64,000 nucleotides of DNA from Candidatus Latescibacterota bacterium (GCA_963662665.2 CAXXJS010000032.1:33670-97669), one strand, 5' to 3'; shown: positions 1-64,000, numbered from the stretch's first letter. Program-made: numbers and translations. Notes: a model not told the origin generated them from the letters alone.

Positions 1-351
1 AATCCCGTGTTTATCTACCACGACGCTTTCAATCCGAATCTGGAAGAAGTGGCGGACCTGAAGTCGAGGTACCGCGCAGGGACTGTCGGCGACGTGGAGG
101 TGAAAGAGAAGCTGACCCGGGCGCTGAACGATTTTCTCGACCCGATACGGGAGCGAAGGGCGAGATACGAAGCGGATGCCGGGTACGTCGAAATGGTCTT
201 GTACGAAGGAACGCAACGCGTCCAGGTGGTGGCTGATGAAACGTTAAAGGCAATGAAGAAGGCGATGGGGCTTACCGGTGTCTGGAACCGTATATCCAGG
301 AAAGCCCGGGACCGGACGAAGAAGCGCGAGGCTACGGGCTCCGGACCGTGA
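1..351 (+). CDS. trpS: Tryptophanyl-tRNA synthetase, C-terminal part (runs off window start)
   Basis: NPVFIYHDAF...LKSRYRAGTVGDVEVKEKL...FLDPIRERRA matches the TrpRS anticodon-binding C-terminus. Confidence 0.88.
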   Translation, partial: NPVFIYHDAFNPNLEEVADLKSRYRAGTVGDVEVKEKLTRALNDFLDPIRERRARYEADAGYVEMVLYEGTQRVQVVADETLKAMKKAMGLTGVWNRISRKARDRTKKREATGSGP

Positions 352-388
352 GGAAGTCGTTGGGACCGTGGAATTGCGTTACGGAAAC

Positions 389-1336
389 CTATTGGGACAG
401 GGAAACAGGGCCGCTGTTGGCGGCCTTGAACAGGCCGGCGGCGAGCTCTTCAATGCGCTCGCGCCATGCCAGTTTGTCGAGCCATCCGGCCGGAGCGCTC
501 GACATGCCCCACAACGCGCCCGCAAGCTGGCCGGTGACGGCGGCCACCGTGTCGGCGTCATCGGCGAGATTGGCGGCCAGAATCAGGGCATCCTCAATCG
601 ATTCCGATCTGCTCGCGCACCACAACGCCGCTTCGAGCGTGTGCAGTACGTATCCCGATGAAGAAATGGCGTCGCGCCCCTTTGCGCGCCACGATCCGGC
701 GGCCACCTCGGCGATCTGAGCGTCGCCGATCCAGTCCCTCCCGCGCAGGACGTTCTCCTTAGGCGCTCCCGCGATCGCTTCGATCAGCAGTTCGGCGTAG
801 AGGGCGCAAGCCTCAACGGCTTGTGGAGCGCCGTGCGTGGTCCGGCTCTGCAACCGCGCGGCCGCCGTCGCACCGGATCTGTCGCGCCACCAGCGGATCG
901 CCACCGGCGACAGGCGCATGAGCGAACCGTTGCCCGCGCTGTGTGGATCGGTGCTGCCGCTCAACGGCTCGCCGGTTTTCCGAAAAGAACGGAGCGCGCC
1001 GTCCGTGGCATTGCCGATATCGAAACACACGCCGGTGACCGAGTTATACCCTTCCTCGCGCCACCGGAGGAACCGTACCATCAGGTCCTTCACGTCTAGC
1101 CCGCCCCGTTCAAGCAACGACTCCGCGAGGCACAGGGCCATGCTCGTATCGTCGGTCCACTCCCCGGCGGCCAGGCCGAACGGGCCTCCGCCAACCAGGT
1201 CCGTAACCGGCGGCCTCGTGTCCCGCGATGTGAATTCAAGCGTTGTGCCCACCGCGTCGCCCAGCGCGAGCCCCACCAGAGCGCCCTTTGCGCGATCCAG
1301 AGCCCCCGCCATATCAGCGTTTGTCGCCTGACCCAT
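389..1336 (-). CDS. ADP-ribosylglycohydrolase (DraG/ARH family)
   Basis: GLALGDAVG, GEWTDDTSMAL, SAGNGSLMRLSP, THG and DDADTVAAVTGQLAGA motifs; start moved to ATG 1336 (GAGGG upstream) because the longer ORF overlaps the TonB receptor gene. Confidence 0.92.
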   Translation of the reverse strand: MGQATNADMAGALDRAKGALVGLALGDAVGTTLEFTSRDTRPPVTDLVGGGPFGLAAGEWTDDTSMALCLAESLLERGGLDVKDLMVRFLRWREEGYNSVTGVCFDIGNATDGALRSFRKTGEPLSGSTDPHSAGNGSLMRLSPVAIRWWRDRSGATAAARLQSRTTHGAPQAVEACALYAELLIEAIAGAPKENVLRGRDWIGDAQIAEVAAGSWRAKGRDAISSSGYVLHTLEAALWCASRSESIEDALILAANLADDADTVAAVTGQLAGALWGMSSAPAGWLDKLAWRERIEELAAGLFKAANSGPVSLSQ

Positions 1337-1406
1337 CACGCTACCCTCGCGAATTCTCCACAAAAGGCTCGTTATCGGACGTGCTTCGGGACCTCGGCCT
1401 TGTACG

Positions 1407-1441
1407 AGAGGGGGTGCGGCAACCGCCGCACCCCCTCTTTT
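1407..1441. terminator. Perfect 14-bp stem-loop, probable intrinsic terminator
   Basis: AGAGGGGGTGCGGC-AACC-GCCGCACCCCCTCT followed by Ts on +; lies just past the 3' end of the TonB receptor gene. Confidence 0.65.
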
Positions 1442-1458
1442 GTCATCCACCGTCGTCA

Positions 1459-4416
1459 TCAGAACCGCATGCTGACCTGGCTGAAAACGAGGCGGCCCAC
1501 TTCCGGTGCGCCGATGAACGATCGGTAGTGCGTATTCAGGACGTTGCTCCCGTCGATATGCAGAACCACGTCCTTTTCGACCGGCAACCGATAGTTCATC
1601 GTCAGGTCGACAACCGTGTAGGCGTCCACGTCGCCCACGTACACCCCCGATTGCATGGGAAAAGAATCGGTGAAGCGCAACGCGCTGCCCACCGACAGCC
1701 CCAACCGGGAAAACTCGTACGACGCCCCCAGTTTGAACTTGTGCCGGGGAGAATTCAGCGTGATATCGCCGCCACCCGGGACATGGGTATATTTCAGGTT
1801 CTCGAAGAAATTCTTGTTCACATAGGAATAGTTGCCCGTCAACCGCCATTGCGCCGTTGGATAGTAGGCCAGGCTCAGGTCCAGCCCGCGAATGGTGATA
1901 TCTTCATAGTTGCGGTAGGTCAACACCATCGCGTAGGGATCGGACGCCTGTTCGGGCGACACCGTTCCGTAAGGGATCGCCGCCGCCCCGGCCACAAAGA
2001 TGGCGGTCAGTTCGTCCACCGGCGTACCGTTATTGTTGCCCTCGAGCAGTCCCGGCACCTGCACTGCGTCGATCAGTTGGATTCCTGCGGCGAGCACCGC
2101 GTTGGATGGATCGGACAGCGTCTGTTCGAATCCCCGGCTCAGAGCCTCGGCAAGGCTTTCCGGTTCGAGAAAGACGTTGGGGGTTTCCACCGAAACCGAA
2201 CCCACGTAATTTTCGATCCTGGACTGATACAGATCCGCGGCCACGATGAGTTTGTCGGCCAGGACGCCCTTGTATCCGAACTCGATCGTCCTGGTAATCG
2301 CCGACTGGATGCGCGGTACGTCATAGGCCGTAACCGGAGTGGCGCCGTCCGACTCGACAAAGAAGAACGGCTGTTGGATATTTTCCGGATCTTCGCCCAG
2401 CGGCGGCGTTGCGATATTCAGTCGACCCATGACATTGCGAAGACCGGTCAATCGCTCGGGGACGATACCGGGAAAGGCATCAGCCAGTCCATTCGCGAAA
2501 GACCGGGCCTCTTCGGCGCCCATGCCCTGTTCGATCAGGATGCCGACGGCCATTTCCTTTACCGTTGGCAACAGCTGCTCAAGCACCACCTCCCTGCCGA
2601 TGCCCCACATCACGTTCGTGAAGACCGGGTCATCCATGCGCAGATACCCGTCGGCCGGAAGGCCGGCCACCGGGGCAAAAGGCGAGCGGAACAGAGGGCG
2701 GCCCCCTTCACGGCGGAACGTGAAGCCGTAGTCGTTGTCCTGGTAGTTCCCCTGAGTCCAGAGGTCGATCGGATCGAACGCCAGTCCGCGCGCCGTAAAC
2801 ATCGGTGTGAAAATGCCGCTGAAACCGAAGGGGTCCCGGGTTGCCAGCAGATCGAGGTACAGATTATTCGACGTGGGTGTGGTGAAAGCCCGGTTGAACG
2901 TCAGACGCCACGTCTGGCTCGGCTTCAGCTTGAACACCAGCGCGGCCCGGGGCGAGAATTCGGGGTCCGCGAGGCGGCTGTGGTAGTCGTAGCGCAGAGC
3001 AAGCACGAGATCCAGCATCCTGGAAAGGGAGGTTTCACTCTGCAGGTAGACGCCGAACTCGTTCAGATCGTCGTCATCCTCGTTCCTGCCCATAATTGTC
3101 TTTTCGGTATCCGGGCGCGTCAGCAGTGCGTCCAGGCCGTACGTAAACCGCTGCCGGGAACCCAGTTTCGACACGTGTTGCGCCTGGAATACCGTGAGGG
3201 AGGACTTGTCAACCACCGGATCGCCTGTACGCAGCAGGAAAGTGCCGCCGGAATCGGTCCAGTTGCGGAAGGCCTGAACAAACCAGTCGCCGTACAGAAC
3301 GCGCATCTGAGCGTAGTTGTACTGCCAGTCTCTCGTCTGTGAGGCCCCCACGCCAGTCAGCCCCACCAGGTCCGCCTTGTTGTGCCCGGCTGAAAAAATG
3401 GCAGTGAAGTTGTCGGAGGCGCGCCAGTCCAGACGCGCTTCCAGGCCTAGATTGTTGGTCTCGGGATTGCGGGTTGGAAGCCGCGAAAGGTCCAGGCCCG
3501 ATGCGATTTCCTCCTCCCTGCGTTCCCTGGCTCGCACTTCCTCCGGATCTGTATAATCCCACTCCACCCCGGTATAGTACCGTGCGGACACCTTGTAGCC
3601 CACCCGGTCGCCGACTTTGCCGGCGTGCCGAAGTGAGGCCTGGCGCAGGCTGCGCTCTCCGTATCCGAAATGCGCGCTCGTGCCCTGGGAGGTAAAGGGT
3701 GAATGGGTGATAATGTGCATAACGCCGTCCGCGCTGTTGGGTCCGTACAGCGCGGAACCGGGCCCCAGAACCACCTCGATTCGTTCCACGTCGTCGCTGG
3801 TAATGGGAATGAAATTCGGGGCGTTGACCCGCACGGACGGCACCCGGGCAAGCCGGTTGTCCGTCATCATGAGCAGCGTGCCCGTGAATACGCTGTTGAA
3901 GCCGCGCACCACGATGCTGCTGTTCGCCAGTCCGGTTTTCGCGAAGTCCACCGACGGCAGGTCCTTTACGTGGTCGGCGACGTTCATCGAGGGATTGTTA
4001 CGGATATCGGAGGTCTCGACCACCGAGACCGAAGCGGGAGCGTCCGAGATCTTCTCCCGCCGTCGTGAAGCGGAGACCACGCTCTTCTCCAGGAAGATGA
4101 CCTGTTCCTTGAGGATCACATCCAGCCTGGTTGACCGGCCTCGCTGCACCGACACGTTTTCTCGGATTTCGTCCCTGTATCCGATGAATGTGATCTCAAT
4201 CCGGTAATTCCCCTCCGGAACGGCAAATCGGAACCGCCCTTTGTCGCCTGTTGCGACCCGGGTTCGTTCCCCGACGTCCCCACCCAATACGACGACATTG
4301 GCCCCGGGCAGGGTCTCGCCGCCTTCCCCTTTGACCGTCCCTTCGATAAAGCCATTGGACTGGGCCCGGACCGTTACGACCCCCAGCACCAACCAGCAGA
4401 ATAGAAACACGCGCAC
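1459..4416 (-). CDS. TonB-dependent outer-membrane receptor with N-terminal carboxypeptidase-regulatory-like domain
   Basis: Signal peptide, GETLPGANVVV, VVSASRR, plug motif DVERIEVVLGPGSALYG, beta-barrel strands, C-terminal Phe. Confidence 0.93.
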   Translation of the reverse strand: MRVFLFCWLVLGVVTVRAQSNGFIEGTVKGEGGETLPGANVVVLGGDVGERTRVATGDKGRFRFAVPEGNYRIEITFIGYRDEIRENVSVQRGRSTRLDVILKEQVIFLEKSVVSASRRREKISDAPASVSVVETSDIRNNPSMNVADHVKDLPSVDFAKTGLANSSIVVRGFNSVFTGTLLMMTDNRLARVPSVRVNAPNFIPITSDDVERIEVVLGPGSALYGPNSADGVMHIITHSPFTSQGTSAHFGYGERSLRQASLRHAGKVGDRVGYKVSARYYTGVEWDYTDPEEVRARERREEEIASGLDLSRLPTRNPETNNLGLEARLDWRASDNFTAIFSAGHNKADLVGLTGVGASQTRDWQYNYAQMRVLYGDWFVQAFRNWTDSGGTFLLRTGDPVVDKSSLTVFQAQHVSKLGSRQRFTYGLDALLTRPDTEKTIMGRNEDDDDLNEFGVYLQSETSLSRMLDLVLALRYDYHSRLADPEFSPRAALVFKLKPSQTWRLTFNRAFTTPTSNNLYLDLLATRDPFGFSGIFTPMFTARGLAFDPIDLWTQGNYQDNDYGFTFRREGGRPLFRSPFAPVAGLPADGYLRMDDPVFTNVMWGIGREVVLEQLLPTVKEMAVGILIEQGMGAEEARSFANGLADAFPGIVPERLTGLRNVMGRLNIATPPLGEDPENIQQPFFFVESDGATPVTAYDVPRIQSAITRTIEFGYKGVLADKLIVAADLYQSRIENYVGSVSVETPNVFLEPESLAEALSRGFEQTLSDPSNAVLAAGIQLIDAVQVPGLLEGNNNGTPVDELTAIFVAGAAAIPYGTVSPEQASDPYAMVLTYRNYEDITIRGLDLSLAYYPTAQWRLTGNYSYVNKNFFENLKYTHVPGGGDITLNSPRHKFKLGASYEFSRLGLSVGSALRFTDSFPMQSGVYVGDVDAYTVVDLTMNYRLPVEKDVVLHIDGSNVLNTHYRSFIGAPEVGRLVFSQVSMRF

Positions 4417-4661
4417 CGTCTTTCCCCCTCAAGCGATCAGGGCCGAACCCTGAAATGGCGGATTGAGATAGGAAACGCCTTGGGTATGAGAAATCACTCC
4501 AATGACTTGACGCCCGTTTCTGCCGTCATTCAACGAACTTTCCCCGGCAAATCCCGGACCCGAAGCCATCATTCGGGCCGTCGCAAAGATGCCTCGTGAA
4601 CTGAATTCCTGAGGATGCCTGCTACCGGCCATTGTTCGAATTTCGATTTTTGTTATATATT

Positions 4662-4691
4662 AAGTTACAAGGCAATACCCGACTTTGTCAA
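4662..4691 (-). promoter_or_regulatory. Putative sigma70 promoter of the TonB receptor
   Basis: Minus strand TTGACA-N18-TAACTT in an AT-rich divergent intergenic region. Confidence 0.4.
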
Positions 4692-4820
4692 CTTTCGAAT
4701 TACCGTGGACGTTCAGGTGATTTGAGAGCTCGGCGGGGACCTGACAGACTCGTGAATCGCCGAAACCCGGATGCCGGGAACAACGCAACAGGATGTGATC
4801 CCTATTGAAAGGGGGTCCGG

Positions 4821-5612
4821 ATGCGAACCGGAATGTGTGTTCTCCCCGTTATTCTGAGCCTCGCAATTGTCGCGTGTAAAGACTCAGTCGGACCTGACTA
4901 TATCGAGACAATTGAAGTTACCGTGGGTCCGACCCTGGCCAGATGCTACGGCGTTGGCGAACAGACCTGTATGGTGGTTGACGGCAGGTTGTTTTACGAC
5001 GGCATCGAAGGATTTAACTACGAACCCGGCTTCACCTACCGCCTGCGGATCGGGAAATACGACCCCTGGAATGGAGAAGAGCCACCCCAGGATGCGGGCC
5101 GATACGCCTATCGTCTGCTTGAACAGCTGGATAAAACCCGCGCCCCATCCACTCCGGCGACGTTGCTTATCGGGCCAACACGGGTTACGTGCTCGAATTC
5201 GGATGACTTCTGCCTGCTGGTTAACGGTGTTCCATACGACGACATCGTCACGAACTTTGAATACGAGGCGGGTTTTTACTATACCTTAAATGTAAACAAA
5301 TTTGGCGATGGCCGCCATGTGCTCGATGAAATCGTCACAAAGGACGAGGCGACGGGGACGGACGAGGAAATAATCGTGGTTGGGCCGGGCCGAGTACACT
5401 GCGACGATAATCGTTCCATCTACTGCAAAGTTGTCAATGGAGTCCCGTTTCGAAGTGAAATCGTTGGCTTCCAGCCATGGCACGGCTATAACTACCGACT
5501 GCGCGTGGTACGATTCAGCATGTTCCCAGGCGGCGTAACGCCGCCGTCAAACAATATCCCTACCTACGGGTATCGCTGGCTGGAAACGCTCGAGCGAAGT
5601 CCCGGGAATTGA
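4821..5612 (+). CDS. Lipoprotein with three DUF4377-like repeats
   Basis: Lipobox-like LAIVAC; three repeats of VGP..x.C...C.VV.G..F...I.GF.YE.G..Y.L.V; RBS GGGGG upstream. Confidence 0.75.
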   Translation: MRTGMCVLPVILSLAIVACKDSVGPDYIETIEVTVGPTLARCYGVGEQTCMVVDGRLFYDGIEGFNYEPGFTYRLRIGKYDPWNGEEPPQDAGRYAYRLLEQLDKTRAPSTPATLLIGPTRVTCSNSDDFCLLVNGVPYDDIVTNFEYEAGFYYTLNVNKFGDGRHVLDEIVTKDEATGTDEEIIVVGPGRVHCDDNRSIYCKVVNGVPFRSEIVGFQPWHGYNYRLRVVRFSMFPGGVTPPSNNIPTYGYRWLETLERSPGN

Positions 5613-5652
5613 ACCCTGGCAGCCCGATAGATGAGTTCATCAGGAGAGGTAC

Positions 5653-8600
5653 ATGACGGAGTCAGATCGGCAATTCGATTCTTCGGAAAAACGACGAACC
5701 GGACATGAAGGTCCCGTGTCCGCGCAACCCATAGCGATCGTGGGTATAGCCTGTCGATTCCCAAGTGCGTCTGACGTTCCTGGATTCTGGCAATTGCTCG
5801 ATTCTGGCGGAAACGCCGTCAGTGAGGGGGTGCCGGGTTCCGGCAGCGGGCGCGTCGGCGAACTGTTTCCGGACCGTGAAGCCCAGGCCGCCGCCTGCAG
5901 GTACGGCGCATACCTGGACGGGCTGGAACTCTTCGATGCGTCGTTCTTTCGCATTTCACCGGCCGAGGCGCAACTGCTTGACCCCCAGCAGCGACTCATG
6001 CTGGAGACAAGCTGGCGGGCTCTCGAGGATGCGGGGATGGATCCGGATGGTCTGAAAGGAAGCCGGACCGGGGTCTACGCCGGGATCAGCAACAACGAAT
6101 ACCGGGGCCTGATTCTGGATGCCAGCGACACGGCAGAGCCGGCTCCCAGCCTCTATTCGGTAACCGGTACTTCTTTTAATACAGCGATCGGCCGGGTTGC
6201 TTACGTGCTGGGTCTGGAGGGGCCGGCGATTGCACTGGACACCGCCTGTTCCTCGTCGCTGGTCGCCATTCACCAGGCGGTCTCGGGCCTGGAACGTGGG
6301 GAGTCCGATCTCGCCCTGGCGGGAGGCGTACACGCGATTCTGTCCGGCCGACTGCTGGAAATGCGCGCAAATGCCGGCATGCTGTCGCCGGACGGGAGAT
6401 GCGCAACGTTCGACGCGGCCGCGAATGGGTACGTACGCGGCGAAGGATGCGGAATCGTGGTTCTGAAACGTTTGAGCGAGGCGGAGGCGGACGGGAACCG
6501 GATCTGGGCGGTAATCCGGGGATCCGCCGTGAACCAGGACGGGGCGAGCGCGGGACTCACGGTGCCTAACGAAGACGCACAAATGCGGGTCATGGAAAGT
6601 GCGATGCATCGTGCCGGTCTTCGACCCGTGGACGTGGACTACGTAGAGGCGCATGGGACCGGAACCGAGGTGGGCGATCCCATCGAGGCACGCTCGACGG
6701 CTGCGGCCTATGGCAGGGGGCGCCAACCCGACAATCCACTGTTGATCGGTTCCGTAAAGACGAACATTGGCCACCTGGAGGCCGCTGCGGGAGTCGCCGG
6801 TGTCATCAAGGTCGCGCTATCCATGAACCAGGGGATTATTCCACGGCATCTGCACTTCCGCAATCCGAATCCTGAAATGGACTGGGGACGAATGCCACTC
6901 CGGGTGACGGCCGATTCGACAGACTGGCCGCGTCATTCCCATCGTCCGTATCGGGCGGGCATCAGCGGGTTCGGATGGTCGGGAACGAACGCGCATGTGA
7001 TCCTGGAGGGGTACGGAACCGGTGGCGAATCCACGGCGGATTTCGAAAGATTTCAGATGCCCGCCGGCTCTCCACTGAAAGTGGCCGTTTCGCCACGGAA
7101 CGGAAAGGAAGAGGAATCCCTCTCAGGCAGGGACACACGTTTCCTCCCGCTATCGGGAAAGTCGAACGAGGCGCTTTGCGAACTGGCAGGGCGATACGTG
7201 AACTGGCTCGACTCGTGCGCTCTCGAAGCAGACGACGCGGGCGCCGCCGGCGAGATGCTTGCCGATATGGTATGGACGGCAGGCGTGGGACGCAGCCATT
7301 TCACGCACCGGGCGGGCATCGTATTCAGTGATGAGACGTCCCTGCGCGAGGGCTTGCGTGCGGTTGCGGATTCAGGCGCGGTAGCCGGCGTACAAACGCC
7401 CTCACGGGTCGCGTTCCTTTATACCGGTCAGGGTAGCCATTGGGTGGGCATGGGCGAGTCGCTGTACCGGACCGAGCCCGTGGCCCGGACCGTTTTAGAC
7501 CGCTGCGACGCCGAACTGGCAAAAGAGCGGGGTGAATCGCTGCTGGATGCGATGTTCGGACGTTCGGGTGATCTTGCCGACCAGGTCTGGACGCAGGCGG
7601 GGATTTTTTCGCTGGAGTGCGCGTTGACGGCGCTGTGGGAGAGCATCGGCGTCTGCCCCCAGGTTGTGATGGGACACAGTTTCGGGGAACTCGCGGCGGC
7701 GCAGGCGGCGGGCGTATTCAGTCTGGAAGAAGGGGTGCGATTTGCCGCGGCAAGGGGTTCACTCGCGGCAACGCTGCCGGGCGGCGGAGCCATGGCCGCT
7801 ATCTTCGCGGACGTTCCGCAGGTCGAAGCGGCGATAGGTGACCTGAATGCCGCTGCCAGGGGGACGGGTCTGTGCATAGCGGCGTTCAACGGCGCCCATC
7901 AGGTCGTGAGCGGACCGGAAGCCCTCGTCGATGAGATCTCGGAGCGCTTTCTTTCCGAGGATATCCGGGTCAACCGCCTGAATACCGGAAACGCCTTTCA
8001 CAGTCCGTTTGTGGATCCGATGCTGGACGGGTTGGAACGTGTGGTTGCGGGTCTCGAGACATCGCCACCAAAGCTCACACTCGTCAGCAACGTAACGGGC
8101 CGGGTGTTCGAACCGGGTGAGCGGATGGACGGCGCATACTGGCGCCGTCACACACGGGAGCCCGTGGCCTTCAGTCGAAGCATGGAAACGCTGGCGCGTA
8201 TGGGCGTCGATTTGATTGTTGAAGTCGGACCCCACGCCGTGCTGGGATCGATGGCGACTCTGGCTTGGCCTGATACAGCCGGAAACACGGATCCGCCGGT
8301 TGCGCTTTCCAGCCTGCTGCGCCCCTCGACCCGGGTGTCGCAGGCCGAAGCCGACCGCGCGTTTACAAAGGCGGCGGCAAGCGCCTACGAGGCCGGTCTC
8401 CAGCTGTCGTTTTCCGGACTGTACGCAGGGGAAGCGCGCCGTCGCATCGCCCTGCCGGATTATCCGTTTCAGCGCCAGCGCCACTGGATTGATGCACCCC
8501 GTCGTCGCCGGACGAGATCGGATCACGCGTTGTTGGGTGAGCGGCACGAGTCGGCGAGTGGGGAAATTACCTTCGAGACGGATGTATTCCCGTCGGATCC

Positions 8601-11600
8601 CGAGTGGCTGAACGATCATCGGGTATTCGGCCGGGTCCTGGCGCCGGGTGCGCTCTATGGGGCTATGGCGGCATCCGCGGCATCTGCCGAGGTTGGGTCG
8701 TGCAATCTTGAGGACATGCAGTTGCACAACCCTCTCATCTTCCCGGAAGCCGGGGACGAATCCGGAGATGCGGGACGGAAGATCCAGGTTCTGTTCGATG
8801 GCGGCGAGGACGGGGCGTCACGCCGGGTCCGGATCCTCAGCAGAGGACAAGAAGGCGCGGAGTGGACGCTGCACGCAGAGGCGCAGATCGCGTCCGGACC
8901 TCCCGCACCTGGATCCGAACCATGCCCGGATCTGAACAATCTGAAGTCTCGCATGTCGCCGGAGAATGTACCGGCGTTCTACCGCGCTAAAGCCGAGGTG
9001 GGTATCGACCTTGGTCCCCGGTTCCGTACGCTGGGGGCGGTCTGGTCCCGCCCGGGAGAGGCGCTGGGAGAGGTATCTCTCTCCGATGCACAGGATCGCG
9101 GCGGGCTCGATATCCATCCGCTCCTTCTGGACGGGTGTTTTCAGGTGCTGGGCGCCGCGCGCAGTGCAGGAAGCGACGACGACGGAATTACCTATCTGCC
9201 GTTCGCCTGGGAACGGTTCTGGTTGGCGGGACCGCTGCCCGATCAACTGGTCTGCCACGTACGAATGCGGGAAGACGCCAGCAACCGGGAGCCGGATGAG
9301 GAAGCCGGCGAACCTGCGGAGGTCCTTGCAGGGGACCTCCGCGTCTACGACGTGAACGGCGAACTGGTCGGCGAACTGACTGGTTATACCGTCAAACGCG
9401 CCACTCGGGCCACGCTGCTTGCAGCCGTGGAAGGACTCGACGAGCTTCTCTACGAGGTTGTATGGCGCGACGGAGCGCTGGCACCCGGACTGCTCGACGC
9501 CGACTTCCTCCCGAATCCGGAAACGGTCGCGGCGGGCTCGGGGTTTTTCACGAGGTACCTTGAGGCCGAAGGTGTGGGAGCAGAAGCCAGGGACGCTCTG
9601 CTTGAAGATCTCGAGTTGCTGTCTCGGTCCTATGCCCTCCAGACGTTTGACAGGCTGGGTTGGGACCGTAAGGCGGGCGAGTCCGTGGATCCCGAAGAAC
9701 TGCGCGAGCGATTGGGCGTCATTCCGGATCACAAGCGCCTGTTCAGGAGACTGCTCGAAATGCTTTCCCGGTCGGGCGTGCTGAACGAAGCAGGCGATGG
9801 CTTTGTCGTTTTGGTCGGGTCCGGTGACGCGCTGCCCGAGGAACTGCGGGACGACGCCGACGATTGTGCGGTGAGTATGGCCGGGCTGCATTCTCACGGT
9901 TCCAATGAAATCGGTCTGTTTCGACGCTCCGGCAACGCACTGGCCGACGTGCTGCGCGACAAGGAGGACCCGCTCACGCTTCTGTTCAGCAGCGGAGAAC
10001 CGACAGCGGCCGATCTGTATCTGAAGGCGCCTGTCGCGCGCGCTGCGAACAGGATGTTGGGCGACGCGATTCGGACGCTCGTAGCCGGATTACCGCGCGG
10101 ACGGCAGTTACGCATCCTTGAAGTCGGGGCGGGTACCGGTTCGGCGACAGCGTCTGTATTGCCGGAGCTTCCGGACGGGAGTTTCAACTACACGTACACC
10201 GATATTTCGGCGGGCTTTTTCTCGGAGGCCGAGTCGCGTTTTGGAGACGACGCAGTCGAATATCGTGTGCTGGACATTGAGAAGCACCCCGGGGAACAGG
10301 GCTTCGAGGCACACGCATACGACCTGGTCATTGCATCCAACGTGCTGCACGCTACGCGGTACCTCAACGATACACTCTCGCACTGCCGGGAGCTTCTCGC
10401 GCCGTCAGGGCAGTTGGTGGCGCTCGAAAACCTGCGCGGCCAGGGTTGGCTGGACCTGACCTTCGGCCAGTTGGACGGCTGGTGGCGGTTCGCCGACGCC
10501 TATCGTCCGCACCACGCTCTGGCCAGCCCCGCGGTATGGCGGCAGGCGCTGGAGGACGCCGGCTTCGGAATAGTCGAGGTCCTCGGCGTGGACGAGTCGG
10601 GATTGGCCGGCATGCCCGACAGGGGCGTGATTGTCGCGCAGGGGCCGGTGAAAGTGACCGAGCAGGCGGGTACATGGGTTCTCGCGGTCGACGAAGGCGG
10701 CGTCGCCGAACAATTGGCGGCGGAACTTGCGGCGCGGAACCAGACGGTGGTACTGGCGGGCAGGGAAGCTGAATCAAAATGCTCCTCTCGAGTCGTAAAA
10801 AAAAACGTGGATATGGAGCGGCGCGAGTCCTGGCGGGCGCTGCTGAGCGAACTTCCGGGCGACGCGCCTCTCACCGGCGTTGTGCATCTTGCGTCACTGG
10901 ACGGCCATGGACCGCAGGCCACGACCGCGGAAATGGCGGCGGACGTGAAGCGGGTGACGGCGAGCGCGCTGGCGCTGGTCCAGGGCCTTCTCGACGCCGA
11001 CCTGACACCTGAAAGGGGAACGTGGTTCATAACGGGCGGCGCACAGATACTGGAGCAGGAACGCGGCGGACAGATTGCCGGCGCCACGTTGTGGGGTTTC
11101 AGCAAGGTGGCGGCGCGCGAGGCGCACCACTTGCAGCCGAGGATGATCGATCTCGATCCCGGCGACGCGGCGCCACTGACCGGCGTCGCGAACGAGCTTC
11201 TCTATCCGGATTCCGAAACTCACATCGCTTATCGCTTTGGCCGCCGCCAGTGTGCACGGCTGGTTCGGGCGACGGATGTCACGGACCGGTTGACCCTGCC
11301 GGAGGAACCCGGATGGACGCTGGAACCGGACGCCGGCGGCTCCCTCGACGCCATTCAGGTGGCGCCGGAGCCTGAGCAGCCGCTGGCGCCGGGGGAAGTG
11401 CGCGCCGCCATCGAAGCTTTCGGCCTGAACTTCCGGGACGTGTTCATCGCGCTCGGCCTCGTCGACGACTTCATGGGCGGGGAGTTCTGCGGCCGGGTGC
11501 TGGAGGTGGGAGACGGCGTCTCCGGCGTCGAGGTGGGGGATCGCGTCGTCGGAATGACCTTCCGGAACTACGGGTCGGAGACGGTGACCCTGGAAAAGAT

Positions 11601-14600
11601 GATCGCTCCCGCGCCGAGGGGTTTCTCGGTCACCGAGCTTGCGACGATTCCAACGGCATTCGTCTCGGCGGCGCTCTCGTTCGAGCTTTCGGGGCTGAAC
11701 GCCCGCGACCGGGTACTCATTCATGCCGGGGCCGGCGGCGTGGGGCTGGCCGCCATCCAACTTGCCCGGGCGGCAGGAGCAGAGGTGTTTGCAACCGCAA
11801 GCGCGCGCAAGCGGGACTATCTGCGCTCGCTCGGCGTGGCCCACGTGTTCGACAGTCGCACGACGGCTTTCGGTGAGGAGATTCTTGACGCCACAGACGG
11901 CGCCGGGGTCGATATGGTGCTGAACAGCCTGACCGGCGAGGGCTTCATCGAGGCAAGTCTCTCGTGCCTCGCGCACGGCGGTCGCTTCGTGGAAATGGGC
12001 AGGGTGGACATCCTGAGCGAGGACGAGATGGCGGCGGTCCGGCCGGACGTCTCGTACGACATTCTCATGATCGACGTTCTCAAGGAAGAAGAGCCCGCAC
12101 GCGCCGGCGACATCCTGCGGCGCGTGATGGCGCGGCTCACGGCCGGCGAGTTGACTCCGCTCATCCACGCCCGATGGCCTGTGGCCGAGGCGGGGCGCGC
12201 GATGAAGTGCATGCAGGGTGGTCGTCACGTCGGCAAACTCGTCTTCACCAATTCGCCGCTGGCCCGAGGCCGGTTGCGAGACGACCGGACCTATCTGGTT
12301 ACCGGAGGCCTCGGCGGGATCGGCTGCGCGGTGGCCGGCTGGCTGGCCGAACGCGGCGCCGGCGTTATCGCGCTCAACGGCCGGCGGCCCCCCGACCCCG
12401 AGGTTGAGGCGGAGATCGACGCGCTCCGCAAACGCGGCGTCCGGGTACAGGTGGAACTCGCGGATGTGACCAGCGCCGATGCACTGGATGCGATGCTGGC
12501 GCGAATGGACCGGGACCTTCCGCCGCTTGGGGGTGTTATCCACAGTGTGGGCCTGCTTTCGGACGCATCGATAGGAAACCAGCGCTGGGAGACGTTTGAG
12601 GCGGTAATGTGGCCGAAGATTCTCGGAGCCTGGCACCTTCACCGTGCAACCGTGGAACGCGATCTGGACATGTTCGTCCTCTTTTCAAGTGTGGCGGGCG
12701 TGCTGGGCAATCCGGGCCAGTCGAACCACGCGGCGGCCAACGCGTTCCTGGATCAGCTCGCCGCCCATCGACGCGCGCAAGGGCTTCCCGGACAGGCCAT
12801 CGCCTGGGGCGCATGGTCGGAGATTGGCGAAGCCGAGGAACAGCGGGAACGGATGACCCGGCGTTCGGCGACGACCGGAATCGAATGGATCACACCGCAG
12901 CAGGGGCTCCGCGCGTTCGACCGTCTGGTGCGCGAAGACGCCGATACCAGCGTTGTGCTGGCGAGGGACTGGGTCGTATTCGGTGAATCACTCGAAGACA
13001 GGCCGGACTTCCTCGAGGACCTGCTGTCAGCGGATGAGGACGGAAACGCCGACGATGCCTCCGCGCCGGACGATCTGATGGCCATGCTGGGGCAGTCGCC
13101 TGTTGCGGCCAGAGAGGCACTGCTGGTGTCGTTTCTGCAGCGGGAGGCGCAGGCGGTGCTGAGAATGCCGTCTGTTCCCGAACCCGCCGTAGGGTTTTTC
13201 GATCTGGGCATGGACTCTCTGATGGCGGTGGAGCTGAGGAATCGGCTCAACCGGGCCTTTTCAGGCGAGTATACTGCGCCGAACACCCTGGTGTTCGACT
13301 ACCCGGACATCGCGAGCCTTGCCCGTCATCTGGCCGGAGAGCTGGGCGAGGTCAGCGGTGAACCGACCGCTCCGGAACAGTCCGGGCCCGAGCGTCAGCC
13401 CGTTCTGCAGCGGGAGAGCGGCGATGAAGGCATTGCAATTGTGGGTATGGCGTGCCGGTTTCCCGGCGCCCCTGATCTCGATTCCTTCTGGCGTCTGCTC
13501 GAAGCGGGCAACGACGCAGTAACGGACGGACGCGGCGATTCCGGTACCTGGGGTGGCCTCGCCAAAGACCTCCCGACTGAGTACGCCGCGTTCCGACAGG
13601 GCGGATTTGTGGATAAGATCGATCGATTCGACTCCAGGTTCTTTCGAATCGCGCCGATAGAAGCACGAATGATGGACCCGCGGCAACGGATGCTGCTGGA
13701 AACGAGCTGGCAGGCATTGGAGGACGCAGGAATTGATCCGGACGTGTTGAGGGGAAGTCGAACCGGGATCTATGCCGGCATTTCCGCCAGTGAATACCGC
13801 GACCTTATGTCAGGCGGCAGATACGGCGTCAGCTACCTGAGCACGGCAGGGAGCATGGCGGTAGGACGCGTGTCCTACGCGTTCGGTTTCGAGGGGCCGA
13901 CAATGCCGGTGGAACTCAACTGCGCCTCGTCGCTGATCGCCGCGCACTATGCCGTTGCGGCCTTGCGGCAGGACGAAGTCGACATGGCCCTGATCGGAGG
14001 GACACATGCACTCCTTTCAGCGGACATTACCAGGGAAATGGCGGATCTCGGGATGTTGTCGGCCAGCGGTCGTTGCAGAGCCTTCGACGATTCCGCCGAT
14101 GGATTCGTGCGAAGTGAAGGCTGCGGCGTCGTCGTACTCAAACGGCTGAGCAGGGCGGAAGCCGACGGCGACCGCATCTGGGCAGTCATACGGGGGTCCG
14201 CGGTCAATCAGAACGGAGTTAGCGCCGGACCCACCGTACCCAACGGTCCGGCACAGGAGCGGGTAATTGCGGAGGCGCTGTCGCGAGGAGGCATTGCGCC
14301 CTCGGACGTGGACTACCTGGAAGCGCATGGGGCAGGTTCCGAGTTTGGCGATTCCATTGAAGTGCAGGCGGCGGCAGCGGTCTACGGCAGGGAACGCGAA
14401 GTTGACCGGCCGCTGTTGATTGGCTCCGTGAAGACGAACATTGGCCATTTGGAGCCGGCCGCGGGGGTCGCAAGCCTGATCAAGACCGTGCTGGCGATAA
14501 ATCGTGGCGTGATCCCGCGCAACCTCCACTTCCGGGAGCCGAACCCGAACCTGGACTGGGACAGTCTCCCCGTGAGCGTAGTGTCGGCCAATACCGAATG

Positions 14601-15912
14601 GCCGGCCCACCCCGAACGACCGCCGCGAGCAGGGGTGAGCGCCTTCGGTATATCGGGCACAAACGCCCATGTCGTGTTGGAAGGGTACGGACCTGCAGAC
14701 GATTCACGCACCGATGCAGGCCCGATCCTCGCAGGCGCCCCATGCTCCGTCGACGTATCACTGCCGGAGCCAATGGCCGACCTGCCGCTGCCGGAGAACG
14801 ACGTGTTACAGGCGCGTGAGACGCGGTTCCTGCCGCTTTCGGGAAAGGCGGGTGGCGCGGTAATTGACCTGGCGCGGCGTTATCTCGACTGGCTCGAACA
14901 CAGGGCTGGCGATATAGCTTCCGAAACGGCGGCGGAAGACCTGCTGGCGGACATGGCCTGGACCGCCGGGGTAGGTCGCAGCCATTTCGACTACCGGGCG
15001 GGCGTGGTCTTCAGCGATGCCCCGTCGTTACGTGAAGGGCTCATGCTGGTCGCACAGGCCGGCGATGAACCGGAAGCGGCGGCGGCCGGGAAGGTAGCGT
15101 TCGCATACACCGGGGAGGACGGCCAATGGGCACGCATGGGTCTGTCGCTGTACAGAAGGGAGCCGGTGGTGCGAGCGGTCATGGATCGCTGCAACGAGAT
15201 TCTTGGCAACACGCTGGGGGATTCGCTGTTGGACGCGATGTCCGAGGGCGCCGGATCGGACGGTGTCCTGAACGACCCGGTGTGGACGCAGCCTGTCGTC
15301 TATGCGCTGCAATGCGCGCTTACAGCGCTTTGGTCCAGTGTGGGTATCCGCCCGAACGCGGTCGTTGGACGAGGCGCGGGAGACCTCGCGGCGGCTCAGG
15401 CGGCGGGGGTTTTCTGTCTTGAGGAAGGATTGCGACTTGCATCGGCCCGGGGCGCTGAAGAACCTGTGGACGCCATTGCGGCCAAAACGCCTTCCATCGA
15501 CCTCGTCAGCAGCGTTACCGGGCTGGTCGTTGCATCGGACGAGACATTCGACACTGAGTACTGGCGCCGCCAGACAGATGAACCCGGGTCGTTTCGCAAT
15601 TGTGTCGGCACGCTGGCGGAATTGGACGTCAAAGTCATCGTGGCGGTCGGCCCGAACGGTGTAAACGGTGCCGACGTACTTCAGGCCCGGTCGAAGTCAG
15701 CCGAAGGCGACGAGGCTCCGGTTGTCATCGACAGCCTGCAGTCTCCAACGTGCGACAATGCGGGGGCGGGTGACGGTGGGTTTGTTAAAGCGGTTGCGGA
15801 CGTATACGAATCGGGGCTCGCGGTTTCCTTTGCGGGGTTGTTCGCGGGCGAAACCCGGCGCCGCGTCGCGTTGCCTCCATACCCCTTCCAGCGACGGCGC
15901 CACTGGATTTAA
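5653..15912 (+). CDS. supA: Type I polyketide synthase, SupA-like (KS-AT-DH-cMT-ER-KR-ACP-KS-AT0)
   Basis: KS DTACSSS/HGTGT/NIGHLE; AT GHSFG..NAFHS; DH HRVFGRVLAP..DGCFQ; MT LEVGAGTGS..NVLHAT; ER LIHAGAGGVG; KR TGGLGGIG; ACP LGMDSL; second KS ELNCASS; second AT GRGAG (no Ser). The PKS call is near-certain; the gene symbol rests on architecture. Confidence 0.9.
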   Translation: MTESDRQFDSSEKRRTGHEGPVSAQPIAIVGIACRFPSASDVPGFWQLLDSGGNAVSEGVPGSGSGRVGELFPDREAQAAACRYGAYLDGLELFDASFFRISPAEAQLLDPQQRLMLETSWRALEDAGMDPDGLKGSRTGVYAGISNNEYRGLILDASDTAEPAPSLYSVTGTSFNTAIGRVAYVLGLEGPAIALDTACSSSLVAIHQAVSGLERGESDLALAGGVHAILSGRLLEMRANAGMLSPDGRCATFDAAANGYVRGEGCGIVVLKRLSEAEADGNRIWAVIRGSAVNQDGASAGLTVPNEDAQMRVMESAMHRAGLRPVDVDYVEAHGTGTEVGDPIEARSTAAAYGRGRQPDNPLLIGSVKTNIGHLEAAAGVAGVIKVALSMNQGIIPRHLHFRNPNPEMDWGRMPLRVTADSTDWPRHSHRPYRAGISGFGWSGTNAHVILEGYGTGGESTADFERFQMPAGSPLKVAVSPRNGKEEESLSGRDTRFLPLSGKSNEALCELAGRYVNWLDSCALEADDAGAAGEMLADMVWTAGVGRSHFTHRAGIVFSDETSLREGLRAVADSGAVAGVQTPSRVAFLYTGQGSHWVGMGESLYRTEPVARTVLDRCDAELAKERGESLLDAMFGRSGDLADQVWTQAGIFSLECALTALWESIGVCPQVVMGHSFGELAAAQAAGVFSLEEGVRFAAARGSLAATLPGGGAMAAIFADVPQVEAAIGDLNAAARGTGLCIAAFNGAHQVVSGPEALVDEISERFLSEDIRVNRLNTGNAFHSPFVDPMLDGLERVVAGLETSPPKLTLVSNVTGRVFEPGERMDGAYWRRHTREPVAFSRSMETLARMGVDLIVEVGPHAVLGSMATLAWPDTAGNTDPPVALSSLLRPSTRVSQAEADRAFTKAAASAYEAGLQLSFSGLYAGEARRRIALPDYPFQRQRHWIDAPRRRRTRSDHALLGERHESASGEITFETDVFPSDPEWLNDHRVFGRVLAPGALYGAMAASAASAEVGSCNLEDMQLHNPLIFPEAGDESGDAGRKIQVLFDGGEDGASRRVRILSRGQEGAEWTLHAEAQIASGPPAPGSEPCPDLNNLKSRMSPENVPAFYRAKAEVGIDLGPRFRTLGAVWSRPGEALGEVSLSDAQDRGGLDIHPLLLDGCFQVLGAARSAGSDDDGITYLPFAWERFWLAGPLPDQLVCHVRMREDASNREPDEEAGEPAEVLAGDLRVYDVNGELVGELTGYTVKRATRATLLAAVEGLDELLYEVVWRDGALAPGLLDADFLPNPETVAAGSGFFTRYLEAEGVGAEARDALLEDLELLSRSYALQTFDRLGWDRKAGESVDPEELRERLGVIPDHKRLFRRLLEMLSRSGVLNEAGDGFVVLVGSGDALPEELRDDADDCAVSMAGLHSHGSNEIGLFRRSGNALADVLRDKEDPLTLLFSSGEPTAADLYLKAPVARAANRMLGDAIRTLVAGLPRGRQLRILEVGAGTGSATASVLPELPDGSFNYTYTDISAGFFSEAESRFGDDAVEYRVLDIEKHPGEQGFEAHAYDLVIASNVLHATRYLNDTLSHCRELLAPSGQLVALENLRGQGWLDLTFGQLDGWWRFADAYRPHHALASPAVWRQALEDAGFGIVEVLGVDESGLAGMPDRGVIVAQGPVKVTEQAGTWVLAVDEGGVAEQLAAELAARNQTVVLAGREAESKCSSRVVKKNVDMERRESWRALLSELPGDAPLTGVVHLASLDGHGPQATTAEMAADVKRVTASALALVQGLLDADLTPERGTWFITGGAQILEQERGGQIAGATLWGFSKVAAREAHHLQPRMIDLDPGDAAPLTGVANELLYPDSETHIAYRFGRRQCARLVRATDVTDRLTLPEEPGWTLEPDAGGSLDAIQVAPEPEQPLAPGEVRAAIEAFGLNFRDVFIALGLVDDFMGGEFCGRVLEVGDGVSGVEVGDRVVGMTFRNYGSETVTLEKMIAPAPRGFSVTELATIPTAFVSAALSFELSGLNARDRVLIHAGAGGVGLAAIQLARAAGAEVFATASARKRDYLRSLGVAHVFDSRTTAFGEEILDATDGAGVDMVLNSLTGEGFIEASLSCLAHGGRFVEMGRVDILSEDEMAAVRPDVSYDILMIDVLKEEEPARAGDILRRVMARLTAGELTPLIHARWPVAEAGRAMKCMQGGRHVGKLVFTNSPLARGRLRDDRTYLVTGGLGGIGCAVAGWLAERGAGVIALNGRRPPDPEVEAEIDALRKRGVRVQVELADVTSADALDAMLARMDRDLPPLGGVIHSVGLLSDASIGNQRWETFEAVMWPKILGAWHLHRATVERDLDMFVLFSSVAGVLGNPGQSNHAAANAFLDQLAAHRRAQGLPGQAIAWGAWSEIGEAEEQRERMTRRSATTGIEWITPQQGLRAFDRLVREDADTSVVLARDWVVFGESLEDRPDFLEDLLSADEDGNADDASAPDDLMAMLGQSPVAAREALLVSFLQREAQAVLRMPSVPEPAVGFFDLGMDSLMAVELRNRLNRAFSGEYTAPNTLVFDYPDIASLARHLAGELGEVSGEPTAPEQSGPERQPVLQRESGDEGIAIVGMACRFPGAPDLDSFWRLLEAGNDAVTDGRGDSGTWGGLAKDLPTEYAAFRQGGFVDKIDRFDSRFFRIAPIEARMMDPRQRMLLETSWQALEDAGIDPDVLRGSRTGIYAGISASEYRDLMSGGRYGVSYLSTAGSMAVGRVSYAFGFEGPTMPVELNCASSLIAAHYAVAALRQDEVDMALIGGTHALLSADITREMADLGMLSASGRCRAFDDSADGFVRSEGCGVVVLKRLSRAEADGDRIWAVIRGSAVNQNGVSAGPTVPNGPAQERVIAEALSRGGIAPSDVDYLEAHGAGSEFGDSIEVQAAAAVYGREREVDRPLLIGSVKTNIGHLEPAAGVASLIKTVLAINRGVIPRNLHFREPNPNLDWDSLPVSVVSANTEWPAHPERPPRAGVSAFGISGTNAHVVLEGYGPADDSRTDAGPILAGAPCSVDVSLPEPMADLPLPENDVLQARETRFLPLSGKAGGAVIDLARRYLDWLEHRAGDIASETAAEDLLADMAWTAGVGRSHFDYRAGVVFSDAPSLREGLMLVAQAGDEPEAAAAGKVAFAYTGEDGQWARMGLSLYRREPVVRAVMDRCNEILGNTLGDSLLDAMSEGAGSDGVLNDPVWTQPVVYALQCALTALWSSVGIRPNAVVGRGAGDLAAAQAAGVFCLEEGLRLASARGAEEPVDAIAAKTPSIDLVSSVTGLVVASDETFDTEYWRRQTDEPGSFRNCVGTLAELDVKVIVAVGPNGVNGADVLQARSKSAEGDEAPVVIDSLQSPTCDNAGAGDGGFVKAVADVYESGLAVSFAGLFAGETRRRVALPPYPFQRRRHWI

Positions 15913-16072
15913 CGAGAGGGGTCCTCACACCGGCGGCTTGAAATGAAAACCGCGATAGTGTACTTGAACAATATAGCAGAATGGCTGGGCGCAAGGCGTA
16001 TTTTTACGGTATTGTCAACGCCGCGAACGGGGAACATCATTGCGCAAAAAGGACGCGCTCCAAAAAAACGGT

Positions 16073-16101
16073 TTGACTTGACGTGTTACGATCGCTATTT
16101 T
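16073..16101 (+). promoter_or_regulatory. Putative sigma70 promoter of the free ACP
   Basis: TTGACT-N17-TATTTT in an AT-rich spacer. Confidence 0.5.
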
Positions 16102-16145
16102 ACTTGTTAGTTCAACCATCAACCTAATATGAAAGGGTCATTTCA

Positions 16146-16385
16146 ATGGCGTCAACGGAAGATCGTATCAAGAAGCTCGTCGCGGAGAATCTTGAAGTGG
16201 ACGGGCAACCTATCTCGCTGCCGGATGACCTGAACATCAGCCTGATGGAGGCCGGCATTTCCTCCGTGGACCTCGTCGCGTTCGCAAAACTGGTCGCGCA
16301 GGAATTCGACGTGAAATTTACGCTTCAGGATTGCGGCGAGGTCAAGAGCATCCGGGACCTTTGCAATCGCCTGGATGCAGGGTGA
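16146..16385 (+). CDS. Stand-alone acyl carrier protein (SupB-like)
   Basis: 79 aa acidic protein with LMEAGISSVDLV (variant of LGxDSL) and EFDV; directly after the PKS. Confidence 0.85.
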   Translation: MASTEDRIKKLVAENLEVDGQPISLPDDLNISLMEAGISSVDLVAFAKLVAQEFDVKFTLQDCGEVKSIRDLCNRLDAG

Positions 16386-16494
16386 TAAGCTTTCCAACCG
16401 GAAAGAGAGTGTTCACTGCTTGAGGGCTGGCCCCGGATTCCAATCCGGGGCCACATTGAATTTGAGGAGAATCAATTCAAGTAACGGGACGCAC

Positions 16495-17454
16495 GTGCGA
16501 GTTGAGACGTTAACCGATGACCGTACAGACGAGACCACTGATTTGACCACCAACTCGAAAACCGTCTGGGAGATACCGGAGCCGTTATCCACAGTCGCCG
16601 TTTCCGTGGACGATGAAACTGAAATCTTCCTGCGCCGTCATGGAAATCCCAGGGGTCCGCGTCTCGTACTCAGCCATGGCAACGGTCTCGCTATCGATCT
16701 CTATTTTCCGTTCTGGTCTCTGCTGATAGACGATTTCGACCTGATTGTCTACGATCTGAGAAACCACGGTTGGAACGGGGTCAGTACGCTTCATGAGCAT
16801 AGCGTTCCCACGTTCGTCAATGACCACGACCGTGTTCTCGAAGCGATTGACCGGCACTTCGGGGAAAAGCCGAAAATAGGCATATTCCATTCGGTATCGG
16901 CCCTGACCACGCTTCTGTCCCCCGAGAGAGGCAGTGGATTGGCCGCGTGCATTCTGTACGACCCCCCATTGTGCAAGCACGGCGCCAGTTACGAAGAGTT
17001 CGATGCTGCGGCCGATCGTGTGGCCGCGATGACCCGGCGCCGCGCGAGTCAATTCAATACCAGGGAGGAATTTGCGGAAGTTCTTCCCTACCTTCCAACC
17101 TTCCAGCGTGTCGTACCCGGAGTTTTCGAGCTTGTAGCAAGGACAACGCTTCGCGAATCCGCGAATGGAACGGGCTTCGTGCTTCGATGTCCTCGCGAAT
17201 ACGAAGCGCAGATAGTGGATTACGCGGCCACGTTCGCCGTGCTGGTGGACTTTCACACATTCTGTTGTCCCCTGAAGGTCATCGGCGCCGATCCCACTTT
17301 GCCTTTTTCATATCTGCCGACGCTGGACCTCAGCGATATTGTTACCGTCGATTACGATTTCCTCCCTGAAACAACCCACCTCCTGCAAATGGAACAACCC
17401 GAGGAGTGCGTCGCGGCGATGCACGAATTCCTCAAAAGTCATTCGCTGGTCTGA
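16495..17454 (+). CDS. Alpha/beta hydrolase, possible trans-acting thioesterase/transacylase (start uncertain)
   Basis: SHGNG, YDLRNHG, nucleophile elbow GIFHSVSA, late His (THLLQME). Confidence 0.85.
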   Translation: MRVETLTDDRTDETTDLTTNSKTVWEIPEPLSTVAVSVDDETEIFLRRHGNPRGPRLVLSHGNGLAIDLYFPFWSLLIDDFDLIVYDLRNHGWNGVSTLHEHSVPTFVNDHDRVLEAIDRHFGEKPKIGIFHSVSALTTLLSPERGSGLAACILYDPPLCKHGASYEEFDAAADRVAAMTRRRASQFNTREEFAEVLPYLPTFQRVVPGVFELVARTTLRESANGTGFVLRCPREYEAQIVDYAATFAVLVDFHTFCCPLKVIGADPTLPFSYLPTLDLSDIVTVDYDFLPETTHLLQMEQPEECVAAMHEFLKSHSLV

Positions 17455-17654
17455 TCTGCCTCCTTTCCATTGCGTCACGCGTCGTTCCCGCCGGAGCCTG
17501 GCTATCCACCCGCAGCAATAGTGTCCGCCGGGCCAACACGCGCCTTCCACCCTCACCCCAACGTTTTCAGTGATCCGGACTCATGGGAGTCGAATTGAAT
17601 GAACCATAGCCGGTACCCGCGAAACGATACCACGATACCTCGGGAATCCTTAAC

Positions 17655-18275
17655 TTGACCCTGCAACGGGACCAATTTCGACTATTGACAGAATTCCTGT
17701 TGATGCTGCGGATGGCGATATGTATCGGCGGCGTCGTATGCCAATCGGCGAGCGCGGCAGCACAGGACGGCAACGGGGGCAACACCGTCCTGTGGGACAC
17801 GACGCTGAAAACGATCCGGGCAAAATTCCCGGCGGTCGCCCAGATACCGACCGATACGCTGCAGTCCTGGCTGGACAAATCGCCGAAGCAGGAGGATCTC
17901 ATTCTGTTGGATATACGGGAGCCAGAGGAATTCGCTGTCAGCCACTTGCCCGGCGCCCGGCCGGCCCCATCGAATGACGAGGCACTGAAGGCGATCCGTG
18001 GCACACCCGCGAATCGGCGAATCGTCCTGTACTGTTCCATTGGGTACCGCTCCTCAGACGTTGCGGAGTTTCTGATGAAGCGAGGGTATACGGAGGTCTA
18101 CAATCTGGAGGGATCGATATTCGCGTGGGCTAACGAAGGACGACCGGTCTACCGGGGCAGCGAACGGGTGCCCGTCGTCCATCCGTATGACGAATACTGG
18201 GGCCGACTATTAAAAAAATCATTGCGGCCAGCGGTCAAGGACGATTCCCGTGCGCCGCGGGCGACGTCGCAATGA
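17655..18275 (+). CDS. Rhodanese-like domain protein, probably exported (start uncertain)
   Basis: LLDIREPEEFAVSHLPGA, YCSIGYRS, NLEGSIFAW. Confidence 0.88.
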   Translation: MTLQRDQFRLLTEFLLMLRMAICIGGVVCQSASAAAQDGNGGNTVLWDTTLKTIRAKFPAVAQIPTDTLQSWLDKSPKQEDLILLDIREPEEFAVSHLPGARPAPSNDEALKAIRGTPANRRIVLYCSIGYRSSDVAEFLMKRGYTEVYNLEGSIFAWANEGRPVYRGSERVPVVHPYDEYWGRLLKKSLRPAVKDDSRAPRATSQ

Positions 18276-18293
18276 GTACCCTACCGGTGGTGC

Positions 18294-18980
18294 ATGGTGA
18301 AACTGGTCCTTACGAACGATGACGGTATTGAGGCAGAGGGATTGAACGTTCTGGTTCGGCTGGGGTCACAGTGGGGTGAGGTTGTGGTTGTCGCACCTGC
18401 GGAGCCTCAGTCGGGCGTCGGACATAAATTGACAGTCGACAAGCCCATACGCGTCGATGAACTTTCGGAAGCCCGATTCAGGGTCTGGGGCACACCGGCA
18501 GACTGTTCCCGTCTGGCCCTGAGCCAGCTGGCCCGCGACGCCGACTGGGTCCTCTCAGGTATCAATGACAGTGGCAATCTTGGGGTGGATGTCTACGAAT
18601 CCGGGACCGTGGCCGCGGCCCGGGAGGCTGCTATTCACGGTTGCAAGGCGATGTCCCTGTCACACTATACCGTAAAGGACCGGCCGATCGACTGGCGTCT
18701 GGCCGCCGAACGGCTTGAATCGGTTCTGTGCAGACTACTGGACGAAACGCTTGAAGCCGGGTGTTTCCTCAACGTGAATCTGCCCCATCCCGAACACGAA
18801 GGGGTTCGCCTGGAAACGAGGCAGGCTCACGTCGACAAGAGTCCTCAGGCAATCAGGTTCGAGCGAAACGACCGTGATTTTCAATATGCCGGCGTCTACC
18901 AGGAGCGCCCGCGACAACCCGGAAGCGACGTCGACGTCTGTTTCAACGGCCATATTTCGATCTCAAGAATCCGCGTTTGA
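18294..18980 (+). CDS. surE: 5'/3'-nucleotidase SurE
   Basis: LTNDDG, QSGVGH, GTPADC, SGIN..NLG.D..SGTVAAA.EA. Confidence 0.95.
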   Translation: MVKLVLTNDDGIEAEGLNVLVRLGSQWGEVVVVAPAEPQSGVGHKLTVDKPIRVDELSEARFRVWGTPADCSRLALSQLARDADWVLSGINDSGNLGVDVYESGTVAAAREAAIHGCKAMSLSHYTVKDRPIDWRLAAERLESVLCRLLDETLEAGCFLNVNLPHPEHEGVRLETRQAHVDKSPQAIRFERNDRDFQYAGVYQERPRQPGSDVDVCFNGHISISRIRV

Positions 18981-19276
18981 ATGGATGGCGCTTCACCCCG
19001 TGGCTGCACAGAGACCAACACGGCCGTGAAGGCGCCGATCCGTCTTGTTTCGTTGCGTTGTTTACACTGAACTTGTCAAGACGTGGGCATTGCCTGTGCT
19101 GCTTGCGTTGAGCTTGTCGAAACGGCTCGTCTGAGAAAGCATGTCGAAATGCCCGTGTTAACTGACCCAATTAACGCTCTTCAGCGCCCTTCGCCGTCCT
19201 GAGCCTAATGCCAGCCGGGCGCACTGGCGGCCGAATTTCAGAGATCTTTTTCCGGGACAGAACACCAGGAGGCACT

Positions 19277-20179
19277 ATGCCCCGACATCCCGAGACCAGT
19301 AAGGGAGTTGACAATCCCTGGTACCCGGAAGGCGGTCCGGGACGTCACCTCAAAGCCCGGCTGAAACGTGGCGACGTGCTGATCGGCGCGACGATTGAGG
19401 CGTATGCCCATCCTTCTCTCGTCAAATTGTTCCGGCACGCCGGTTTCGACTTCGTCTACATTGAGTACGAGCACAGCCTCTTCGACCTGCAGGACCTGGC
19501 CGACACCATCCTCGCCGCCCGCGACAACGGTTTGCCCGTCATCGCCAAGACGCCCCAACTGGAACGCCAGGAGGTCTCGAAGTTGCTGGAAGCGGGCGTG
19601 GTGGGAATCCAGCTGCCCAGAACGGAAACCCGCGAGGATGTGCAGCGCCTGCTGAGTTATCTGAAATTTCCCCCGGCGGGAACCCGCGCCGTGGCGCCCG
19701 GTTGGGGCAACAGCGACTACCGGGAGGTTGCGGACTGGCGGGGATGGATGGAAGAACAGGACCGGGAGACCGCGCTGGTTGTGCATCTGGAGACGGTCAG
19801 GGGGTATCGGAACGCGGAGGAGATTCTGAGCATGCCCGGGGTCGACATGTGCTTCGTGGGGCCGGGAGACACCTCCATCGAGTTTGGCCACCCCGGCGAC
19901 TTCGATCACCCGGAGGTGCGCGGCCCGATGGAAGCGGCGCTGAATCTCTGCAAAGCGTACGGCGTGGCCTTCGGCACCATGCCATGGAGTGGGACCTCCG
20001 CGGGCGAGTGGGCACGCAGGGGGGCCACCTTCTTCGAAGCCACGTCTGAATTGGGGTTCATCCGGGCGGGCGCCGCCGCCCTGTTGGGCGAATATCGGGC
20101 GCATCTCAACTCGGGACAGGAAACGCCCACGGAGGAAAAACGGTCCGAGTCGGAACCAACCGGAAAGAGTGCAACCTGA
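19277..20179 (+). CDS. HpcH/HpaI aldolase family protein
   Basis: GFDFVYIEYEHS, LKFPPAGTR, VHLET, GVDMCFVGPGD; RBS AGGAGG before ATG 19277. Confidence 0.88.
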   Translation: MPRHPETSKGVDNPWYPEGGPGRHLKARLKRGDVLIGATIEAYAHPSLVKLFRHAGFDFVYIEYEHSLFDLQDLADTILAARDNGLPVIAKTPQLERQEVSKLLEAGVVGIQLPRTETREDVQRLLSYLKFPPAGTRAVAPGWGNSDYREVADWRGWMEEQDRETALVVHLETVRGYRNAEEILSMPGVDMCFVGPGDTSIEFGHPGDFDHPEVRGPMEAALNLCKAYGVAFGTMPWSGTSAGEWARRGATFFEATSELGFIRAGAAALLGEYRAHLNSGQETPTEEKRSESEPTGKSAT

Positions 20180-20240
20180 AGCTTCAGCACCGGCTCCTGT
20201 GCCGGGCGCTACGGATTTCTTGCGTCTCAGGTTGAACGCT

Positions 20241-22067
20241 TCACGAACTTGCCTGCGGGGCCACCTGTACGGTAACGACGTCCATCCCGTGGTACTTCTG
20301 GTGCCGGACCGAAGATGCATAGTGACGCAGCATGCGAAAAGACAACTCGCTCACGTCCGGGGTTTCCGCCTGTTCGTCGAGATACGCGAGGCGGTCTTCC
20401 AGATTTTCCTCGTCGAAAATCGCCACGAATTCCAGATTCACAGCCCCTCCGTCCGGACGCGCGACCACGATTAGGCGCGGCGCTTCCCCTGCCTTATATT
20501 CTTCCCCCGGCTCCATCAGGCTCGCAAGCGTCTCCTCACCCGCGGAACGCAGGCGACCGGTCGCCGCAGCGTCCCAACCCATCCTGGCCGCAACTTCCTG
20601 AAGAAAAATGTCGATTCGTGGAAGGTCGGAAAAATCCAGCCGCACCTCCAGGCGTCGACGCCGGGGACTGGTCAGCTCCAGAAATGCGGTCAACAGAATC
20701 GCTGTAACCGTGCCTACGGTGATGCCGTTACCGAGCAACATACCCCAGGGATCCCCCAGAAGGTCCTGAAGAACGTTCTGATTCTGCATTCCCAGACCCA
20801 GGGCGAACGCGAGTCCAACGACGATGGCCTTCTGTGCGTCGAGACCGGCCCTGGAAAGGGTCTGGATCCCCTCCACAAAGAGCATGCCAATGGCCACCAG
20901 GAGGAATCCCCCCATAACTGGGCTGGGAATGGCTAACAACGCGCTTGTTACCTTGGGAAAAAACGCCAGCACGATGAGAATGCCGCCCATCGCGTATCCT
21001 GCCCTTCGTGCTGAGACTCCTGTAAGGTTGATGAGCGAGACGGTGAGCGATGAATATCCGGTCGTGGGGGGCGTCCCGGAGAGGCCCGAAAACAGAAGAC
21101 CCAACGCATTGGCGTTGATTGAGCCCTGGATCAGCCGGAAATCCGTTGCCCTCGGGCGTCGTCGGGACACCCGCTGAACGACCATGCCGTCGCCGATGCC
21201 CTTTATCGCCTGTATTAGAGTCACAATCAGAAACATCGGCAGCAACGCCCAGAATCCAGCGGTCGGCGCCAGAACCAGCCCAGGCAGTTCCGTATCCGGG
21301 ACGCCGAACCAGGATGCGTCACTCAATCGCTCGAAATCGTATAGCCCGAACGGCGCCGCGGCAACACAGCCCGCGCCGATTCCGGCGAGAAGCGACCACG
21401 GCCGCCATTTTCCCGGGGCGCGCAACACCAGAATCGCGGCGACAACCAGCGTCACCGCCGCAACGCATGGACCCGCAGCCGCAGATGCCCCCTCCGGTAC
21501 ATCCTTGAGGCGATCGAACGATATCGGAATGATCATCGCCGCGATTAGCATAAGCACGGTACCGGAGACTACGGGCGTTATGAGACGGCGCAGACGCGGC
21601 AGCCAGGCAGCCAGCGCCAGGTAGAAGACCCCCGAAAGGACGATGAGGCTGGACAATGCGGCGGGACCGCCCTCGTCCAGCGCGATGACAGAGACGGCGA
21701 TGTAGTTGGGAGTGACGCCCGTTATTAGCATATGGCCGCCGCCCAGCCGTCCGATCCTGGCCGCCTGGAGTACAGTGACCGCGCCAACGATGATCAGCGC
21801 GGCGAAAACCGTCCATGCCAGAAACCGTTCGTCCTGGCCGCCCGCCAGGACGGTGATGGCCACAATCAAAACCGCCGGCGCCAGTACGATCATGATGCCC
21901 TGAATTCCAACACTGACGGCCAGCAACAGCGGACACGGCTCATTCGGTTCGTAGCGGATTGGGTCGTTTGATCGGGTTGATGTCAGATGGCGCCTCCGAT
22001 TCGGGCTTCGCTGACTTAACGAAATAGCGAAACAGGTTTCAGAAATCGACGGGCATGCGGCAGGCAT
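20241..22067 (-). CDS. NCS2 (xanthine/uracil permease-like) transporter fused to a C-terminal anti-sigma/HATPase-like domain (true start probably near 21986)
   Basis: Many TM helices, IRYEPNE..P, TG.S.R, FPKV.A.L.AIPSPVMGG; soluble tail LRSAGEETLASL...SFRMLRHYASSVRHQKYHG. Confidence 0.8.
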   Translation of the reverse strand: MPAACPSISETCFAISLSQRSPNRRRHLTSTRSNDPIRYEPNEPCPLLLAVSVGIQGIMIVLAPAVLIVAITVLAGGQDERFLAWTVFAALIIVGAVTVLQAARIGRLGGGHMLITGVTPNYIAVSVIALDEGGPAALSSLIVLSGVFYLALAAWLPRLRRLITPVVSGTVLMLIAAMIIPISFDRLKDVPEGASAAAGPCVAAVTLVVAAILVLRAPGKWRPWSLLAGIGAGCVAAAPFGLYDFERLSDASWFGVPDTELPGLVLAPTAGFWALLPMFLIVTLIQAIKGIGDGMVVQRVSRRRPRATDFRLIQGSINANALGLLFSGLSGTPPTTGYSSLTVSLINLTGVSARRAGYAMGGILIVLAFFPKVTSALLAIPSPVMGGFLLVAIGMLFVEGIQTLSRAGLDAQKAIVVGLAFALGLGMQNQNVLQDLLGDPWGMLLGNGITVGTVTAILLTAFLELTSPRRRRLEVRLDFSDLPRIDIFLQEVAARMGWDAAATGRLRSAGEETLASLMEPGEEYKAGEAPRLIVVARPDGGAVNLEFVAIFDEENLEDRLAYLDEQAETPDVSELSFRMLRHYASSVRHQKYHGMDVVTVQVAPQASS

Positions 22068-22368
22068 ATCCTGGAGTGGAAACGCCTTACGTGGAATTGA
22101 GTAAATTCACGATCCGGGTTCCCGGCTGTCTGAAATGCAAAAGCCTTTCTGGAATTCCTTACGGATCGTCCGCCGCTCATGCGCTTACGTTCCGGACCCG
22201 AATCGGAATTCTAAAAAGGCTGGTTCGAATTCTACGGCCGCCTGTACCGAACCCGTTAAATCAACCTCCCTGGCGTTTCCGCATTGCCATTGTGCCGGTA
22301 GCGGTTTTATCAAGGCTCTCTGGTCCCTTCCGAAACATCCGGCAGGACCGGAACAATCTGTATTGCCG

Positions 22369-22641
22369 CTAGTCGACGACCTCACCGAGCACGTCCTCGG
22401 CCAGGCTGAACAGATCTGCCAGATACTGCTTGCGCAGCAGGCTTAGTTCGGTAACTCTCTTCCACAGAATCTCCTCAATCCTGGCGACTGCTTCCTCGCG
22501 CACCCCGGATGAGAGGGTGCTGTCATTCCTGAATTCGTATTTATCAATTGTGAATTCAGCGATGTCCGAGATGTTATCACCGATGACTTGCATATCGATC
22601 GCGCTCTTCATCGACCCGATTTTTTCTTCATCACTGTTCAT
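22369..22641 (-). CDS. Hypothetical acidic 90-aa protein
   Basis: Clean ORF with GGAG RBS, natural-looking helical composition, no motif recognised. Confidence 0.6.
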   Translation of the reverse strand: MNSDEEKIGSMKSAIDMQVIGDNISDIAEFTIDKYEFRNDSTLSSGVREEAVARIEEILWKRVTELSLLRKQYLADLFSLAEDVLGEVVD

Positions 22642-22710
22642 CTCGTTACTCCGGTTCTTTTGGGTAGATCTTCTGTTTCACGAATGAATGAAATTCCTCC
22701 AGGATTCAAC

Positions 22711-23007
22711 TTAGTTAACATCGAACGCTTTAGTTGCCTCTGCCTGTGACGGGAAAATGTCTATAATCTGATCGAAACCGCTAATGGCGACAACGTCACG
22801 GACCGGATCCGTGAGTGTGCAAACGCCGAATTGCTTTCCAGGTTCCTTGAATTTCCAGGCGATGATCACACCAACGCGAAGCCCCGCGCTGCTGATGAAA
22901 GTTACCTGCTCGAAATCCAGAATCAAAACACTGTCTTCCGGGCCGATTCCAAACTCCAGAGTATCTTGAAGAACATCGGCATTGTTGCCGTCGATACGAC
23001 CCGCAAG
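22711..23007 (-). pseudogene. STAS-domain anti-sigma factor antagonist, N-terminally truncated
   Basis: LAGRIDGNNA...LILDFEQVTFISSAGLRV...VVAISGFDQII; upstream the frame runs into a repeat end and a TGA with no start codon. Confidence 0.8.
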
Positions 23008-23045
23008 TGCCGGACGTAGCCCGGATGGACTTTTTCAACGGGCTG
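22997..23045. repeat. Isolated right end of the MITE-like element also found at 32910 and 56735
   Basis: GCCCGGATGGACTTTTTCAACGGGCTG is identical to 33095-33121. Confidence 0.85.
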
Positions 23046-23198
23046 TTAAGCCAATGACTCAAAGACAGGCTTTGGCAACGAAGGCTTCTCATTAAAAATC
23101 TAAGGGAAATATCTCCAATAGCAACCCCGCGACGTATGATTTCCCTTGCAACGCCGCGGGGTAGGCTGAACGCGAAGTGTCTCAAGCCCCGGCTCTAT

Positions 23199-23933
23199 TT
23201 AATTCCGCCCGTCCGCGTGTGCCGGTGGCGCACGGTTGAGTTCATCCCGATGAGATCGCCACGATGGCATGAACCTGTCCATCAACTTCCAGAAACGACC
23301 GTTGTGACGGCGCTCAATCAAGTGGACCATCTCGTGCACGACCACGTACTCGAGACAGGATGCCGGTTTCTTGGCGAGTTCCAGATTCAGCCAGATTCGG
23401 CGGGCAGCCGGATTGCAGGTTCCCCAACGGGTCTTCATCTTTCTGATTCGCGCTTCATTGACCCGTACACCCATTTCGGGCTCCCATTTTGCAATGATCC
23501 CCGGAAGACAATCACGGAGATGGCGTCGGTACCACCGATCCAGTACAGCCTCCCTGATGTTCCTGTCGTCGCCCGGCCGAACGCACATCGCCAGGGTAGA
23601 ATTGTCGAGGAGACGGACCGCAGGTGGACCGTCCCGTTCCGTCACGTCGAGCCGGTAGCGCCTGCCTTCGAAAAAGTGGCTTTCACCTGTCACGAATTCC
23701 CACCGGGATTGCCGTTCCTGTTGCTGGAATTTTGCCTTCTGGCGATGAATCCACCCAAGCCGTGAGATGACAGCCATTCGTACCGCGTCATCGTCAAGAC
23801 GACGCGGTGCGGACACCCTTACCCGTCCATTCGGTGGATAAACCCTTATATAGAGGTTCTTGATGTTCTTGCGCACCACGTCTACGGCAGTTCCACGTAC
23901 TTCAATGCTGTAATTTTCCCGCTCAGTTTTCAC
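23199..23933 (-). CDS. M48/SprT-like zinc metallopeptidase (YgjP/DUF45 family)
   Basis: MKTRWGTC, IWLNLEL, YVVVHEMVHL.E.RH..RF; this family typically follows hsdR. Confidence 0.9.
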   Translation of the reverse strand: MKTERENYSIEVRGTAVDVVRKNIKNLYIRVYPPNGRVRVSAPRRLDDDAVRMAVISRLGWIHRQKAKFQQQERQSRWEFVTGESHFFEGRRYRLDVTERDGPPAVRLLDNSTLAMCVRPGDDRNIREAVLDRWYRRHLRDCLPGIIAKWEPEMGVRVNEARIRKMKTRWGTCNPAARRIWLNLELAKKPASCLEYVVVHEMVHLIERRHNGRFWKLMDRFMPSWRSHRDELNRAPPAHADGRN

Positions 23934-23961
23934 TCTGCACCTTTACAATCTCGACTATCAT
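23923..23961 (-). pseudogene. Possible extreme C-terminal remnant of hsdR
   Basis: MIVEIVKVQSEN* overlaps the GTG start of the M48 gene, resembling the ...EIVKxQxEY* HsdR tail in hsdR-M48 junctions. Confidence 0.4.
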
Positions 23962-24012
23962 TGGCACGCGAGGTCAGCACGGCGATGCCAACAACTTCTC
24001 CCAAGCCATGGT

Positions 24013-24789
24013 TCATCCCGAGATGCTCTCGTTCAGAAAGCGTATTATCCTCTCCTGGTTTGCAGTAAGACTGGAGAACTGCTTCTCGCAGACGTCGCTG
24101 AAGCGGGCCAACACCTTCCGATTGATCGACTCCTGGTCTTCGAAAACGGCAAGTGAACGAAACGGGATCTCCCACCGTTCGAATTGGAGAAGCGCGATTG
24201 TAGCATCGCGAGTTCTGCCGTCGCTAGAGAGTGCATGAACGAACAAGGGCCGGTGCAATCCGTTTACTCGACAATCCACGGTGTACATCCCTTGAGGATC
24301 ATGTTCGGGATCGCTCCAGTCAAATCTCCTGCGCTCTTCCGGAATTGCCTCACTCATCACCGAACGAAAATCATCCATGAAGGTGGACCGTACGCGCTCC
24401 CGCGACAGATACGATACGTCTGATATCTTAAGTAACCCCTGAACGAACGAATACAGTGCATCACCGTAACGTTCCTCTGGCACGTCGAGTACTAACTCTC
24501 CATCGCGGTCCTCGATCTGAAACATGGACAATGCATTGGAGATGATCTTCTGACGCGTGCCGCCATGAAGATCCTTCTCCTCGATATCGTATGTCAGATG
24601 CATGTACGTATGCGCCTCATCGGAAAGCACCCAACGCGCTCCGTCCTTCCTTAGAACGATGCCCAGGTGATCACCGTCGTCGAATTGGAAAGGGGTGAAC
24701 ACGCGGAACCGTTCCATGCCCTCGGCTGCAAGCCGAATCTTCGACGAAACTTTCTCGTGAAAATCTCTCTCTATGGCCTGGACGGACAT
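24013..24789 (-). CDS. DUF1828/DUF1829-like protein
   Basis: [14 protein letters not shown]...[10 protein letters not shown]-terminus; V.STF.DD; YTVDC nuclease-like C-terminus. Confidence 0.75.
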
Positions 24790-24792
24790 TGC

Positions 24793-25250
24793 TTATCCCT
24801 CCTCAAATAGATCGCCCTGCGGCTTCGGCGGTTTCTCAAAATTCGCATCGTCTATCAGACAGCGAAGAGCGCCACGAAAGTCTCCGTAACGGTCGGTTGG
24901 CTCGGCGTATGCATCCTCCCTGGTTCCGATTTCCTGATACCTCTCCGTAGCGACGTGAATGTGAAAGTCATAGAATTTCACGTCTTCAATGCGGTTCGAA
25001 TGTTCTTGGCTCTTGCCGTTGTAGCGTCGGAGGCGAAAGGAACTGGCTTGACCCGGGTACTCGAACAGCCAGAATAGCTGAAAAGTCGAGGTGATTGATC
25101 TAATGCTGGCTGAGGATTTGACGGAATACTCCGTCGTCGTCAGCGGCTAAATCAAAGAGTTGTTCGTCGTGGCCACGCTTGAACCTTAGACGAGTCCGGC
25201 TGGCGTCAATCGAGAGGCAGGAGCTTGCGCTCGTACAAAAGGTCTAACTC
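24793..25250 (-). pseudogene. Decayed partner gene upstream of the DUF1828-like gene
   Basis: ERKLLPLD*R [frameshift] ...KRGHDEQ...QH*INHLDFSAILAVRVP [frameshift] FRLRRYNGKSQEHSNRIEDVKFYDFHIHVATERYQ...: two stops and two frameshifts. Confidence 0.7.
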
Positions 25251-25329
25251 GCGCCTAAAATAGTCTGAGCGCCAAATAGCACTAGGCAACAACGAAATCA
25301 GCATTTTAGGTTCCGGCTGTGCGCAATGC

Positions 25330-25995
25330 TCAAGCCGCTCTGAACGCCAAGAATGCGTGATGCAGATCTATTGGCGAAGTGCACGTGTGCGGATGGCTGC
25401 TTGCCCAGACCCACGGCTCGGCAACGAGAACCGACGGTTCGAGATTTTCGTCGTATCGTGACTTGCGATTCAGATGGTCGTTAATGCAGTTCGCCGCCGC
25501 TCTTGCATCCCCATCAATCAGGTATCCGATCATGAATCCCATAGAATGATTGATTGAGTATTGACCGGTTCGGAAGCGGTCGATGCCTTCCACGACATAT
25601 TCTCGGCACAGGTGAGCGTTGTTACCTGCGACGCGCTTACATTCGATGATCGCGTGTGGATCGTGTTCTCTGAATTGTACGAATATTTCGATCCAGTGGA
25701 TCGAAATATCGGTTCGACCGTCTGGCAGCAGTATTTCTGGACGGGACCGTGACTCGGTGCCGGGAAGCACTATCATCGACTTCCACGGCAGCATCCCTGA
25801 GTCCAGCGCACAACGCATACCATCGCGAAGCCGTTCCGTGATTTCTACCTCGCCGGATTCCGTATTGACGTCCGGAGACTGTGACGCAAACGTCCAGCCG
25901 GCCTCGACCGTTCGCAGGACCGCCGCAGCGATATCAGGTCTAAGGTCAATAAACCGTCGGCCAGCCGCAGCCGTAACATCAAGCGGCAACTTCAT
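25330..25995 (-). CDS. Putative PD-(D/E)xK nuclease-fold protein
   Basis: EVEITE, GRTDISI...AIIECKRV, EYVVEGIDRF..GQY; ATGA overlap with the MTase stop. Confidence 0.65.
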   Translation of the reverse strand: MKLPLDVTAAAGRRFIDLRPDIAAAVLRTVEAGWTFASQSPDVNTESGEVEITERLRDGMRCALDSGMLPWKSMIVLPGTESRSRPEILLPDGRTDISIHWIEIFVQFREHDPHAIIECKRVAGNNAHLCREYVVEGIDRFRTGQYSINHSMGFMIGYLIDGDARAAANCINDHLNRKSRYDENLEPSVLVAEPWVWASSHPHTCTSPIDLHHAFLAFRAA

Positions 25996-28937
25996 GAGAC
26001 CGTTCCAGAAAAGCTTTCCACAATGACCGAGTCCGCGTCTTCCAGCGCTGAGACGCCCATCCAGTGTCGACGGGCGGCAGGTTTAATAACCACTACCTCA
26101 TTACTGCCATGCACCCGAAGCTCGCGATGACCAACCATAAAGTTTGTAATTGGGACCTCCAAGCGGTCACCGATCTCTTCCAGAACATCCCTCAGGTGTC
26201 TATCTGGTGTAACGACCTCCGACCGGGAAGGTTCTAGAACATCGGAGCACTCTTCAAGAACGAAGCGAACAACCCGAAGCGGCGCCTGATGAGGAAAATC
26301 GAAAATCTCGGCACGCAAACAGTGTCGATTTGCGGCGGAGAGCCAAGTACCCACTGCCGCCTGAAACGTTCGCGCATAGTTAGAGACATCACTAACTTCA
26401 GCGGCTTTAACTGAAGCGACTCTGCCAGCCCTCCACTGCCAACTGGCACGGAACAGACCGTCACGCGCGACAATGCGATCTGTTTCGTCCAACCCGTACA
26501 GCTCGAATACAGCCTCATCGAGCGTTTGCCATTCGGAGGCAGACGGAGGACCCTTTTGAAATTTCCTGGCAAGCTCCGTCAAGCGTACACCTGATTTGGA
26601 ACAAAGGGCCTCTTCAAGATCAGGAACAGGCATGCATTCGATATCCCGGCACTTGATCCTCTGCATCCACAACCCAAAAGAGGAAGCGGTCATCAGAAAG
26701 AACCAAGATGCCAACGACGAACTCAGAATTGCAGCGAGAAGGTCGGCAGTTTTTTTTTCGCCAACTGGAAGAGATGCTCCGAAGAATGAATCCGTGAAGA
26801 CAATATCTCGATCAGCAACGGCGACGACAGGCCGAGGCCCTCCCCGCAGAAACTCTTTGACGAGCAGCAATGGTGCTCGATAGATATCGCGATCGCGAGG
26901 TGACTCAGCCTGCAACGCATCAAACGGGCCTAAATCGCGCGGCACCAAAAACGGATCAAGATCCTTTGTTGTAAGAAACGGAAGCCCGTGGAGAAAACTC
27001 GGATCGCTGCTTTGATTACCGAACGTCAGCCCTATACGAAGTGTAGTACCAAGTCTAGCGAGTTGGTCGCCTAGTGATTGATGGCTCAATATCAGCCTAT
27101 CCAGCAACGAAAGATCGCGGCGGAATCCGACAAACGCGGCCTTGAGAAATTCCGGTCTTCGCTGCCAGTCGGCCAACTGTATCGTGATGATATCGCTACG
27201 TCCTATCTCGAACGTATGGCTTTTTGCTCCGAGCGGAGACCAAGGGACCTGAACTGCGGTGATCAGGTCCGAGCGCGATTTCCTGTGTCTCGCGAAGAGT
27301 ACGACTGCGGGCATGTTACTATTCGGAAACAGCCAATCAGACTGATTTGACAGATTGACAAGCGTCACAGGAGATAGTTCTTCTATTAGTTGACGCGAGG
27401 CGGCCTTGCCGGTACTGCTCCGGCTGAAAAATTGGACAGCACTTAAAACCAGACCGAATCGGGTGCTTTCCGAAGCAAAATCCAAGCATCGAAATACAAA
27501 GTCCAAACTTTCGCCGCGCGGTGGACGGACACTATAAGCGCTAGTCCTCGCACGGCGTGCGGCAGTACTCGCTTTACCTCGATAGCTCCAAGGTGGATTG
27601 CCAACAATGACATCGAATGTTCTCCGGTCATTCCATCCTTGCTGAAAAACGTGACCGTTACTCATTCTTTCTACACCCCAAACGTCACCGACTATAAGCG
27701 TTTTTCCAATTAATGGCTTGAATTTCAGCGTCTCTGGCGAATTGGGATGTGGGTCCAACTCCAACGCCGCCAGATAAAGACTGAACGCAGCAACACGCAC
27801 TGCAGCTTCACTGATGTCCATACCGTATATTTGTTCGTGCAGCGTGTTACGGATTATCTCACGATCTGGCTGACGGCCGTTTGATCGAAGATTTACCAGC
27901 CTTCGCAAAGCTTCAACAAGGAATACACCCGACCCACAAGTCAGATCAAGCACGGTTTCCTCGCCTGAGAGCCCTTCCATGGTTTCATCTAATACCAGGG
28001 AAACTAGCGACAGGCGGGTATAGAAGACATCCGTTTTCGGTTTGGCGTCAGGGATTGACGGGGTAGAATGGGCGAACTGTTCGTAGATTGAGCTAATCAA
28101 TTCCACCGGTATGAGGTCGAATTGATACGGAAAGAGTGTCGTTTGTCCTGACTGTGGATCCACCGCTTCTAGGAAGTCCGCAACTCTATTGAGATGCTTT
28201 GGGCTCGGTGAAGTTGATCCCTGCAATGGAAACATGTCGCCATTAAATCTATCTTGAAGCCAATCGAACAACCGTTCCGTGGCGTGCGGATCTCGCAGAA
28301 TGGATGGAAAGGACCGGTGTCCGTAATCGCTCGAAAGCGAAAACTCCGTGACGATGTCGCGATCGACCAAATACTGAGTGAATATTGACCGGCCGATCAA
28401 CCCCTGGGCATCTTGACGGCCCAACCTTGCTGCCACGAGATCACGTTCAAGATCTGAAAGGTCGTTGAGAAGTTGTCGATCCACGCTAGTCTTTCGGTTA
28501 ACGGAGGGTGCTTGTTGCCAGAATTGTCCCGTTTCCATAGCTAGACGGCCGGCAAAGCCGTCGAGTTTGTCTAACTCACTAGCAATCAACTTGAATGTAC
28601 GTAGACGATGCGATTTGGCATCCTCTGTCTCAAGGGGACGACCGAAGCCGTTGTATAGATCGATCCTACCGGGTGAAACTACCCATAGCAACGGGGCGAA
28701 ACCCTGGTTCCAGATTTCCTGACGCCACCGTGCCACCTGCCCAGTAGATGGGACTTCCGCTTCCACCTTGAAGTAGACGGACAGGGCCGACTCACTCAGC
28801 CACAAGGCGTCCGGGGAAAACTCTCGAGCCTGACACTTGGTACGGGCATCTTGGTCCAGATAGACACCATGCGCTGGTTCACCATTCCTCAGATAGCCAG
28901 TTGCTTCAAGAACTTCGCCTAAGTATTGGGCGATCAT
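25992..28937 (-). CDS. Large N6-adenine DNA methyltransferase (HsdM/type IIG-like, about 981 aa)
   Basis: FNGDMF, IPVELISSIYEQF, FYT, motif I VLDLTCGSGVFL, IYGMDIS, motif IV IVGNPPW, TRD-like C-terminus; GAGG RBS before ATG 28937. Confidence 0.9.
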   Translation of the reverse strand: MIAQYLGEVLEATGYLRNGEPAHGVYLDQDARTKCQAREFSPDALWLSESALSVYFKVEAEVPSTGQVARWRQEIWNQGFAPLLWVVSPGRIDLYNGFGRPLETEDAKSHRLRTFKLIASELDKLDGFAGRLAMETGQFWQQAPSVNRKTSVDRQLLNDLSDLERDLVAARLGRQDAQGLIGRSIFTQYLVDRDIVTEFSLSSDYGHRSFPSILRDPHATERLFDWLQDRFNGDMFPLQGSTSPSPKHLNRVADFLEAVDPQSGQTTLFPYQFDLIPVELISSIYEQFAHSTPSIPDAKPKTDVFYTRLSLVSLVLDETMEGLSGEETVLDLTCGSGVFLVEALRRLVNLRSNGRQPDREIIRNTLHEQIYGMDISEAAVRVAAFSLYLAALELDPHPNSPETLKFKPLIGKTLIVGDVWGVERMSNGHVFQQGWNDRRTFDVIVGNPPWSYRGKASTAARRARTSAYSVRPPRGESLDFVFRCLDFASESTRFGLVLSAVQFFSRSSTGKAASRQLIEELSPVTLVNLSNQSDWLFPNSNMPAVVLFARHRKSRSDLITAVQVPWSPLGAKSHTFEIGRSDIITIQLADWQRRPEFLKAAFVGFRRDLSLLDRLILSHQSLGDQLARLGTTLRIGLTFGNQSSDPSFLHGLPFLTTKDLDPFLVPRDLGPFDALQAESPRDRDIYRAPLLLVKEFLRGGPRPVVAVADRDIVFTDSFFGASLPVGEKKTADLLAAILSSSLASWFFLMTASSFGLWMQRIKCRDIECMPVPDLEEALCSKSGVRLTELARKFQKGPPSASEWQTLDEAVFELYGLDETDRIVARDGLFRASWQWRAGRVASVKAAEVSDVSNYARTFQAAVGTWLSAANRHCLRAEIFDFPHQAPLRVVRFVLEECSDVLEPSRSEVVTPDRHLRDVLEEIGDRLEVPITNFMVGHRELRVHGSNEVVVIKPAARRHWMGVSALEDADSVIVESFSGTVS

Positions 28938-29180
28938 TACGCATTTCCTCACACTAATGCGAGTCCAATTGTGGCGACCATATAGTCTATATATAGTCAC
29001 ATTTGGCTTGATATTCAACAAGATCGGCGTTTTTGTGCCGTTTTTCGCGAAATTCGACCCTTTGCGCCCCTGTTGATAACGCAAAGAGTGGATCGTATGT
29101 CGCTAAATTAAGGGAAGGACGTATCCCAGATCGGCGGGAGATGAAACTCGGTGAGGTACTCGGGGGTATTTCCAATGGCC

Positions 29181-29357
29181 TCAAATCGTGCGCTGAGGGG
29201 TTATCTGCTGCCCATCTGGGGTCTTGAGACGCTCGGCGATGGCCTGAATATCACTATCCGCCAAGCTACCCGACGCGAGCAGTTTCTCCACCGCTTCCTG
29301 TATCCAATCCTGTTGCTGGTGAAGCCAGCTACGGATGTCCTGCTCTATGTTAGGCGC
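29181..29357 (-). pseudogene. N-terminal fragment resembling RM-associated AAA/SMC-like ATPases
   Basis: PNIEQDIRSWLHQQQDWIQEAVEKLLASGSL... with no start codon and an early stop; overlaps the hsdS remnant stop. Confidence 0.4.
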
Positions 29358-29823
29358 CTTCGATACTTTCTTGCTCGACCAGCCTTACCCGGCCGGTGAG
29401 AAGCTGCTACATCACGCCGTGCTTGACACTTCGTATCTTGTCCGTGCGTCTCTCCAGCGAGACGACCTCGGTGTCAAAGTTAGAAAGAACTGACGAGATC
29501 ACGATTTGTACATCAATTATTTGGAAAGGGAACAGCTATGGATAGGATGGTTCGTAGGTTTAGCCCCTGCGGCCACCATCTCCAGTAGACATACCGCGTA
29601 ACTCTTCGTCACGAGAATCCAAAATTTAGTATAGGTAATTTGGATTGAAGGACTCATTTGGGCAGATTGCTGCAATCGAATTATTCGTGCAAAGCCCGGC
29701 TGCGTTTGTGGTTACAGCCCTTTTGTCTTTCCTTGTCCCACCAAGCCTACCAAGACACATTGCGACGGTGTAATCTTGGTACTCGATTCCCTTAGACCAA
29801 TCGAAAGTAGTCCTCCGCCGCAA
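29350..29823 (-). pseudogene. hsdS: Type I RM specificity subunit remnant
   Basis: TNNSIAAI..NYLY*ILDSRDEELRGMSTGDGG..LNL..VPFP..VLSNFDTEV..LERR..KHGVM*QLLTGRVRL (typical HsdS C-terminus) with stops and frameshifts. Confidence 0.8.
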
Positions 29824-29830
29824 TTCAACA

Positions 29831-30676
29831 CTATCCCTGACACAATTCCGCTATCATCGCCGCGTTTTCGCCGAGTTGATCGTTGAATTTCTGATACATC
29901 CCCACCAGAAGAATGTCGTTGGCCTTGATATTATTGAGGGTAAACGCGAACTCTTCGCGAATCTGCCTACTGGAGTTGATGGTGCGTCCTGCCGCGAGGA
30001 CCTTGAAAACGATGCAGGGTTTGGCCGTGTTCCTGATAATCCGGCACATACGGTCGCGATGTTCGCGGAGGTAGATTTCGCCGAGAGGCGGATACCCGAA
30101 TTTTCGTACGAACTCCTCCCGTGCGCCTTCCAGATAGTACAGCGCGGTCATGTAATAGTCGATGTCCCAGTCTTCTGCTTCGGCAATATCGATGAGACGG
30201 GGATTGTGGACCGACAGGCCGACAAGGGCCCCGGTGTTACGAATGCGCTTGAGGATATCACGAAGATGCCCGAGCCGATTCTCCTTGAGACACCGCCCTG
30301 CGACACCGCTTCCGTGGGGCGCCATTCCGATAGGATTGTGTCCGGCGGCTACGTCAATCTGTGAGGGGTCGTCATACCATAACCCGCCCGGGCTGAGGCA
30401 GAAGTAATGAATCGCACCTCCCTCGTCGCGGTATCTCTGAAGATCGGCGGCCGATCGTTCCGTCAGAGAATTCTGCCAGGCGTTGATGCCCACTTCTTCA
30501 GCGCGTCGCAGCGTCGCGATAACCTGATCCGATGTATTGGCTTCCTTCTGATGTCCCGAGAGTAACTGATTGAAATGTGAATAGCCATAGATCGGATTGT
30601 CGCCCATGATGAGCCGGCTGATCTGATATTGTCCGAACGGAACCCTGGGAAGATTCATCGCATTCAATGCGGCCAT
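29831..30676 (-). CDS. Conserved hypothetical protein, aldo/keto-reductase-like TIM barrel
   Basis: ISRLIMGDNP..GYSH, VGLSVH, KPCIVFKVLAAGR; RBS AAAGGAG before ATG 30676. Confidence 0.7.
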   Translation of the reverse strand: MAALNAMNLPRVPFGQYQISRLIMGDNPIYGYSHFNQLLSGHQKEANTSDQVIATLRRAEEVGINAWQNSLTERSAADLQRYRDEGGAIHYFCLSPGGLWYDDPSQIDVAAGHNPIGMAPHGSGVAGRCLKENRLGHLRDILKRIRNTGALVGLSVHNPRLIDIAEAEDWDIDYYMTALYYLEGAREEFVRKFGYPPLGEIYLREHRDRMCRIIRNTAKPCIVFKVLAAGRTINSSRQIREEFAFTLNNIKANDILLVGMYQKFNDQLGENAAMIAELCQG

Positions 30677-30764
30677 GTTGCCTCTCCTTTGCCCTGCTTG
30701 CAGCGATTGCCCCGATATCTTCAGGCGGCTCTCATCATCGATACGGTACCCGGATACAAGCCCC

Positions 30765-31832
30765 TCAATCAAAAACGAGCACCGTCCGCGCCACCTTCCC
30801 CTGAACCATGTCTGCGAACGCCTCGTTGATCTCGTCCAGAGGGCGATAGCGGGAAATCAACTCGTCCAACTTTATCTTGCCCTGACGATAGAGATCCAGA
30901 ATCCACAGAAAATCCACACGGGAGCGCGCAGCGCCGTGCCACGAACCCATCACGGCGCGGTCCTTCAACAGACTGTCGCCGTCAACGGATACATCCTGTC
31001 CGGTAGGCTGCACACCCACCACGACCGCGGTCCCGCTCGTACGGACCGATTCAAACGCCTGCCTGACCAGCGCGGGGAATCCAACGACCTCAAAGGCATA
31101 GTCCGCCCCTCCCCCTGTAATCTCCACGATTCGCCGAACGGGATCTTCCTTGTCGGCATCGACGACGTGCGTGGCGCCGAACTGTTCCGCCAACGCCAGT
31201 TTATACGGCACCTTGTCCACGGCGATTATCCTGGCGGCCGATGCAAGAACCCCGCCCTGGATTACGTTCAGGCCCACTCCGCCGCAGCCGAACACGGCCA
31301 TTGTGGCGCCCGCTTCCACCTGTGCGCGATTCACAACGGCGCCGATACCGGTTATGACCGCGCAGCTGATCAGACACGCTGTGCGAAGGTCCGTGTCATC
31401 GGGCACCTTCACGCACGCATCCGCTGAAACAATGGACTGTTCGGTATAGGTGGGCCTGTTGTGAAAATAGACCGTGCCGTTCCGGGAAATGCGACTCGGC
31501 AGCGCCCCTTGATGGGTCTCGCAGAGAGCCGGGCTGCCCTGGCTGCAATTCCGGCAATGGCCGCACATCGCGTCGAGAGAGAGAATAATCCTGTCGCCTT
31601 CGCGAACACTGCTCACGCCGGGCCCCACTTCACGGACGATTCCCGCGCCCTCGTGTCCCATTACCCAGGGGAGCGCGCGCGGCACAACGTGCCCGTCCAC
31701 CAGATGATAGTCGCTGTGACAAACGCCGGCACCCACGATATCGAGAAGCACTTCTCCGGCGCGAGGAGATGCGATATCGACGTCTTCGACGGAGACACGC
31801 GTCAGCGGTTCGTGGAGAATGGCAGCTTTCAT
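30765..31832 (-). CDS. Zn-dependent alcohol dehydrogenase (MDR family)
   Basis: GVCHSD, GHEGAG, CGHCRNC...C, VFGCGGVG. Confidence 0.95.
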   Translation of the reverse strand: MKAAILHEPLTRVSVEDVDIASPRAGEVLLDIVGAGVCHSDYHLVDGHVVPRALPWVMGHEGAGIVREVGPGVSSVREGDRIILSLDAMCGHCRNCSQGSPALCETHQGALPSRISRNGTVYFHNRPTYTEQSIVSADACVKVPDDTDLRTACLISCAVITGIGAVVNRAQVEAGATMAVFGCGGVGLNVIQGGVLASAARIIAVDKVPYKLALAEQFGATHVVDADKEDPVRRIVEITGGGADYAFEVVGFPALVRQAFESVRTSGTAVVVGVQPTGQDVSVDGDSLLKDRAVMGSWHGAARSRVDFLWILDLYRQGKIKLDELISRYRPLDEINEAFADMVQGKVARTVLVFD

Positions 31833-31940
31833 TTGTGTCTCCTGTCGTCAGGGCGCGGCGGCATGGAAGGCGTGTACACGGTTTGACGATTGCGGCGCCC
31901 GGAGGAGCGATTCGCGTTAAGCACCGCGGACGTTGTTCAC

Positions 31941-32519
31941 TCACCCATCCTCGATTCCGAGCCGAACCAGGATATCCGACCATCGTTTCGCGTGACTGTC
32001 GTGGGTATGAAGCGGCCGGAAACCGGCGGTGAGATAGCTCCTGACGGCCGCAATGCGCCAGTCGTCGGTGAGCAGGTGGGCCTGGCGGTAGCCCAGATCC
32101 TTGAGCCGGTGAAGCACGGCCGCGTTGACAAGGTGGCCCAGTCCCTTGCCCCGTTGGTTTTCAAGCACGGCAACCATGTGCACTTCCCCCACGAGGCGTT
32201 CGGTCATGTCAAGGCTCCAGGCGCATGCGGATCCGACCGGCCGGGAATCAATGGTGGCGAAAAAGAGGCTTTCCGGGTGGAAGCGAGGATCGTTAACGAG
32301 TTTCTTGCGGCATGTTTCGGGAGTCCAGTCCCGCCCCACGTTACCTTCCATGATCGCACACCACGCGGCTTCGTCTCCTGAACGGTAGGTCCGCAGTCCA
32401 TACCCGTCGGGGATGCGAATTGCGGGCAGATCTTTCAGCGAATCCCTCAGCATTTCGAGTTGCGGCATGGGCGGAGGCGGCGACTTGGCGTTCAATGTTG
32501 AAAGGATCCGGCGAAGCAT
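31941..32519 (-). CDS. GNAT family N-acetyltransferase
   Basis: VAVLENQRGKGLG motif A; AVRSYLTAGF motif B. Confidence 0.88.
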   Translation of the reverse strand: MLRRILSTLNAKSPPPPMPQLEMLRDSLKDLPAIRIPDGYGLRTYRSGDEAAWCAIMEGNVGRDWTPETCRKKLVNDPRFHPESLFFATIDSRPVGSACAWSLDMTERLVGEVHMVAVLENQRGKGLGHLVNAAVLHRLKDLGYRQAHLLTDDWRIAAVRSYLTAGFRPLHTHDSHAKRWSDILVRLGIEDG

Positions 32520-32824
32520 GGCTTGTTTCTCTCAGGAAATTCGAGGCGGGATCCGGGCGCAGACCGTATGGACTGTTTCAACGGCCCGTCAGAGGCGACA
32601 CCTGGAGAACGTGTTCGACGAATTTGAGATCGGCACGTCCCAATTCAATCATAATCCGTATTGAGCGACAATATGAGCGACGTCGCAGTCTGTGTCAACG
32701 GATATTCGCCCGTTCGAGCCGTGAGACGCCAGCCCGGATTCACGCGTTTCCAGTTTGATTTCCGCCCTCGGCCGGACCTCGAAATCGTGCGCTGAAATAT
32801 GCATATTAATTGTTCTGGAATGGC

Positions 32825-32853
32825 TTGACTTTTAACAACCCTTATGATATACT
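32825..32853 (+). promoter_or_regulatory. Sigma70-type promoter of the nuo cluster
   Basis: TTGACT-N17-TATACT with TGn extended -10. Confidence 0.75.
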
Positions 32854-32909
32854 ATCACCGCCGAAAAGCGGTCTTCGGAAGGAATGCCATTCCAGAACTG
32901 CTTTTTTAG

Positions 32910-33121
32910 CAGTCCGTTGATAAAGTCGTTCTGCAGGCGAGGCATGGTGTCCCGGAAATTTGTCACCATTCGGCAATCTATTTCCGCGACAGAACACTGC
33001 CATTGTGGCCGAAGACAAGGCGCGCAACCGAGTCGAATCGAGCGATTCGGCGAGGGAGCGCAACGTAGTATTGCGACCGCAAGGGCCGGCCGCAGCCCGG
33101 ATGGACTTTTTCAACGGGCTG
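32910..33121. mobile_element. MITE-like non-autonomous element (212 bp) in the nuoA leader
   Basis: Terminal inverted repeats CAGTCCGTTGATAAAGTC / GACTTTTTCAACGGGCTG; related copies at 23.0 and 56.7 kb. Confidence 0.75.
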
Positions 33122-33148
33122 TTTGCCCGCGAGAGGTCCAGGGACACG

Positions 33149-33514
33149 ATGCTGGTCGATTATCTTCCGATTGTTATTCTGATGGCAGTGGCCGTCGGGT
33201 TTGCAGCCGTCAGTTTAATTTTAACGCATCTGTTCGGACCCCACCGCCCCAATCCGGTCAAATTATCGCCGTATGAATCGGGTGTGCCTCCCGTAGGCGA
33301 TGCCAGGGTACGCTTTTCCATCAAGTTTTACGTTGTGGCGATGCTTTTCATTGTGTTCGATATCGAAGTCGTATTCTTATACCCCTGGGCCGTTGTCTTT
33401 AAGGATTTACTGGCCCAGGGGAGCTTTATTTTTACGGAAATGGTGGTGTTCCTCGGCGTTCTGGTTCTGGGCCTCGCCTACGTCTGGCGGAAGGGCGGGT
33501 TGGATTGGGAATGA
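33149..33514 (+). CDS. nuoA: NADH-quinone oxidoreductase subunit A
   Basis: KLSPYESG, FYVVAMLFIVFDIE, WRKGGLDWE. Confidence 0.97.
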   Translation: MLVDYLPIVILMAVAVGFAAVSLILTHLFGPHRPNPVKLSPYESGVPPVGDARVRFSIKFYVVAMLFIVFDIEVVFLYPWAVVFKDLLAQGSFIFTEMVVFLGVLVLGLAYVWRKGGLDWE

Positions 33515-33689
33515 AGAACGACGACACACGACATTGAAGGTCAAACCCACCCTCAACGGGGGGAGTTTCACGGCATTTTCGTTTGGCGGCACTAGAAACC
33601 CGGAATACGGCAAATTCAGTCCTTTGCGCCGTCGCGATTAGGACGGCCGGCGCGTCGTAAGAGTCGACCTTTAAAGATCGGGCAATTGC

Positions 33690-35462
33690 ATGTCCCCGGA
33701 ACAGAAAAACGGGACGCCGGCGGCTGAGGCTGCGGTTGGGAACCTGACATCGAAAAAGCTGCAGGAACGTTTCGGAGAAGACGTCCTCGAGGTTTCCGAA
33801 TTCTGCGGCGACTCGACGGCCGTTTGCGGTGCCAACCGTGTGTTGGAAATGCTCGCGTTTTTGAGGGACGAGCCGGATCTGGCATACGATCGTCTATCGG
33901 ATGTAACGGCGGTCGACTACTCCGAGTATCCGGGTCCTCTGCCGGATTCCCGGTTCAATGTAGTCTATCACCTGTATTCTCACCCGCACAACCGGCGGTT
34001 TCGGCTCAGGGCGAAGGTGGATGAAGACAGTTTCGGCATCCCGTCCGCATGCGGGCTGTGGAAAGGCGCCGAATGGCCGGAGCGGGAAACCTTCGATATG
34101 TTCGGCATCCGGTTCGAGGGACATCCGGATTTACGGCGCATTCTGATGCCGGTGAATTTCAGGCATTTCCCGCTGAGGAAAGACTACCCGCTCAACGGAC
34201 GAGGAGAGCGGGATATCATTGCACCCGAAGATCCCGGTTTCGAGGGCAATCCCTTCGAAAACGACGATGAATATGCCGACGATCCGCTGGCTTCGGAGCG
34301 GATGATCCTGAATCTGGGCCCTCAGCACCCGGCAACCCACGGGACCCTCAGGCTCACGCTCGAATTGGATGGCGAGCGCATCTCCAGGTGTCTTCCGGAC
34401 ATAGGATACCTGCATACCGGCTTCGAAAAGCTGGGGGAACACCACACCTATAATCAGTGGGTCACGGTGACCGACCGGATGAACTATCTTTCGCCGTTGT
34501 GCAATAACATCGGTTATGCGATGACGGTGGAAAAACTGATGGGCCTGGAAATCCCACCGCGCGCTACAGTCATACGCGTCATACTAGCGGAACTTTCGCG
34601 CATTGCGGACCATATGGTCTGGCTGGGCACGCACGCGCTGGATATCGGCGCGATGACGGTGTTCCTCTACACCTTCGAACAACGCGAACGCTTGTACGAT
34701 ATTTTCGAGGCTGTCACCGGCACGCGGCTGACCACGAGTTATACGCGGGTTGGCGGGTTGGGGTGGGACGTGCCGGACAACTTTCATGAACTGGTAACGG
34801 ATTTCACCGCGCAGTTCCCCAGGGCGGCCGCGGAGGTGGACAGGCTGCTGACCCGCAACAGGATCTGGATCGACCGCACCAAGGGAATCGGCGTGATTTC
34901 GGCCGAAGACGCAATTGCGTGGAATCTGACGGGGCCGATGGCGCGCGGGTCCGGCGTGAATTACGATTTGCGTAAGGCCGAACCTTACATGGGTTACGAG
35001 GCCTTTGATTTTGAGGTCCCCGTGGGCGAAAAGGGCGATGTCTACGACCGGTACCTGGTCCGGATGGAGGAGTTGAACCAGAGCGTCCGGATCATCGAAC
35101 AGGCCGTGAACAATCTGCCCCAGGGCGCCGTAAAGGTCGACGACGCCAAGGTGATTCTGCCGGAGAAGGACGAAGTTTACACCGGTATGGAGTCGCTCAT
35201 CCACCATTTCAAGGTAACAATGGACAATCACGGTATAGCGCCGCCCCCCGGAGAAATATACCTGGCTACGGAGGGTCCCAACGGTGAATTGGGTTTCTAT
35301 ATCGTCAGCGACGGTAGCGGGGCCGCTTACCGGCTGAGGGTAAGGCCCCCGTCATTTATGAATTACCAGTGTTTTCCGCAACTGGCGAACGGACATATGG
35401 TGGCCGACGTGGTGGCCATTCTGGGAAGCATAAATGTCATCGCGGGCGAACTGGATCGATAA
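33690..35462 (+). CDS. nuoCD: NADH-quinone oxidoreductase fused subunit C/D
   Basis: Nuo[32 protein letters not shown] fused to Nuo[16 protein letters not shown]...GELDR. Confidence 0.96.
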
Positions 35463-35509
35463 GCGGCGTTTACGCGATTCGCAGTCTCACGTTCCGGGAA
35501 TATTTCAAT

Positions 35510-35989
35510 ATGGCAATCGCGCTCTCTGAACAGACGCGAAAGAAGTGCGACGAAATTCTCACGCACTATCCGGAGGAATGGCGCAAGGCGGCAATCCTTC
35601 CCGTTCTGCATCTGGCTCAAAAGGAGTGGGGGTATATCTCCCTTGAAGGACTGAGGTACGTCGCCGACATGCTGGAAATTCCGCCCGCCCACGCCGCCGG
35701 CGTCATGAGTTTCTATCCCATGTTCCACAAGGCGCCCGTGGGAAAATATGTTATTCATGTGTGCGGTACGCTGTCCTGCGCGCTCTGCGGGGCCGGGGAA
35801 CTTACGAAATACCTCAAGGAAAAGCTGAATATCGACGTGGGTGAAACCACAGAGGACGGACGGTTCACGCTGGCAAAGGTGGAGTGCATCGCCGCGTGTG
35901 AAAGCGCACCGGCCGTTCTGATCAATGAAGAACTGCATCGTTGCGTGACTCGGGAAAGGCTGGACGAGCTGCTGGACCTGTCCACGTGA
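35510..35989 (+). CDS. nuoE: NADH-quinone oxidoreductase subunit E
   Basis: CGTLSC...ECIAAC [2Fe-2S] motif. Confidence 0.95.
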   Translation: MAIALSEQTRKKCDEILTHYPEEWRKAAILPVLHLAQKEWGYISLEGLRYVADMLEIPPAHAAGVMSFYPMFHKAPVGKYVIHVCGTLSCALCGAGELTKYLKEKLNIDVGETTEDGRFTLAKVECIAACESAPAVLINEELHRCVTRERLDELLDLST

Positions 35990-36009
35990 CACAATCGATT
36001 AAAGCGCGT

Positions 36010-37347
36010 ATGCCTGAAGAATACAAAATCATCACCGGACTTTTCGGCGTCGAAGGCCTCCGGAATATAGACGTCTACAGGGCCCATGGCGGATATGCAG
36101 CCATTGAGAAGGCCTTTGGAATGTCGCAAGACGAGGTAATTGACGAGGTAAGGGAGTCGTCACTTGCCGGACGGGGAGGCGCATGGTTTCCGGCCGGAGT
36201 CAAATGGGGGTTCATGCCGAAGGAACCCGGGGAGCCCAGCTATCTCTGTGTGAATGCCGACGAGAGCGAGCCGGGCACGTTCAAGGACCGGCACCTGATG
36301 GAGCAGAATCCGCATCAGATGCTCGAGGGTGCCATCATCGCATCCTACGCGATGCGGGTGAGCGTGGCATACGTCTATATCCGCGGCGAAATGTTCGAAG
36401 CCAGGAAAATCGTGGAACAGGCGATCGCCGAAGCGCGGGAGGCGGGATACATCGGCCGGGACATTCTGGGCTCGGGCTACGACCTGGAGGTCTATACCCA
36501 TCCCGGTGCGGGAGCCTATATCTGCGGCGAGGAAATGGGCCTGATCCAGTCTCTTAACGGCAACCGCGCCGAGCCGCGCGCAAAACCGCCGTTTCCCGCC
36601 CAGCAGGGCGTTTTCGAGCTGCCCACCACGGTGAACAACGTGCAGACGCTGTCATACGTGCCCCATATCCTGAACCGGGGCGCGGACTGGTTCAAAGGAA
36701 TCGGAAGCGAACGGTTTCCGGGTACGTTCATTTTCTGCGTGAGCGGGCACGTGAATAATCCGGGCATGTTCGAACTGGAAACCGGCGCCGCCACAATGCG
36801 CCAGATTGTGGAGGATTTCGCGGGCGGGGTGCGCAACGGGCGTCAATTGAAAGCGGTGATTCCGGGCGGAGCGTCAACGCCGCCGATGACGCCCGACCAG
36901 ATCGATATTGTGTTGGATCCGTCGAATTTCCTGGCGCCGGGCGGCGGCGACTTCCAGGGGATGTTCGGCACGGGCGGGATCATCGTGATGGACGAAACAA
37001 CGTGCATGGTCGACGCGTTGTTGAATTTCATGGTCTTTTTCGCCCACGAGTCCTGTGGCCAATGTACGCCATGCCGTGAGGGATGCCCCTGGGCGCGCGA
37101 TATTGTCTCGCGTATTGAAAATGGTCGGGCGAAACCGGACGACCTGGATACACTGCTTGACGTCGCCCATAATGTCGGGCCGTTTATGTGCCCGCCTTCG
37201 AGGCTGACAACCATATGCGGCTTCGGCGGGGCCTTTGCGAATCCGATCCACGGATTTGTACAGACGTTCCGCAGCGAGTTCGAGGCCCACATAGAAGAAG
37301 GAAGATGCCCCATTCACCAGGACAAATCCATACGGGTACCGGGGTAA
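36010..37347 (+). CDS. nuoF: NADH-quinone oxidoreductase subunit F
   Basis: GRGGA, NADESEPGTFKDR, GAGAYICGEE, KPPFPA, ESCGQCTPCREG. Confidence 0.96.
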   Translation: MPEEYKIITGLFGVEGLRNIDVYRAHGGYAAIEKAFGMSQDEVIDEVRESSLAGRGGAWFPAGVKWGFMPKEPGEPSYLCVNADESEPGTFKDRHLMEQNPHQMLEGAIIASYAMRVSVAYVYIRGEMFEARKIVEQAIAEAREAGYIGRDILGSGYDLEVYTHPGAGAYICGEEMGLIQSLNGNRAEPRAKPPFPAQQGVFELPTTVNNVQTLSYVPHILNRGADWFKGIGSERFPGTFIFCVSGHVNNPGMFELETGAATMRQIVEDFAGGVRNGRQLKAVIPGGASTPPMTPDQIDIVLDPSNFLAPGGGDFQGMFGTGGIIVMDETTCMVDALLNFMVFFAHESCGQCTPCREGCPWARDIVSRIENGRAKPDDLDTLLDVAHNVGPFMCPPSRLTTICGFGGAFANPIHGFVQTFRSEFEAHIEEGRCPIHQDKSIRVPG

Positions 37348-37354
37348 ACCAAGG

Positions 37355-38971
37355 ATGCCTACATTCAACATAGATGGCAGTGAAGTCGAGATCGTGCCTG
37401 GAAAGAATGTGCTTCAAACCGCGATCGACAACGGGATATACGTTCCTCATTATTGCTACCACCCGGGGTTGAGCGCACCCGCGAACTGCCGCATGTGCCT
37501 TGTGGAGACCGAGATGGGAGGCCGTCGCAGTCTCGGACCTTCCTGCTCGATCATGCCCGCGGAAGGTATGGTTGTGGATACGCAGTCGGACGTCGTAAAA
37601 GAGAACCAGAGTGCCGTGATGGAATTCCTTCTGGTGAATCATCCCCTGGACTGTCCGGTGTGCGATCAGTCCGGCGAGTGCGAACTGCAGGATTACAGCT
37701 ATACCTATGGTTCCGACAGGAGCCGGTTCCACGAGAAGAAGCTGGTGCAGCCCAAGAAAGATATCGGCAGGCACGTGCTGCTGTATTCCGACCGGTGCAT
37801 CCGGTGTACCCGCTGTATCCGGTTCTGCGACGAGATTTCGGGCACGGGTGAACTGGGGTACTTCAATCGGGGGGTCTATAACGAAATCGACGTGTTTCCC
37901 GGGGCCCGGATGGACAATCGCCTGTCGGGCAATACCGTGGATATCTGTCCGGTAGGCGCGCTGCTGGATAAGTCCTTTCTTTTCAAGCAGCGCGTTTGGT
38001 TTCTTAAATCGGTCGACACGATCTGCCCGGGATGCAGCACGGGCTGCAATATCCGGGCCGATTACAACAATGAACGGATCTACCGGCTGGTGCCGCGTCA
38101 GAATCCGGACGTAAACGAGTACTGGATGTGCGACGACGGCCGCCACGGCTGGGGCTATGTACATGGTGAGGACCGCCTGTTGTTTCCCATGCTGGGGCGC
38201 GGCGATGAGCAGGAACTGGCGTTGTGGGAGGTTGCGCTGGACGCGGCGAAGGAGGGATTCGAACGCGTTCGGGCGGAATACGGCAACGGCGCGGTGGCGG
38301 GGATCGCGTCCGCGCATCTGACCAACGAAGAGCATTATCTGTTCGGCACCCTCTTCCAGAGCGGGCTGGCTGGCGGTCCCGTCGCGGTCCGTACCAGGGT
38401 CAGCGACGAGGGCGACGTGGTGTTCAAGGGCGGATTCACCATCCACGCGGATAAGTCTCCGAATACGCGCGGCGCGCGGACGATACTTTCGGGGTTAGGG
38501 TTATCTCCAACGGAGACGTCGGAGATCTGGCGCGGCGTGGCGGAAGGTCGGATCAAGGGTCTCTATCTCCTGGGCGGCGATCCCCTGGAGTCGATGTCGG
38601 ACGCGGAGCGGGCCGCCCTCGGATCCCTTGATTTTCTGGTTGTTCAGGATGTCCGGGCCCACAGTTGGACCGCGATGGCGGACGTTATCCTGCCGGGCGC
38701 GGCGTTCATCGAAAAGGACGGTACGTTTACAAACGTCGACGGACGGGTGCAGCGGATACGGCAGGGCCTGGCGCCCGTCGGCGACGCGAGGGCGGACTGG
38801 GAGATCCTGCGGGACGTCAATCGGGTCCTGGGGGGCACGGCCGCTCAGACCGGTATCGAGGAAATCTGGGCCGACATGGCGAATACCATCGCGGCGTTCA
38901 AGGAGATTGACTGCAACGAGGTTGGAGATCAGGGCAGTCCGTTCGTTGAAATCGAGACAGCCGGTGCGTAG
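37355..38971 (+). CDS. nuoG: NADH-quinone oxidoreductase subunit G (short form)
   Basis: CYHP..CRMC, HPLDCPVCDQSGEC, CIRCTRC, CPVGAL, CPGCSTGC. Confidence 0.93.
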   Translation: MPTFNIDGSEVEIVPGKNVLQTAIDNGIYVPHYCYHPGLSAPANCRMCLVETEMGGRRSLGPSCSIMPAEGMVVDTQSDVVKENQSAVMEFLLVNHPLDCPVCDQSGECELQDYSYTYGSDRSRFHEKKLVQPKKDIGRHVLLYSDRCIRCTRCIRFCDEISGTGELGYFNRGVYNEIDVFPGARMDNRLSGNTVDICPVGALLDKSFLFKQRVWFLKSVDTICPGCSTGCNIRADYNNERIYRLVPRQNPDVNEYWMCDDGRHGWGYVHGEDRLLFPMLGRGDEQELALWEVALDAAKEGFERVRAEYGNGAVAGIASAHLTNEEHYLFGTLFQSGLAGGPVAVRTRVSDEGDVVFKGGFTIHADKSPNTRGARTILSGLGLSPTETSEIWRGVAEGRIKGLYLLGGDPLESMSDAERAALGSLDFLVVQDVRAHSWTAMADVILPGAAFIEKDGTFTNVDGRVQRIRQGLAPVGDARADWEILRDVNRVLGGTAAQTGIEEIWADMANTIAAFKEIDCNEVGDQGSPFVEIETAGA

Positions 38972-38979
38972 GCGCACTT

Positions 38980-40020
38980 ATGGATTACGCGTTTGAGAGT
39001 GCCATCAAGATCATTGTCGTATTCGCCGGGATTCTGGGCGGGGTAGCCTATCTCGTCCTGGCCGAGCGCAAGATCAGCGCGTATATCCAGAACCGTCTGG
39101 GTCCGAACCGGGTGGGACCGTGGGGATTGCTTCAGCCTCTCGCCGACGGTCTCAAGTTCCTGTTCAAAGAAGATGTGATTCCCCGGCATGTGAACCGGTT
39201 CGTGTATCTGGCCGCACCACCGGCGATTCTCGTCCCCGCGTTGATGGGATTTGCCATTGTGCCGTTCGGCGATACCATTACCCTGTGGGACCACGAAGTC
39301 AGGCTGCAGATCGCCGATGTGAATATCGGCATCCTTTACCTTCTGGCACTGGCCTCCCTGGGCGTCTACGGTGTGGTGCTGGGCGGGTGGGCGTCCAACA
39401 ACAAGTATGCCCTGCTGGGCGGGCTGCGGGCAGCCGCTCAGATGATCAGCTACGAGCTGGCGCTGGGGCTGTCGCTGGTTGGCGTCCTGATGGCGGCCGG
39501 CACCCTGCAACTGGATGAAATCGTCAGGCAGCAGTCGGAACAGACGCTGTTCGGATTTTTACCGGGATGGAACGTGTTCACACAGCCCCTCGGGTTCGTG
39601 TTGTTCACCGTGGCCGCGTTCGCCGAGAGCAACCGGCTGCCGTTCGATCTGCCGGAATCCGAACAGGAACTGGTGGCCGGATATCACGCCGAGTACAGCA
39701 GTATGAAGTTCGCCATGTTTTTCATGGCCGAGTACGCCCACATGATAACGGCGTCCGCCGTCATCGCGACACTGTTCTTCGGCGGCTGGCATATGCCCTG
39801 GCTGGTGGATCCCGGGAGTACAACGATCGGCGCCAGTCTGCTCAAAGTGCTCGCGTTTCTGGTCAAGACCGGATTCTTCATGTTCCTGTTCCTGTGGGTG
39901 CGCTGGACCCTTCCGCGTTTTCGATACGATCAGGTGATGTGGTTGGGGTGGAAGGTGCTGCTGCCGCTGGCGCTTCTGAACGTCTTCTTAACCGGGTTGT
40001 TTTTGACGCTTACGTACTGA
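38980..40020 (+). CDS. nuoH: NADH-quinone oxidoreductase subunit H
   Basis: ERK..Q.RLGPNRVG, AQMISYE, AESNRLPFDLPE, LPRFRYDQ. Confidence 0.97.
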   Translation: MDYAFESAIKIIVVFAGILGGVAYLVLAERKISAYIQNRLGPNRVGPWGLLQPLADGLKFLFKEDVIPRHVNRFVYLAAPPAILVPALMGFAIVPFGDTITLWDHEVRLQIADVNIGILYLLALASLGVYGVVLGGWASNNKYALLGGLRAAAQMISYELALGLSLVGVLMAAGTLQLDEIVRQQSEQTLFGFLPGWNVFTQPLGFVLFTVAAFAESNRLPFDLPESEQELVAGYHAEYSSMKFAMFFMAEYAHMITASAVIATLFFGGWHMPWLVDPGSTTIGASLLKVLAFLVKTGFFMFLFLWVRWTLPRFRYDQVMWLGWKVLLPLALLNVFLTGLFLTLTY

Positions 40021-40042
40021 ACGGCGCCCTGCCGGAGGGAGA

Positions 40043-40570
40043 ATGGAGCAGATCTTCTTTTTTATTCTTGCCGCAGTCGCCCTGGTTGCGTCAGTTCTCC
40101 TGGTGGCGTTTCGAAATCCGGTTTACAGTGCCCTGTCCCTTGTGGCCGCGTTCTTTGCCCTGGCAGGGCTTTTTGTTTTGCTCAACGCCTATTTCCTGGC
40201 GGCGGTTCAGATAATCGTGTATGCCGGCGCAATTATGGTACTCTTCCTGTTCGTGATTATGCTTCTGAACCTGGGTCATTCCAACGCGCTCGAGCAACTC
40301 GCGGGTAAATACCGGCGGGTCGCCGTGGTACTGTTGTCGGCGGTATTGGTTACGCAACTGGGCTTCATGGCAGGACGGCATTGGGCGGGCACACCGGCAT
40401 CCGAAGACGTGCCGTTGTTTACAGACAACATCAATGCCATCGGCAAACTGCTATATACCAGATTTCTGTTTCCCTTCGAAGTGGTCTCCGTGATTCTGCT
40501 GGTGGCATTGATCGGGGTGATGGCGATGGTGAAACGGGATCGCGAAGGCGAAGAGAGCCAACCGCGCTAG
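40043..40570 (+). CDS. nuoJ: NADH-quinone oxidoreductase subunit J
   Basis: [30 protein letters not shown]. Confidence 0.96.
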
Positions 40571-40647
40571 ATTTCCACGCGCAGTCTAACCTTCCGGTTT
40601 TCGTCATTGAGACGGATTCGGGATGGGTCCTTAAAATTGAGATCGAG

Positions 40648-40953
40648 ATGGCCGTTCCTGTTTCCTATTACCTGATTCTGAGTGCAATGCTGTTCGCAAT
40701 CGGCGTGACGGGCGTGCTGATTCGCCGCAACGCGATTGTGATTTTCATGTGTATCGAATTGATGCTGAACGCCGTCAATTTGCTGTTCGTCACAATGGCG
40801 CGGTATATGGGTTCGGGTTCCGGGCAGGTATTCGTGTTCTTCGTGATGGCGGTGTCCGCCGCCGAAGTGGCGGTGGGGCTGGCGATAATCATTGCACTAT
40901 ACAGGAACCGACAGACGTTGGACGTGGGCGAGGTGAATTTGCTGAAATGGTAG
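40648..40953 (+). CDS. nuoK: NADH-quinone oxidoreductase subunit K
   Basis: [26 protein letters not shown]. Confidence 0.97.
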
Positions 40954-41013
40954 GCGCAGTGGGAATCTGCGACGTCAATCCCGTTTTCTCCGTATGAATT
41001 GAGTGGGCCTGCA

Positions 41014-42873
41014 ATGTTGACCGTGGTTATTCTGATCATTCTCTTTCCGCTCGCCGGTGCTGCCGTCAACGGACTGTTCGGGTATCGATTGCGGGAGGTA
41101 TCCGGGTATATCGGCACGGCGGCGGTCGGCCTCTCGTGGTTGCTGTCCCTGCGCGTTCTGTTCTGGGTGACGGGCGGCGGAGAATTGAACGAAGACGTGT
41201 ACGCCTGGATATGGGCCGGGGCGTTCAGGGCCTCTGTGGGGTTCCAGGTGGATGCGCTTTCGACCCTCATGATTGTGACGGTTACGACAATCTCATTCCT
41301 GATCCATGTGTATTCCTTAGGATATATGCGCAACGACCCGGGTTTTGCCAGGTTCTTTGCCTATCTGAACCTTTTTGTGTTTTCGATGCTGGTGCTGGTG
41401 CTTGCGAACAATTATCTGTTGATGTTCGTGGGATGGGAAGGCGTGGGCCTGTGTTCCTATCTCCTGATCGGCTTCTGGTACGAGCGAAAGTCCGCATCGG
41501 ATGCAGGCAAGAAGGCGTTTATTGTGAACCGGATCGGGGATTTCGGCTTCCTGCTCGGCATTTTTCTGATGGTAAGTTACCTGGGCACCGTGCAGTACAC
41601 CGAGGTATTCGAAAAGGCGCCGCTGATGTTGTCCACGGGGGTCGCAACGGCAATTGCGCTTCTGCTTTTCGTTGGAGCCTGCGGCAAGTCGGCCCAGTTT
41701 CCGCTATACGTCTGGCTGCCCGATGCAATGGAAGGTCCAACGCCCGTGAGTTCATTGATCCACGCCGCCACGATGGTCACGGCGGGGGTCTATATGGTGG
41801 CGCGCTCCAACGTACTCTATACGCTCGCACCCACCGCGGGCGCGGTGGTGGCCTGGGTCGGCGTGGTCACTGCGTTGCTGGCCGCAACCATCGCGCTGGT
41901 GAATACCGACATCAAGAGGGTTCTGGCTTATTCAACGGTCAGCCAACTCGGGTACATGTTCATTGGCGTGGGGGTGGGCGCGTATACAGCCGGAATCTTC
42001 CACCTGTTCACGCACGCGTTTTTCAAGGGATTGATGTTTCTGGCCGCGGGCAGTGTGATGCACGCGATGCAGGACGAACTGGATATGCGGAAGATGGGCG
42101 GGCTGCTGGGCAAGATGCGGGTAACCGGCGTCACGTTCTGGATAGGCGCGCTCGCCATTTCGGGAATTCCGCCGCTGGCCGGATTCTGGAGCAAGGATGA
42201 AATCCTGGTGAGTGCGTACCGCTCGGGGAATGTGGCGATCTGGTCTCTCGGTGTCGCGGGGGCGGTCCTGACGGCGTTTTATATGTTCCGGCTGATCTTC
42301 ATGACTTTCCATGGACGACCCCGGGATCAACGTCTTTACGACCACGCTCACGAATCGCCGTTGAATATGACCGCACCGCTTGCGGTACTGGCGCTGGGTT
42401 CGGCCGTGGTGGGTTTTGTGGGGGTGCCGCCGGGGCATGGCTGGATAGACGCGTTCCTGAGCGACTCCGCGGGCGGGGCCCACGCCACGGCATCCGGTGC
42501 ATTGTCCGGGGGGATGCTGGTGGGTATTTCCATACTCGCGGGTCTGCTGGGAATCGGATTTGCGTACCGGATGCACAGAGCGGATCGGCTGGGTGCAAAG
42601 GCCACGAATTCACTTCATGGGCTGCTGGTTCGCAAGTGGTACGTCGACGAGATTTATCACGCCCTTTTCGTCCGTCCAATTCATCAACTTTCGCTGGTAC
42701 TGGCGCGTGTTTTTGATGCGATGGTGGTGGATGGAATCGCGAACGGACTGGGGTTGCTGGTGAAAGGCGCGGGCTGGGTGGTTACCCGCTTTCAGTCCGG
42801 CAATGCGCCCACGTATGCGCTTTGGATGGTGATTGGCGTGGTTGCGGTACTGTACTATGTATCGGGGAATTGA
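41014..42873 (+). CDS. nuoL: NADH-quinone oxidoreductase subunit L
   Basis: GWEGVGLCSYLLIGFW, GKSAQFPL..WLPDAMEGPTPVS, HAFFK, GFWSKD. Confidence 0.97.
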   Translation: MLTVVILIILFPLAGAAVNGLFGYRLREVSGYIGTAAVGLSWLLSLRVLFWVTGGGELNEDVYAWIWAGAFRASVGFQVDALSTLMIVTVTTISFLIHVYSLGYMRNDPGFARFFAYLNLFVFSMLVLVLANNYLLMFVGWEGVGLCSYLLIGFWYERKSASDAGKKAFIVNRIGDFGFLLGIFLMVSYLGTVQYTEVFEKAPLMLSTGVATAIALLLFVGACGKSAQFPLYVWLPDAMEGPTPVSSLIHAATMVTAGVYMVARSNVLYTLAPTAGAVVAWVGVVTALLAATIALVNTDIKRVLAYSTVSQLGYMFIGVGVGAYTAGIFHLFTHAFFKGLMFLAAGSVMHAMQDELDMRKMGGLLGKMRVTGVTFWIGALAISGIPPLAGFWSKDEILVSAYRSGNVAIWSLGVAGAVLTAFYMFRLIFMTFHGRPRDQRLYDHAHESPLNMTAPLAVLALGSAVVGFVGVPPGHGWIDAFLSDSAGGAHATASGALSGGMLVGISILAGLLGIGFAYRMHRADRLGAKATNSLHGLLVRKWYVDEIYHALFVRPIHQLSLVLARVFDAMVVDGIANGLGLLVKGAGWVVTRFQSGNAPTYALWMVIGVVAVLYYVSGN

Positions 42874-43035
42874 GAAGCTGCATTAAAACCCCCAGCGGTC
42901 TTCGCGCGGCTGCAAAGGCGTCAGCCGGCGTTGGACAAATCCAGCTGTATCTTAGATACGGCCGGATTCGTCCGCCTTGACCGTCACTTTTTCGCTCGCG
43001 CTCTGGAACTCGCCGGGAATTTTGACACAGCTTCT
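42873..43035. mobile_element. Degenerate MITE-like element between nuoL and nuoM
   Basis: Imperfect TIRs AGAAGCTGCATTAAAACCCCC / GGGAATTTTGACACAGCTTCT; internal hairpin. Confidence 0.5.
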
Positions 43036-43066
43036 GAGAAGCTGTACGAGACAGGGAACTGAACCT

Positions 43067-44587
43067 ATGCCTGGACTCCTTACAGGCCTGATCTTTATAC
43101 CGCTGATCGGCGGCGTGTTGGTTCTGCTTCTGGGTCGCGGCAGAGACGGGTTCAGCCGCGGGCTCGCCCTGGCGGTCGCTCTGGTGAATCTGCTGTTGTC
43201 CGCTTTGCTATATGCCAATTTCAAAGCAGACTCCCCGCAGATGCAGTTTGTGGAAAGGACGGAGTGGGTGGGGTCGTTTGGCATCTCCTACTTCGTGGGA
43301 ATCGACGGGATCAGTCTGTTGCTGGTACTGGTGACCACCCTGCTCACGTTTCTGGCAATCCTCGCTTCATGGACGTCAATTACATCCCGGGTTCGGGAGT
43401 ATATGGCCTCGATGCTGTTGCTGGAGACCGGGATGGTAGGGGTGTTTTGCGCCCTGGACCTGTTCCTCTTCTACGTATTCTGGGAGGCCATGCTGATTCC
43501 AATGTATCTATTGATCGGCGTCTGGGGGGGTGAACGCCGGATCTATGCGGCGGTGAAATTCGTGCTGTTTACCCTGGCTGGCAGTCTGCTGATGCTCGTA
43601 GCGATTGTCTATCTGGGTCTGCAGTTCGGGACCTTTGACCTCCTCGTCCTTCAGAAAATGACCTATCTGCATCCGCAGCAGCACTGGCTCTTCCTGGCTT
43701 TCTTCCTGAGTTTCGCCATCAAGGTACCGATGTTTCCACTACATACCTGGCTGCCGGACGCGCACGTGGAGGCGCCAACGGCGGGGAGCGTGATCCTTGC
43801 GGGCGTACTGCTTAAGATGGGCACCTACGGATTGATCCGCTTCTGCCTGCCATTGTTCCCGATGGCTGCGTTGTACTTCACTCCCTACATAATGGCACTG
43901 TCTGTGATCGGCATCGTATACGGCGCACTTGTGGCTATGGTACAAACCGATATCAAGAAACTGGTGGCGTATTCAAGCGTGAGCCACCTTGGCTTCGTGG
44001 TCCTGGGGATTTTCGCGATGAACGCACAGGGAATGCAGGGCGGCATTATTCAGATGGTGAACCACGGGCTGTCAACCGGGGCACTGTTCCTGATTGTTGG
44101 AATGATATACGAACGCCGGCACACACGGCTGATCGCCGACTTTGGCGGTCTGGCCAAATCCATTCCCGTATTCGCTACGTTTTTCCTTATTACAACGCTT
44201 TCGTCCATCGGACTGCCGGGGTTGAACGGGTTCGTGGGTGAGTTCCTGATCCTTCTGGGGGCGTTTAAGGCAAACAAGGTATTCGGCATCATTGCCGCTT
44301 CGGGTGTCGTCCTGGCGGCCGTGTACATGTTGTGGATGTTCCAGCGCGTGGTATGGGGCGAGGTAAAAGATGAACGAAATCGGAAGCTGCCGGACCTGTC
44401 CATCCGCGAGTGGTGCATATTGACGCCGCTGGTGGTACTGATGTTCTGGATCGGCGTGTACCCGGGCGCGTTATTGAAAAAGACCGAATTGTCGGCGAAA
44501 CTCGTGATAGAACAGGTGCGCATTCGGCAGATTGAAAGCTTGAACGAATTCCTGGCGACGGATCGCTCACGCGAGAAATCCAGATAG
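43067..44587 (+). CDS. nuoM: NADH-quinone oxidoreductase subunit M
   Basis: [44 protein letters not shown]. Confidence 0.97.
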
Positions 44588-44622
44588 ATCGATCCGGACA
44601 CCAGGGTCGGAGGAGGCGGGGT

Positions 44623-45108
44623 TTGAGAATTCTGCTGAGTCTGGGCGTTGTGCTGTTCGGCGTATGGCTGCTCTGGTCCGGGCATTATTCCATCGACCAT
44701 GCGCTGGTTCTCGTGCTTGGAATCGTCTCATGCCTGGCGGTTGTCGGCATTGTCCGGCGTATGGGCATCGTCGATTCCGAGGGACATCCGGTTCACCTGG
44801 CAGGTCGTGTGCTCCGATATGCCCCGTGGTTGCTGCTTGCCATTCTCCGGTCCAACGTTGACGTGGTTTTACGAATACTGAATCCACGACTGCCCATCAG
44901 CCCTGCCCTGATTCGTATCAGGGCAACCCAGAAGACCGCGCTGGGGAAGGTCATCTACGCCAACTCCATTACGCTGACTCCCGGGACGGTTTCGGTGGAC
45001 GTGGAAGACGACCTGATTCTTGTTCACGCGCTCTCACGGGAGAGCGCCCGTGAACTCGCGGACGGCGAGATGGACCGGCGTGTCCTGGCAATGGAGGACG
45101 CTACCTGA
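44623..45108 (+). CDS. mrpE: Mrp Na+/H+ antiporter subunit E
   Basis: ANSITLTPGT, LVHAL; RBS GGAGG before TTG. Confidence 0.93.
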   Translation: MRILLSLGVVLFGVWLLWSGHYSIDHALVLVLGIVSCLAVVGIVRRMGIVDSEGHPVHLAGRVLRYAPWLLLAILRSNVDVVLRILNPRLPISPALIRIRATQKTALGKVIYANSITLTPGTVSVDVEDDLILVHALSRESARELADGEMDRRVLAMEDAT

Positions 45109-45395
45109 TGTTCGCGACGGCAATGGCGGCAATCCTGATTACGATGATACTGGCTCTGGTTAGAGCGTTCGCCGGTCCAACGGTCTACGACCGGGTCCTG
45201 GCCGCGAATATGTTCGGGACCAAGATGATCCTCCTTATTGCGGTATTGGGATTTCTCACCGGTCGGCCGGATTTTCTCGACCTCGCGCTGATCTACGTCC
45301 TGTTGAACTTCATCGGGACGTTTGCCGTACTTAAGTACGTTCAGTACGGCAATTTCGGGTCGGCAGACGGCGAGCGCGGAGAGACACCCGAATGA
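45108..45395 (+). CDS. mrpF: Mrp subunit F
   Basis: GPTVYDRVLA, DLALIY..LNFIG. Confidence 0.93.
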   Translation: MFATAMAAILITMILALVRAFAGPTVYDRVLAANMFGTKMILLIAVLGFLTGRPDFLDLALIYVLLNFIGTFAVLKYVQYGNFGSADGERGETPE

Positions 45396-45709
45396 TCCTT
45401 CACGACGTCGTTAGCTGGGGCTGCCTGCTCCTGGGGTCGTTCCTTTGCATCGTGGGCGGCATCGGGCTGATCAGACTTCCCGACTTTTACAGCCGGATGC
45501 ACGGCGCCGGAGTTACCGATACTTACGGCGCCGGTCTTGTGCTTGTCGGGCTGATGGTACAGGCGGGACTCAGTATGGTCACGGTCAAGCTGTTTCTGAT
45601 CCTTCTGCTCCTCTTTCTGACCGGTCCGTCATCCACCCACGCGGTTGCCAAGGCTGCCTTCACCTCCGGGTTGAAACCGGCGCTTCAGAGGGATGACCGC
45701 CCAACATGA
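45392..45709 (+). CDS. mrpG: Mrp subunit G
   Basis: RLPDFYSRMH, P.STHAVAKAA. Confidence 0.93.
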   Translation: MILHDVVSWGCLLLGSFLCIVGGIGLIRLPDFYSRMHGAGVTDTYGAGLVLVGLMVQAGLSMVTVKLFLILLLLFLTGPSSTHAVAKAAFTSGLKPALQRDDRPT

Positions 45710-46275
45710 TCGAACTGATTGACATTGTCCTGCTGGCGCTTCTTGCGGCTACAGCCGTCGCCGTCGTGCTGATCCGCAATCTGCTTGCTTCGGTCATCCT
45801 GGCCGGGATTTTCAGCTTGCTTTCCGCCGGGTTGTTTACCGTGATGGACGCCGTTGACGTGGCTTTTACGGAGGCCGCCGTGGGCGCCGGCATCTCGACC
45901 GTGCTGCTGATCGGGACCCTCATGCTCACAACCGGGGAGGAAAAGAAGCCGTCCAGGCCGTCTCCATTGCCCCTTCTGGCAGTCCTGGCGACGGGGGCGG
46001 TCCTGATTTACGGCACGCTGGATATGCCGCGATTCGGCGATGCCGGGGCACCGGTACATGCACACGTCGCGCCGGAATATCTCAAAGATACCGTGCCGCA
46101 CGTCAGCGGTTCCGCAAAGCGGGTCGACGTTGAGAATATTGTGACGTCGGTGCTTGCCAGCTACAGGGGATACGATACGCTCGGGGAGACCACGGTGATC
46201 TTTTGCGCCGGTATCGGGGTGTTGCTCTTGCTGAAGCGGGCCGGGCCGGGCCGCAACCGGGAGGACGGTCGGTGA
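45706..46275 (+). CDS. DUF4040/MrpB-like subunit (MrpA C-terminal-like)
   Basis: AVDVAFTEAAVGAG, NIVTSVLASYRGYDTLGET. Confidence 0.9.
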   Translation: MIELIDIVLLALLAATAVAVVLIRNLLASVILAGIFSLLSAGLFTVMDAVDVAFTEAAVGAGISTVLLIGTLMLTTGEEKKPSRPSPLPLLAVLATGAVLIYGTLDMPRFGDAGAPVHAHVAPEYLKDTVPHVSGSAKRVDVENIVTSVLASYRGYDTLGETTVIFCAGIGVLLLLKRAGPGRNREDGR

Positions 46276-46691
46276 AGAATCAGATCATTCCGCGTGTAAT
46301 CGCCAAGCTATTCATTCCACTGATCCTCCTGTTTGCGCTCTACGTCCAGTTTCACGGCGATTTCGGGCCGGGGGGCGGATTCCAGGCCGGTGTGATCTTT
46401 GCAGCCGGTTTTGTGCTGTACACGCTGATATACGGCCTGAACGAGGCGCAGCGGGTGGCCAGACCCGCCGTCGTGGAAATTGTCATTGCCGCCGGTCTGC
46501 TCCTGTTTGCCTGCACCGGCGTCGTGGGGATGATGAAGGGTGGCCGCTACCTGGACTATGGCGTGCTGGGATCCGATCCGGTGGGCGGTCAGCATCTCGG
46601 AATTCTGTTGATCGAACTCGGAGTTGGTATCACCGTGGCTTCGGTGATTATCGGGGTCTTCTTCGCCTTTGTCGGCCGGAAACAACCATGA
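46272..46691 (+). CDS. mrpB: Mrp subunit B
   Basis: HGDFGPGGGFQAG, ELGVG; GTGA overlap with the previous gene. Confidence 0.92.
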   Translation: MKNQIIPRVIAKLFIPLILLFALYVQFHGDFGPGGGFQAGVIFAAGFVLYTLIYGLNEAQRVARPAVVEIVIAAGLLLFACTGVVGMMKGGRYLDYGVLGSDPVGGQHLGILLIELGVGITVASVIIGVFFAFVGRKQP

Positions 46692-47047
46692 CGGCATTCC
46701 CGGGTTTATATAACTACTGGTTCGTTATCGTCCTGATGATGATCGGGTTCTATGCGGTGATCACCAGCGGCAACCTCGTCAAGAAACTCATCGGCCTGAA
46801 TATCTTTCAGACTTCGGTCTTCCTGTTCTACATCAGCATGGGCAGGGTCTCCGGCGGGAGCGCGCCGATAATCGCAGAGGGGGTCCGGAGTTATTCGAAC
46901 CCGCTGCCGCACGTACTCATTCTCACGGCAATCGTCGTCGGTATCGCCACGACCTCCCTCGGGTTGGCGCTCGTCGTGCGGATTCAGGAAGCCTACGGCA
47001 CAATCGAGGAGGATGAAATCTACGGTCAGGGCGGGGAGTTGCCCTGA
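46688..47047 (+). CDS. mrpC: Mrp subunit C
   Basis: NLVKKLIGL, NPLPHVLILTAIVV. Confidence 0.94.
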   Translation: MTAFPGLYNYWFVIVLMMIGFYAVITSGNLVKKLIGLNIFQTSVFLFYISMGRVSGGSAPIIAEGVRSYSNPLPHVLILTAIVVGIATTSLGLALVVRIQEAYGTIEEDEIYGQGGELP

Positions 47048-48564
47048 TGGCCGACCACCTGCCCATTCTGCAAATCGTGGTTCCTCTTATATCCGCGCCG
47101 GTCTGCCTGCTCCTGCGAAAGAGATTGCTGGCCTGGGCCTTCGCCACGGCTGTCGCGTGGACCGCGCTTGGGGTCGCCGCGCTGTTGCTGATACGGGTAC
47201 TGGATGCCGGTACCGTCTCGTATGCGCTCGGAAACTGGAGCGCCCCGTGGGGAATCGAGTATCGGATTGACGCGGTCAATGCGTTCGTATTGCTCCTGGT
47301 GGCCTTCATTGGCGCAGTCGTGCTCTTGTACGCGCCTCCCAGCGCGGCTCGAGAAATCTCCCACGACCGCCACTACCTGTTTTACGCGGCATATCTCCTG
47401 TGCCTGACGGGCCTCCTCGGCATCGCCATCACCGGAGACGCGTTCAACCTGTTTGTCTTTCTCGAAATTTCCTCCCTGTCAACGTATGCGCTGATCAGCC
47501 TTGGAAGAGACCGCCGCGCCCTGACGGCTTCTTACCAGTACCTGGTTATGGGGACCGTCGGTGCGACGTTCATTCTGATCGGCGTCGGGCTCCTCTATAT
47601 GGCAACGGGGACCCTGAATATGGCGGACCTTGCGGTCCGTCTGGGGCCGGTCCTGGACACCAGGACTGTGTTGGCGGCATTCGCGTTTCTGGGTGTCGGC
47701 CTGTGCTTGAAGCTGGCGCTTTTTCCACTCCACATGTGGCTGCCAAACGCGTATTGTTATGCGCCATCGTTAATAACTGCCTTTCTTGCCGCAACGGCGA
47801 CCAAGGTCTCCATCTATGTCCTCGTTCGATTCATTTTCACCATTTTCGGACCCCGATTCGCGTTCGAGACGGTTGGGATCCACGTGGTGTTGCTGCCACT
47901 TTCGCTCCTTGGTATTTTCGCGGCTTCAACAGTCGCCATATTCCAAACCAACATTAAGCGCATGCTCGCCTATTCCAGCGTTGCCCAGGTCGGCTACATT
48001 ATGCTGGGCGTAGGCCTTGTGTCGGTGAGCGGCGCCGGACCGGACGTCCGGTATGGACCGGGATCGTTGAACGGTCTCACCGCGGGAATCGTCCACCTGT
48101 TCAATCACGCCGTTATGAAAGGCGCACTGTTCCTGGGTATGGGTTGTATCGCCCTCCGCGTGGGCTCGGTGCAACTCGACGATATGCACGGTCTCGGCCG
48201 TCGAATGCCGGTGACGACGGCCGCCGTTGTGCTGGGCGGACTCAGCATGATCGGCGTTCCTCTTACGGTGGGCTTCATCAGCAAGTGGTACCTTGTTCTG
48301 GCGGCCCTCGAAAAGGGCTGGTGGCCCATCGCGGTTCTCGTCCTCCTGGGTTCCCTGCTTGCGGTGATCTATATATGGCGGGTGGTTGAGGTAGCCTATT
48401 TCCGCGAGCCCCCTGGGCCCGTCGGGGTGAGCGAGGCGCCGCTGCTGATGCACGTCCCCATGTGGATTCTGATTGCAGCCACCCTCTACTTCGGCGTCTC
48501 GACGTCCCTCACGGTGGGCGTTGCCCGGCAGGCCGCCGGATGGCTGATGGGAATTGCGCCATGA
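47047..48564 (+). CDS. mrpD: Mrp subunit D (copy 1)
   Basis: GDAFNLFVFLEI, LKLALFPLHMWLP.AY, KRMLAYSS, GFISKW. Confidence 0.93.
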   Translation: MADHLPILQIVVPLISAPVCLLLRKRLLAWAFATAVAWTALGVAALLLIRVLDAGTVSYALGNWSAPWGIEYRIDAVNAFVLLLVAFIGAVVLLYAPPSAAREISHDRHYLFYAAYLLCLTGLLGIAITGDAFNLFVFLEISSLSTYALISLGRDRRALTASYQYLVMGTVGATFILIGVGLLYMATGTLNMADLAVRLGPVLDTRTVLAAFAFLGVGLCLKLALFPLHMWLPNAYCYAPSLITAFLAATATKVSIYVLVRFIFTIFGPRFAFETVGIHVVLLPLSLLGIFAASTVAIFQTNIKRMLAYSSVAQVGYIMLGVGLVSVSGAGPDVRYGPGSLNGLTAGIVHLFNHAVMKGALFLGMGCIALRVGSVQLDDMHGLGRRMPVTTAAVVLGGLSMIGVPLTVGFISKWYLVLAALEKGWWPIAVLVLLGSLLAVIYIWRVVEVAYFREPPGPVGVSEAPLLMHVPMWILIAATLYFGVSTSLTVGVARQAAGWLMGIAP

Positions 48565-50027
48565 CCGCTTCGGATGCCACGCTGCTGGCCGTTCTGCTGC
48601 CCCTTCTCGGCGCTGGGCTGATCGGTCTTCTCGGGCAAAGGCCCAATCTGCGCGAGGCGGCCACACTGGCCACGGGCGCCGTGCTGTTTTTCGTGGTGCT
48701 TACGCTGGTTCCCCACGTCCTTTCAGGGGCGAGGCCGGGGATAGAAATCCTCGAGGTGCTGCCGGGCCTCGCGCTGGCGTTCGAAGTTGAACCCCTGGGC
48801 ATGCTCTTCGGGTTGATTGCCTCGGGGCTCTGGATCGTGACGTCTCTGTATTCGATCGGCTACATGCGCGGGCATCACGAACCCAACCAGACCGTTTTTT
48901 ACGTTTTCTTTGCGGTGGCCATTACGGGCGCCCTGGGCGTTGCATTCGCCCGCAATATGTTCACGTTGTTCATCTTCTATGAGATTCTGACCCTTTCGAC
49001 CTATCCGCTGGTCACCCACCATCGGACGAAGGAGGCGCTCCGGTCCGGCAGGATCTACATGGGCATTCTGCTCGGCACGTCGGTCGGGTTGATGCTGCTG
49101 GCGGTGGTGTGGACCTGGAATCTGACGGGTACCCTGGAATTCGAACCCGGCGGGATCCTCGCGGGCAAAGCCAGTCCGGCCGTGGTGGGCATCCTGCTGG
49201 CGCTCTACGCGTTTGGTACCGGCAAGGCAGCACTGATGCCGTTCCACCGCTGGCTGCCGGCGGCGATGGTGGCGCCCACGCCTGTCAGCGCCCTGCTGCA
49301 CGCGGTGGCCGTTGTCAAAGCAGGCGTGTTTACAGTGATGAAAATCGTGGTCTACATCTTTGGCATCGATCTGCTCAGCAGCAGCGGGATGAGCGTGTGG
49401 CTGGCATACGTTGCCGCCGCAACCCTGCTGATTGCGTCCCTGATTGCACTAACGAAAGATAATCTCAAGGCGCGGCTCGCTTATTCCACAGTCAGCCAGT
49501 TGTCCTACGTGGTACTCGGCGCGGCTCTTGCCAACAACTGGGGGATCATTGGCGGTTCCATGCATATCGCGATGCACGCTTTTGGCAAGATCACGCTGTT
49601 CTTCTGTGCCGGCGCCATTATGGTGGCCGCACACAAGACCGAAATCAGCGACATGGCCGGCATCGGGAAGACAATGCCGATTACCATGTTCGCCTTCTTT
49701 ATCGGGTCGCTGAGTGTGATCGGCCTGCCCCCGCTTGGCGGGTCGTGGAGCAAGTGGTACCTGGCGCTCGGCGCGGTGGAGGCGGACCGAATCGTTCTCG
49801 TGGCCGTGTTGATGATCAGTTCGCTCTTGAACGTCGCGTACCTGATGCCGATCGTCGCCCGCGCGTTTTTCACGGCGCCCTCCTCGACGCCCGCCGGCCC
49901 GTCTCACGTCAGGGAGGCCCCGGCGTTATGCGTTGTACCGCTGTGTCTGACGGCGCTGGGATGCCTGGCGCTCTTCTTCTGCGCCGAAGACATCTACCGG
50001 TTGCTGGCGCCTATTGCACAACCCTGA
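48561..50027 (+). CDS. MrpD/A-family antiporter subunit (copy 2)
   Basis: FIFYEILT, GKAALMPFHRWLPAAMVAPTPVSALLHAVAVVK, LAYSTVSQL. Confidence 0.92.
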   Translation: MTASDATLLAVLLPLLGAGLIGLLGQRPNLREAATLATGAVLFFVVLTLVPHVLSGARPGIEILEVLPGLALAFEVEPLGMLFGLIASGLWIVTSLYSIGYMRGHHEPNQTVFYVFFAVAITGALGVAFARNMFTLFIFYEILTLSTYPLVTHHRTKEALRSGRIYMGILLGTSVGLMLLAVVWTWNLTGTLEFEPGGILAGKASPAVVGILLALYAFGTGKAALMPFHRWLPAAMVAPTPVSALLHAVAVVKAGVFTVMKIVVYIFGIDLLSSSGMSVWLAYVAAATLLIASLIALTKDNLKARLAYSTVSQLSYVVLGAALANNWGIIGGSMHIAMHAFGKITLFFCAGAIMVAAHKTEISDMAGIGKTMPITMFAFFIGSLSVIGLPPLGGSWSKWYLALGAVEADRIVLVAVLMISSLLNVAYLMPIVARAFFTAPSSTPAGPSHVREAPALCVVPLCLTALGCLALFFCAEDIYRLLAPIAQP

Positions 50028-50038
50028 CGGACGAAGCC

Positions 50039-50284
50039 ATGGAAGACAAGAACATGAACCGGCTCAAAGGGGCCGGAAACGTAAGGAAAATCAGCCTGGC
50101 GCTCTATGTGGTCTGCGCCCTGCTGTTGCTGGCGGATCTGTTTCTGCACAAGCATACCCATATCAGCGCCGAGCAGTGGTTCGGATTTTACGGGTTGTAC
50201 GCGTTACTCGTCTGTGTCGTGCTGGTGTTAGCGGCCCGGGGGTTGCGCGCAATCCTGGGCCGCAAGGAAGACTATTATGATTGA
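50039..50284 (+). CDS. Small two-TM membrane protein within the mrp operon
   Basis: GFYGLY..R.EDYYD pattern; overlaps the next gene's start. Confidence 0.8.
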   Translation: MEDKNMNRLKGAGNVRKISLALYVVCALLLLADLFLHKHTHISAEQWFGFYGLYALLVCVVLVLAARGLRAILGRKEDYYD

Positions 50285-51968
50285 TCAGTTTCCGCCGGCC
50301 CTGATTTTCATCGTCGGGTCGTTGCTGATACCGTTTCTGCGCGGACGCTTACAGTCGGCCTATATGCTCCTGCTTCCGGTTGCCGGGTTCGTGCATATGC
50401 TCGGACTGGCCCCGGGAGAATACTGTCAGATCGGAATCTTTGGCTATACCCTTAACCTGGTCCGAATCGACAAGCTCAGCCTGGTCTTTGGCTATATCTT
50501 CCATATCGCCGCCTTTCTGGGCGTCATCTATGCCCTCCATCTGAAGGACAACACGCAGCACGTCGCAGGCCTGTTCTACGCGGGCGGCGCCATCGGCGCC
50601 CTGTTTGCCGGCGACCTGATTACCCTTTTCGTCTTTTGGGAACTCACCGCGATATCTTCGGTGTTTCTGATCTGGAGCCGCCGGACCGACCGCGCCTGTG
50701 CCGCAGGGATGCGCTACCTGATGGTCCAGGTCTGTTCGGGGATGATTCTGCTTGCCGGCATTCTGGTCCACCTGCGGGAGACGGGTTCGATCGCCTTTAC
50801 CGGGTTGGAGCTGAACAGTCTGGGAACAACCCTGATCTTTATCGCCTTCGGGATCAAGTGCGCCTTTCCGCTGCTCCACAACTGGCTCTCGGACGCCTAT
50901 CCCGAGGCAACAGTGACCGGAACCGTGTTCCTGAGCGCGTTTACAACCAAGCTGGCTGTCTATGCGCTTGCCCGGGGCTTTCCCGGTACGGAAATCCTGA
51001 TCCCGATTGGCGCCGCAATGACCGTGTTTCCCATGTTTTACGCGGTCATCGAGAATGACCTCAGGCGGGTGCTGACCTACAGCCTGAATATCCAGTTGGG
51101 ATTTATGGTGGTTGGCATCGGGATCGGAACGGAGATGTCTCTTAACGGAACGGCGGGGCACGCTTTCAACCATGTCCTGTACAAAGCCCTGTTATTTATG
51201 TCGATGGGCGCGGTAATGTACCGAACGGGCACGGCCAATGCATCGGAATTGGGCGGGTTGTACAAATCAATGCCTCTGACAACGGTGTTCTGTATCATTG
51301 GCGCGGCGTCGATTTCGGCGTTTCCGTTTTTCAACGGCTTTGTAAGTAAGTCGTTCATTCTCTGGGAGGTGGCCGACGGACACTACATCCTGACGTGGGT
51401 GGCGTTGTTGTTCGCTTCCGCCGGTGTGTTGCTCTATACGGGCATCAGGATTCCCTACCATGCCTTTTTCGGCGGCGATTCGGGATTCCGCTGCAGGGAG
51501 GCGCCATTGAATATGCTTGTTGCCATGGGCGCAACCGCCGTTCTGTGCGTCCTGATCGGCATCATCCCGAAACCGTTTTACGATATTCTGCCGTATGCCG
51601 TGAACTACGAACCCTATACGGTGGACCACGTGGTTACCCAGTACCAGCTGTTGTTCTTCTCAGCTCTGGCATTCCTGGTATTGAAGCGAACCGGAATTTA
51701 TCCGTCCGTACTCAGGTCCGTTAACCTGGACACCGACTGGGTGTATCGGCGTCTTCTGCCGGGTATCGTCCGGGTTGTCGCGCGGGAGGGCGGTACACTG
51801 GGCAACTCGATCCTGCGCGGCGGAAGGACGCTGGCCGCGGCAACCGTTTCCGGCTGCCGTCAATACCACGGTCCCCAGGGCATCCTCGCACAAACCTGGC
51901 TCACCGGTAGCGCCGTGTTGATCGTGACGATCTTCCTGGCCGTCATTCTGATCTATTGCTTCCTGTGA
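50277..51968 (+). CDS. MrpD/A-family antiporter subunit (copy 3)
   Basis: FVFWELTA, IKCAFPLLHNWL.DAYPEAT, NGFVSKS. Confidence 0.92.
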   Translation: MIDQFPPALIFIVGSLLIPFLRGRLQSAYMLLLPVAGFVHMLGLAPGEYCQIGIFGYTLNLVRIDKLSLVFGYIFHIAAFLGVIYALHLKDNTQHVAGLFYAGGAIGALFAGDLITLFVFWELTAISSVFLIWSRRTDRACAAGMRYLMVQVCSGMILLAGILVHLRETGSIAFTGLELNSLGTTLIFIAFGIKCAFPLLHNWLSDAYPEATVTGTVFLSAFTTKLAVYALARGFPGTEILIPIGAAMTVFPMFYAVIENDLRRVLTYSLNIQLGFMVVGIGIGTEMSLNGTAGHAFNHVLYKALLFMSMGAVMYRTGTANASELGGLYKSMPLTTVFCIIGAASISAFPFFNGFVSKSFILWEVADGHYILTWVALLFASAGVLLYTGIRIPYHAFFGGDSGFRCREAPLNMLVAMGATAVLCVLIGIIPKPFYDILPYAVNYEPYTVDHVVTQYQLLFFSALAFLVLKRTGIYPSVLRSVNLDTDWVYRRLLPGIVRVVAREGGTLGNSILRGGRTLAAATVSGCRQYHGPQGILAQTWLTGSAVLIVTIFLAVILIYCFL

Positions 51969-52088
51969 GCGGGAGAAGGTAGTAACAAACAACAACCATA
52001 AAAACAGTTAGATAAAATATCTTTTTTACGGTGAGGAATTGCAGACTCCCGCAATTTCCCGCCCGCGCGGCAATATCGAACTTTAGGC

Positions 52089-52117
52089 TTGACTTTTTTA
52101 TCGCATCCCTGTTAATT
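52089..52117 (+). promoter_or_regulatory. Putative internal promoter upstream of nuoN-atp
   Basis: TTGACT followed 16-17 nt later by GTTAATTAAT in a 184-bp AT-rich spacer; weak -10. Confidence 0.45.
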
Positions 52118-52152
52118 AATGCGGCTAATAATTATCACCGAGGACCTCTGCG

Positions 52153-53601
52153 TTGCCTGATCTGAACTGGATTGTTCTCGTTCCCTCCCTGATTGTCGCG
52201 GCGAGTGCGTTGTTGATCCTGTGCATCGACATCGTCAAGCCCGAGAATCGAGGTGTCGGAGCGGCGTACGCGGCCATTATCGGAACGAGCCTGGCGGCGG
52301 TCGCATGCGCGGGTCTCTGGGGACGGTCCGAGCAGGCCTTTGGCGGAATGCTCGCGCTGGACAACTTCGCGCTCTTTTCCAACGTCATATTTGCGGTTGG
52401 CACCGGGCTGACCATATTTGTTTCCACAGGATATCTGAAGCGGGAACACAGCAGCCGCAGCGAGTACTATCTGCTGCTGCTCACGGCCACGCTGGGCATG
52501 ATGCTCATGGCGGCCGGGACGGACCTGATCGTGATCTTCCTGGGTCTGGAACTGATGTCTCTGTCGCTCTATATCCTGGTCGGATTCATCACGTCGCGCT
52601 CGGCCTCCAACGAGGCCTCGCTGAAATATCTGTTGCTGGGGGCCTTTGCAACCGGGTTTCTTCTCTACGGGATCGCCCTCATATACGGGTCCACCGGATC
52701 CACTAACCTGCAACAGGTCGGGGCGATGCTCTCCCGCCGGGCGGATAGCGGCAGCCTGATGTTGTACGCCGGGATGGTGTTGCTGGTTGTGGGCTTTGCA
52801 TTCAAGGTGGCGGCGGTTCCTTTTCACATGTGGGCCCCCGACGTCTACGAAGGGGCGCCCGCGGCGGTTACCGCGTTTCTCTCGGCGGGCCCCAAGGCGG
52901 CCGCCTTCGTGGCGTTTTTGCGCGTGCTGATGGTATCTCTTGAGTCGCTGAAGGCGGAGTGGACGGCGGTGCTCTGGGTTCTGGCCGTGTTGACAATGAC
53001 CGTCGGCAACCTGAGCGCCCTTGGGCAGCGGAGCCTTAAACGGATGCTGGCCTATTCCAGCGTCGCCCATGCCGGTTACGTATTGGTTGCGCTCACCGCT
53101 GCCAGCGGGAAGGGCATTTCCGCGGCATTGTTTTATCTGTTTGCGTATACGTTTATGAATATCGGCGCCTTTGCGGTCCTGATTCTGGTCGCGCGGAAGG
53201 GCGAGGAGAACCTGGATATATCGGATTACGCTGGGCTGGGGTTCAAACATCCGGTTCTCGGACTGACCATGACGCTGTTTATGCTCTCGCTGGCGGGGCT
53301 GCCGCCCACTGCCGGATTCTTCGGAAAGTTCTACATATTCCGGGCTGCCATAGACGCGGGTCTGGTTTCACTCACTATTATCGGCGTGCTCAACAGCCTT
53401 GTCTCGGTCTATTTCTATCTCGGTATCGTCGTAAGTATGTATATGAGACAACCAGCGGATGACGAGCCCATTGTGACGTTTCCCGTTCTCGCACGTACCG
53501 CGCTGTTGGTGACGTCCGCGGCAACACTTTATATAGGCCTCGCTCCGTCGCGATTTCTCGAGTTGGCCAGACAGACGGTGGGCAATCTGATTGGGAGTTA
53601 A
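52153..53601 (+). CDS. nuoN: NADH-quinone oxidoreductase subunit N
   Basis: GLELMSL, SNEASLKY.LLG, FKVAAVPFHMWAPDVYEGAP, GLPPTAGFFGK. Confidence 0.96.
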   Translation: MPDLNWIVLVPSLIVAASALLILCIDIVKPENRGVGAAYAAIIGTSLAAVACAGLWGRSEQAFGGMLALDNFALFSNVIFAVGTGLTIFVSTGYLKREHSSRSEYYLLLLTATLGMMLMAAGTDLIVIFLGLELMSLSLYILVGFITSRSASNEASLKYLLLGAFATGFLLYGIALIYGSTGSTNLQQVGAMLSRRADSGSLMLYAGMVLLVVGFAFKVAAVPFHMWAPDVYEGAPAAVTAFLSAGPKAAAFVAFLRVLMVSLESLKAEWTAVLWVLAVLTMTVGNLSALGQRSLKRMLAYSSVAHAGYVLVALTAASGKGISAALFYLFAYTFMNIGAFAVLILVARKGEENLDISDYAGLGFKHPVLGLTMTLFMLSLAGLPPTAGFFGKFYIFRAAIDAGLVSLTIIGVLNSLVSVYFYLGIVVSMYMRQPADDEPIVTFPVLARTALLVTSAATLYIGLAPSRFLELARQTVGNLIGS

Positions 53602-53677
53602 GCATCCGTGTGGCCGGCAACGTGCGGGAAACCCCTGGCGCAAACGCCCTTCCGCCCTTAACCCGTCAGGTTAATCT

Positions 53678-53929
53678 ATGGCGGAAGAAAAAAAACAATC
53701 GGGTCAGGCCGCGGCCTATCGGAAAGCCGGTCCCTATTTAAACCTCGGTATTGAGTTTGCGGCATCTTTCTTACTCTGTTTTTTTGGGGGACGGTGGCTG
53801 GACGGAAAACTTGGAACGGCCCCGTACCTGATGTTGGGAGGGTTGTTTCTGGGCGCCGCCATCGGCATTCTGAATCTTTACAGAACGGCGATTCGACTCC
53901 AGGAACGCGAAAAGCAGAACGACCGATAG
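53678..53929 (+). CDS. atpZ: AtpZ/AtpI-family small membrane protein
   Basis: G.WLD.K.GT.P motif; first gene of the atp operon. Confidence 0.85.
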   Translation: MAEEKKQSGQAAAYRKAGPYLNLGIEFAASFLLCFFGGRWLDGKLGTAPYLMLGGLFLGAAIGILNLYRTAIRLQEREKQNDR

Positions 53930-53945
53930 CGTCCGGAGGTGGAAC

Positions 53946-54335
53946 GTGGGAACGGAGTTCCTCCAATTTGGCAGACAGGTCGGGGCTGTCCTGATCGTGG
54001 CGGCAATTTTGGGCGGGTATCCGCTTTACGTCTATTGGGGTGTTGAAATGGTCTGGGCGGCGGCCATCGGGTGCGGCATAGGCACACTGAACGCACTGGT
54101 CGGGGGACTCTCGGCCATCTGGTCGCTCGACCGGCCACAGCCGGTTTTTCTGAAGACGTTGCTGGGTGGAATGGTCGTTCGGATGCTGGTCGTCTGCGCC
54201 GCTCTGGTCCTGTTGGTCAAATTTACAGCGCTCTCGGTTTACGGTCTGGTTTTCTCTCTCTTTGTGTCGTACCTGCTCTTTCAGATTCTGGAAATCCGAT
54301 TTTTCGTGAGGCGCGCCGGGGTTGGGCGGGCCTAG
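53946..54335 (+). CDS. atpI: ATP synthase protein I-like
   Basis: Four-TM protein with GMVVR; position before atpB. Confidence 0.75.
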   Translation: MGTEFLQFGRQVGAVLIVAAILGGYPLYVYWGVEMVWAAAIGCGIGTLNALVGGLSAIWSLDRPQPVFLKTLLGGMVVRMLVVCAALVLLVKFTALSVYGLVFSLFVSYLLFQILEIRFFVRRAGVGRA

Positions 54336-54490
54336 TGTCCTGTCCCTAAAATCCCTCACCATTCAACCGGCGATTCATCCCGTCTCGCTACGTTGCCCTC
54401 GCTCGCCGACCTTACGCAGGTCGGTGGCGCCTTGGGAGCCGGGCGACTCGGCGGTCGAATTCAGGCAACTTATTTTCGGGACAGAACACT
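54334..54490. mobile_element. MITE-like element (157 bp) between atpI and atpB
   Basis: TIRs AGTGTCCTGTCCCTAAAAT / ATTTTCGGGACAGAACACT, 17/19 match. Confidence 0.7.
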
Positions 54491-54510
54491 GAAAGAAGGG
54501 GTTTGATTCA

Positions 54511-55317
54511 ATGGCCTCAAAAGGCGCCGCAGAAGGCAAAAAAGACTACATCATGGAGCATTTGCTCGATTCATCGGATCTCCATTTGCCGTGGGTGCAT
54601 GAATATATCCCGCTGCCTCGTTTCGAGCTGTTCGGGATCGACCTTTCCATCACCCGGCACGTGGTCATGATGTGGGTTGCGGCGGCGTTTCTCCTGTGGA
54701 TCTTCGTTTCGACAACCCGGCGTCGCGGCCTGGTACCTTCCGGGCTTGCAAATCTGCTGGAGTCGGTCGTCGTGTTCATTCGGGATGAGATTGCCGTTCC
54801 CAACATCGGTTCAAGGGAAGCCGGGCGGTTTTTACCCTTTTTGTTTACCGCTTTTTTCTTCATTCTGACCTGCAATCTGTTGGGCCTGGTACCCTATGGC
54901 GCTACCGCCACCGGCAATGTGAGCGTAACCGCCGGGCTGGCAATCTGCGCTTTCTTGACCATTCAGATGGGCGGCATCCTTCACAACGGTTTTCTGGGTT
55001 ACGTCAAGGGTCTGGTGCCGCACGGACTGCCGCTGCCCATTACGCTTCTTATGATCCCAATTGAGCTCATCGGTCTGGTTGCCAAGCCGTTTGCGCTCTG
55101 TATCCGTCTCTTTGCCAATATGACAGCCGGGCACGTGATCATTCTGGCGTTGCTGGGGCTGATTTTCATGTTCAAGTCGTACGCAGTCGCACCCGTATCC
55201 GTGCTGTTCGCCCTGGCAATTTATCTGCTCGAAATCTTCGTGGCACTGGTGCAGGCGTACATCTTTACCATGTTATCCGCCGTCTTTATCGGGATGGCGG
55301 TGCATCAGGATCACTGA
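54511..55317 (+). CDS. atpB: F0 subunit a
   Basis: NLLGLVP, ATGN, KPFALCIRLFANMTAGH, QAYIFT. Confidence 0.97.
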   Translation: MASKGAAEGKKDYIMEHLLDSSDLHLPWVHEYIPLPRFELFGIDLSITRHVVMMWVAAAFLLWIFVSTTRRRGLVPSGLANLLESVVVFIRDEIAVPNIGSREAGRFLPFLFTAFFFILTCNLLGLVPYGATATGNVSVTAGLAICAFLTIQMGGILHNGFLGYVKGLVPHGLPLPITLLMIPIELIGLVAKPFALCIRLFANMTAGHVIILALLGLIFMFKSYAVAPVSVLFALAIYLLEIFVALVQAYIFTMLSAVFIGMAVHQDH

Positions 55318-55381
55318 TCGCGAAATTTCGTTGTCATCGCTTCATAATGAACCTTTAACTTCCTAGCGGAGGAGGTGTGTT

Positions 55382-55633
55382 GTGGCAGACGTGGCATCCG
55401 TGGCGGCTGAAGCATACGGTTATCTGTCCGCCGGCATTGGCGCGGGGCTGGTAACGATTGGCGCCGGAATTGGAATCGGGCGTTTGGCCGGTATGGCCGT
55501 AGAGGGCACCGCGCGGCAGCCCGAAGCGGCCGGCGATATCCGGACCTCTATGATCATTACCGCGGCATTTATAGAGGGCGTGGCCCTTTTCGGGCAGGTG
55601 GTCTGCTTTCTTCTGGCAACAAAAGGCGGCTGA
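55382..55633 (+). CDS. atpE: F0 subunit c (H+-type motif)
   Basis: GAGIGIG, ARQPE, FIEGVALF; lacks the Q..E(S/T) Na+ signature. Confidence 0.96.
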   Translation: MADVASVAAEAYGYLSAGIGAGLVTIGAGIGIGRLAGMAVEGTARQPEAAGDIRTSMIITAAFIEGVALFGQVVCFLLATKGG

Positions 55634-55674
55634 GAAAGCATACCGTTGGAGACGTCTAAACCAGAGGGACGGGT

Positions 55675-56172
55675 ATGTTGCTGAATGTCAATGAAGGTTT
55701 GATAATCTGGACAATTGTAACCTTCATTTTACTGCTGCTTGTACTCAAGGCGGTTGCCTGGAAACCGCTGTTGGCCATGCTGGACGAACGCGAAGGGCGC
55801 ATTCGGGATTCTTTGAACCAGGCCGAGAAAGCCCGGCAGGAAGCCCAGAATGCGGCCGAGGAAAACCGTCGTGCAATGGAGAATGCCCAGGCCGAGGCCC
55901 GGCAGGCAATTGCGGCAGGCCGGGAGGCGGCCGAGCGAGCGGCGGAGGAAGTCCGTGGGCGAGCGGCCGACGAATCACGGCAAATGCTGCAGCAGGCACG
56001 GCAAACAATCCGGCAGGAGAAGGAGCAGGCGATCCAGGAGTTGAGAACCCACGCTGCGAGTCTGGCCATCGAAGCAGCCGGCAAGGTGTTGGACGAAAAT
56101 CTGGACAACGCCAGAAACCGGAAGCTGGTCGACGAATTTATCGACAGCATTCCGGATACGAACCAGAACTGA
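55675..56172 (+). CDS. atpF: F0 subunit b
   Basis: N-terminal TM, AWKPLL..LDERE, coiled coil. Confidence 0.95.
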   Translation: MLLNVNEGLIIWTIVTFILLLLVLKAVAWKPLLAMLDEREGRIRDSLNQAEKARQEAQNAAEENRRAMENAQAEARQAIAAGREAAERAAEEVRGRAADESRQMLQQARQTIRQEKEQAIQELRTHAASLAIEAAGKVLDENLDNARNRKLVDEFIDSIPDTNQN

Positions 56173-56187
56173 TTTCCGGAGCAGAGA

Positions 56188-56733
56188 TTGAACGAAACCC
56201 CCGTTGCAATGCGATATGCAAGCGCGCTCATCCAGGCGGCCGAAGAGCGGGACGCGCTGGAAAGAGTGCGCGAAGACCTGGAGGGCCTGCGGGACCTGAT
56301 CCGGGAATCGGAAGACCTGCGGGCTTTTCTTGGCGACCCCCTGATCTATCCGGAACAGAAGCGGACGGCCGTCCGGAGTCTTTTTTCGGGCCGGATCGGC
56401 GATCTCACGCTGAATTTCCTGCTGCTGTTGTGCGACAAACGGCGCGAGCGGGGGCTCGACGGTATCATTCGGGCGTTTCTGGCGCTACTCGACGACCGCC
56501 GTGGCCTCATCACCGCACACGTGCGTTCGGCCCGTGAACTCTCGCAGGAACAGCGCACGCGGCTTGCACAGCGGCTGTCAGCCTGGTCGGGGAAGCAGGT
56601 CCGGCTGGACGTCGAAGTCGACGAGGGACTCAGAGCGGGCTTTGTGACCAGGATGGGCGACCACGTGTTCGACGCAACCCTCGAAGCGCAATTGAACCGC
56701 ATGCGCCAGAGGCTGGTTTCGGGTTTATCATAA
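56188..56733 (+). CDS. atpH: F1 subunit delta
   Basis: VAMRYASAL, NFL.LL..KRR, VD..L.AG...GD..FDA. Confidence 0.93.
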   Translation: MNETPVAMRYASALIQAAEERDALERVREDLEGLRDLIRESEDLRAFLGDPLIYPEQKRTAVRSLFSGRIGDLTLNFLLLLCDKRRERGLDGIIRAFLALLDDRRGLITAHVRSARELSQEQRTRLAQRLSAWSGKQVRLDVEVDEGLRAGFVTRMGDHVFDATLEAQLNRMRQRLVSGLS

Positions 56734-56734
56734 G

Positions 56735-56831
56735 CAGTCCGTTGAGAAAGTTGCTCTGCAGGCGAGGCAGGCCGCCTGCCTGCGTGTGTACGCACACGCA
56801 GACAGACCGGATGGACTTTTCCAACGGGCTG
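56735..56831. mobile_element. Short MITE-like copy with a nested palindrome
   Basis: CAGTCCGTTGAGAAAGTT / GACTTTTCCAACGGGCTG ends as at 32910-33121; interior contains the CTGCGTGTGTACGCACACGCAG hairpin. Confidence 0.75.
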
Positions 56832-56852
56832 ACAACCGAGGTGTAGACACTT

Positions 56853-58373
56853 ATGGCGATGAACTTGCAGATTCGCCCCGATGAAGTCTCCGATATCCTC
56901 AAGCAGCAGATTCTGGAGGCCGAACGGGATATTGACGTTTACGAAACCGGGACCGTGCTGCAGGTGGGCGACGGCGTGGCCCGCGTTCACGGGCTGGGCA
57001 ACGCGCAGGCAAGCGAGCTGGTGGCGTTCCCAAATGACATCATGGGCATGGCGTTCAACCTGGAAGAGGACAACGTCGGGTGCGTCCTCTTCGGGGACGA
57101 CACGGCGATAAAGGAAGGCGACCAGGTCAGGCGGACCGGACGCGTCGTGGAGGTGCCCGTGGGAGACGAATTGCTGGGCCGGGTGGTAACGCCGCTCGGC
57201 GAGCCGCTGGACGGAAAGGGACCGGTTGGCGCCTCGCAGACGTTGCCCGTGGAACGGATCGCGCCCGGGGTGATCCAGCGACAGCCGGTAGAACAGGCGC
57301 TGCAGACGGGAATCAAGGTGGTGGATGCCGCAACGCCGATCGGGCGCGGTCAGCGCGAGTTGATTATCGGCGACCGGCAGACCGGAAAGACGGCCATCGG
57401 ACTGGATGCAATCATCAATCAGAAGGACAGCGGCGTCAAATGTATCTACGTGGGCATCGGCCAGAAGGCGTCTTCGGTGGCGAAGGTCGTTGCCGAACTC
57501 GAGGCAAACGGCGCCCTCGCGTATACAATCGTGGTATCGGCCACGGCCAGCGATCCGGCGCCGCTTCAGTTCCTCGCCCCGTATGCCGGATGTTCGATGG
57601 GCGAGTACTTCCGCGACAAGGGCGAACACGCACTGATCGTGTACGACGATCTCTCCAAGCAGGCGTGGGCATACCGGGAAATGGCCCTGGTCCTGCGCCG
57701 GCCGCCGGGGCGGGAAGCCTATCCCGGCGACGTGTTCTATCTGCACTCGCGTCTTCTGGAACGCGCCTGCAAGTTGAGCGACGAGGAGGGTGCGGGCTCT
57801 CTCACGGCATTGCCCATCATCGAGATCCTGGAGGGGGACGTATCCACGTTCGTGCCCACGAACGTGATCTCGATCACAGACGGCCAGATTCTGCTGAAGC
57901 CGGAGTTGTTCTATTCCGGCATCCGGCCGGCAATGGATGTGGGCGCTTCCGTTTCCAGGGTCAGTTCGGCCAAAACCCGGGCAATGAGAGCGGTTTCCGG
58001 CACCTTGAGCGGCGATATCGCGCGATACAACGAGGTCCAGGCCTTTGCGCAATTCGGGGCATCGGACCTGGACACGGCGACACGCAATCTGCTGAACCGC
58101 GGCGAGAAACTGATCGAGATTCTCAAACAGGACCAGTACGCACCAATGTCGCTCGGGGAGCAGGTGGTGTCTCTTATCGTCGGTGCGAGCATCGATGAAC
58201 TGCCCACCGAGGACGTCAGACGATTTGAAGCCGAGGTGCTTGCCTATATGCGCGACCACCATCAGGACGTCGTGGACGAAATCACGAGCAGCGAAGAACT
58301 GAGCGACGACGCGCGGGGCGTCATCGACGCCGCCATTGAGACTGTGAAGCGCGGCTTTCAGGTATCGGCGTAG
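56853..58373 (+). CDS. atpA: F1 subunit alpha
   Basis: [30 protein letters not shown]. Confidence 0.98.
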
Positions 58374-58393
58374 GGAGCATGGGGGAGTAGCCG

Positions 58394-59245
58394 GTGGCAA
58401 CATTGCGTCAGCTCAGAAACCGGGTGACCGGGGTCGGCAATATCCAGAAGGTGACCCACGCCATGCAACTCGTGGCCGCGGCCAGGGTACGCAAAGCCCA
58501 GGACGCCATTTTGGCTGCCCGGCCCTATGCCGAACAACTGGACCGTATTCTTCAACGCCTTACTGCCAGCATCGACGCCGATCGGCATCCTCTGTTTCGA
58601 AAGGGAGAATCCGGCCGAATCGCGGTTGCCGTGGTCACGGCGGACCGCGGTCTGTGTGGTGGCTTTAATGCCGGAATCTGCCGGAAAGTACTTTCAGAAC
58701 TGGATGAACAGGGAGAAGTCGAACTGGTCGCCATCGGCAGGAAGGGGCGCGATTTCTTTCGTCAACGCGAGTACACGATCAGCCGGGAATACCTGGATGT
58801 GTTTGGCGATCTGCATCTCGGACAGGCCGTCGACATCGCTCGGGATCTGACGGGTCGATTCATGTCCGGCGACGTGGACCAGGTGTGGATTGCCAACAAC
58901 GAGTTCATCTCCCTGGGCCGGCAGGAGCCCGTGATCAACCAACTCTTGCCGATCGTTCCCCAGGATGCCGACGAAGAGTCCCCTGCCGAGGAGTATATTT
59001 TCGAGCCTGAACCCGGGCAGTTGCTGGATTCGCTGGTGCCCCGGCACGTGAATTTCCAGGTCTGGCGCGCTCTGCTGGAGTCCAATGCCGGAGAGCAGGC
59101 TGCGCGCATGGCGGCCATGGATAACGCGACCAGGAATGCCGGAGACCTGATTGAAGAGCTGACGCGTGAAATGAATAAAGTGCGCCAGTCTTCAATTACC
59201 CTGGAGTTGATGGATATCATCGGCGGCGCCGAAGCGGTGGCATAG
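58394..59245 (+). CDS. atpG: F1 subunit gamma
   Basis: DRGLCGGFN, RMAAMDNATRNA, NKVRQSSIT.EL. Confidence 0.97.
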   Translation: MATLRQLRNRVTGVGNIQKVTHAMQLVAAARVRKAQDAILAARPYAEQLDRILQRLTASIDADRHPLFRKGESGRIAVAVVTADRGLCGGFNAGICRKVLSELDEQGEVELVAIGRKGRDFFRQREYTISREYLDVFGDLHLGQAVDIARDLTGRFMSGDVDQVWIANNEFISLGRQEPVINQLLPIVPQDADEESPAEEYIFEPEPGQLLDSLVPRHVNFQVWRALLESNAGEQAARMAAMDNATRNAGDLIEELTREMNKVRQSSITLELMDIIGGAEAVA

Positions 59246-59254
59246 GCCATCTTA

Positions 59255-60835
<1,581 letters not shown>

Positions 60836-60860
60836 GGTTCGAATTAAGTGCGGGAACACG

Positions 60861-61265
60861 ATGCCGACGTTTCAGCTTGAGATTGTAACCCCGGAAAAGA
60901 CGGTTTATTCGGGCGACGTGGAGAGCGTGCGGGCGCCGGGAACCGAAGGCGGGTTCGGCGTGCTCGCGGGGCACCATCCCATGCTGGCCGCCCTGGCAAT
61001 CGGACAGATGGTCTTTTCCGAACAGGAGCAGGGTTCAAAGTCCGTGGCGATCAGCGGTGGGTTTGCGGAGGTCCGGCGCGATCGTGTCACGGTGCTGGCC
61101 GAAACCGCGGAATTCGTGCAGGAAATTGACGTGACGCGCGCGGAAGCCGCCAGAGACCGCGCGCGCGAAAGGCTAACGCGAATGCGGGAGCAGCAGGTCG
61201 ACGAGGCGCGGGCGCACCTGGCCCTTGCGCGGGCGATCAACCGGCTGCGGATCGGAGACCGATAG
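60861..61265 (+). CDS. atpC: F1 subunit epsilon
   Basis: LEIVTPE, GVLAGHHP, SGGFAEV, ALARAINRL. Confidence 0.96.
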   Translation: MPTFQLEIVTPEKTVYSGDVESVRAPGTEGGFGVLAGHHPMLAALAIGQMVFSEQEQGSKSVAISGGFAEVRRDRVTVLAETAEFVQEIDVTRAEAARDRARERLTRMREQQVDEARAHLALARAINRLRIGDR

Positions 61266-61367
61266 AACGATCCGGACATCGCGGCTCCGCCGGACAACAA
61301 TGGGATAGGCGCCGATACCGCGTGGGTGGGTTTCGAAATCCACCCGCTTTTTTTGGCCTTCAGCCTT

Positions 61368-61750
61368 TAGGCGGGCAACCACAAGGGTTGCCCCTACGAT
61401 CACGAGACACGACGGGGGAGACACTAAAGGTATCCCGTCAAACGTCTTACGTCTACTCCGGGAGCGAGGGCATCCTGCCCTCGATGCGCCTCTCACGGTT
61501 CCGTCTCTTCATTGCGCTGACGTCGAACGACTGGGTTTTTGCTTCAAGCTGATGGCTTTCAGGCGGGCAACCACAAGGGTTGCCCCTACGAATACGTGAC
61601 ACGACGGGCGAGACCCTAAAAGGGTCCTAACTTACGTCTACCGTGACTCACCTCTTCCCCGGGAGCGAGGGCATCCTGCCCTCGATGCGCCCCTCACGGT
61701 CCTGTCTCTTCATTGCGTTGACGTCGAACGATAGGGTTTTTGATTCAAGC
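61368..61750. repeat. Tandem duplication (about 190 bp x2) of a composite REP-like palindromic unit
   Basis: AGGCGGGCAACCACAAGGGTTGCCCCTACGA at 61368 and 61561; CGGGAGCGAGGGCATCCTGCCCTCGATGCGCC at 61458 and 61660. Confidence 0.85.
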
Positions 61751-61857
61751 CGACTGCTGAAAACTGATAACTGATTGCTACTTTCGATGTCTTGTGTAGG
61801 CGAGGTTTCCCTCTCCCGTCTACCCTCTTACGTCTCACCGCACTTAAGAGGTTTTAC

Positions 61858-62610
61858 ATGTCAAATCCAACGATCGATGTCCTGATGTCACACAGGAGCA
61901 TCCGCCGGTTTAAGGATCGACCCCTTCCCGATGGCGTCCTCGAAACGCTGATCCGGTGCGGGCAGCAGGCGAGCACGTCCAGCAATGTGCAGGCCTACAC
62001 CGTCATTCACGTGTCGGATCCACAGCGAAAGAAGAAACTGGCCGAACTGTGCGCCGATCAGTTGCAGATACACCAGAGCGCGGCGTTTCTGGCTTTCTGC
62101 GCAGACCTGCACCGGGACAGGATGGCCAACCGGATGCACGGGGCACAGCGGTTTGACGGGGACTATGCGGAGGCCTTGATGATTGCGACCGTGGACGTGG
62201 CGCTGATGATGCAGAACGTGGCGATTGCGGCGGAGTCGCTGGGACTGGGCATCTGCATGATCGGCGCGATGAGGAACAATCCGAAATCGGTGGGCAAATT
62301 ACTGGACCTGCCGCCGTATGTCGTCGCGGTGGCCGGCTTTTGCATCGGGTATCCGGCGCAGGCCCCGGAAGTCAAACCGCGATTGCCGCTGGACGCGGTC
62401 CTTCACCGCGAACGGTACCTCTGCGACGAGACGCACCAACTGGCCATGGAGGAATACGACAGGACCATGGTCGATTTTTATTCATCGCAGGGTATGCACG
62501 AAGGCGACCAGCGATGGACAACGGTCATGGCGGACCGTACAGGGCAGTTTCACGCCCGCGCCGAACTGGATGAATTCCTCACGGCCCAGGGCTTCCGGCT
62601 GCGTCGCTGA
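61858..62610 (+). CDS. NfsA/Frp-type nitroreductase (flavin reductase)
   Basis: SHRSIRRF, ASTSSNVQAY, FCADLHR, AAESLGLG.C.IG..RN, KPRLP. Confidence 0.92.
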   Translation: MSNPTIDVLMSHRSIRRFKDRPLPDGVLETLIRCGQQASTSSNVQAYTVIHVSDPQRKKKLAELCADQLQIHQSAAFLAFCADLHRDRMANRMHGAQRFDGDYAEALMIATVDVALMMQNVAIAAESLGLGICMIGAMRNNPKSVGKLLDLPPYVVAVAGFCIGYPAQAPEVKPRLPLDAVLHRERYLCDETHQLAMEEYDRTMVDFYSSQGMHEGDQRWTTVMADRTGQFHARAELDEFLTAQGFRLRR

Positions 62611-62706
62611 AATCCCTTCCGATCTGCCTTCCCCTTGACGATCTTCACGTCATTGTGTATACATTGGTAAACACAACCGCCCGCACATCCGCGAAAGAAA
62701 AGAATA

Positions 62707-63018
62707 ATGTCCGATTCGACGTTGGATAGGCTCGTTCGCGAGGTTGTAAAGCGTGTAAACCCTTTGCGAATCGTGCTTTTTGGATCCGCGGCCAGGGATG
62801 AATCCGGAGAACAGAGCGACATTGATCTGCTCGTCGTCATGCCCGAAGGTGTTCATCGACGCCGAACAGCGCAGAAACTGTACCGGGAAATCAAAGGTTT
62901 GCGCGTGCCCTTCGATATTGTCGTCGCTACTGCACAAGATCTGGAAAAACACAAGGACAATGACGGCCTGATCTACAAGAACGCCCTCAAGGAAGGCATT
63001 GAAGTTTATGGACTCTGA
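62707..63018 (+). CDS. Minimal nucleotidyltransferase (MNT, antitoxin-like)
   Basis: IVLFGSAAR.....SDIDLLVV, PFDIVV, ALKEG. Confidence 0.9.
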   Translation: MSDSTLDRLVREVVKRVNPLRIVLFGSAARDESGEQSDIDLLVVMPEGVHRRRTAQKLYREIKGLRVPFDIVVATAQDLEKHKDNDGLIYKNALKEGIEVYGL

Positions 63019-63129
63019 ATCTCGGGTTCCCTGTCCACACATTAACGGCAGAGACATAGAAGCAGGACGATTTGCGCATGCCTGGATTTTCCCGAGTTGG
63101 CATGAAACATCGATCTGCGAAAACAGACC

Positions 63130-64000
63130 ATGAGCAACGTCATTGAAAACATCGATAGGCTGAAAGCCGATCTGGACGCATTGCGACCGCTGCCTTCGGA
63201 CGTCGTGGGGCGGATAGAACAGAAGCTCCGCATCGAGTCGAACTATCACTCAAATGCCATAGAAGGCAACAGCCTTACGCTCGGGGAAACCCGAAGTTTG
63301 ATCCTCCACGGACTCACCGCGCACGGCAAACCAATGCGGGACCATTTAGACATCGAGGGGCACGATGATGCGGTTAAGGCGATCGAAGATGCAGTCAAGA
63401 CGAAGGAAGAGCTCAACGAAGTCTTCATCCGCAATCTGCATCGAATGCTTTTGAAAGAGCCGTATGAAATCGATGCACAGACACCTGACGGACGGCCTAC
63501 AAAACGACTCATAACAATCGGCAATTATAAGACGCAGCCCAACAACGTGAAGACTTCGACCGGCGAGATATACTACTATACCCCCCCCGATCAGGTAAAG
63601 CCCGCGATGAGCGATCTCATTGACTGGTATAGAAAGACCGAGAACGCGGGCGAGCACCCCATTGTCATCGCCGCCACGTTTCACTATCGCTTTGTCAGAA
63701 TTCATCCGTTCGACGATGGGAACGGTCGCATGGCGCGGCTTCTGATGAATATGATTCTGATTAAGCACGGCTACACGGTCGCGATCATACCCATACAGGA
63801 GCGCGATCGTTATATCGGCACGCTGGAGCAGGCCGACAAGTCAGAAGACCTGGCGGATTTTATCACTTATGTTGCGGGCTGTTGCGAATATACCCTGAAT
63901 CTCCATCTACGAGCCGCTCGAGGCGAGGATATTGAAGACGTTGAGGACATAGATAAAGAGATCGCACTCTTTTTAAAAAAGAGCACAAGCAACACAATCG
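63130..64000 (+). CDS. Fic family protein (class II, partial; runs off window end)
   Basis: Not in the ORF track; manual translation gives YHSNAIEGNSLT (inhibitory helix) and IHPFDDGNGRMAR. Confidence 0.93.
   Translation, partial: MSNVIENIDRLKADLDALRPLPSDVVGRIEQKLRIESNYHSNAIEGNSLTLGETRSLILHGLTAHGKPMRDHLDIEGHDDAVKAIEDAVKTKEELNEVFIRNLHRMLLKEPYEIDAQTPDGRPTKRLITIGNYKTQPNNVKTSTGEIYYYTPPDQVKPAMSDLIDWYRKTENAGEHPIVIAATFHYRFVRIHPFDDGNGRMARLLMNMILIKHGYTVAIIPIQERDRYIGTLEQADKSEDLADFITYVAGCCEYTLNLHLRAARGEDIEDVEDIDKEIALFLKKSTSNTI

Follow-up and report, generated by a model that had tools for sequence, protein, structure and literature searches.

A complete Mrp antiporter cassette between nuoM and nuoN of Latescibacterota, probably a separate complex co-expressed with complex I

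The window analysed here, a 64,000-nucleotide stretch of DNA from Candidatus Latescibacterota bacterium (GCA_963662665.2 CAXXJS010000032.1:33670-97669), carries a complex I gene cluster with a set of Mrp genes inside it. All the genes lie on the plus strand, in the order nuoA-CD-E-F-G-H-J-K-L-M, mrpE-F-G-DUF4040-B-C-D1-D2-small-D3, nuoN and the atp operon, as assigned by Pfam and NCBIfam profile matches. The start of nuoA (33161..33514; PF00507, NF005922) was placed where the family match begins. The gene is followed by a nuoCD fusion (33690..35462; TIGR01962, TIGR01961), the N-module genes nuoE, nuoF and nuoG (35369..38971), nuoH, nuoJ and nuoK (38980..40953), nuoL (40999..42873; NF005141, 765 bits) and nuoM (42977..44587; TIGR01972, 648 bits), while nuoN is found at 52153..53601 (TIGR01770, 460 bits). 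Two genes are missing from the cluster: nuoB, absent between nuoA and nuoCD, has copies in the genome only on contigs C27 and C34, and nuoI, absent between nuoH and nuoJ, has copies on C19 (TIGR01971, 143 bits) and C34. All 14 core Nuo subunits are encoded in the genome, A, CD, E-H and J-N in the window and NuoB and NuoI on other contigs; the orphan copies presumably serve the complex I of the window. For menaquinone, the genome has two PF02621 matches (futalosine pathway) and no match to menA.

The atp region (53678..60835) begins with an ATPase_gene1/AtpZ-like gene (53678-53929) and an ORF without assignment (53946-54335). Profile-assigned genes are atpB (54511-55317) and those of the c (55382-55633), gamma (58394-59245) and beta (59429-60835) subunits; the b, delta and alpha genes of the region are assigned by position only. 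The succession of nuoN and atp operon recurs in every lineage examined.

The Mrp cassette starts with mrpE (MNHE; 44623..45108), which has a TTG start codon, followed by mrpF (45108..45395) and mrpG (45392..45709), both profile matches. Next come the gene for a DUF4040 protein corresponding to the C-terminal part of MrpA (45706..46275; MbhD and MbhE domains, PRK12504), mrpB (46272..46691) and the NuoK-like mrpC (46688..47047; profile match). Three genes encode antiporter-like subunits with PF00361 domains: mrpD1 (47047..48564), whose best match, PRK12662, falls under its cut-off; mrpD2 (48561..50027), which also matches the NuoL/MrpA-type N-terminal domain PF00662, though weakly and below the cut-off; and mrpD3 (50277..51968; 563 aa), which matches NF009310/PRK12668 with 717 bits, above the cut-off. 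Matches above the Pfam cut-offs comprise PF01899, PF04066, PF03334, PF13244 with PF20501, PF04039, PF00420 and, three times, PF00361; those above the NCBIfam cut-offs are PRK12504, PRK12508, NF005621/NF005624 and NF009310. Every Mrp subunit family is therefore represented (the antiporter-like and C-terminal parts of MrpA, B, C, D, E, F and G), including the cassette's own NuoK-like MrpC and NuoJ-like DUF4040 protein, so that no part need come from Nuo.

Between mrpD2 and mrpD3 lies a small gene (50039..50284), sharing its frame with the ORF 49745-50284. Its predicted product of 81 aa has two hydrophobic stretches and belongs to no Pfam family. The gene is present in 66 of the 92 loci compared, and mrpD3 in 71; as judged from this comparison, the predicted protein is a conserved tenth gene product of this Mrp type. 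Another ORF considered for this position, 50014-50280, was discarded as Arg-rich, devoid of family matches and in the wrong frame. A previous reading of the sequence alone (hereafter the sequence-only reading) had described a complete ten-gene Mrp operon between nuoM and nuoN with mostly overlapping stop and start codons. The profile assignments agree with that content and order, and most junctions within the cassette are overlaps of 1, 4 or 8 nt. Some details were amended: the tenth gene is where it was said to be but is now placed in the frame given above, and the GTGA and ATGA overlaps make 46272 and 48561 the most likely starts of mrpB and mrpD2, respectively. The GC content of the cassette is 0.57-0.62, as against 0.56-0.58 in its flanks, and neither GC nor skew gives a clear foreign signature across it.

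The gene order E-F-G-A'-B-C-D-D-x-D is irregular, corresponding neither to mrpABCDEFG nor to mrpA'CDEFG, which places the cassette in Group 3 by order. According to the review by Ito, Morino and Krulwich (2017; PMC5703873), Group 3 systems combine all subunit types with an irregular order, several mrpD genes and a short or split MrpA, the example given being mrpCD1D2EFGAB of cyanobacteria, for which Na+/H+ antiport has been demonstrated. The features shared with this group are accompanied by differences: here the order is E-F-G-A'(DUF4040)-B-C-D1-D2-small-D3, the antiporter-like subunits are three, an 81-aa protein is added and the whole is nested in a nuo cluster. The same review mentions Mrp systems specific for K+ or Ca2+; the Na+/H+ specificity of the Mrp in the window is assumed from family annotation.

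The gap between the nuoM stop codon and mrpE measures 35 bp, as had been read before, and holds a Shine-Dalgarno sequence, GGAGGAGG, ahead of the TTG start. The gap between mrpD3 and nuoN is 184 bp long and AT-rich. A promoter and terminator scan flagged no terminator-like or promoter site in either gap, in line with the earlier remark that no obvious terminator follows nuoM. The longer gap holds a conserved non-coding element (52087..52130, plus strand), in which an invariant CTTGACTTTT is followed by TTAATTAA and then by CTAAT. This element fails the -10 rule of the scan and was detected only through genome comparison; it is conserved in family f1 and would have a promoter-like or regulatory role. 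A promoter-like site also precedes nuoA (32825..32853, plus strand; TTGACT-17-TATACT with TG ahead), and the two sites have in common the 11-mer GCTTGACTTTT, a sharing that is not significant alone, since two or more matches, at one mismatch or fewer, arose in 14 of 100 shuffles. In view of the promoter-like element before nuoN in f1, nuoN-atp may be a transcription unit of its own, and the cassette may mark the border between two operons instead of being internal to a single one. In family f2 (L044), the distance from mrpD3 to nuoN is about 20 nt. On the nuoM side, the tight spacing suggests that the cassette may be co-transcribed with nuoA-M.

The arrangement is not an assembly artefact. Each of four sequencing runs from two studies (one of these runs may be the source sample itself) yields a Logan contig spanning 43800-49278 and a second spanning 49249-53000, so that both junctions are bridged, with 0 differences. 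Moreover, each of the other 14 genomes in the genus has both the nuoM-mrpE and the mrpD3-nuoN junction, and several of these genomes are single-contig assemblies. Counting the genome of the window itself, the arrangement persists in 15 of 15, down to a MrpE identity of 76%, and arrangements of the nuoM-mrp-nuoN type occur in 19 genomes of four genera. A misassembled junction and an insertion unique to this strain, two ways in which the sequence-only reading could have failed, are thereby ruled out, and the synteny in relatives that it had proposed to look for is present.

The content of the interval between nuoM and nuoN was surveyed in 32 Latescibacterota genomes with this complex I, namely the 30 among 168 genomes of the phylum with a NuoN orthologue plus two (G019 and G050) in which the nuoM-mrpE junction alone was seen. 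Mrp fills this slot in 19 of the 32 and a single CitMHS_2/NhaD-like gene in nine, while in four nuoM and nuoN are contiguous; no other cargo was found among these genomes. All 28 occupied slots hold predicted cation/proton antiporters, from two unrelated families. The CitMHS_2 gene matches PF16980 (E 4e-186) and is a predicted Na+/H+ antiporter, going by the names of its database relatives ('sodium:proton antiporter', 'Na+/H+ antiporter NhaD/arsenite permease-like'). PF16980 is found in seven of 61 relatives, always directly upstream of nuoN and never together with Mrp in the slot; conversely, PF01899, the MrpE family, is absent from all six Cit-state genomes tested. In a complex I tree built from seven subunits (3535 columns, 13 genomes), the slot states are interleaved and imply at least six changes. 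Three sister pairs with 100/100 support differ in state, twice as Mrp/Cit and once as Cit/none. Frequent turnover of the slot is also what a permissive insertion site would be expected to show. Since the same slot in sister lineages holds a CitMHS_2/NhaD-like gene, Mrp would represent a non-orthologous replacement of an antiporter cassette, the direction of this exchange being presumptive. The sequence-only reading had correctly set the cassette inside the complex I cluster but had passed over the missing nuoB and nuoI, the tie between nuoN and atp, the element before nuoN and the alternative CitMHS_2 cassette.

We consider it probable that the cassette specifies a separate, complete Mrp Na+/H+ antiporter that shares a locus with complex I, at a conserved antiporter slot, and is probably expressed along with it. 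The segment 44623-51968 would encode a self-sufficient cation/proton antiporter of Group-3-type Mrp (CPA3). The accessory slot that it fills, with nuoM on one side and nuoN on the other, belongs to one type of complex I cluster in Latescibacterota, and this cluster is in turn linked to the ATP synthase operon. With its genes directly following nuoA-M, Mrp would be produced alongside complex I, most likely acting as a distinct complex in the membrane. It would use the proton gradient built by complex I to expel Na+, serving Na+ and pH homeostasis. The occurrence of an unrelated single-gene antiporter in the slot of sister lineages argues for co-expression and against one fused machine.

A different origin, which we regard as unlikely, is neutral insertion, the border between two transcription units at nuoM and nuoN tolerating mobile cassettes that have no functional tie to complex I. 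The promoter-like element ahead of nuoN in f1 and the repeated changes of slot state would fit such a scenario, as would the finding that the slot-located Mrp cassettes are not monophyletic in the Mrp tree. Furthermore, both types of cargo are mostly free-standing elsewhere. The ten-gene cassette has nuoM upstream in just 2 of 72 loci from many phyla (those of 80 Mrp loci assessable with at least 1.5 kb upstream), which bears out the earlier statement that Mrp operons are normally free-standing, and CitMHS_2 metagenome loci have nuoM upstream in 6 cases out of 80. Against neutrality stand the exclusive occupation of the slot by cation/proton antiporters of unrelated families, the mutual exclusion of Mrp and CitMHS_2 across genomes, the retention of the arrangement throughout a genus whose MrpE proteins have diverged as described, and the f2 gaps, which leave no room for an additional promoter.

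The sequence-only reading had also raised, but set behind co-transcription or co-regulation, a hybrid Nuo-Mrp complex, in which Mrp docks on complex I to give one elongated arm with six antiporter-like subunits resembling MBH/MBS, 2M or 'green' complex I. We find this very unlikely, and the earlier leaning well placed. The cluster does encode six PF00361 proteins, Nuo and Mrp together, and mrpD2 and mrpD3 are homologous to the MrpD-like pair that replaces NuoL in the green-type cluster L090 (49% and 45% identity); six antiporter-like genes in one cluster, however, do not amount to a six-pump arm. In MBH and MBS of Thermococcales, as here, an Mrp-type module is encoded with complex I-type subunits; those complexes have a single shared membrane arm, with one set of NuoH/J/K-like subunits joined to the Mrp-type module, and are not known to carry duplicated subunit sets, whereas the Nuo and Mrp sets of the window are both full and separate, with NuoK/MrpC and NuoJ/DUF4040 duplicated. 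Mrp-like modules are built into relatives of complex I, as PMC9040806 relates. Extra PF00361/MrpD-like genes in a nuo cluster are likewise a feature of 2M complex I (Nitrospira), 'green' complex I (rhizobia) and Complex_I_3 of Ca. Manganitrophaceae, but the clusters described there (PMC9040806) add or swap single pumps and have a longer lateral helix where a pump is added, the reported insertion being 26 aa. Here the added genes make up an entire, independent Mrp set, and NuoL has not changed: its aligned span varies by at most 9 aa among Mrp, CitMHS_2 and empty-slot genomes, the largest excess being in an empty-slot genome, with neither a lateral-helix insertion of about 26 aa nor a swap of NuoL for an MrpD pair. 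The ordinary length ascribed to NuoL before thus holds in every slot state, though the protein has 624 aa from its TTG codon and not about 619. The Mrp subunits, too, show no structural adaptation, being collinear with their free-standing orthologues over the same spans and with no added length. Finally, in sister genomes with a closely similar complex I the slot is empty or filled by a transporter of unrelated structure.

Least probable of all is a sodium cycle in which Mrp turns the proton-motive force into a Na+ gradient driving the downstream F1Fo, a scheme that the constant position of the atp operon behind nuoN and, in G048 (L039), an mrp cassette directly before atpB without any nuo genes would favour. 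Na+-binding c rings have a Gln plus Glu-Ser/Thr-Thr pattern; a Na+-coupled ATP synthase was rejected because the c subunit of the window, with its carboxylate in ...FIEGVAL... and GIGIGR in the first helix, departs from this motif.

Studies attributed to Melo et al., in BBA in 2005 and in BBRC in 2006, reportedly describe a Na+/H+ antiporter gene embedded in the complex I (nqo) operon of Rhodothermus marinus, where it is said to lie between nqo13 (nuoM) and nqo14 (nuoN). The window likewise has antiporter genes between nuoM and nuoN, within the complex I cluster, and the Cit-state Latescibacterota resemble the R. marinus layout as it is reported. In contrast to the single gene of R. marinus, the cargo of the window is a ten-gene Mrp complex. 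In the main texts of open-access papers, full-text searching turned up no account of an entire Mrp operon inserted between nuoM and nuoN. It has long been debated whether complex I handles sodium and, if so, why; the R. marinus enzyme has been proposed to admit Na+ while pumping H+ out (PMC5662883). A bolder reading, which we regard as unlikely, is that this menaquinone-type complex I cannot do without a Na+/H+ antiporter of its own, and that two unrelated families were for this reason recruited and exchanged between nuoM and nuoN in three or more Latescibacterota families. Such a dependence would agree with the R. marinus proposal: the co-encoded antiporter, perhaps loosely attached to complex I, would recycle the Na+ let in. 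The alternation of two unrelated Na+/H+ systems at a fixed position is comparative evidence that selection ties an antiporter to complex I, and Latescibacterota offer matched natural variants with Mrp, the single-gene antiporter or an empty slot.

The window lies in a 4.86-Mb MAG (G000; 66 contigs, 92% complete) and carries a single long bioenergetic cluster on its forward strand. The cluster starts at a promoter-like site (32825-32853, + strand; TTGACT-17-TATACT with TG before it), followed by nuoA, a fused nuoCD, nuoE, F, G, H, J, K, L and M. Family assignments and gene order confirmed that a ten-gene Mrp set separates nuoM from nuoN, as the sequence-only reading had proposed. This cassette (44623-51968, + strand) opens with mrpE 35 bp past the nuoM stop and continues with mrpF, mrpG, a DUF4040 gene, mrpB, mrpC, two PF00361 genes (mrpD1 and mrpD2), an 81-aa gene and a third PF00361 gene (mrpD3). 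The DUF4040 protein consists of MbhD and MbhE domains, equivalent to the C-terminal part of MrpA. The mostly overlapping junctions described earlier were borne out (overlaps of 1, 4 or 8 nt, or 11-nt spacing), with some gene limits revised: the small gene corresponds to 50039-50284 and not to ORF 50014-50280, and mrpB and mrpD2 most plausibly begin at the GTGA overlap at 46272 and the ATGA overlap at 48561, respectively. MrpE has a single match in G000. An AT-rich gap of 184 bp separates mrpD3 from nuoN, which is followed on the same strand by an ATPase_gene1 gene and by atp genes encoding subunits a, c, gamma and beta, with those between c and gamma assigned from position alone.

The arrangement is real, conserved and more informative than first described. 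A misassembled junction is contradicted by four runs from two studies (one of them possibly G000's own sample): in each, one Logan contig spans 43800-49278 and another 49249-53000 with 0 differences, and the pairs jointly bridge the nuoM-mrpE and mrpD3-nuoN junctions. Nor is the arrangement peculiar to this strain. Among 30 loci examined, nuoM lies directly 5' of mrpE in 18 (G000, all 14 other genomes of its genus g1, both genomes of genus g2, and G050) and mrpD3 directly 5' of nuoN in 17.

Of 168 Latescibacterota genomes, 30 encode an orthologue of NuoN (E of 1e-150 or lower). With G019 and G050, whose assemblies show the nuoM-mrpE junction only, the genomes with this complex I type number 32. 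The interval between nuoM and nuoN, here called the slot, occurs in three states. It holds the Mrp cassette in 19 genomes (15 of g1 including G000, plus G015, G019, G038 and G050), a single 487-aa CitMHS_2 gene (the Cit state) in nine (G016, G017, G018, G020, G021, G041, G042, G069 and G070), and nothing in four, where nuoM and nuoN are contiguous (G051, G054, G056 and G058). The CitMHS_2 protein matches PF16980 with E 4e-186, and its relatives are annotated, in database names only, as 'sodium:proton antiporter' or 'Na+/H+ antiporter NhaD/arsenite permease-like'. Among 61 relatives searched, PF16980 occurs in seven, all copies being immediately 5' of nuoN, and in none with Mrp in the slot; PF01899 was found in none of six Cit-state genomes tested. 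Elsewhere CitMHS_2 is mostly free-standing, with nuoM 5' of it in only 6 of 80 metagenome loci and nuoN also 3' in four of these. On a complex I tree (IQ-TREE; seven subunits, 13 genomes, 3535 columns) the slot states are interleaved and at least six changes are needed. Three sister pairs at 100/100 differ in state: Mrp against Cit in G015/G017 and in G038/G042, and Cit against an empty slot in G041/G051. Since f9, the most distant family, also shows the Cit state, this state may predate the others.

When one genome per species was scanned, the cassette's gene order was recovered at 80 loci, belonging to Alphaproteobacteria, Gemmatimonadota, Planctomycetota, Myxococcota, Gammaproteobacteria and other groups. 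Where at least 1.5 kb of upstream sequence was available, nuoM preceded the cassette in only 2 of 72 loci, both from Latescibacterota (L040 of G050 and L044 of G038). This Mrp type is thus common and as a rule stands by itself; it falls in Group 3 of the scheme as outlined by Ito et al. The 81-aa gene is present in 66 loci, against 71 with mrpD3, and is a real tenth gene. On an MrpD tree (FastTree; MrpD1, D2 and D3 from 69 loci) every Latescibacterota cassette falls inside one 14-row clade, which also holds two rows without that label (L090 and L061). Slot-located cassettes are not monophyletic: those of the window's family (f1) cluster, and that of G038 joins free-standing cassettes of its own family. 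The 20 genomes of genus g6 have free-standing Mrp and no orthologue of the window's complex I (best NuoN match at most 38% identity). In G048 (L039:10000-18800) nuoN and nuoA-M are both missing and the cassette directly precedes atpB and the atp operon; this layout may be what was left of the nested arrangement once nuo was lost. An unclassified MAG (L090:1-17400) has a 'green'-type complex I cluster, made up of nuoK, two MrpD-like genes that stand in for nuoL, and then nuoM and nuoN, about 1.4 kb 5' of a full Mrp cassette of the window's type, and so offers a further Nuo-Mrp neighbourhood of different architecture.

The sequence-only reading had offered either co-regulation or a hybrid Nuo-Mrp complex. 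That the two form one elongated membrane arm is not supported. For complexes with an added pump, the account in PMC9040806 reports a 26-aa lateral-helix insertion; NuoL of the window (624 aa), as noted earlier, has no obviously extended lateral helix, and its aligned span differs by no more than 9 residues over all slot states, with the largest excess in an empty-slot genome. Mrp subunit spans match those of free-standing orthologues except in MrpD1 (47047-48564), where g1 has an insertion of about 13 aa and the protein is about 13-14 aa longer than in every other lineage compared. This insertion tracks the genus and not the nested state, being absent from the nested cassettes of G015 and G038. 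Both complexes retain complete subunit sets, and in sister genomes whose complex I is closely similar the slot is empty or holds an unrelated transporter. The best reading is coupling at the operon level, with one cassette replacing another, and not a new giant complex.

Our scan flagged no sigma-70-like or terminator-like site in either junction gap, in line with the earlier remark that no obvious terminator follows nuoM. A conserved element in the gap before nuoN had been overlooked. This gapless element lies 20-65 nt 5' of nuoN in all nine aligned f1 sequences, which cover four genera and both the Mrp and Cit states and leave out the f1 member G017, whose copy is about 230 nt upstream. Its invariant parts are CTTGACTTTT, then TT-ATTAA, then CTAAT, and it shares the 11-mer GCTTGACTTTT with the start of the promoter-like site before nuoA. 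In f2, the family of G038, nuoN follows after a spacing of only about 20 nt. The conserved element suggests that nuoN and the atp genes may have their own start in f1, which would put the cassette at the 3' end of a nuoA-M unit; read-through is possible. The element also contains, at 52112-52119 in the window and in relatives, a perfect palindrome, TTAATTAA, which could be a regulator binding site instead of a -10 box.

Mrp is most likely a separate antiporter co-produced with complex I, and would expel Na+ at the expense of the proton gradient. Futalosine-pathway genes are present in G000 and menA has no match there, making menaquinone the probable acceptor of the window's complex I. Rhodothermus marinus reportedly has a Na+/H+ antiporter gene at the equivalent nuoM|nuoN position of its nqo operon. 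The case of the window resembles that of R. marinus, for which, in the account of PMC5662883, Na+ entry via complex I has been proposed. A sodium-driven ATP synthase was also considered and is unlikely, from the c-subunit sequence compared with the motif of Na+-binding c rings.

A point missed at first is that the complex I cluster lacks nuoB and nuoI, as do the orthologous clusters of relatives. In G000, nuoB is on contig C27 (23433-23762, - strand; L162:5377-5871) and nuoI on C19 (49367-49738, + strand; L163:5305-5802). Each sits amid iron-sulfur cluster assembly genes: nuoB has an Fe-S_biosyn/NifU gene on one side and the gene of an Rrf2 regulator on the other, FeS_assembly_P and NifU_N genes lie farther out, and nuoI is directly 5' of a NifU_N gene. 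A second complex I-like cluster, 41-52% identical, occupies 3500-14400 of contig C34 (L164) and comprises nuoA, B, CD, H, I, K, L, M and N; because the stretch from CD to H showed none of nuoE, F and G, it appears to encode an 11-subunit-type enzyme. In the window, NuoG (37355-38971) is a short protein of 538 aa; its molybdopterin-like domain is truncated and its score falls slightly under the TIGR01973 cut-off. A 1030-aa ORF (25992-29084, - strand) matches the BREX-2 PglX methyltransferase weakly and over part of its length (E 2e-11, far under cut-off), and around the ORF, at 22-30 kb, GC falls to about 0.51-0.53.
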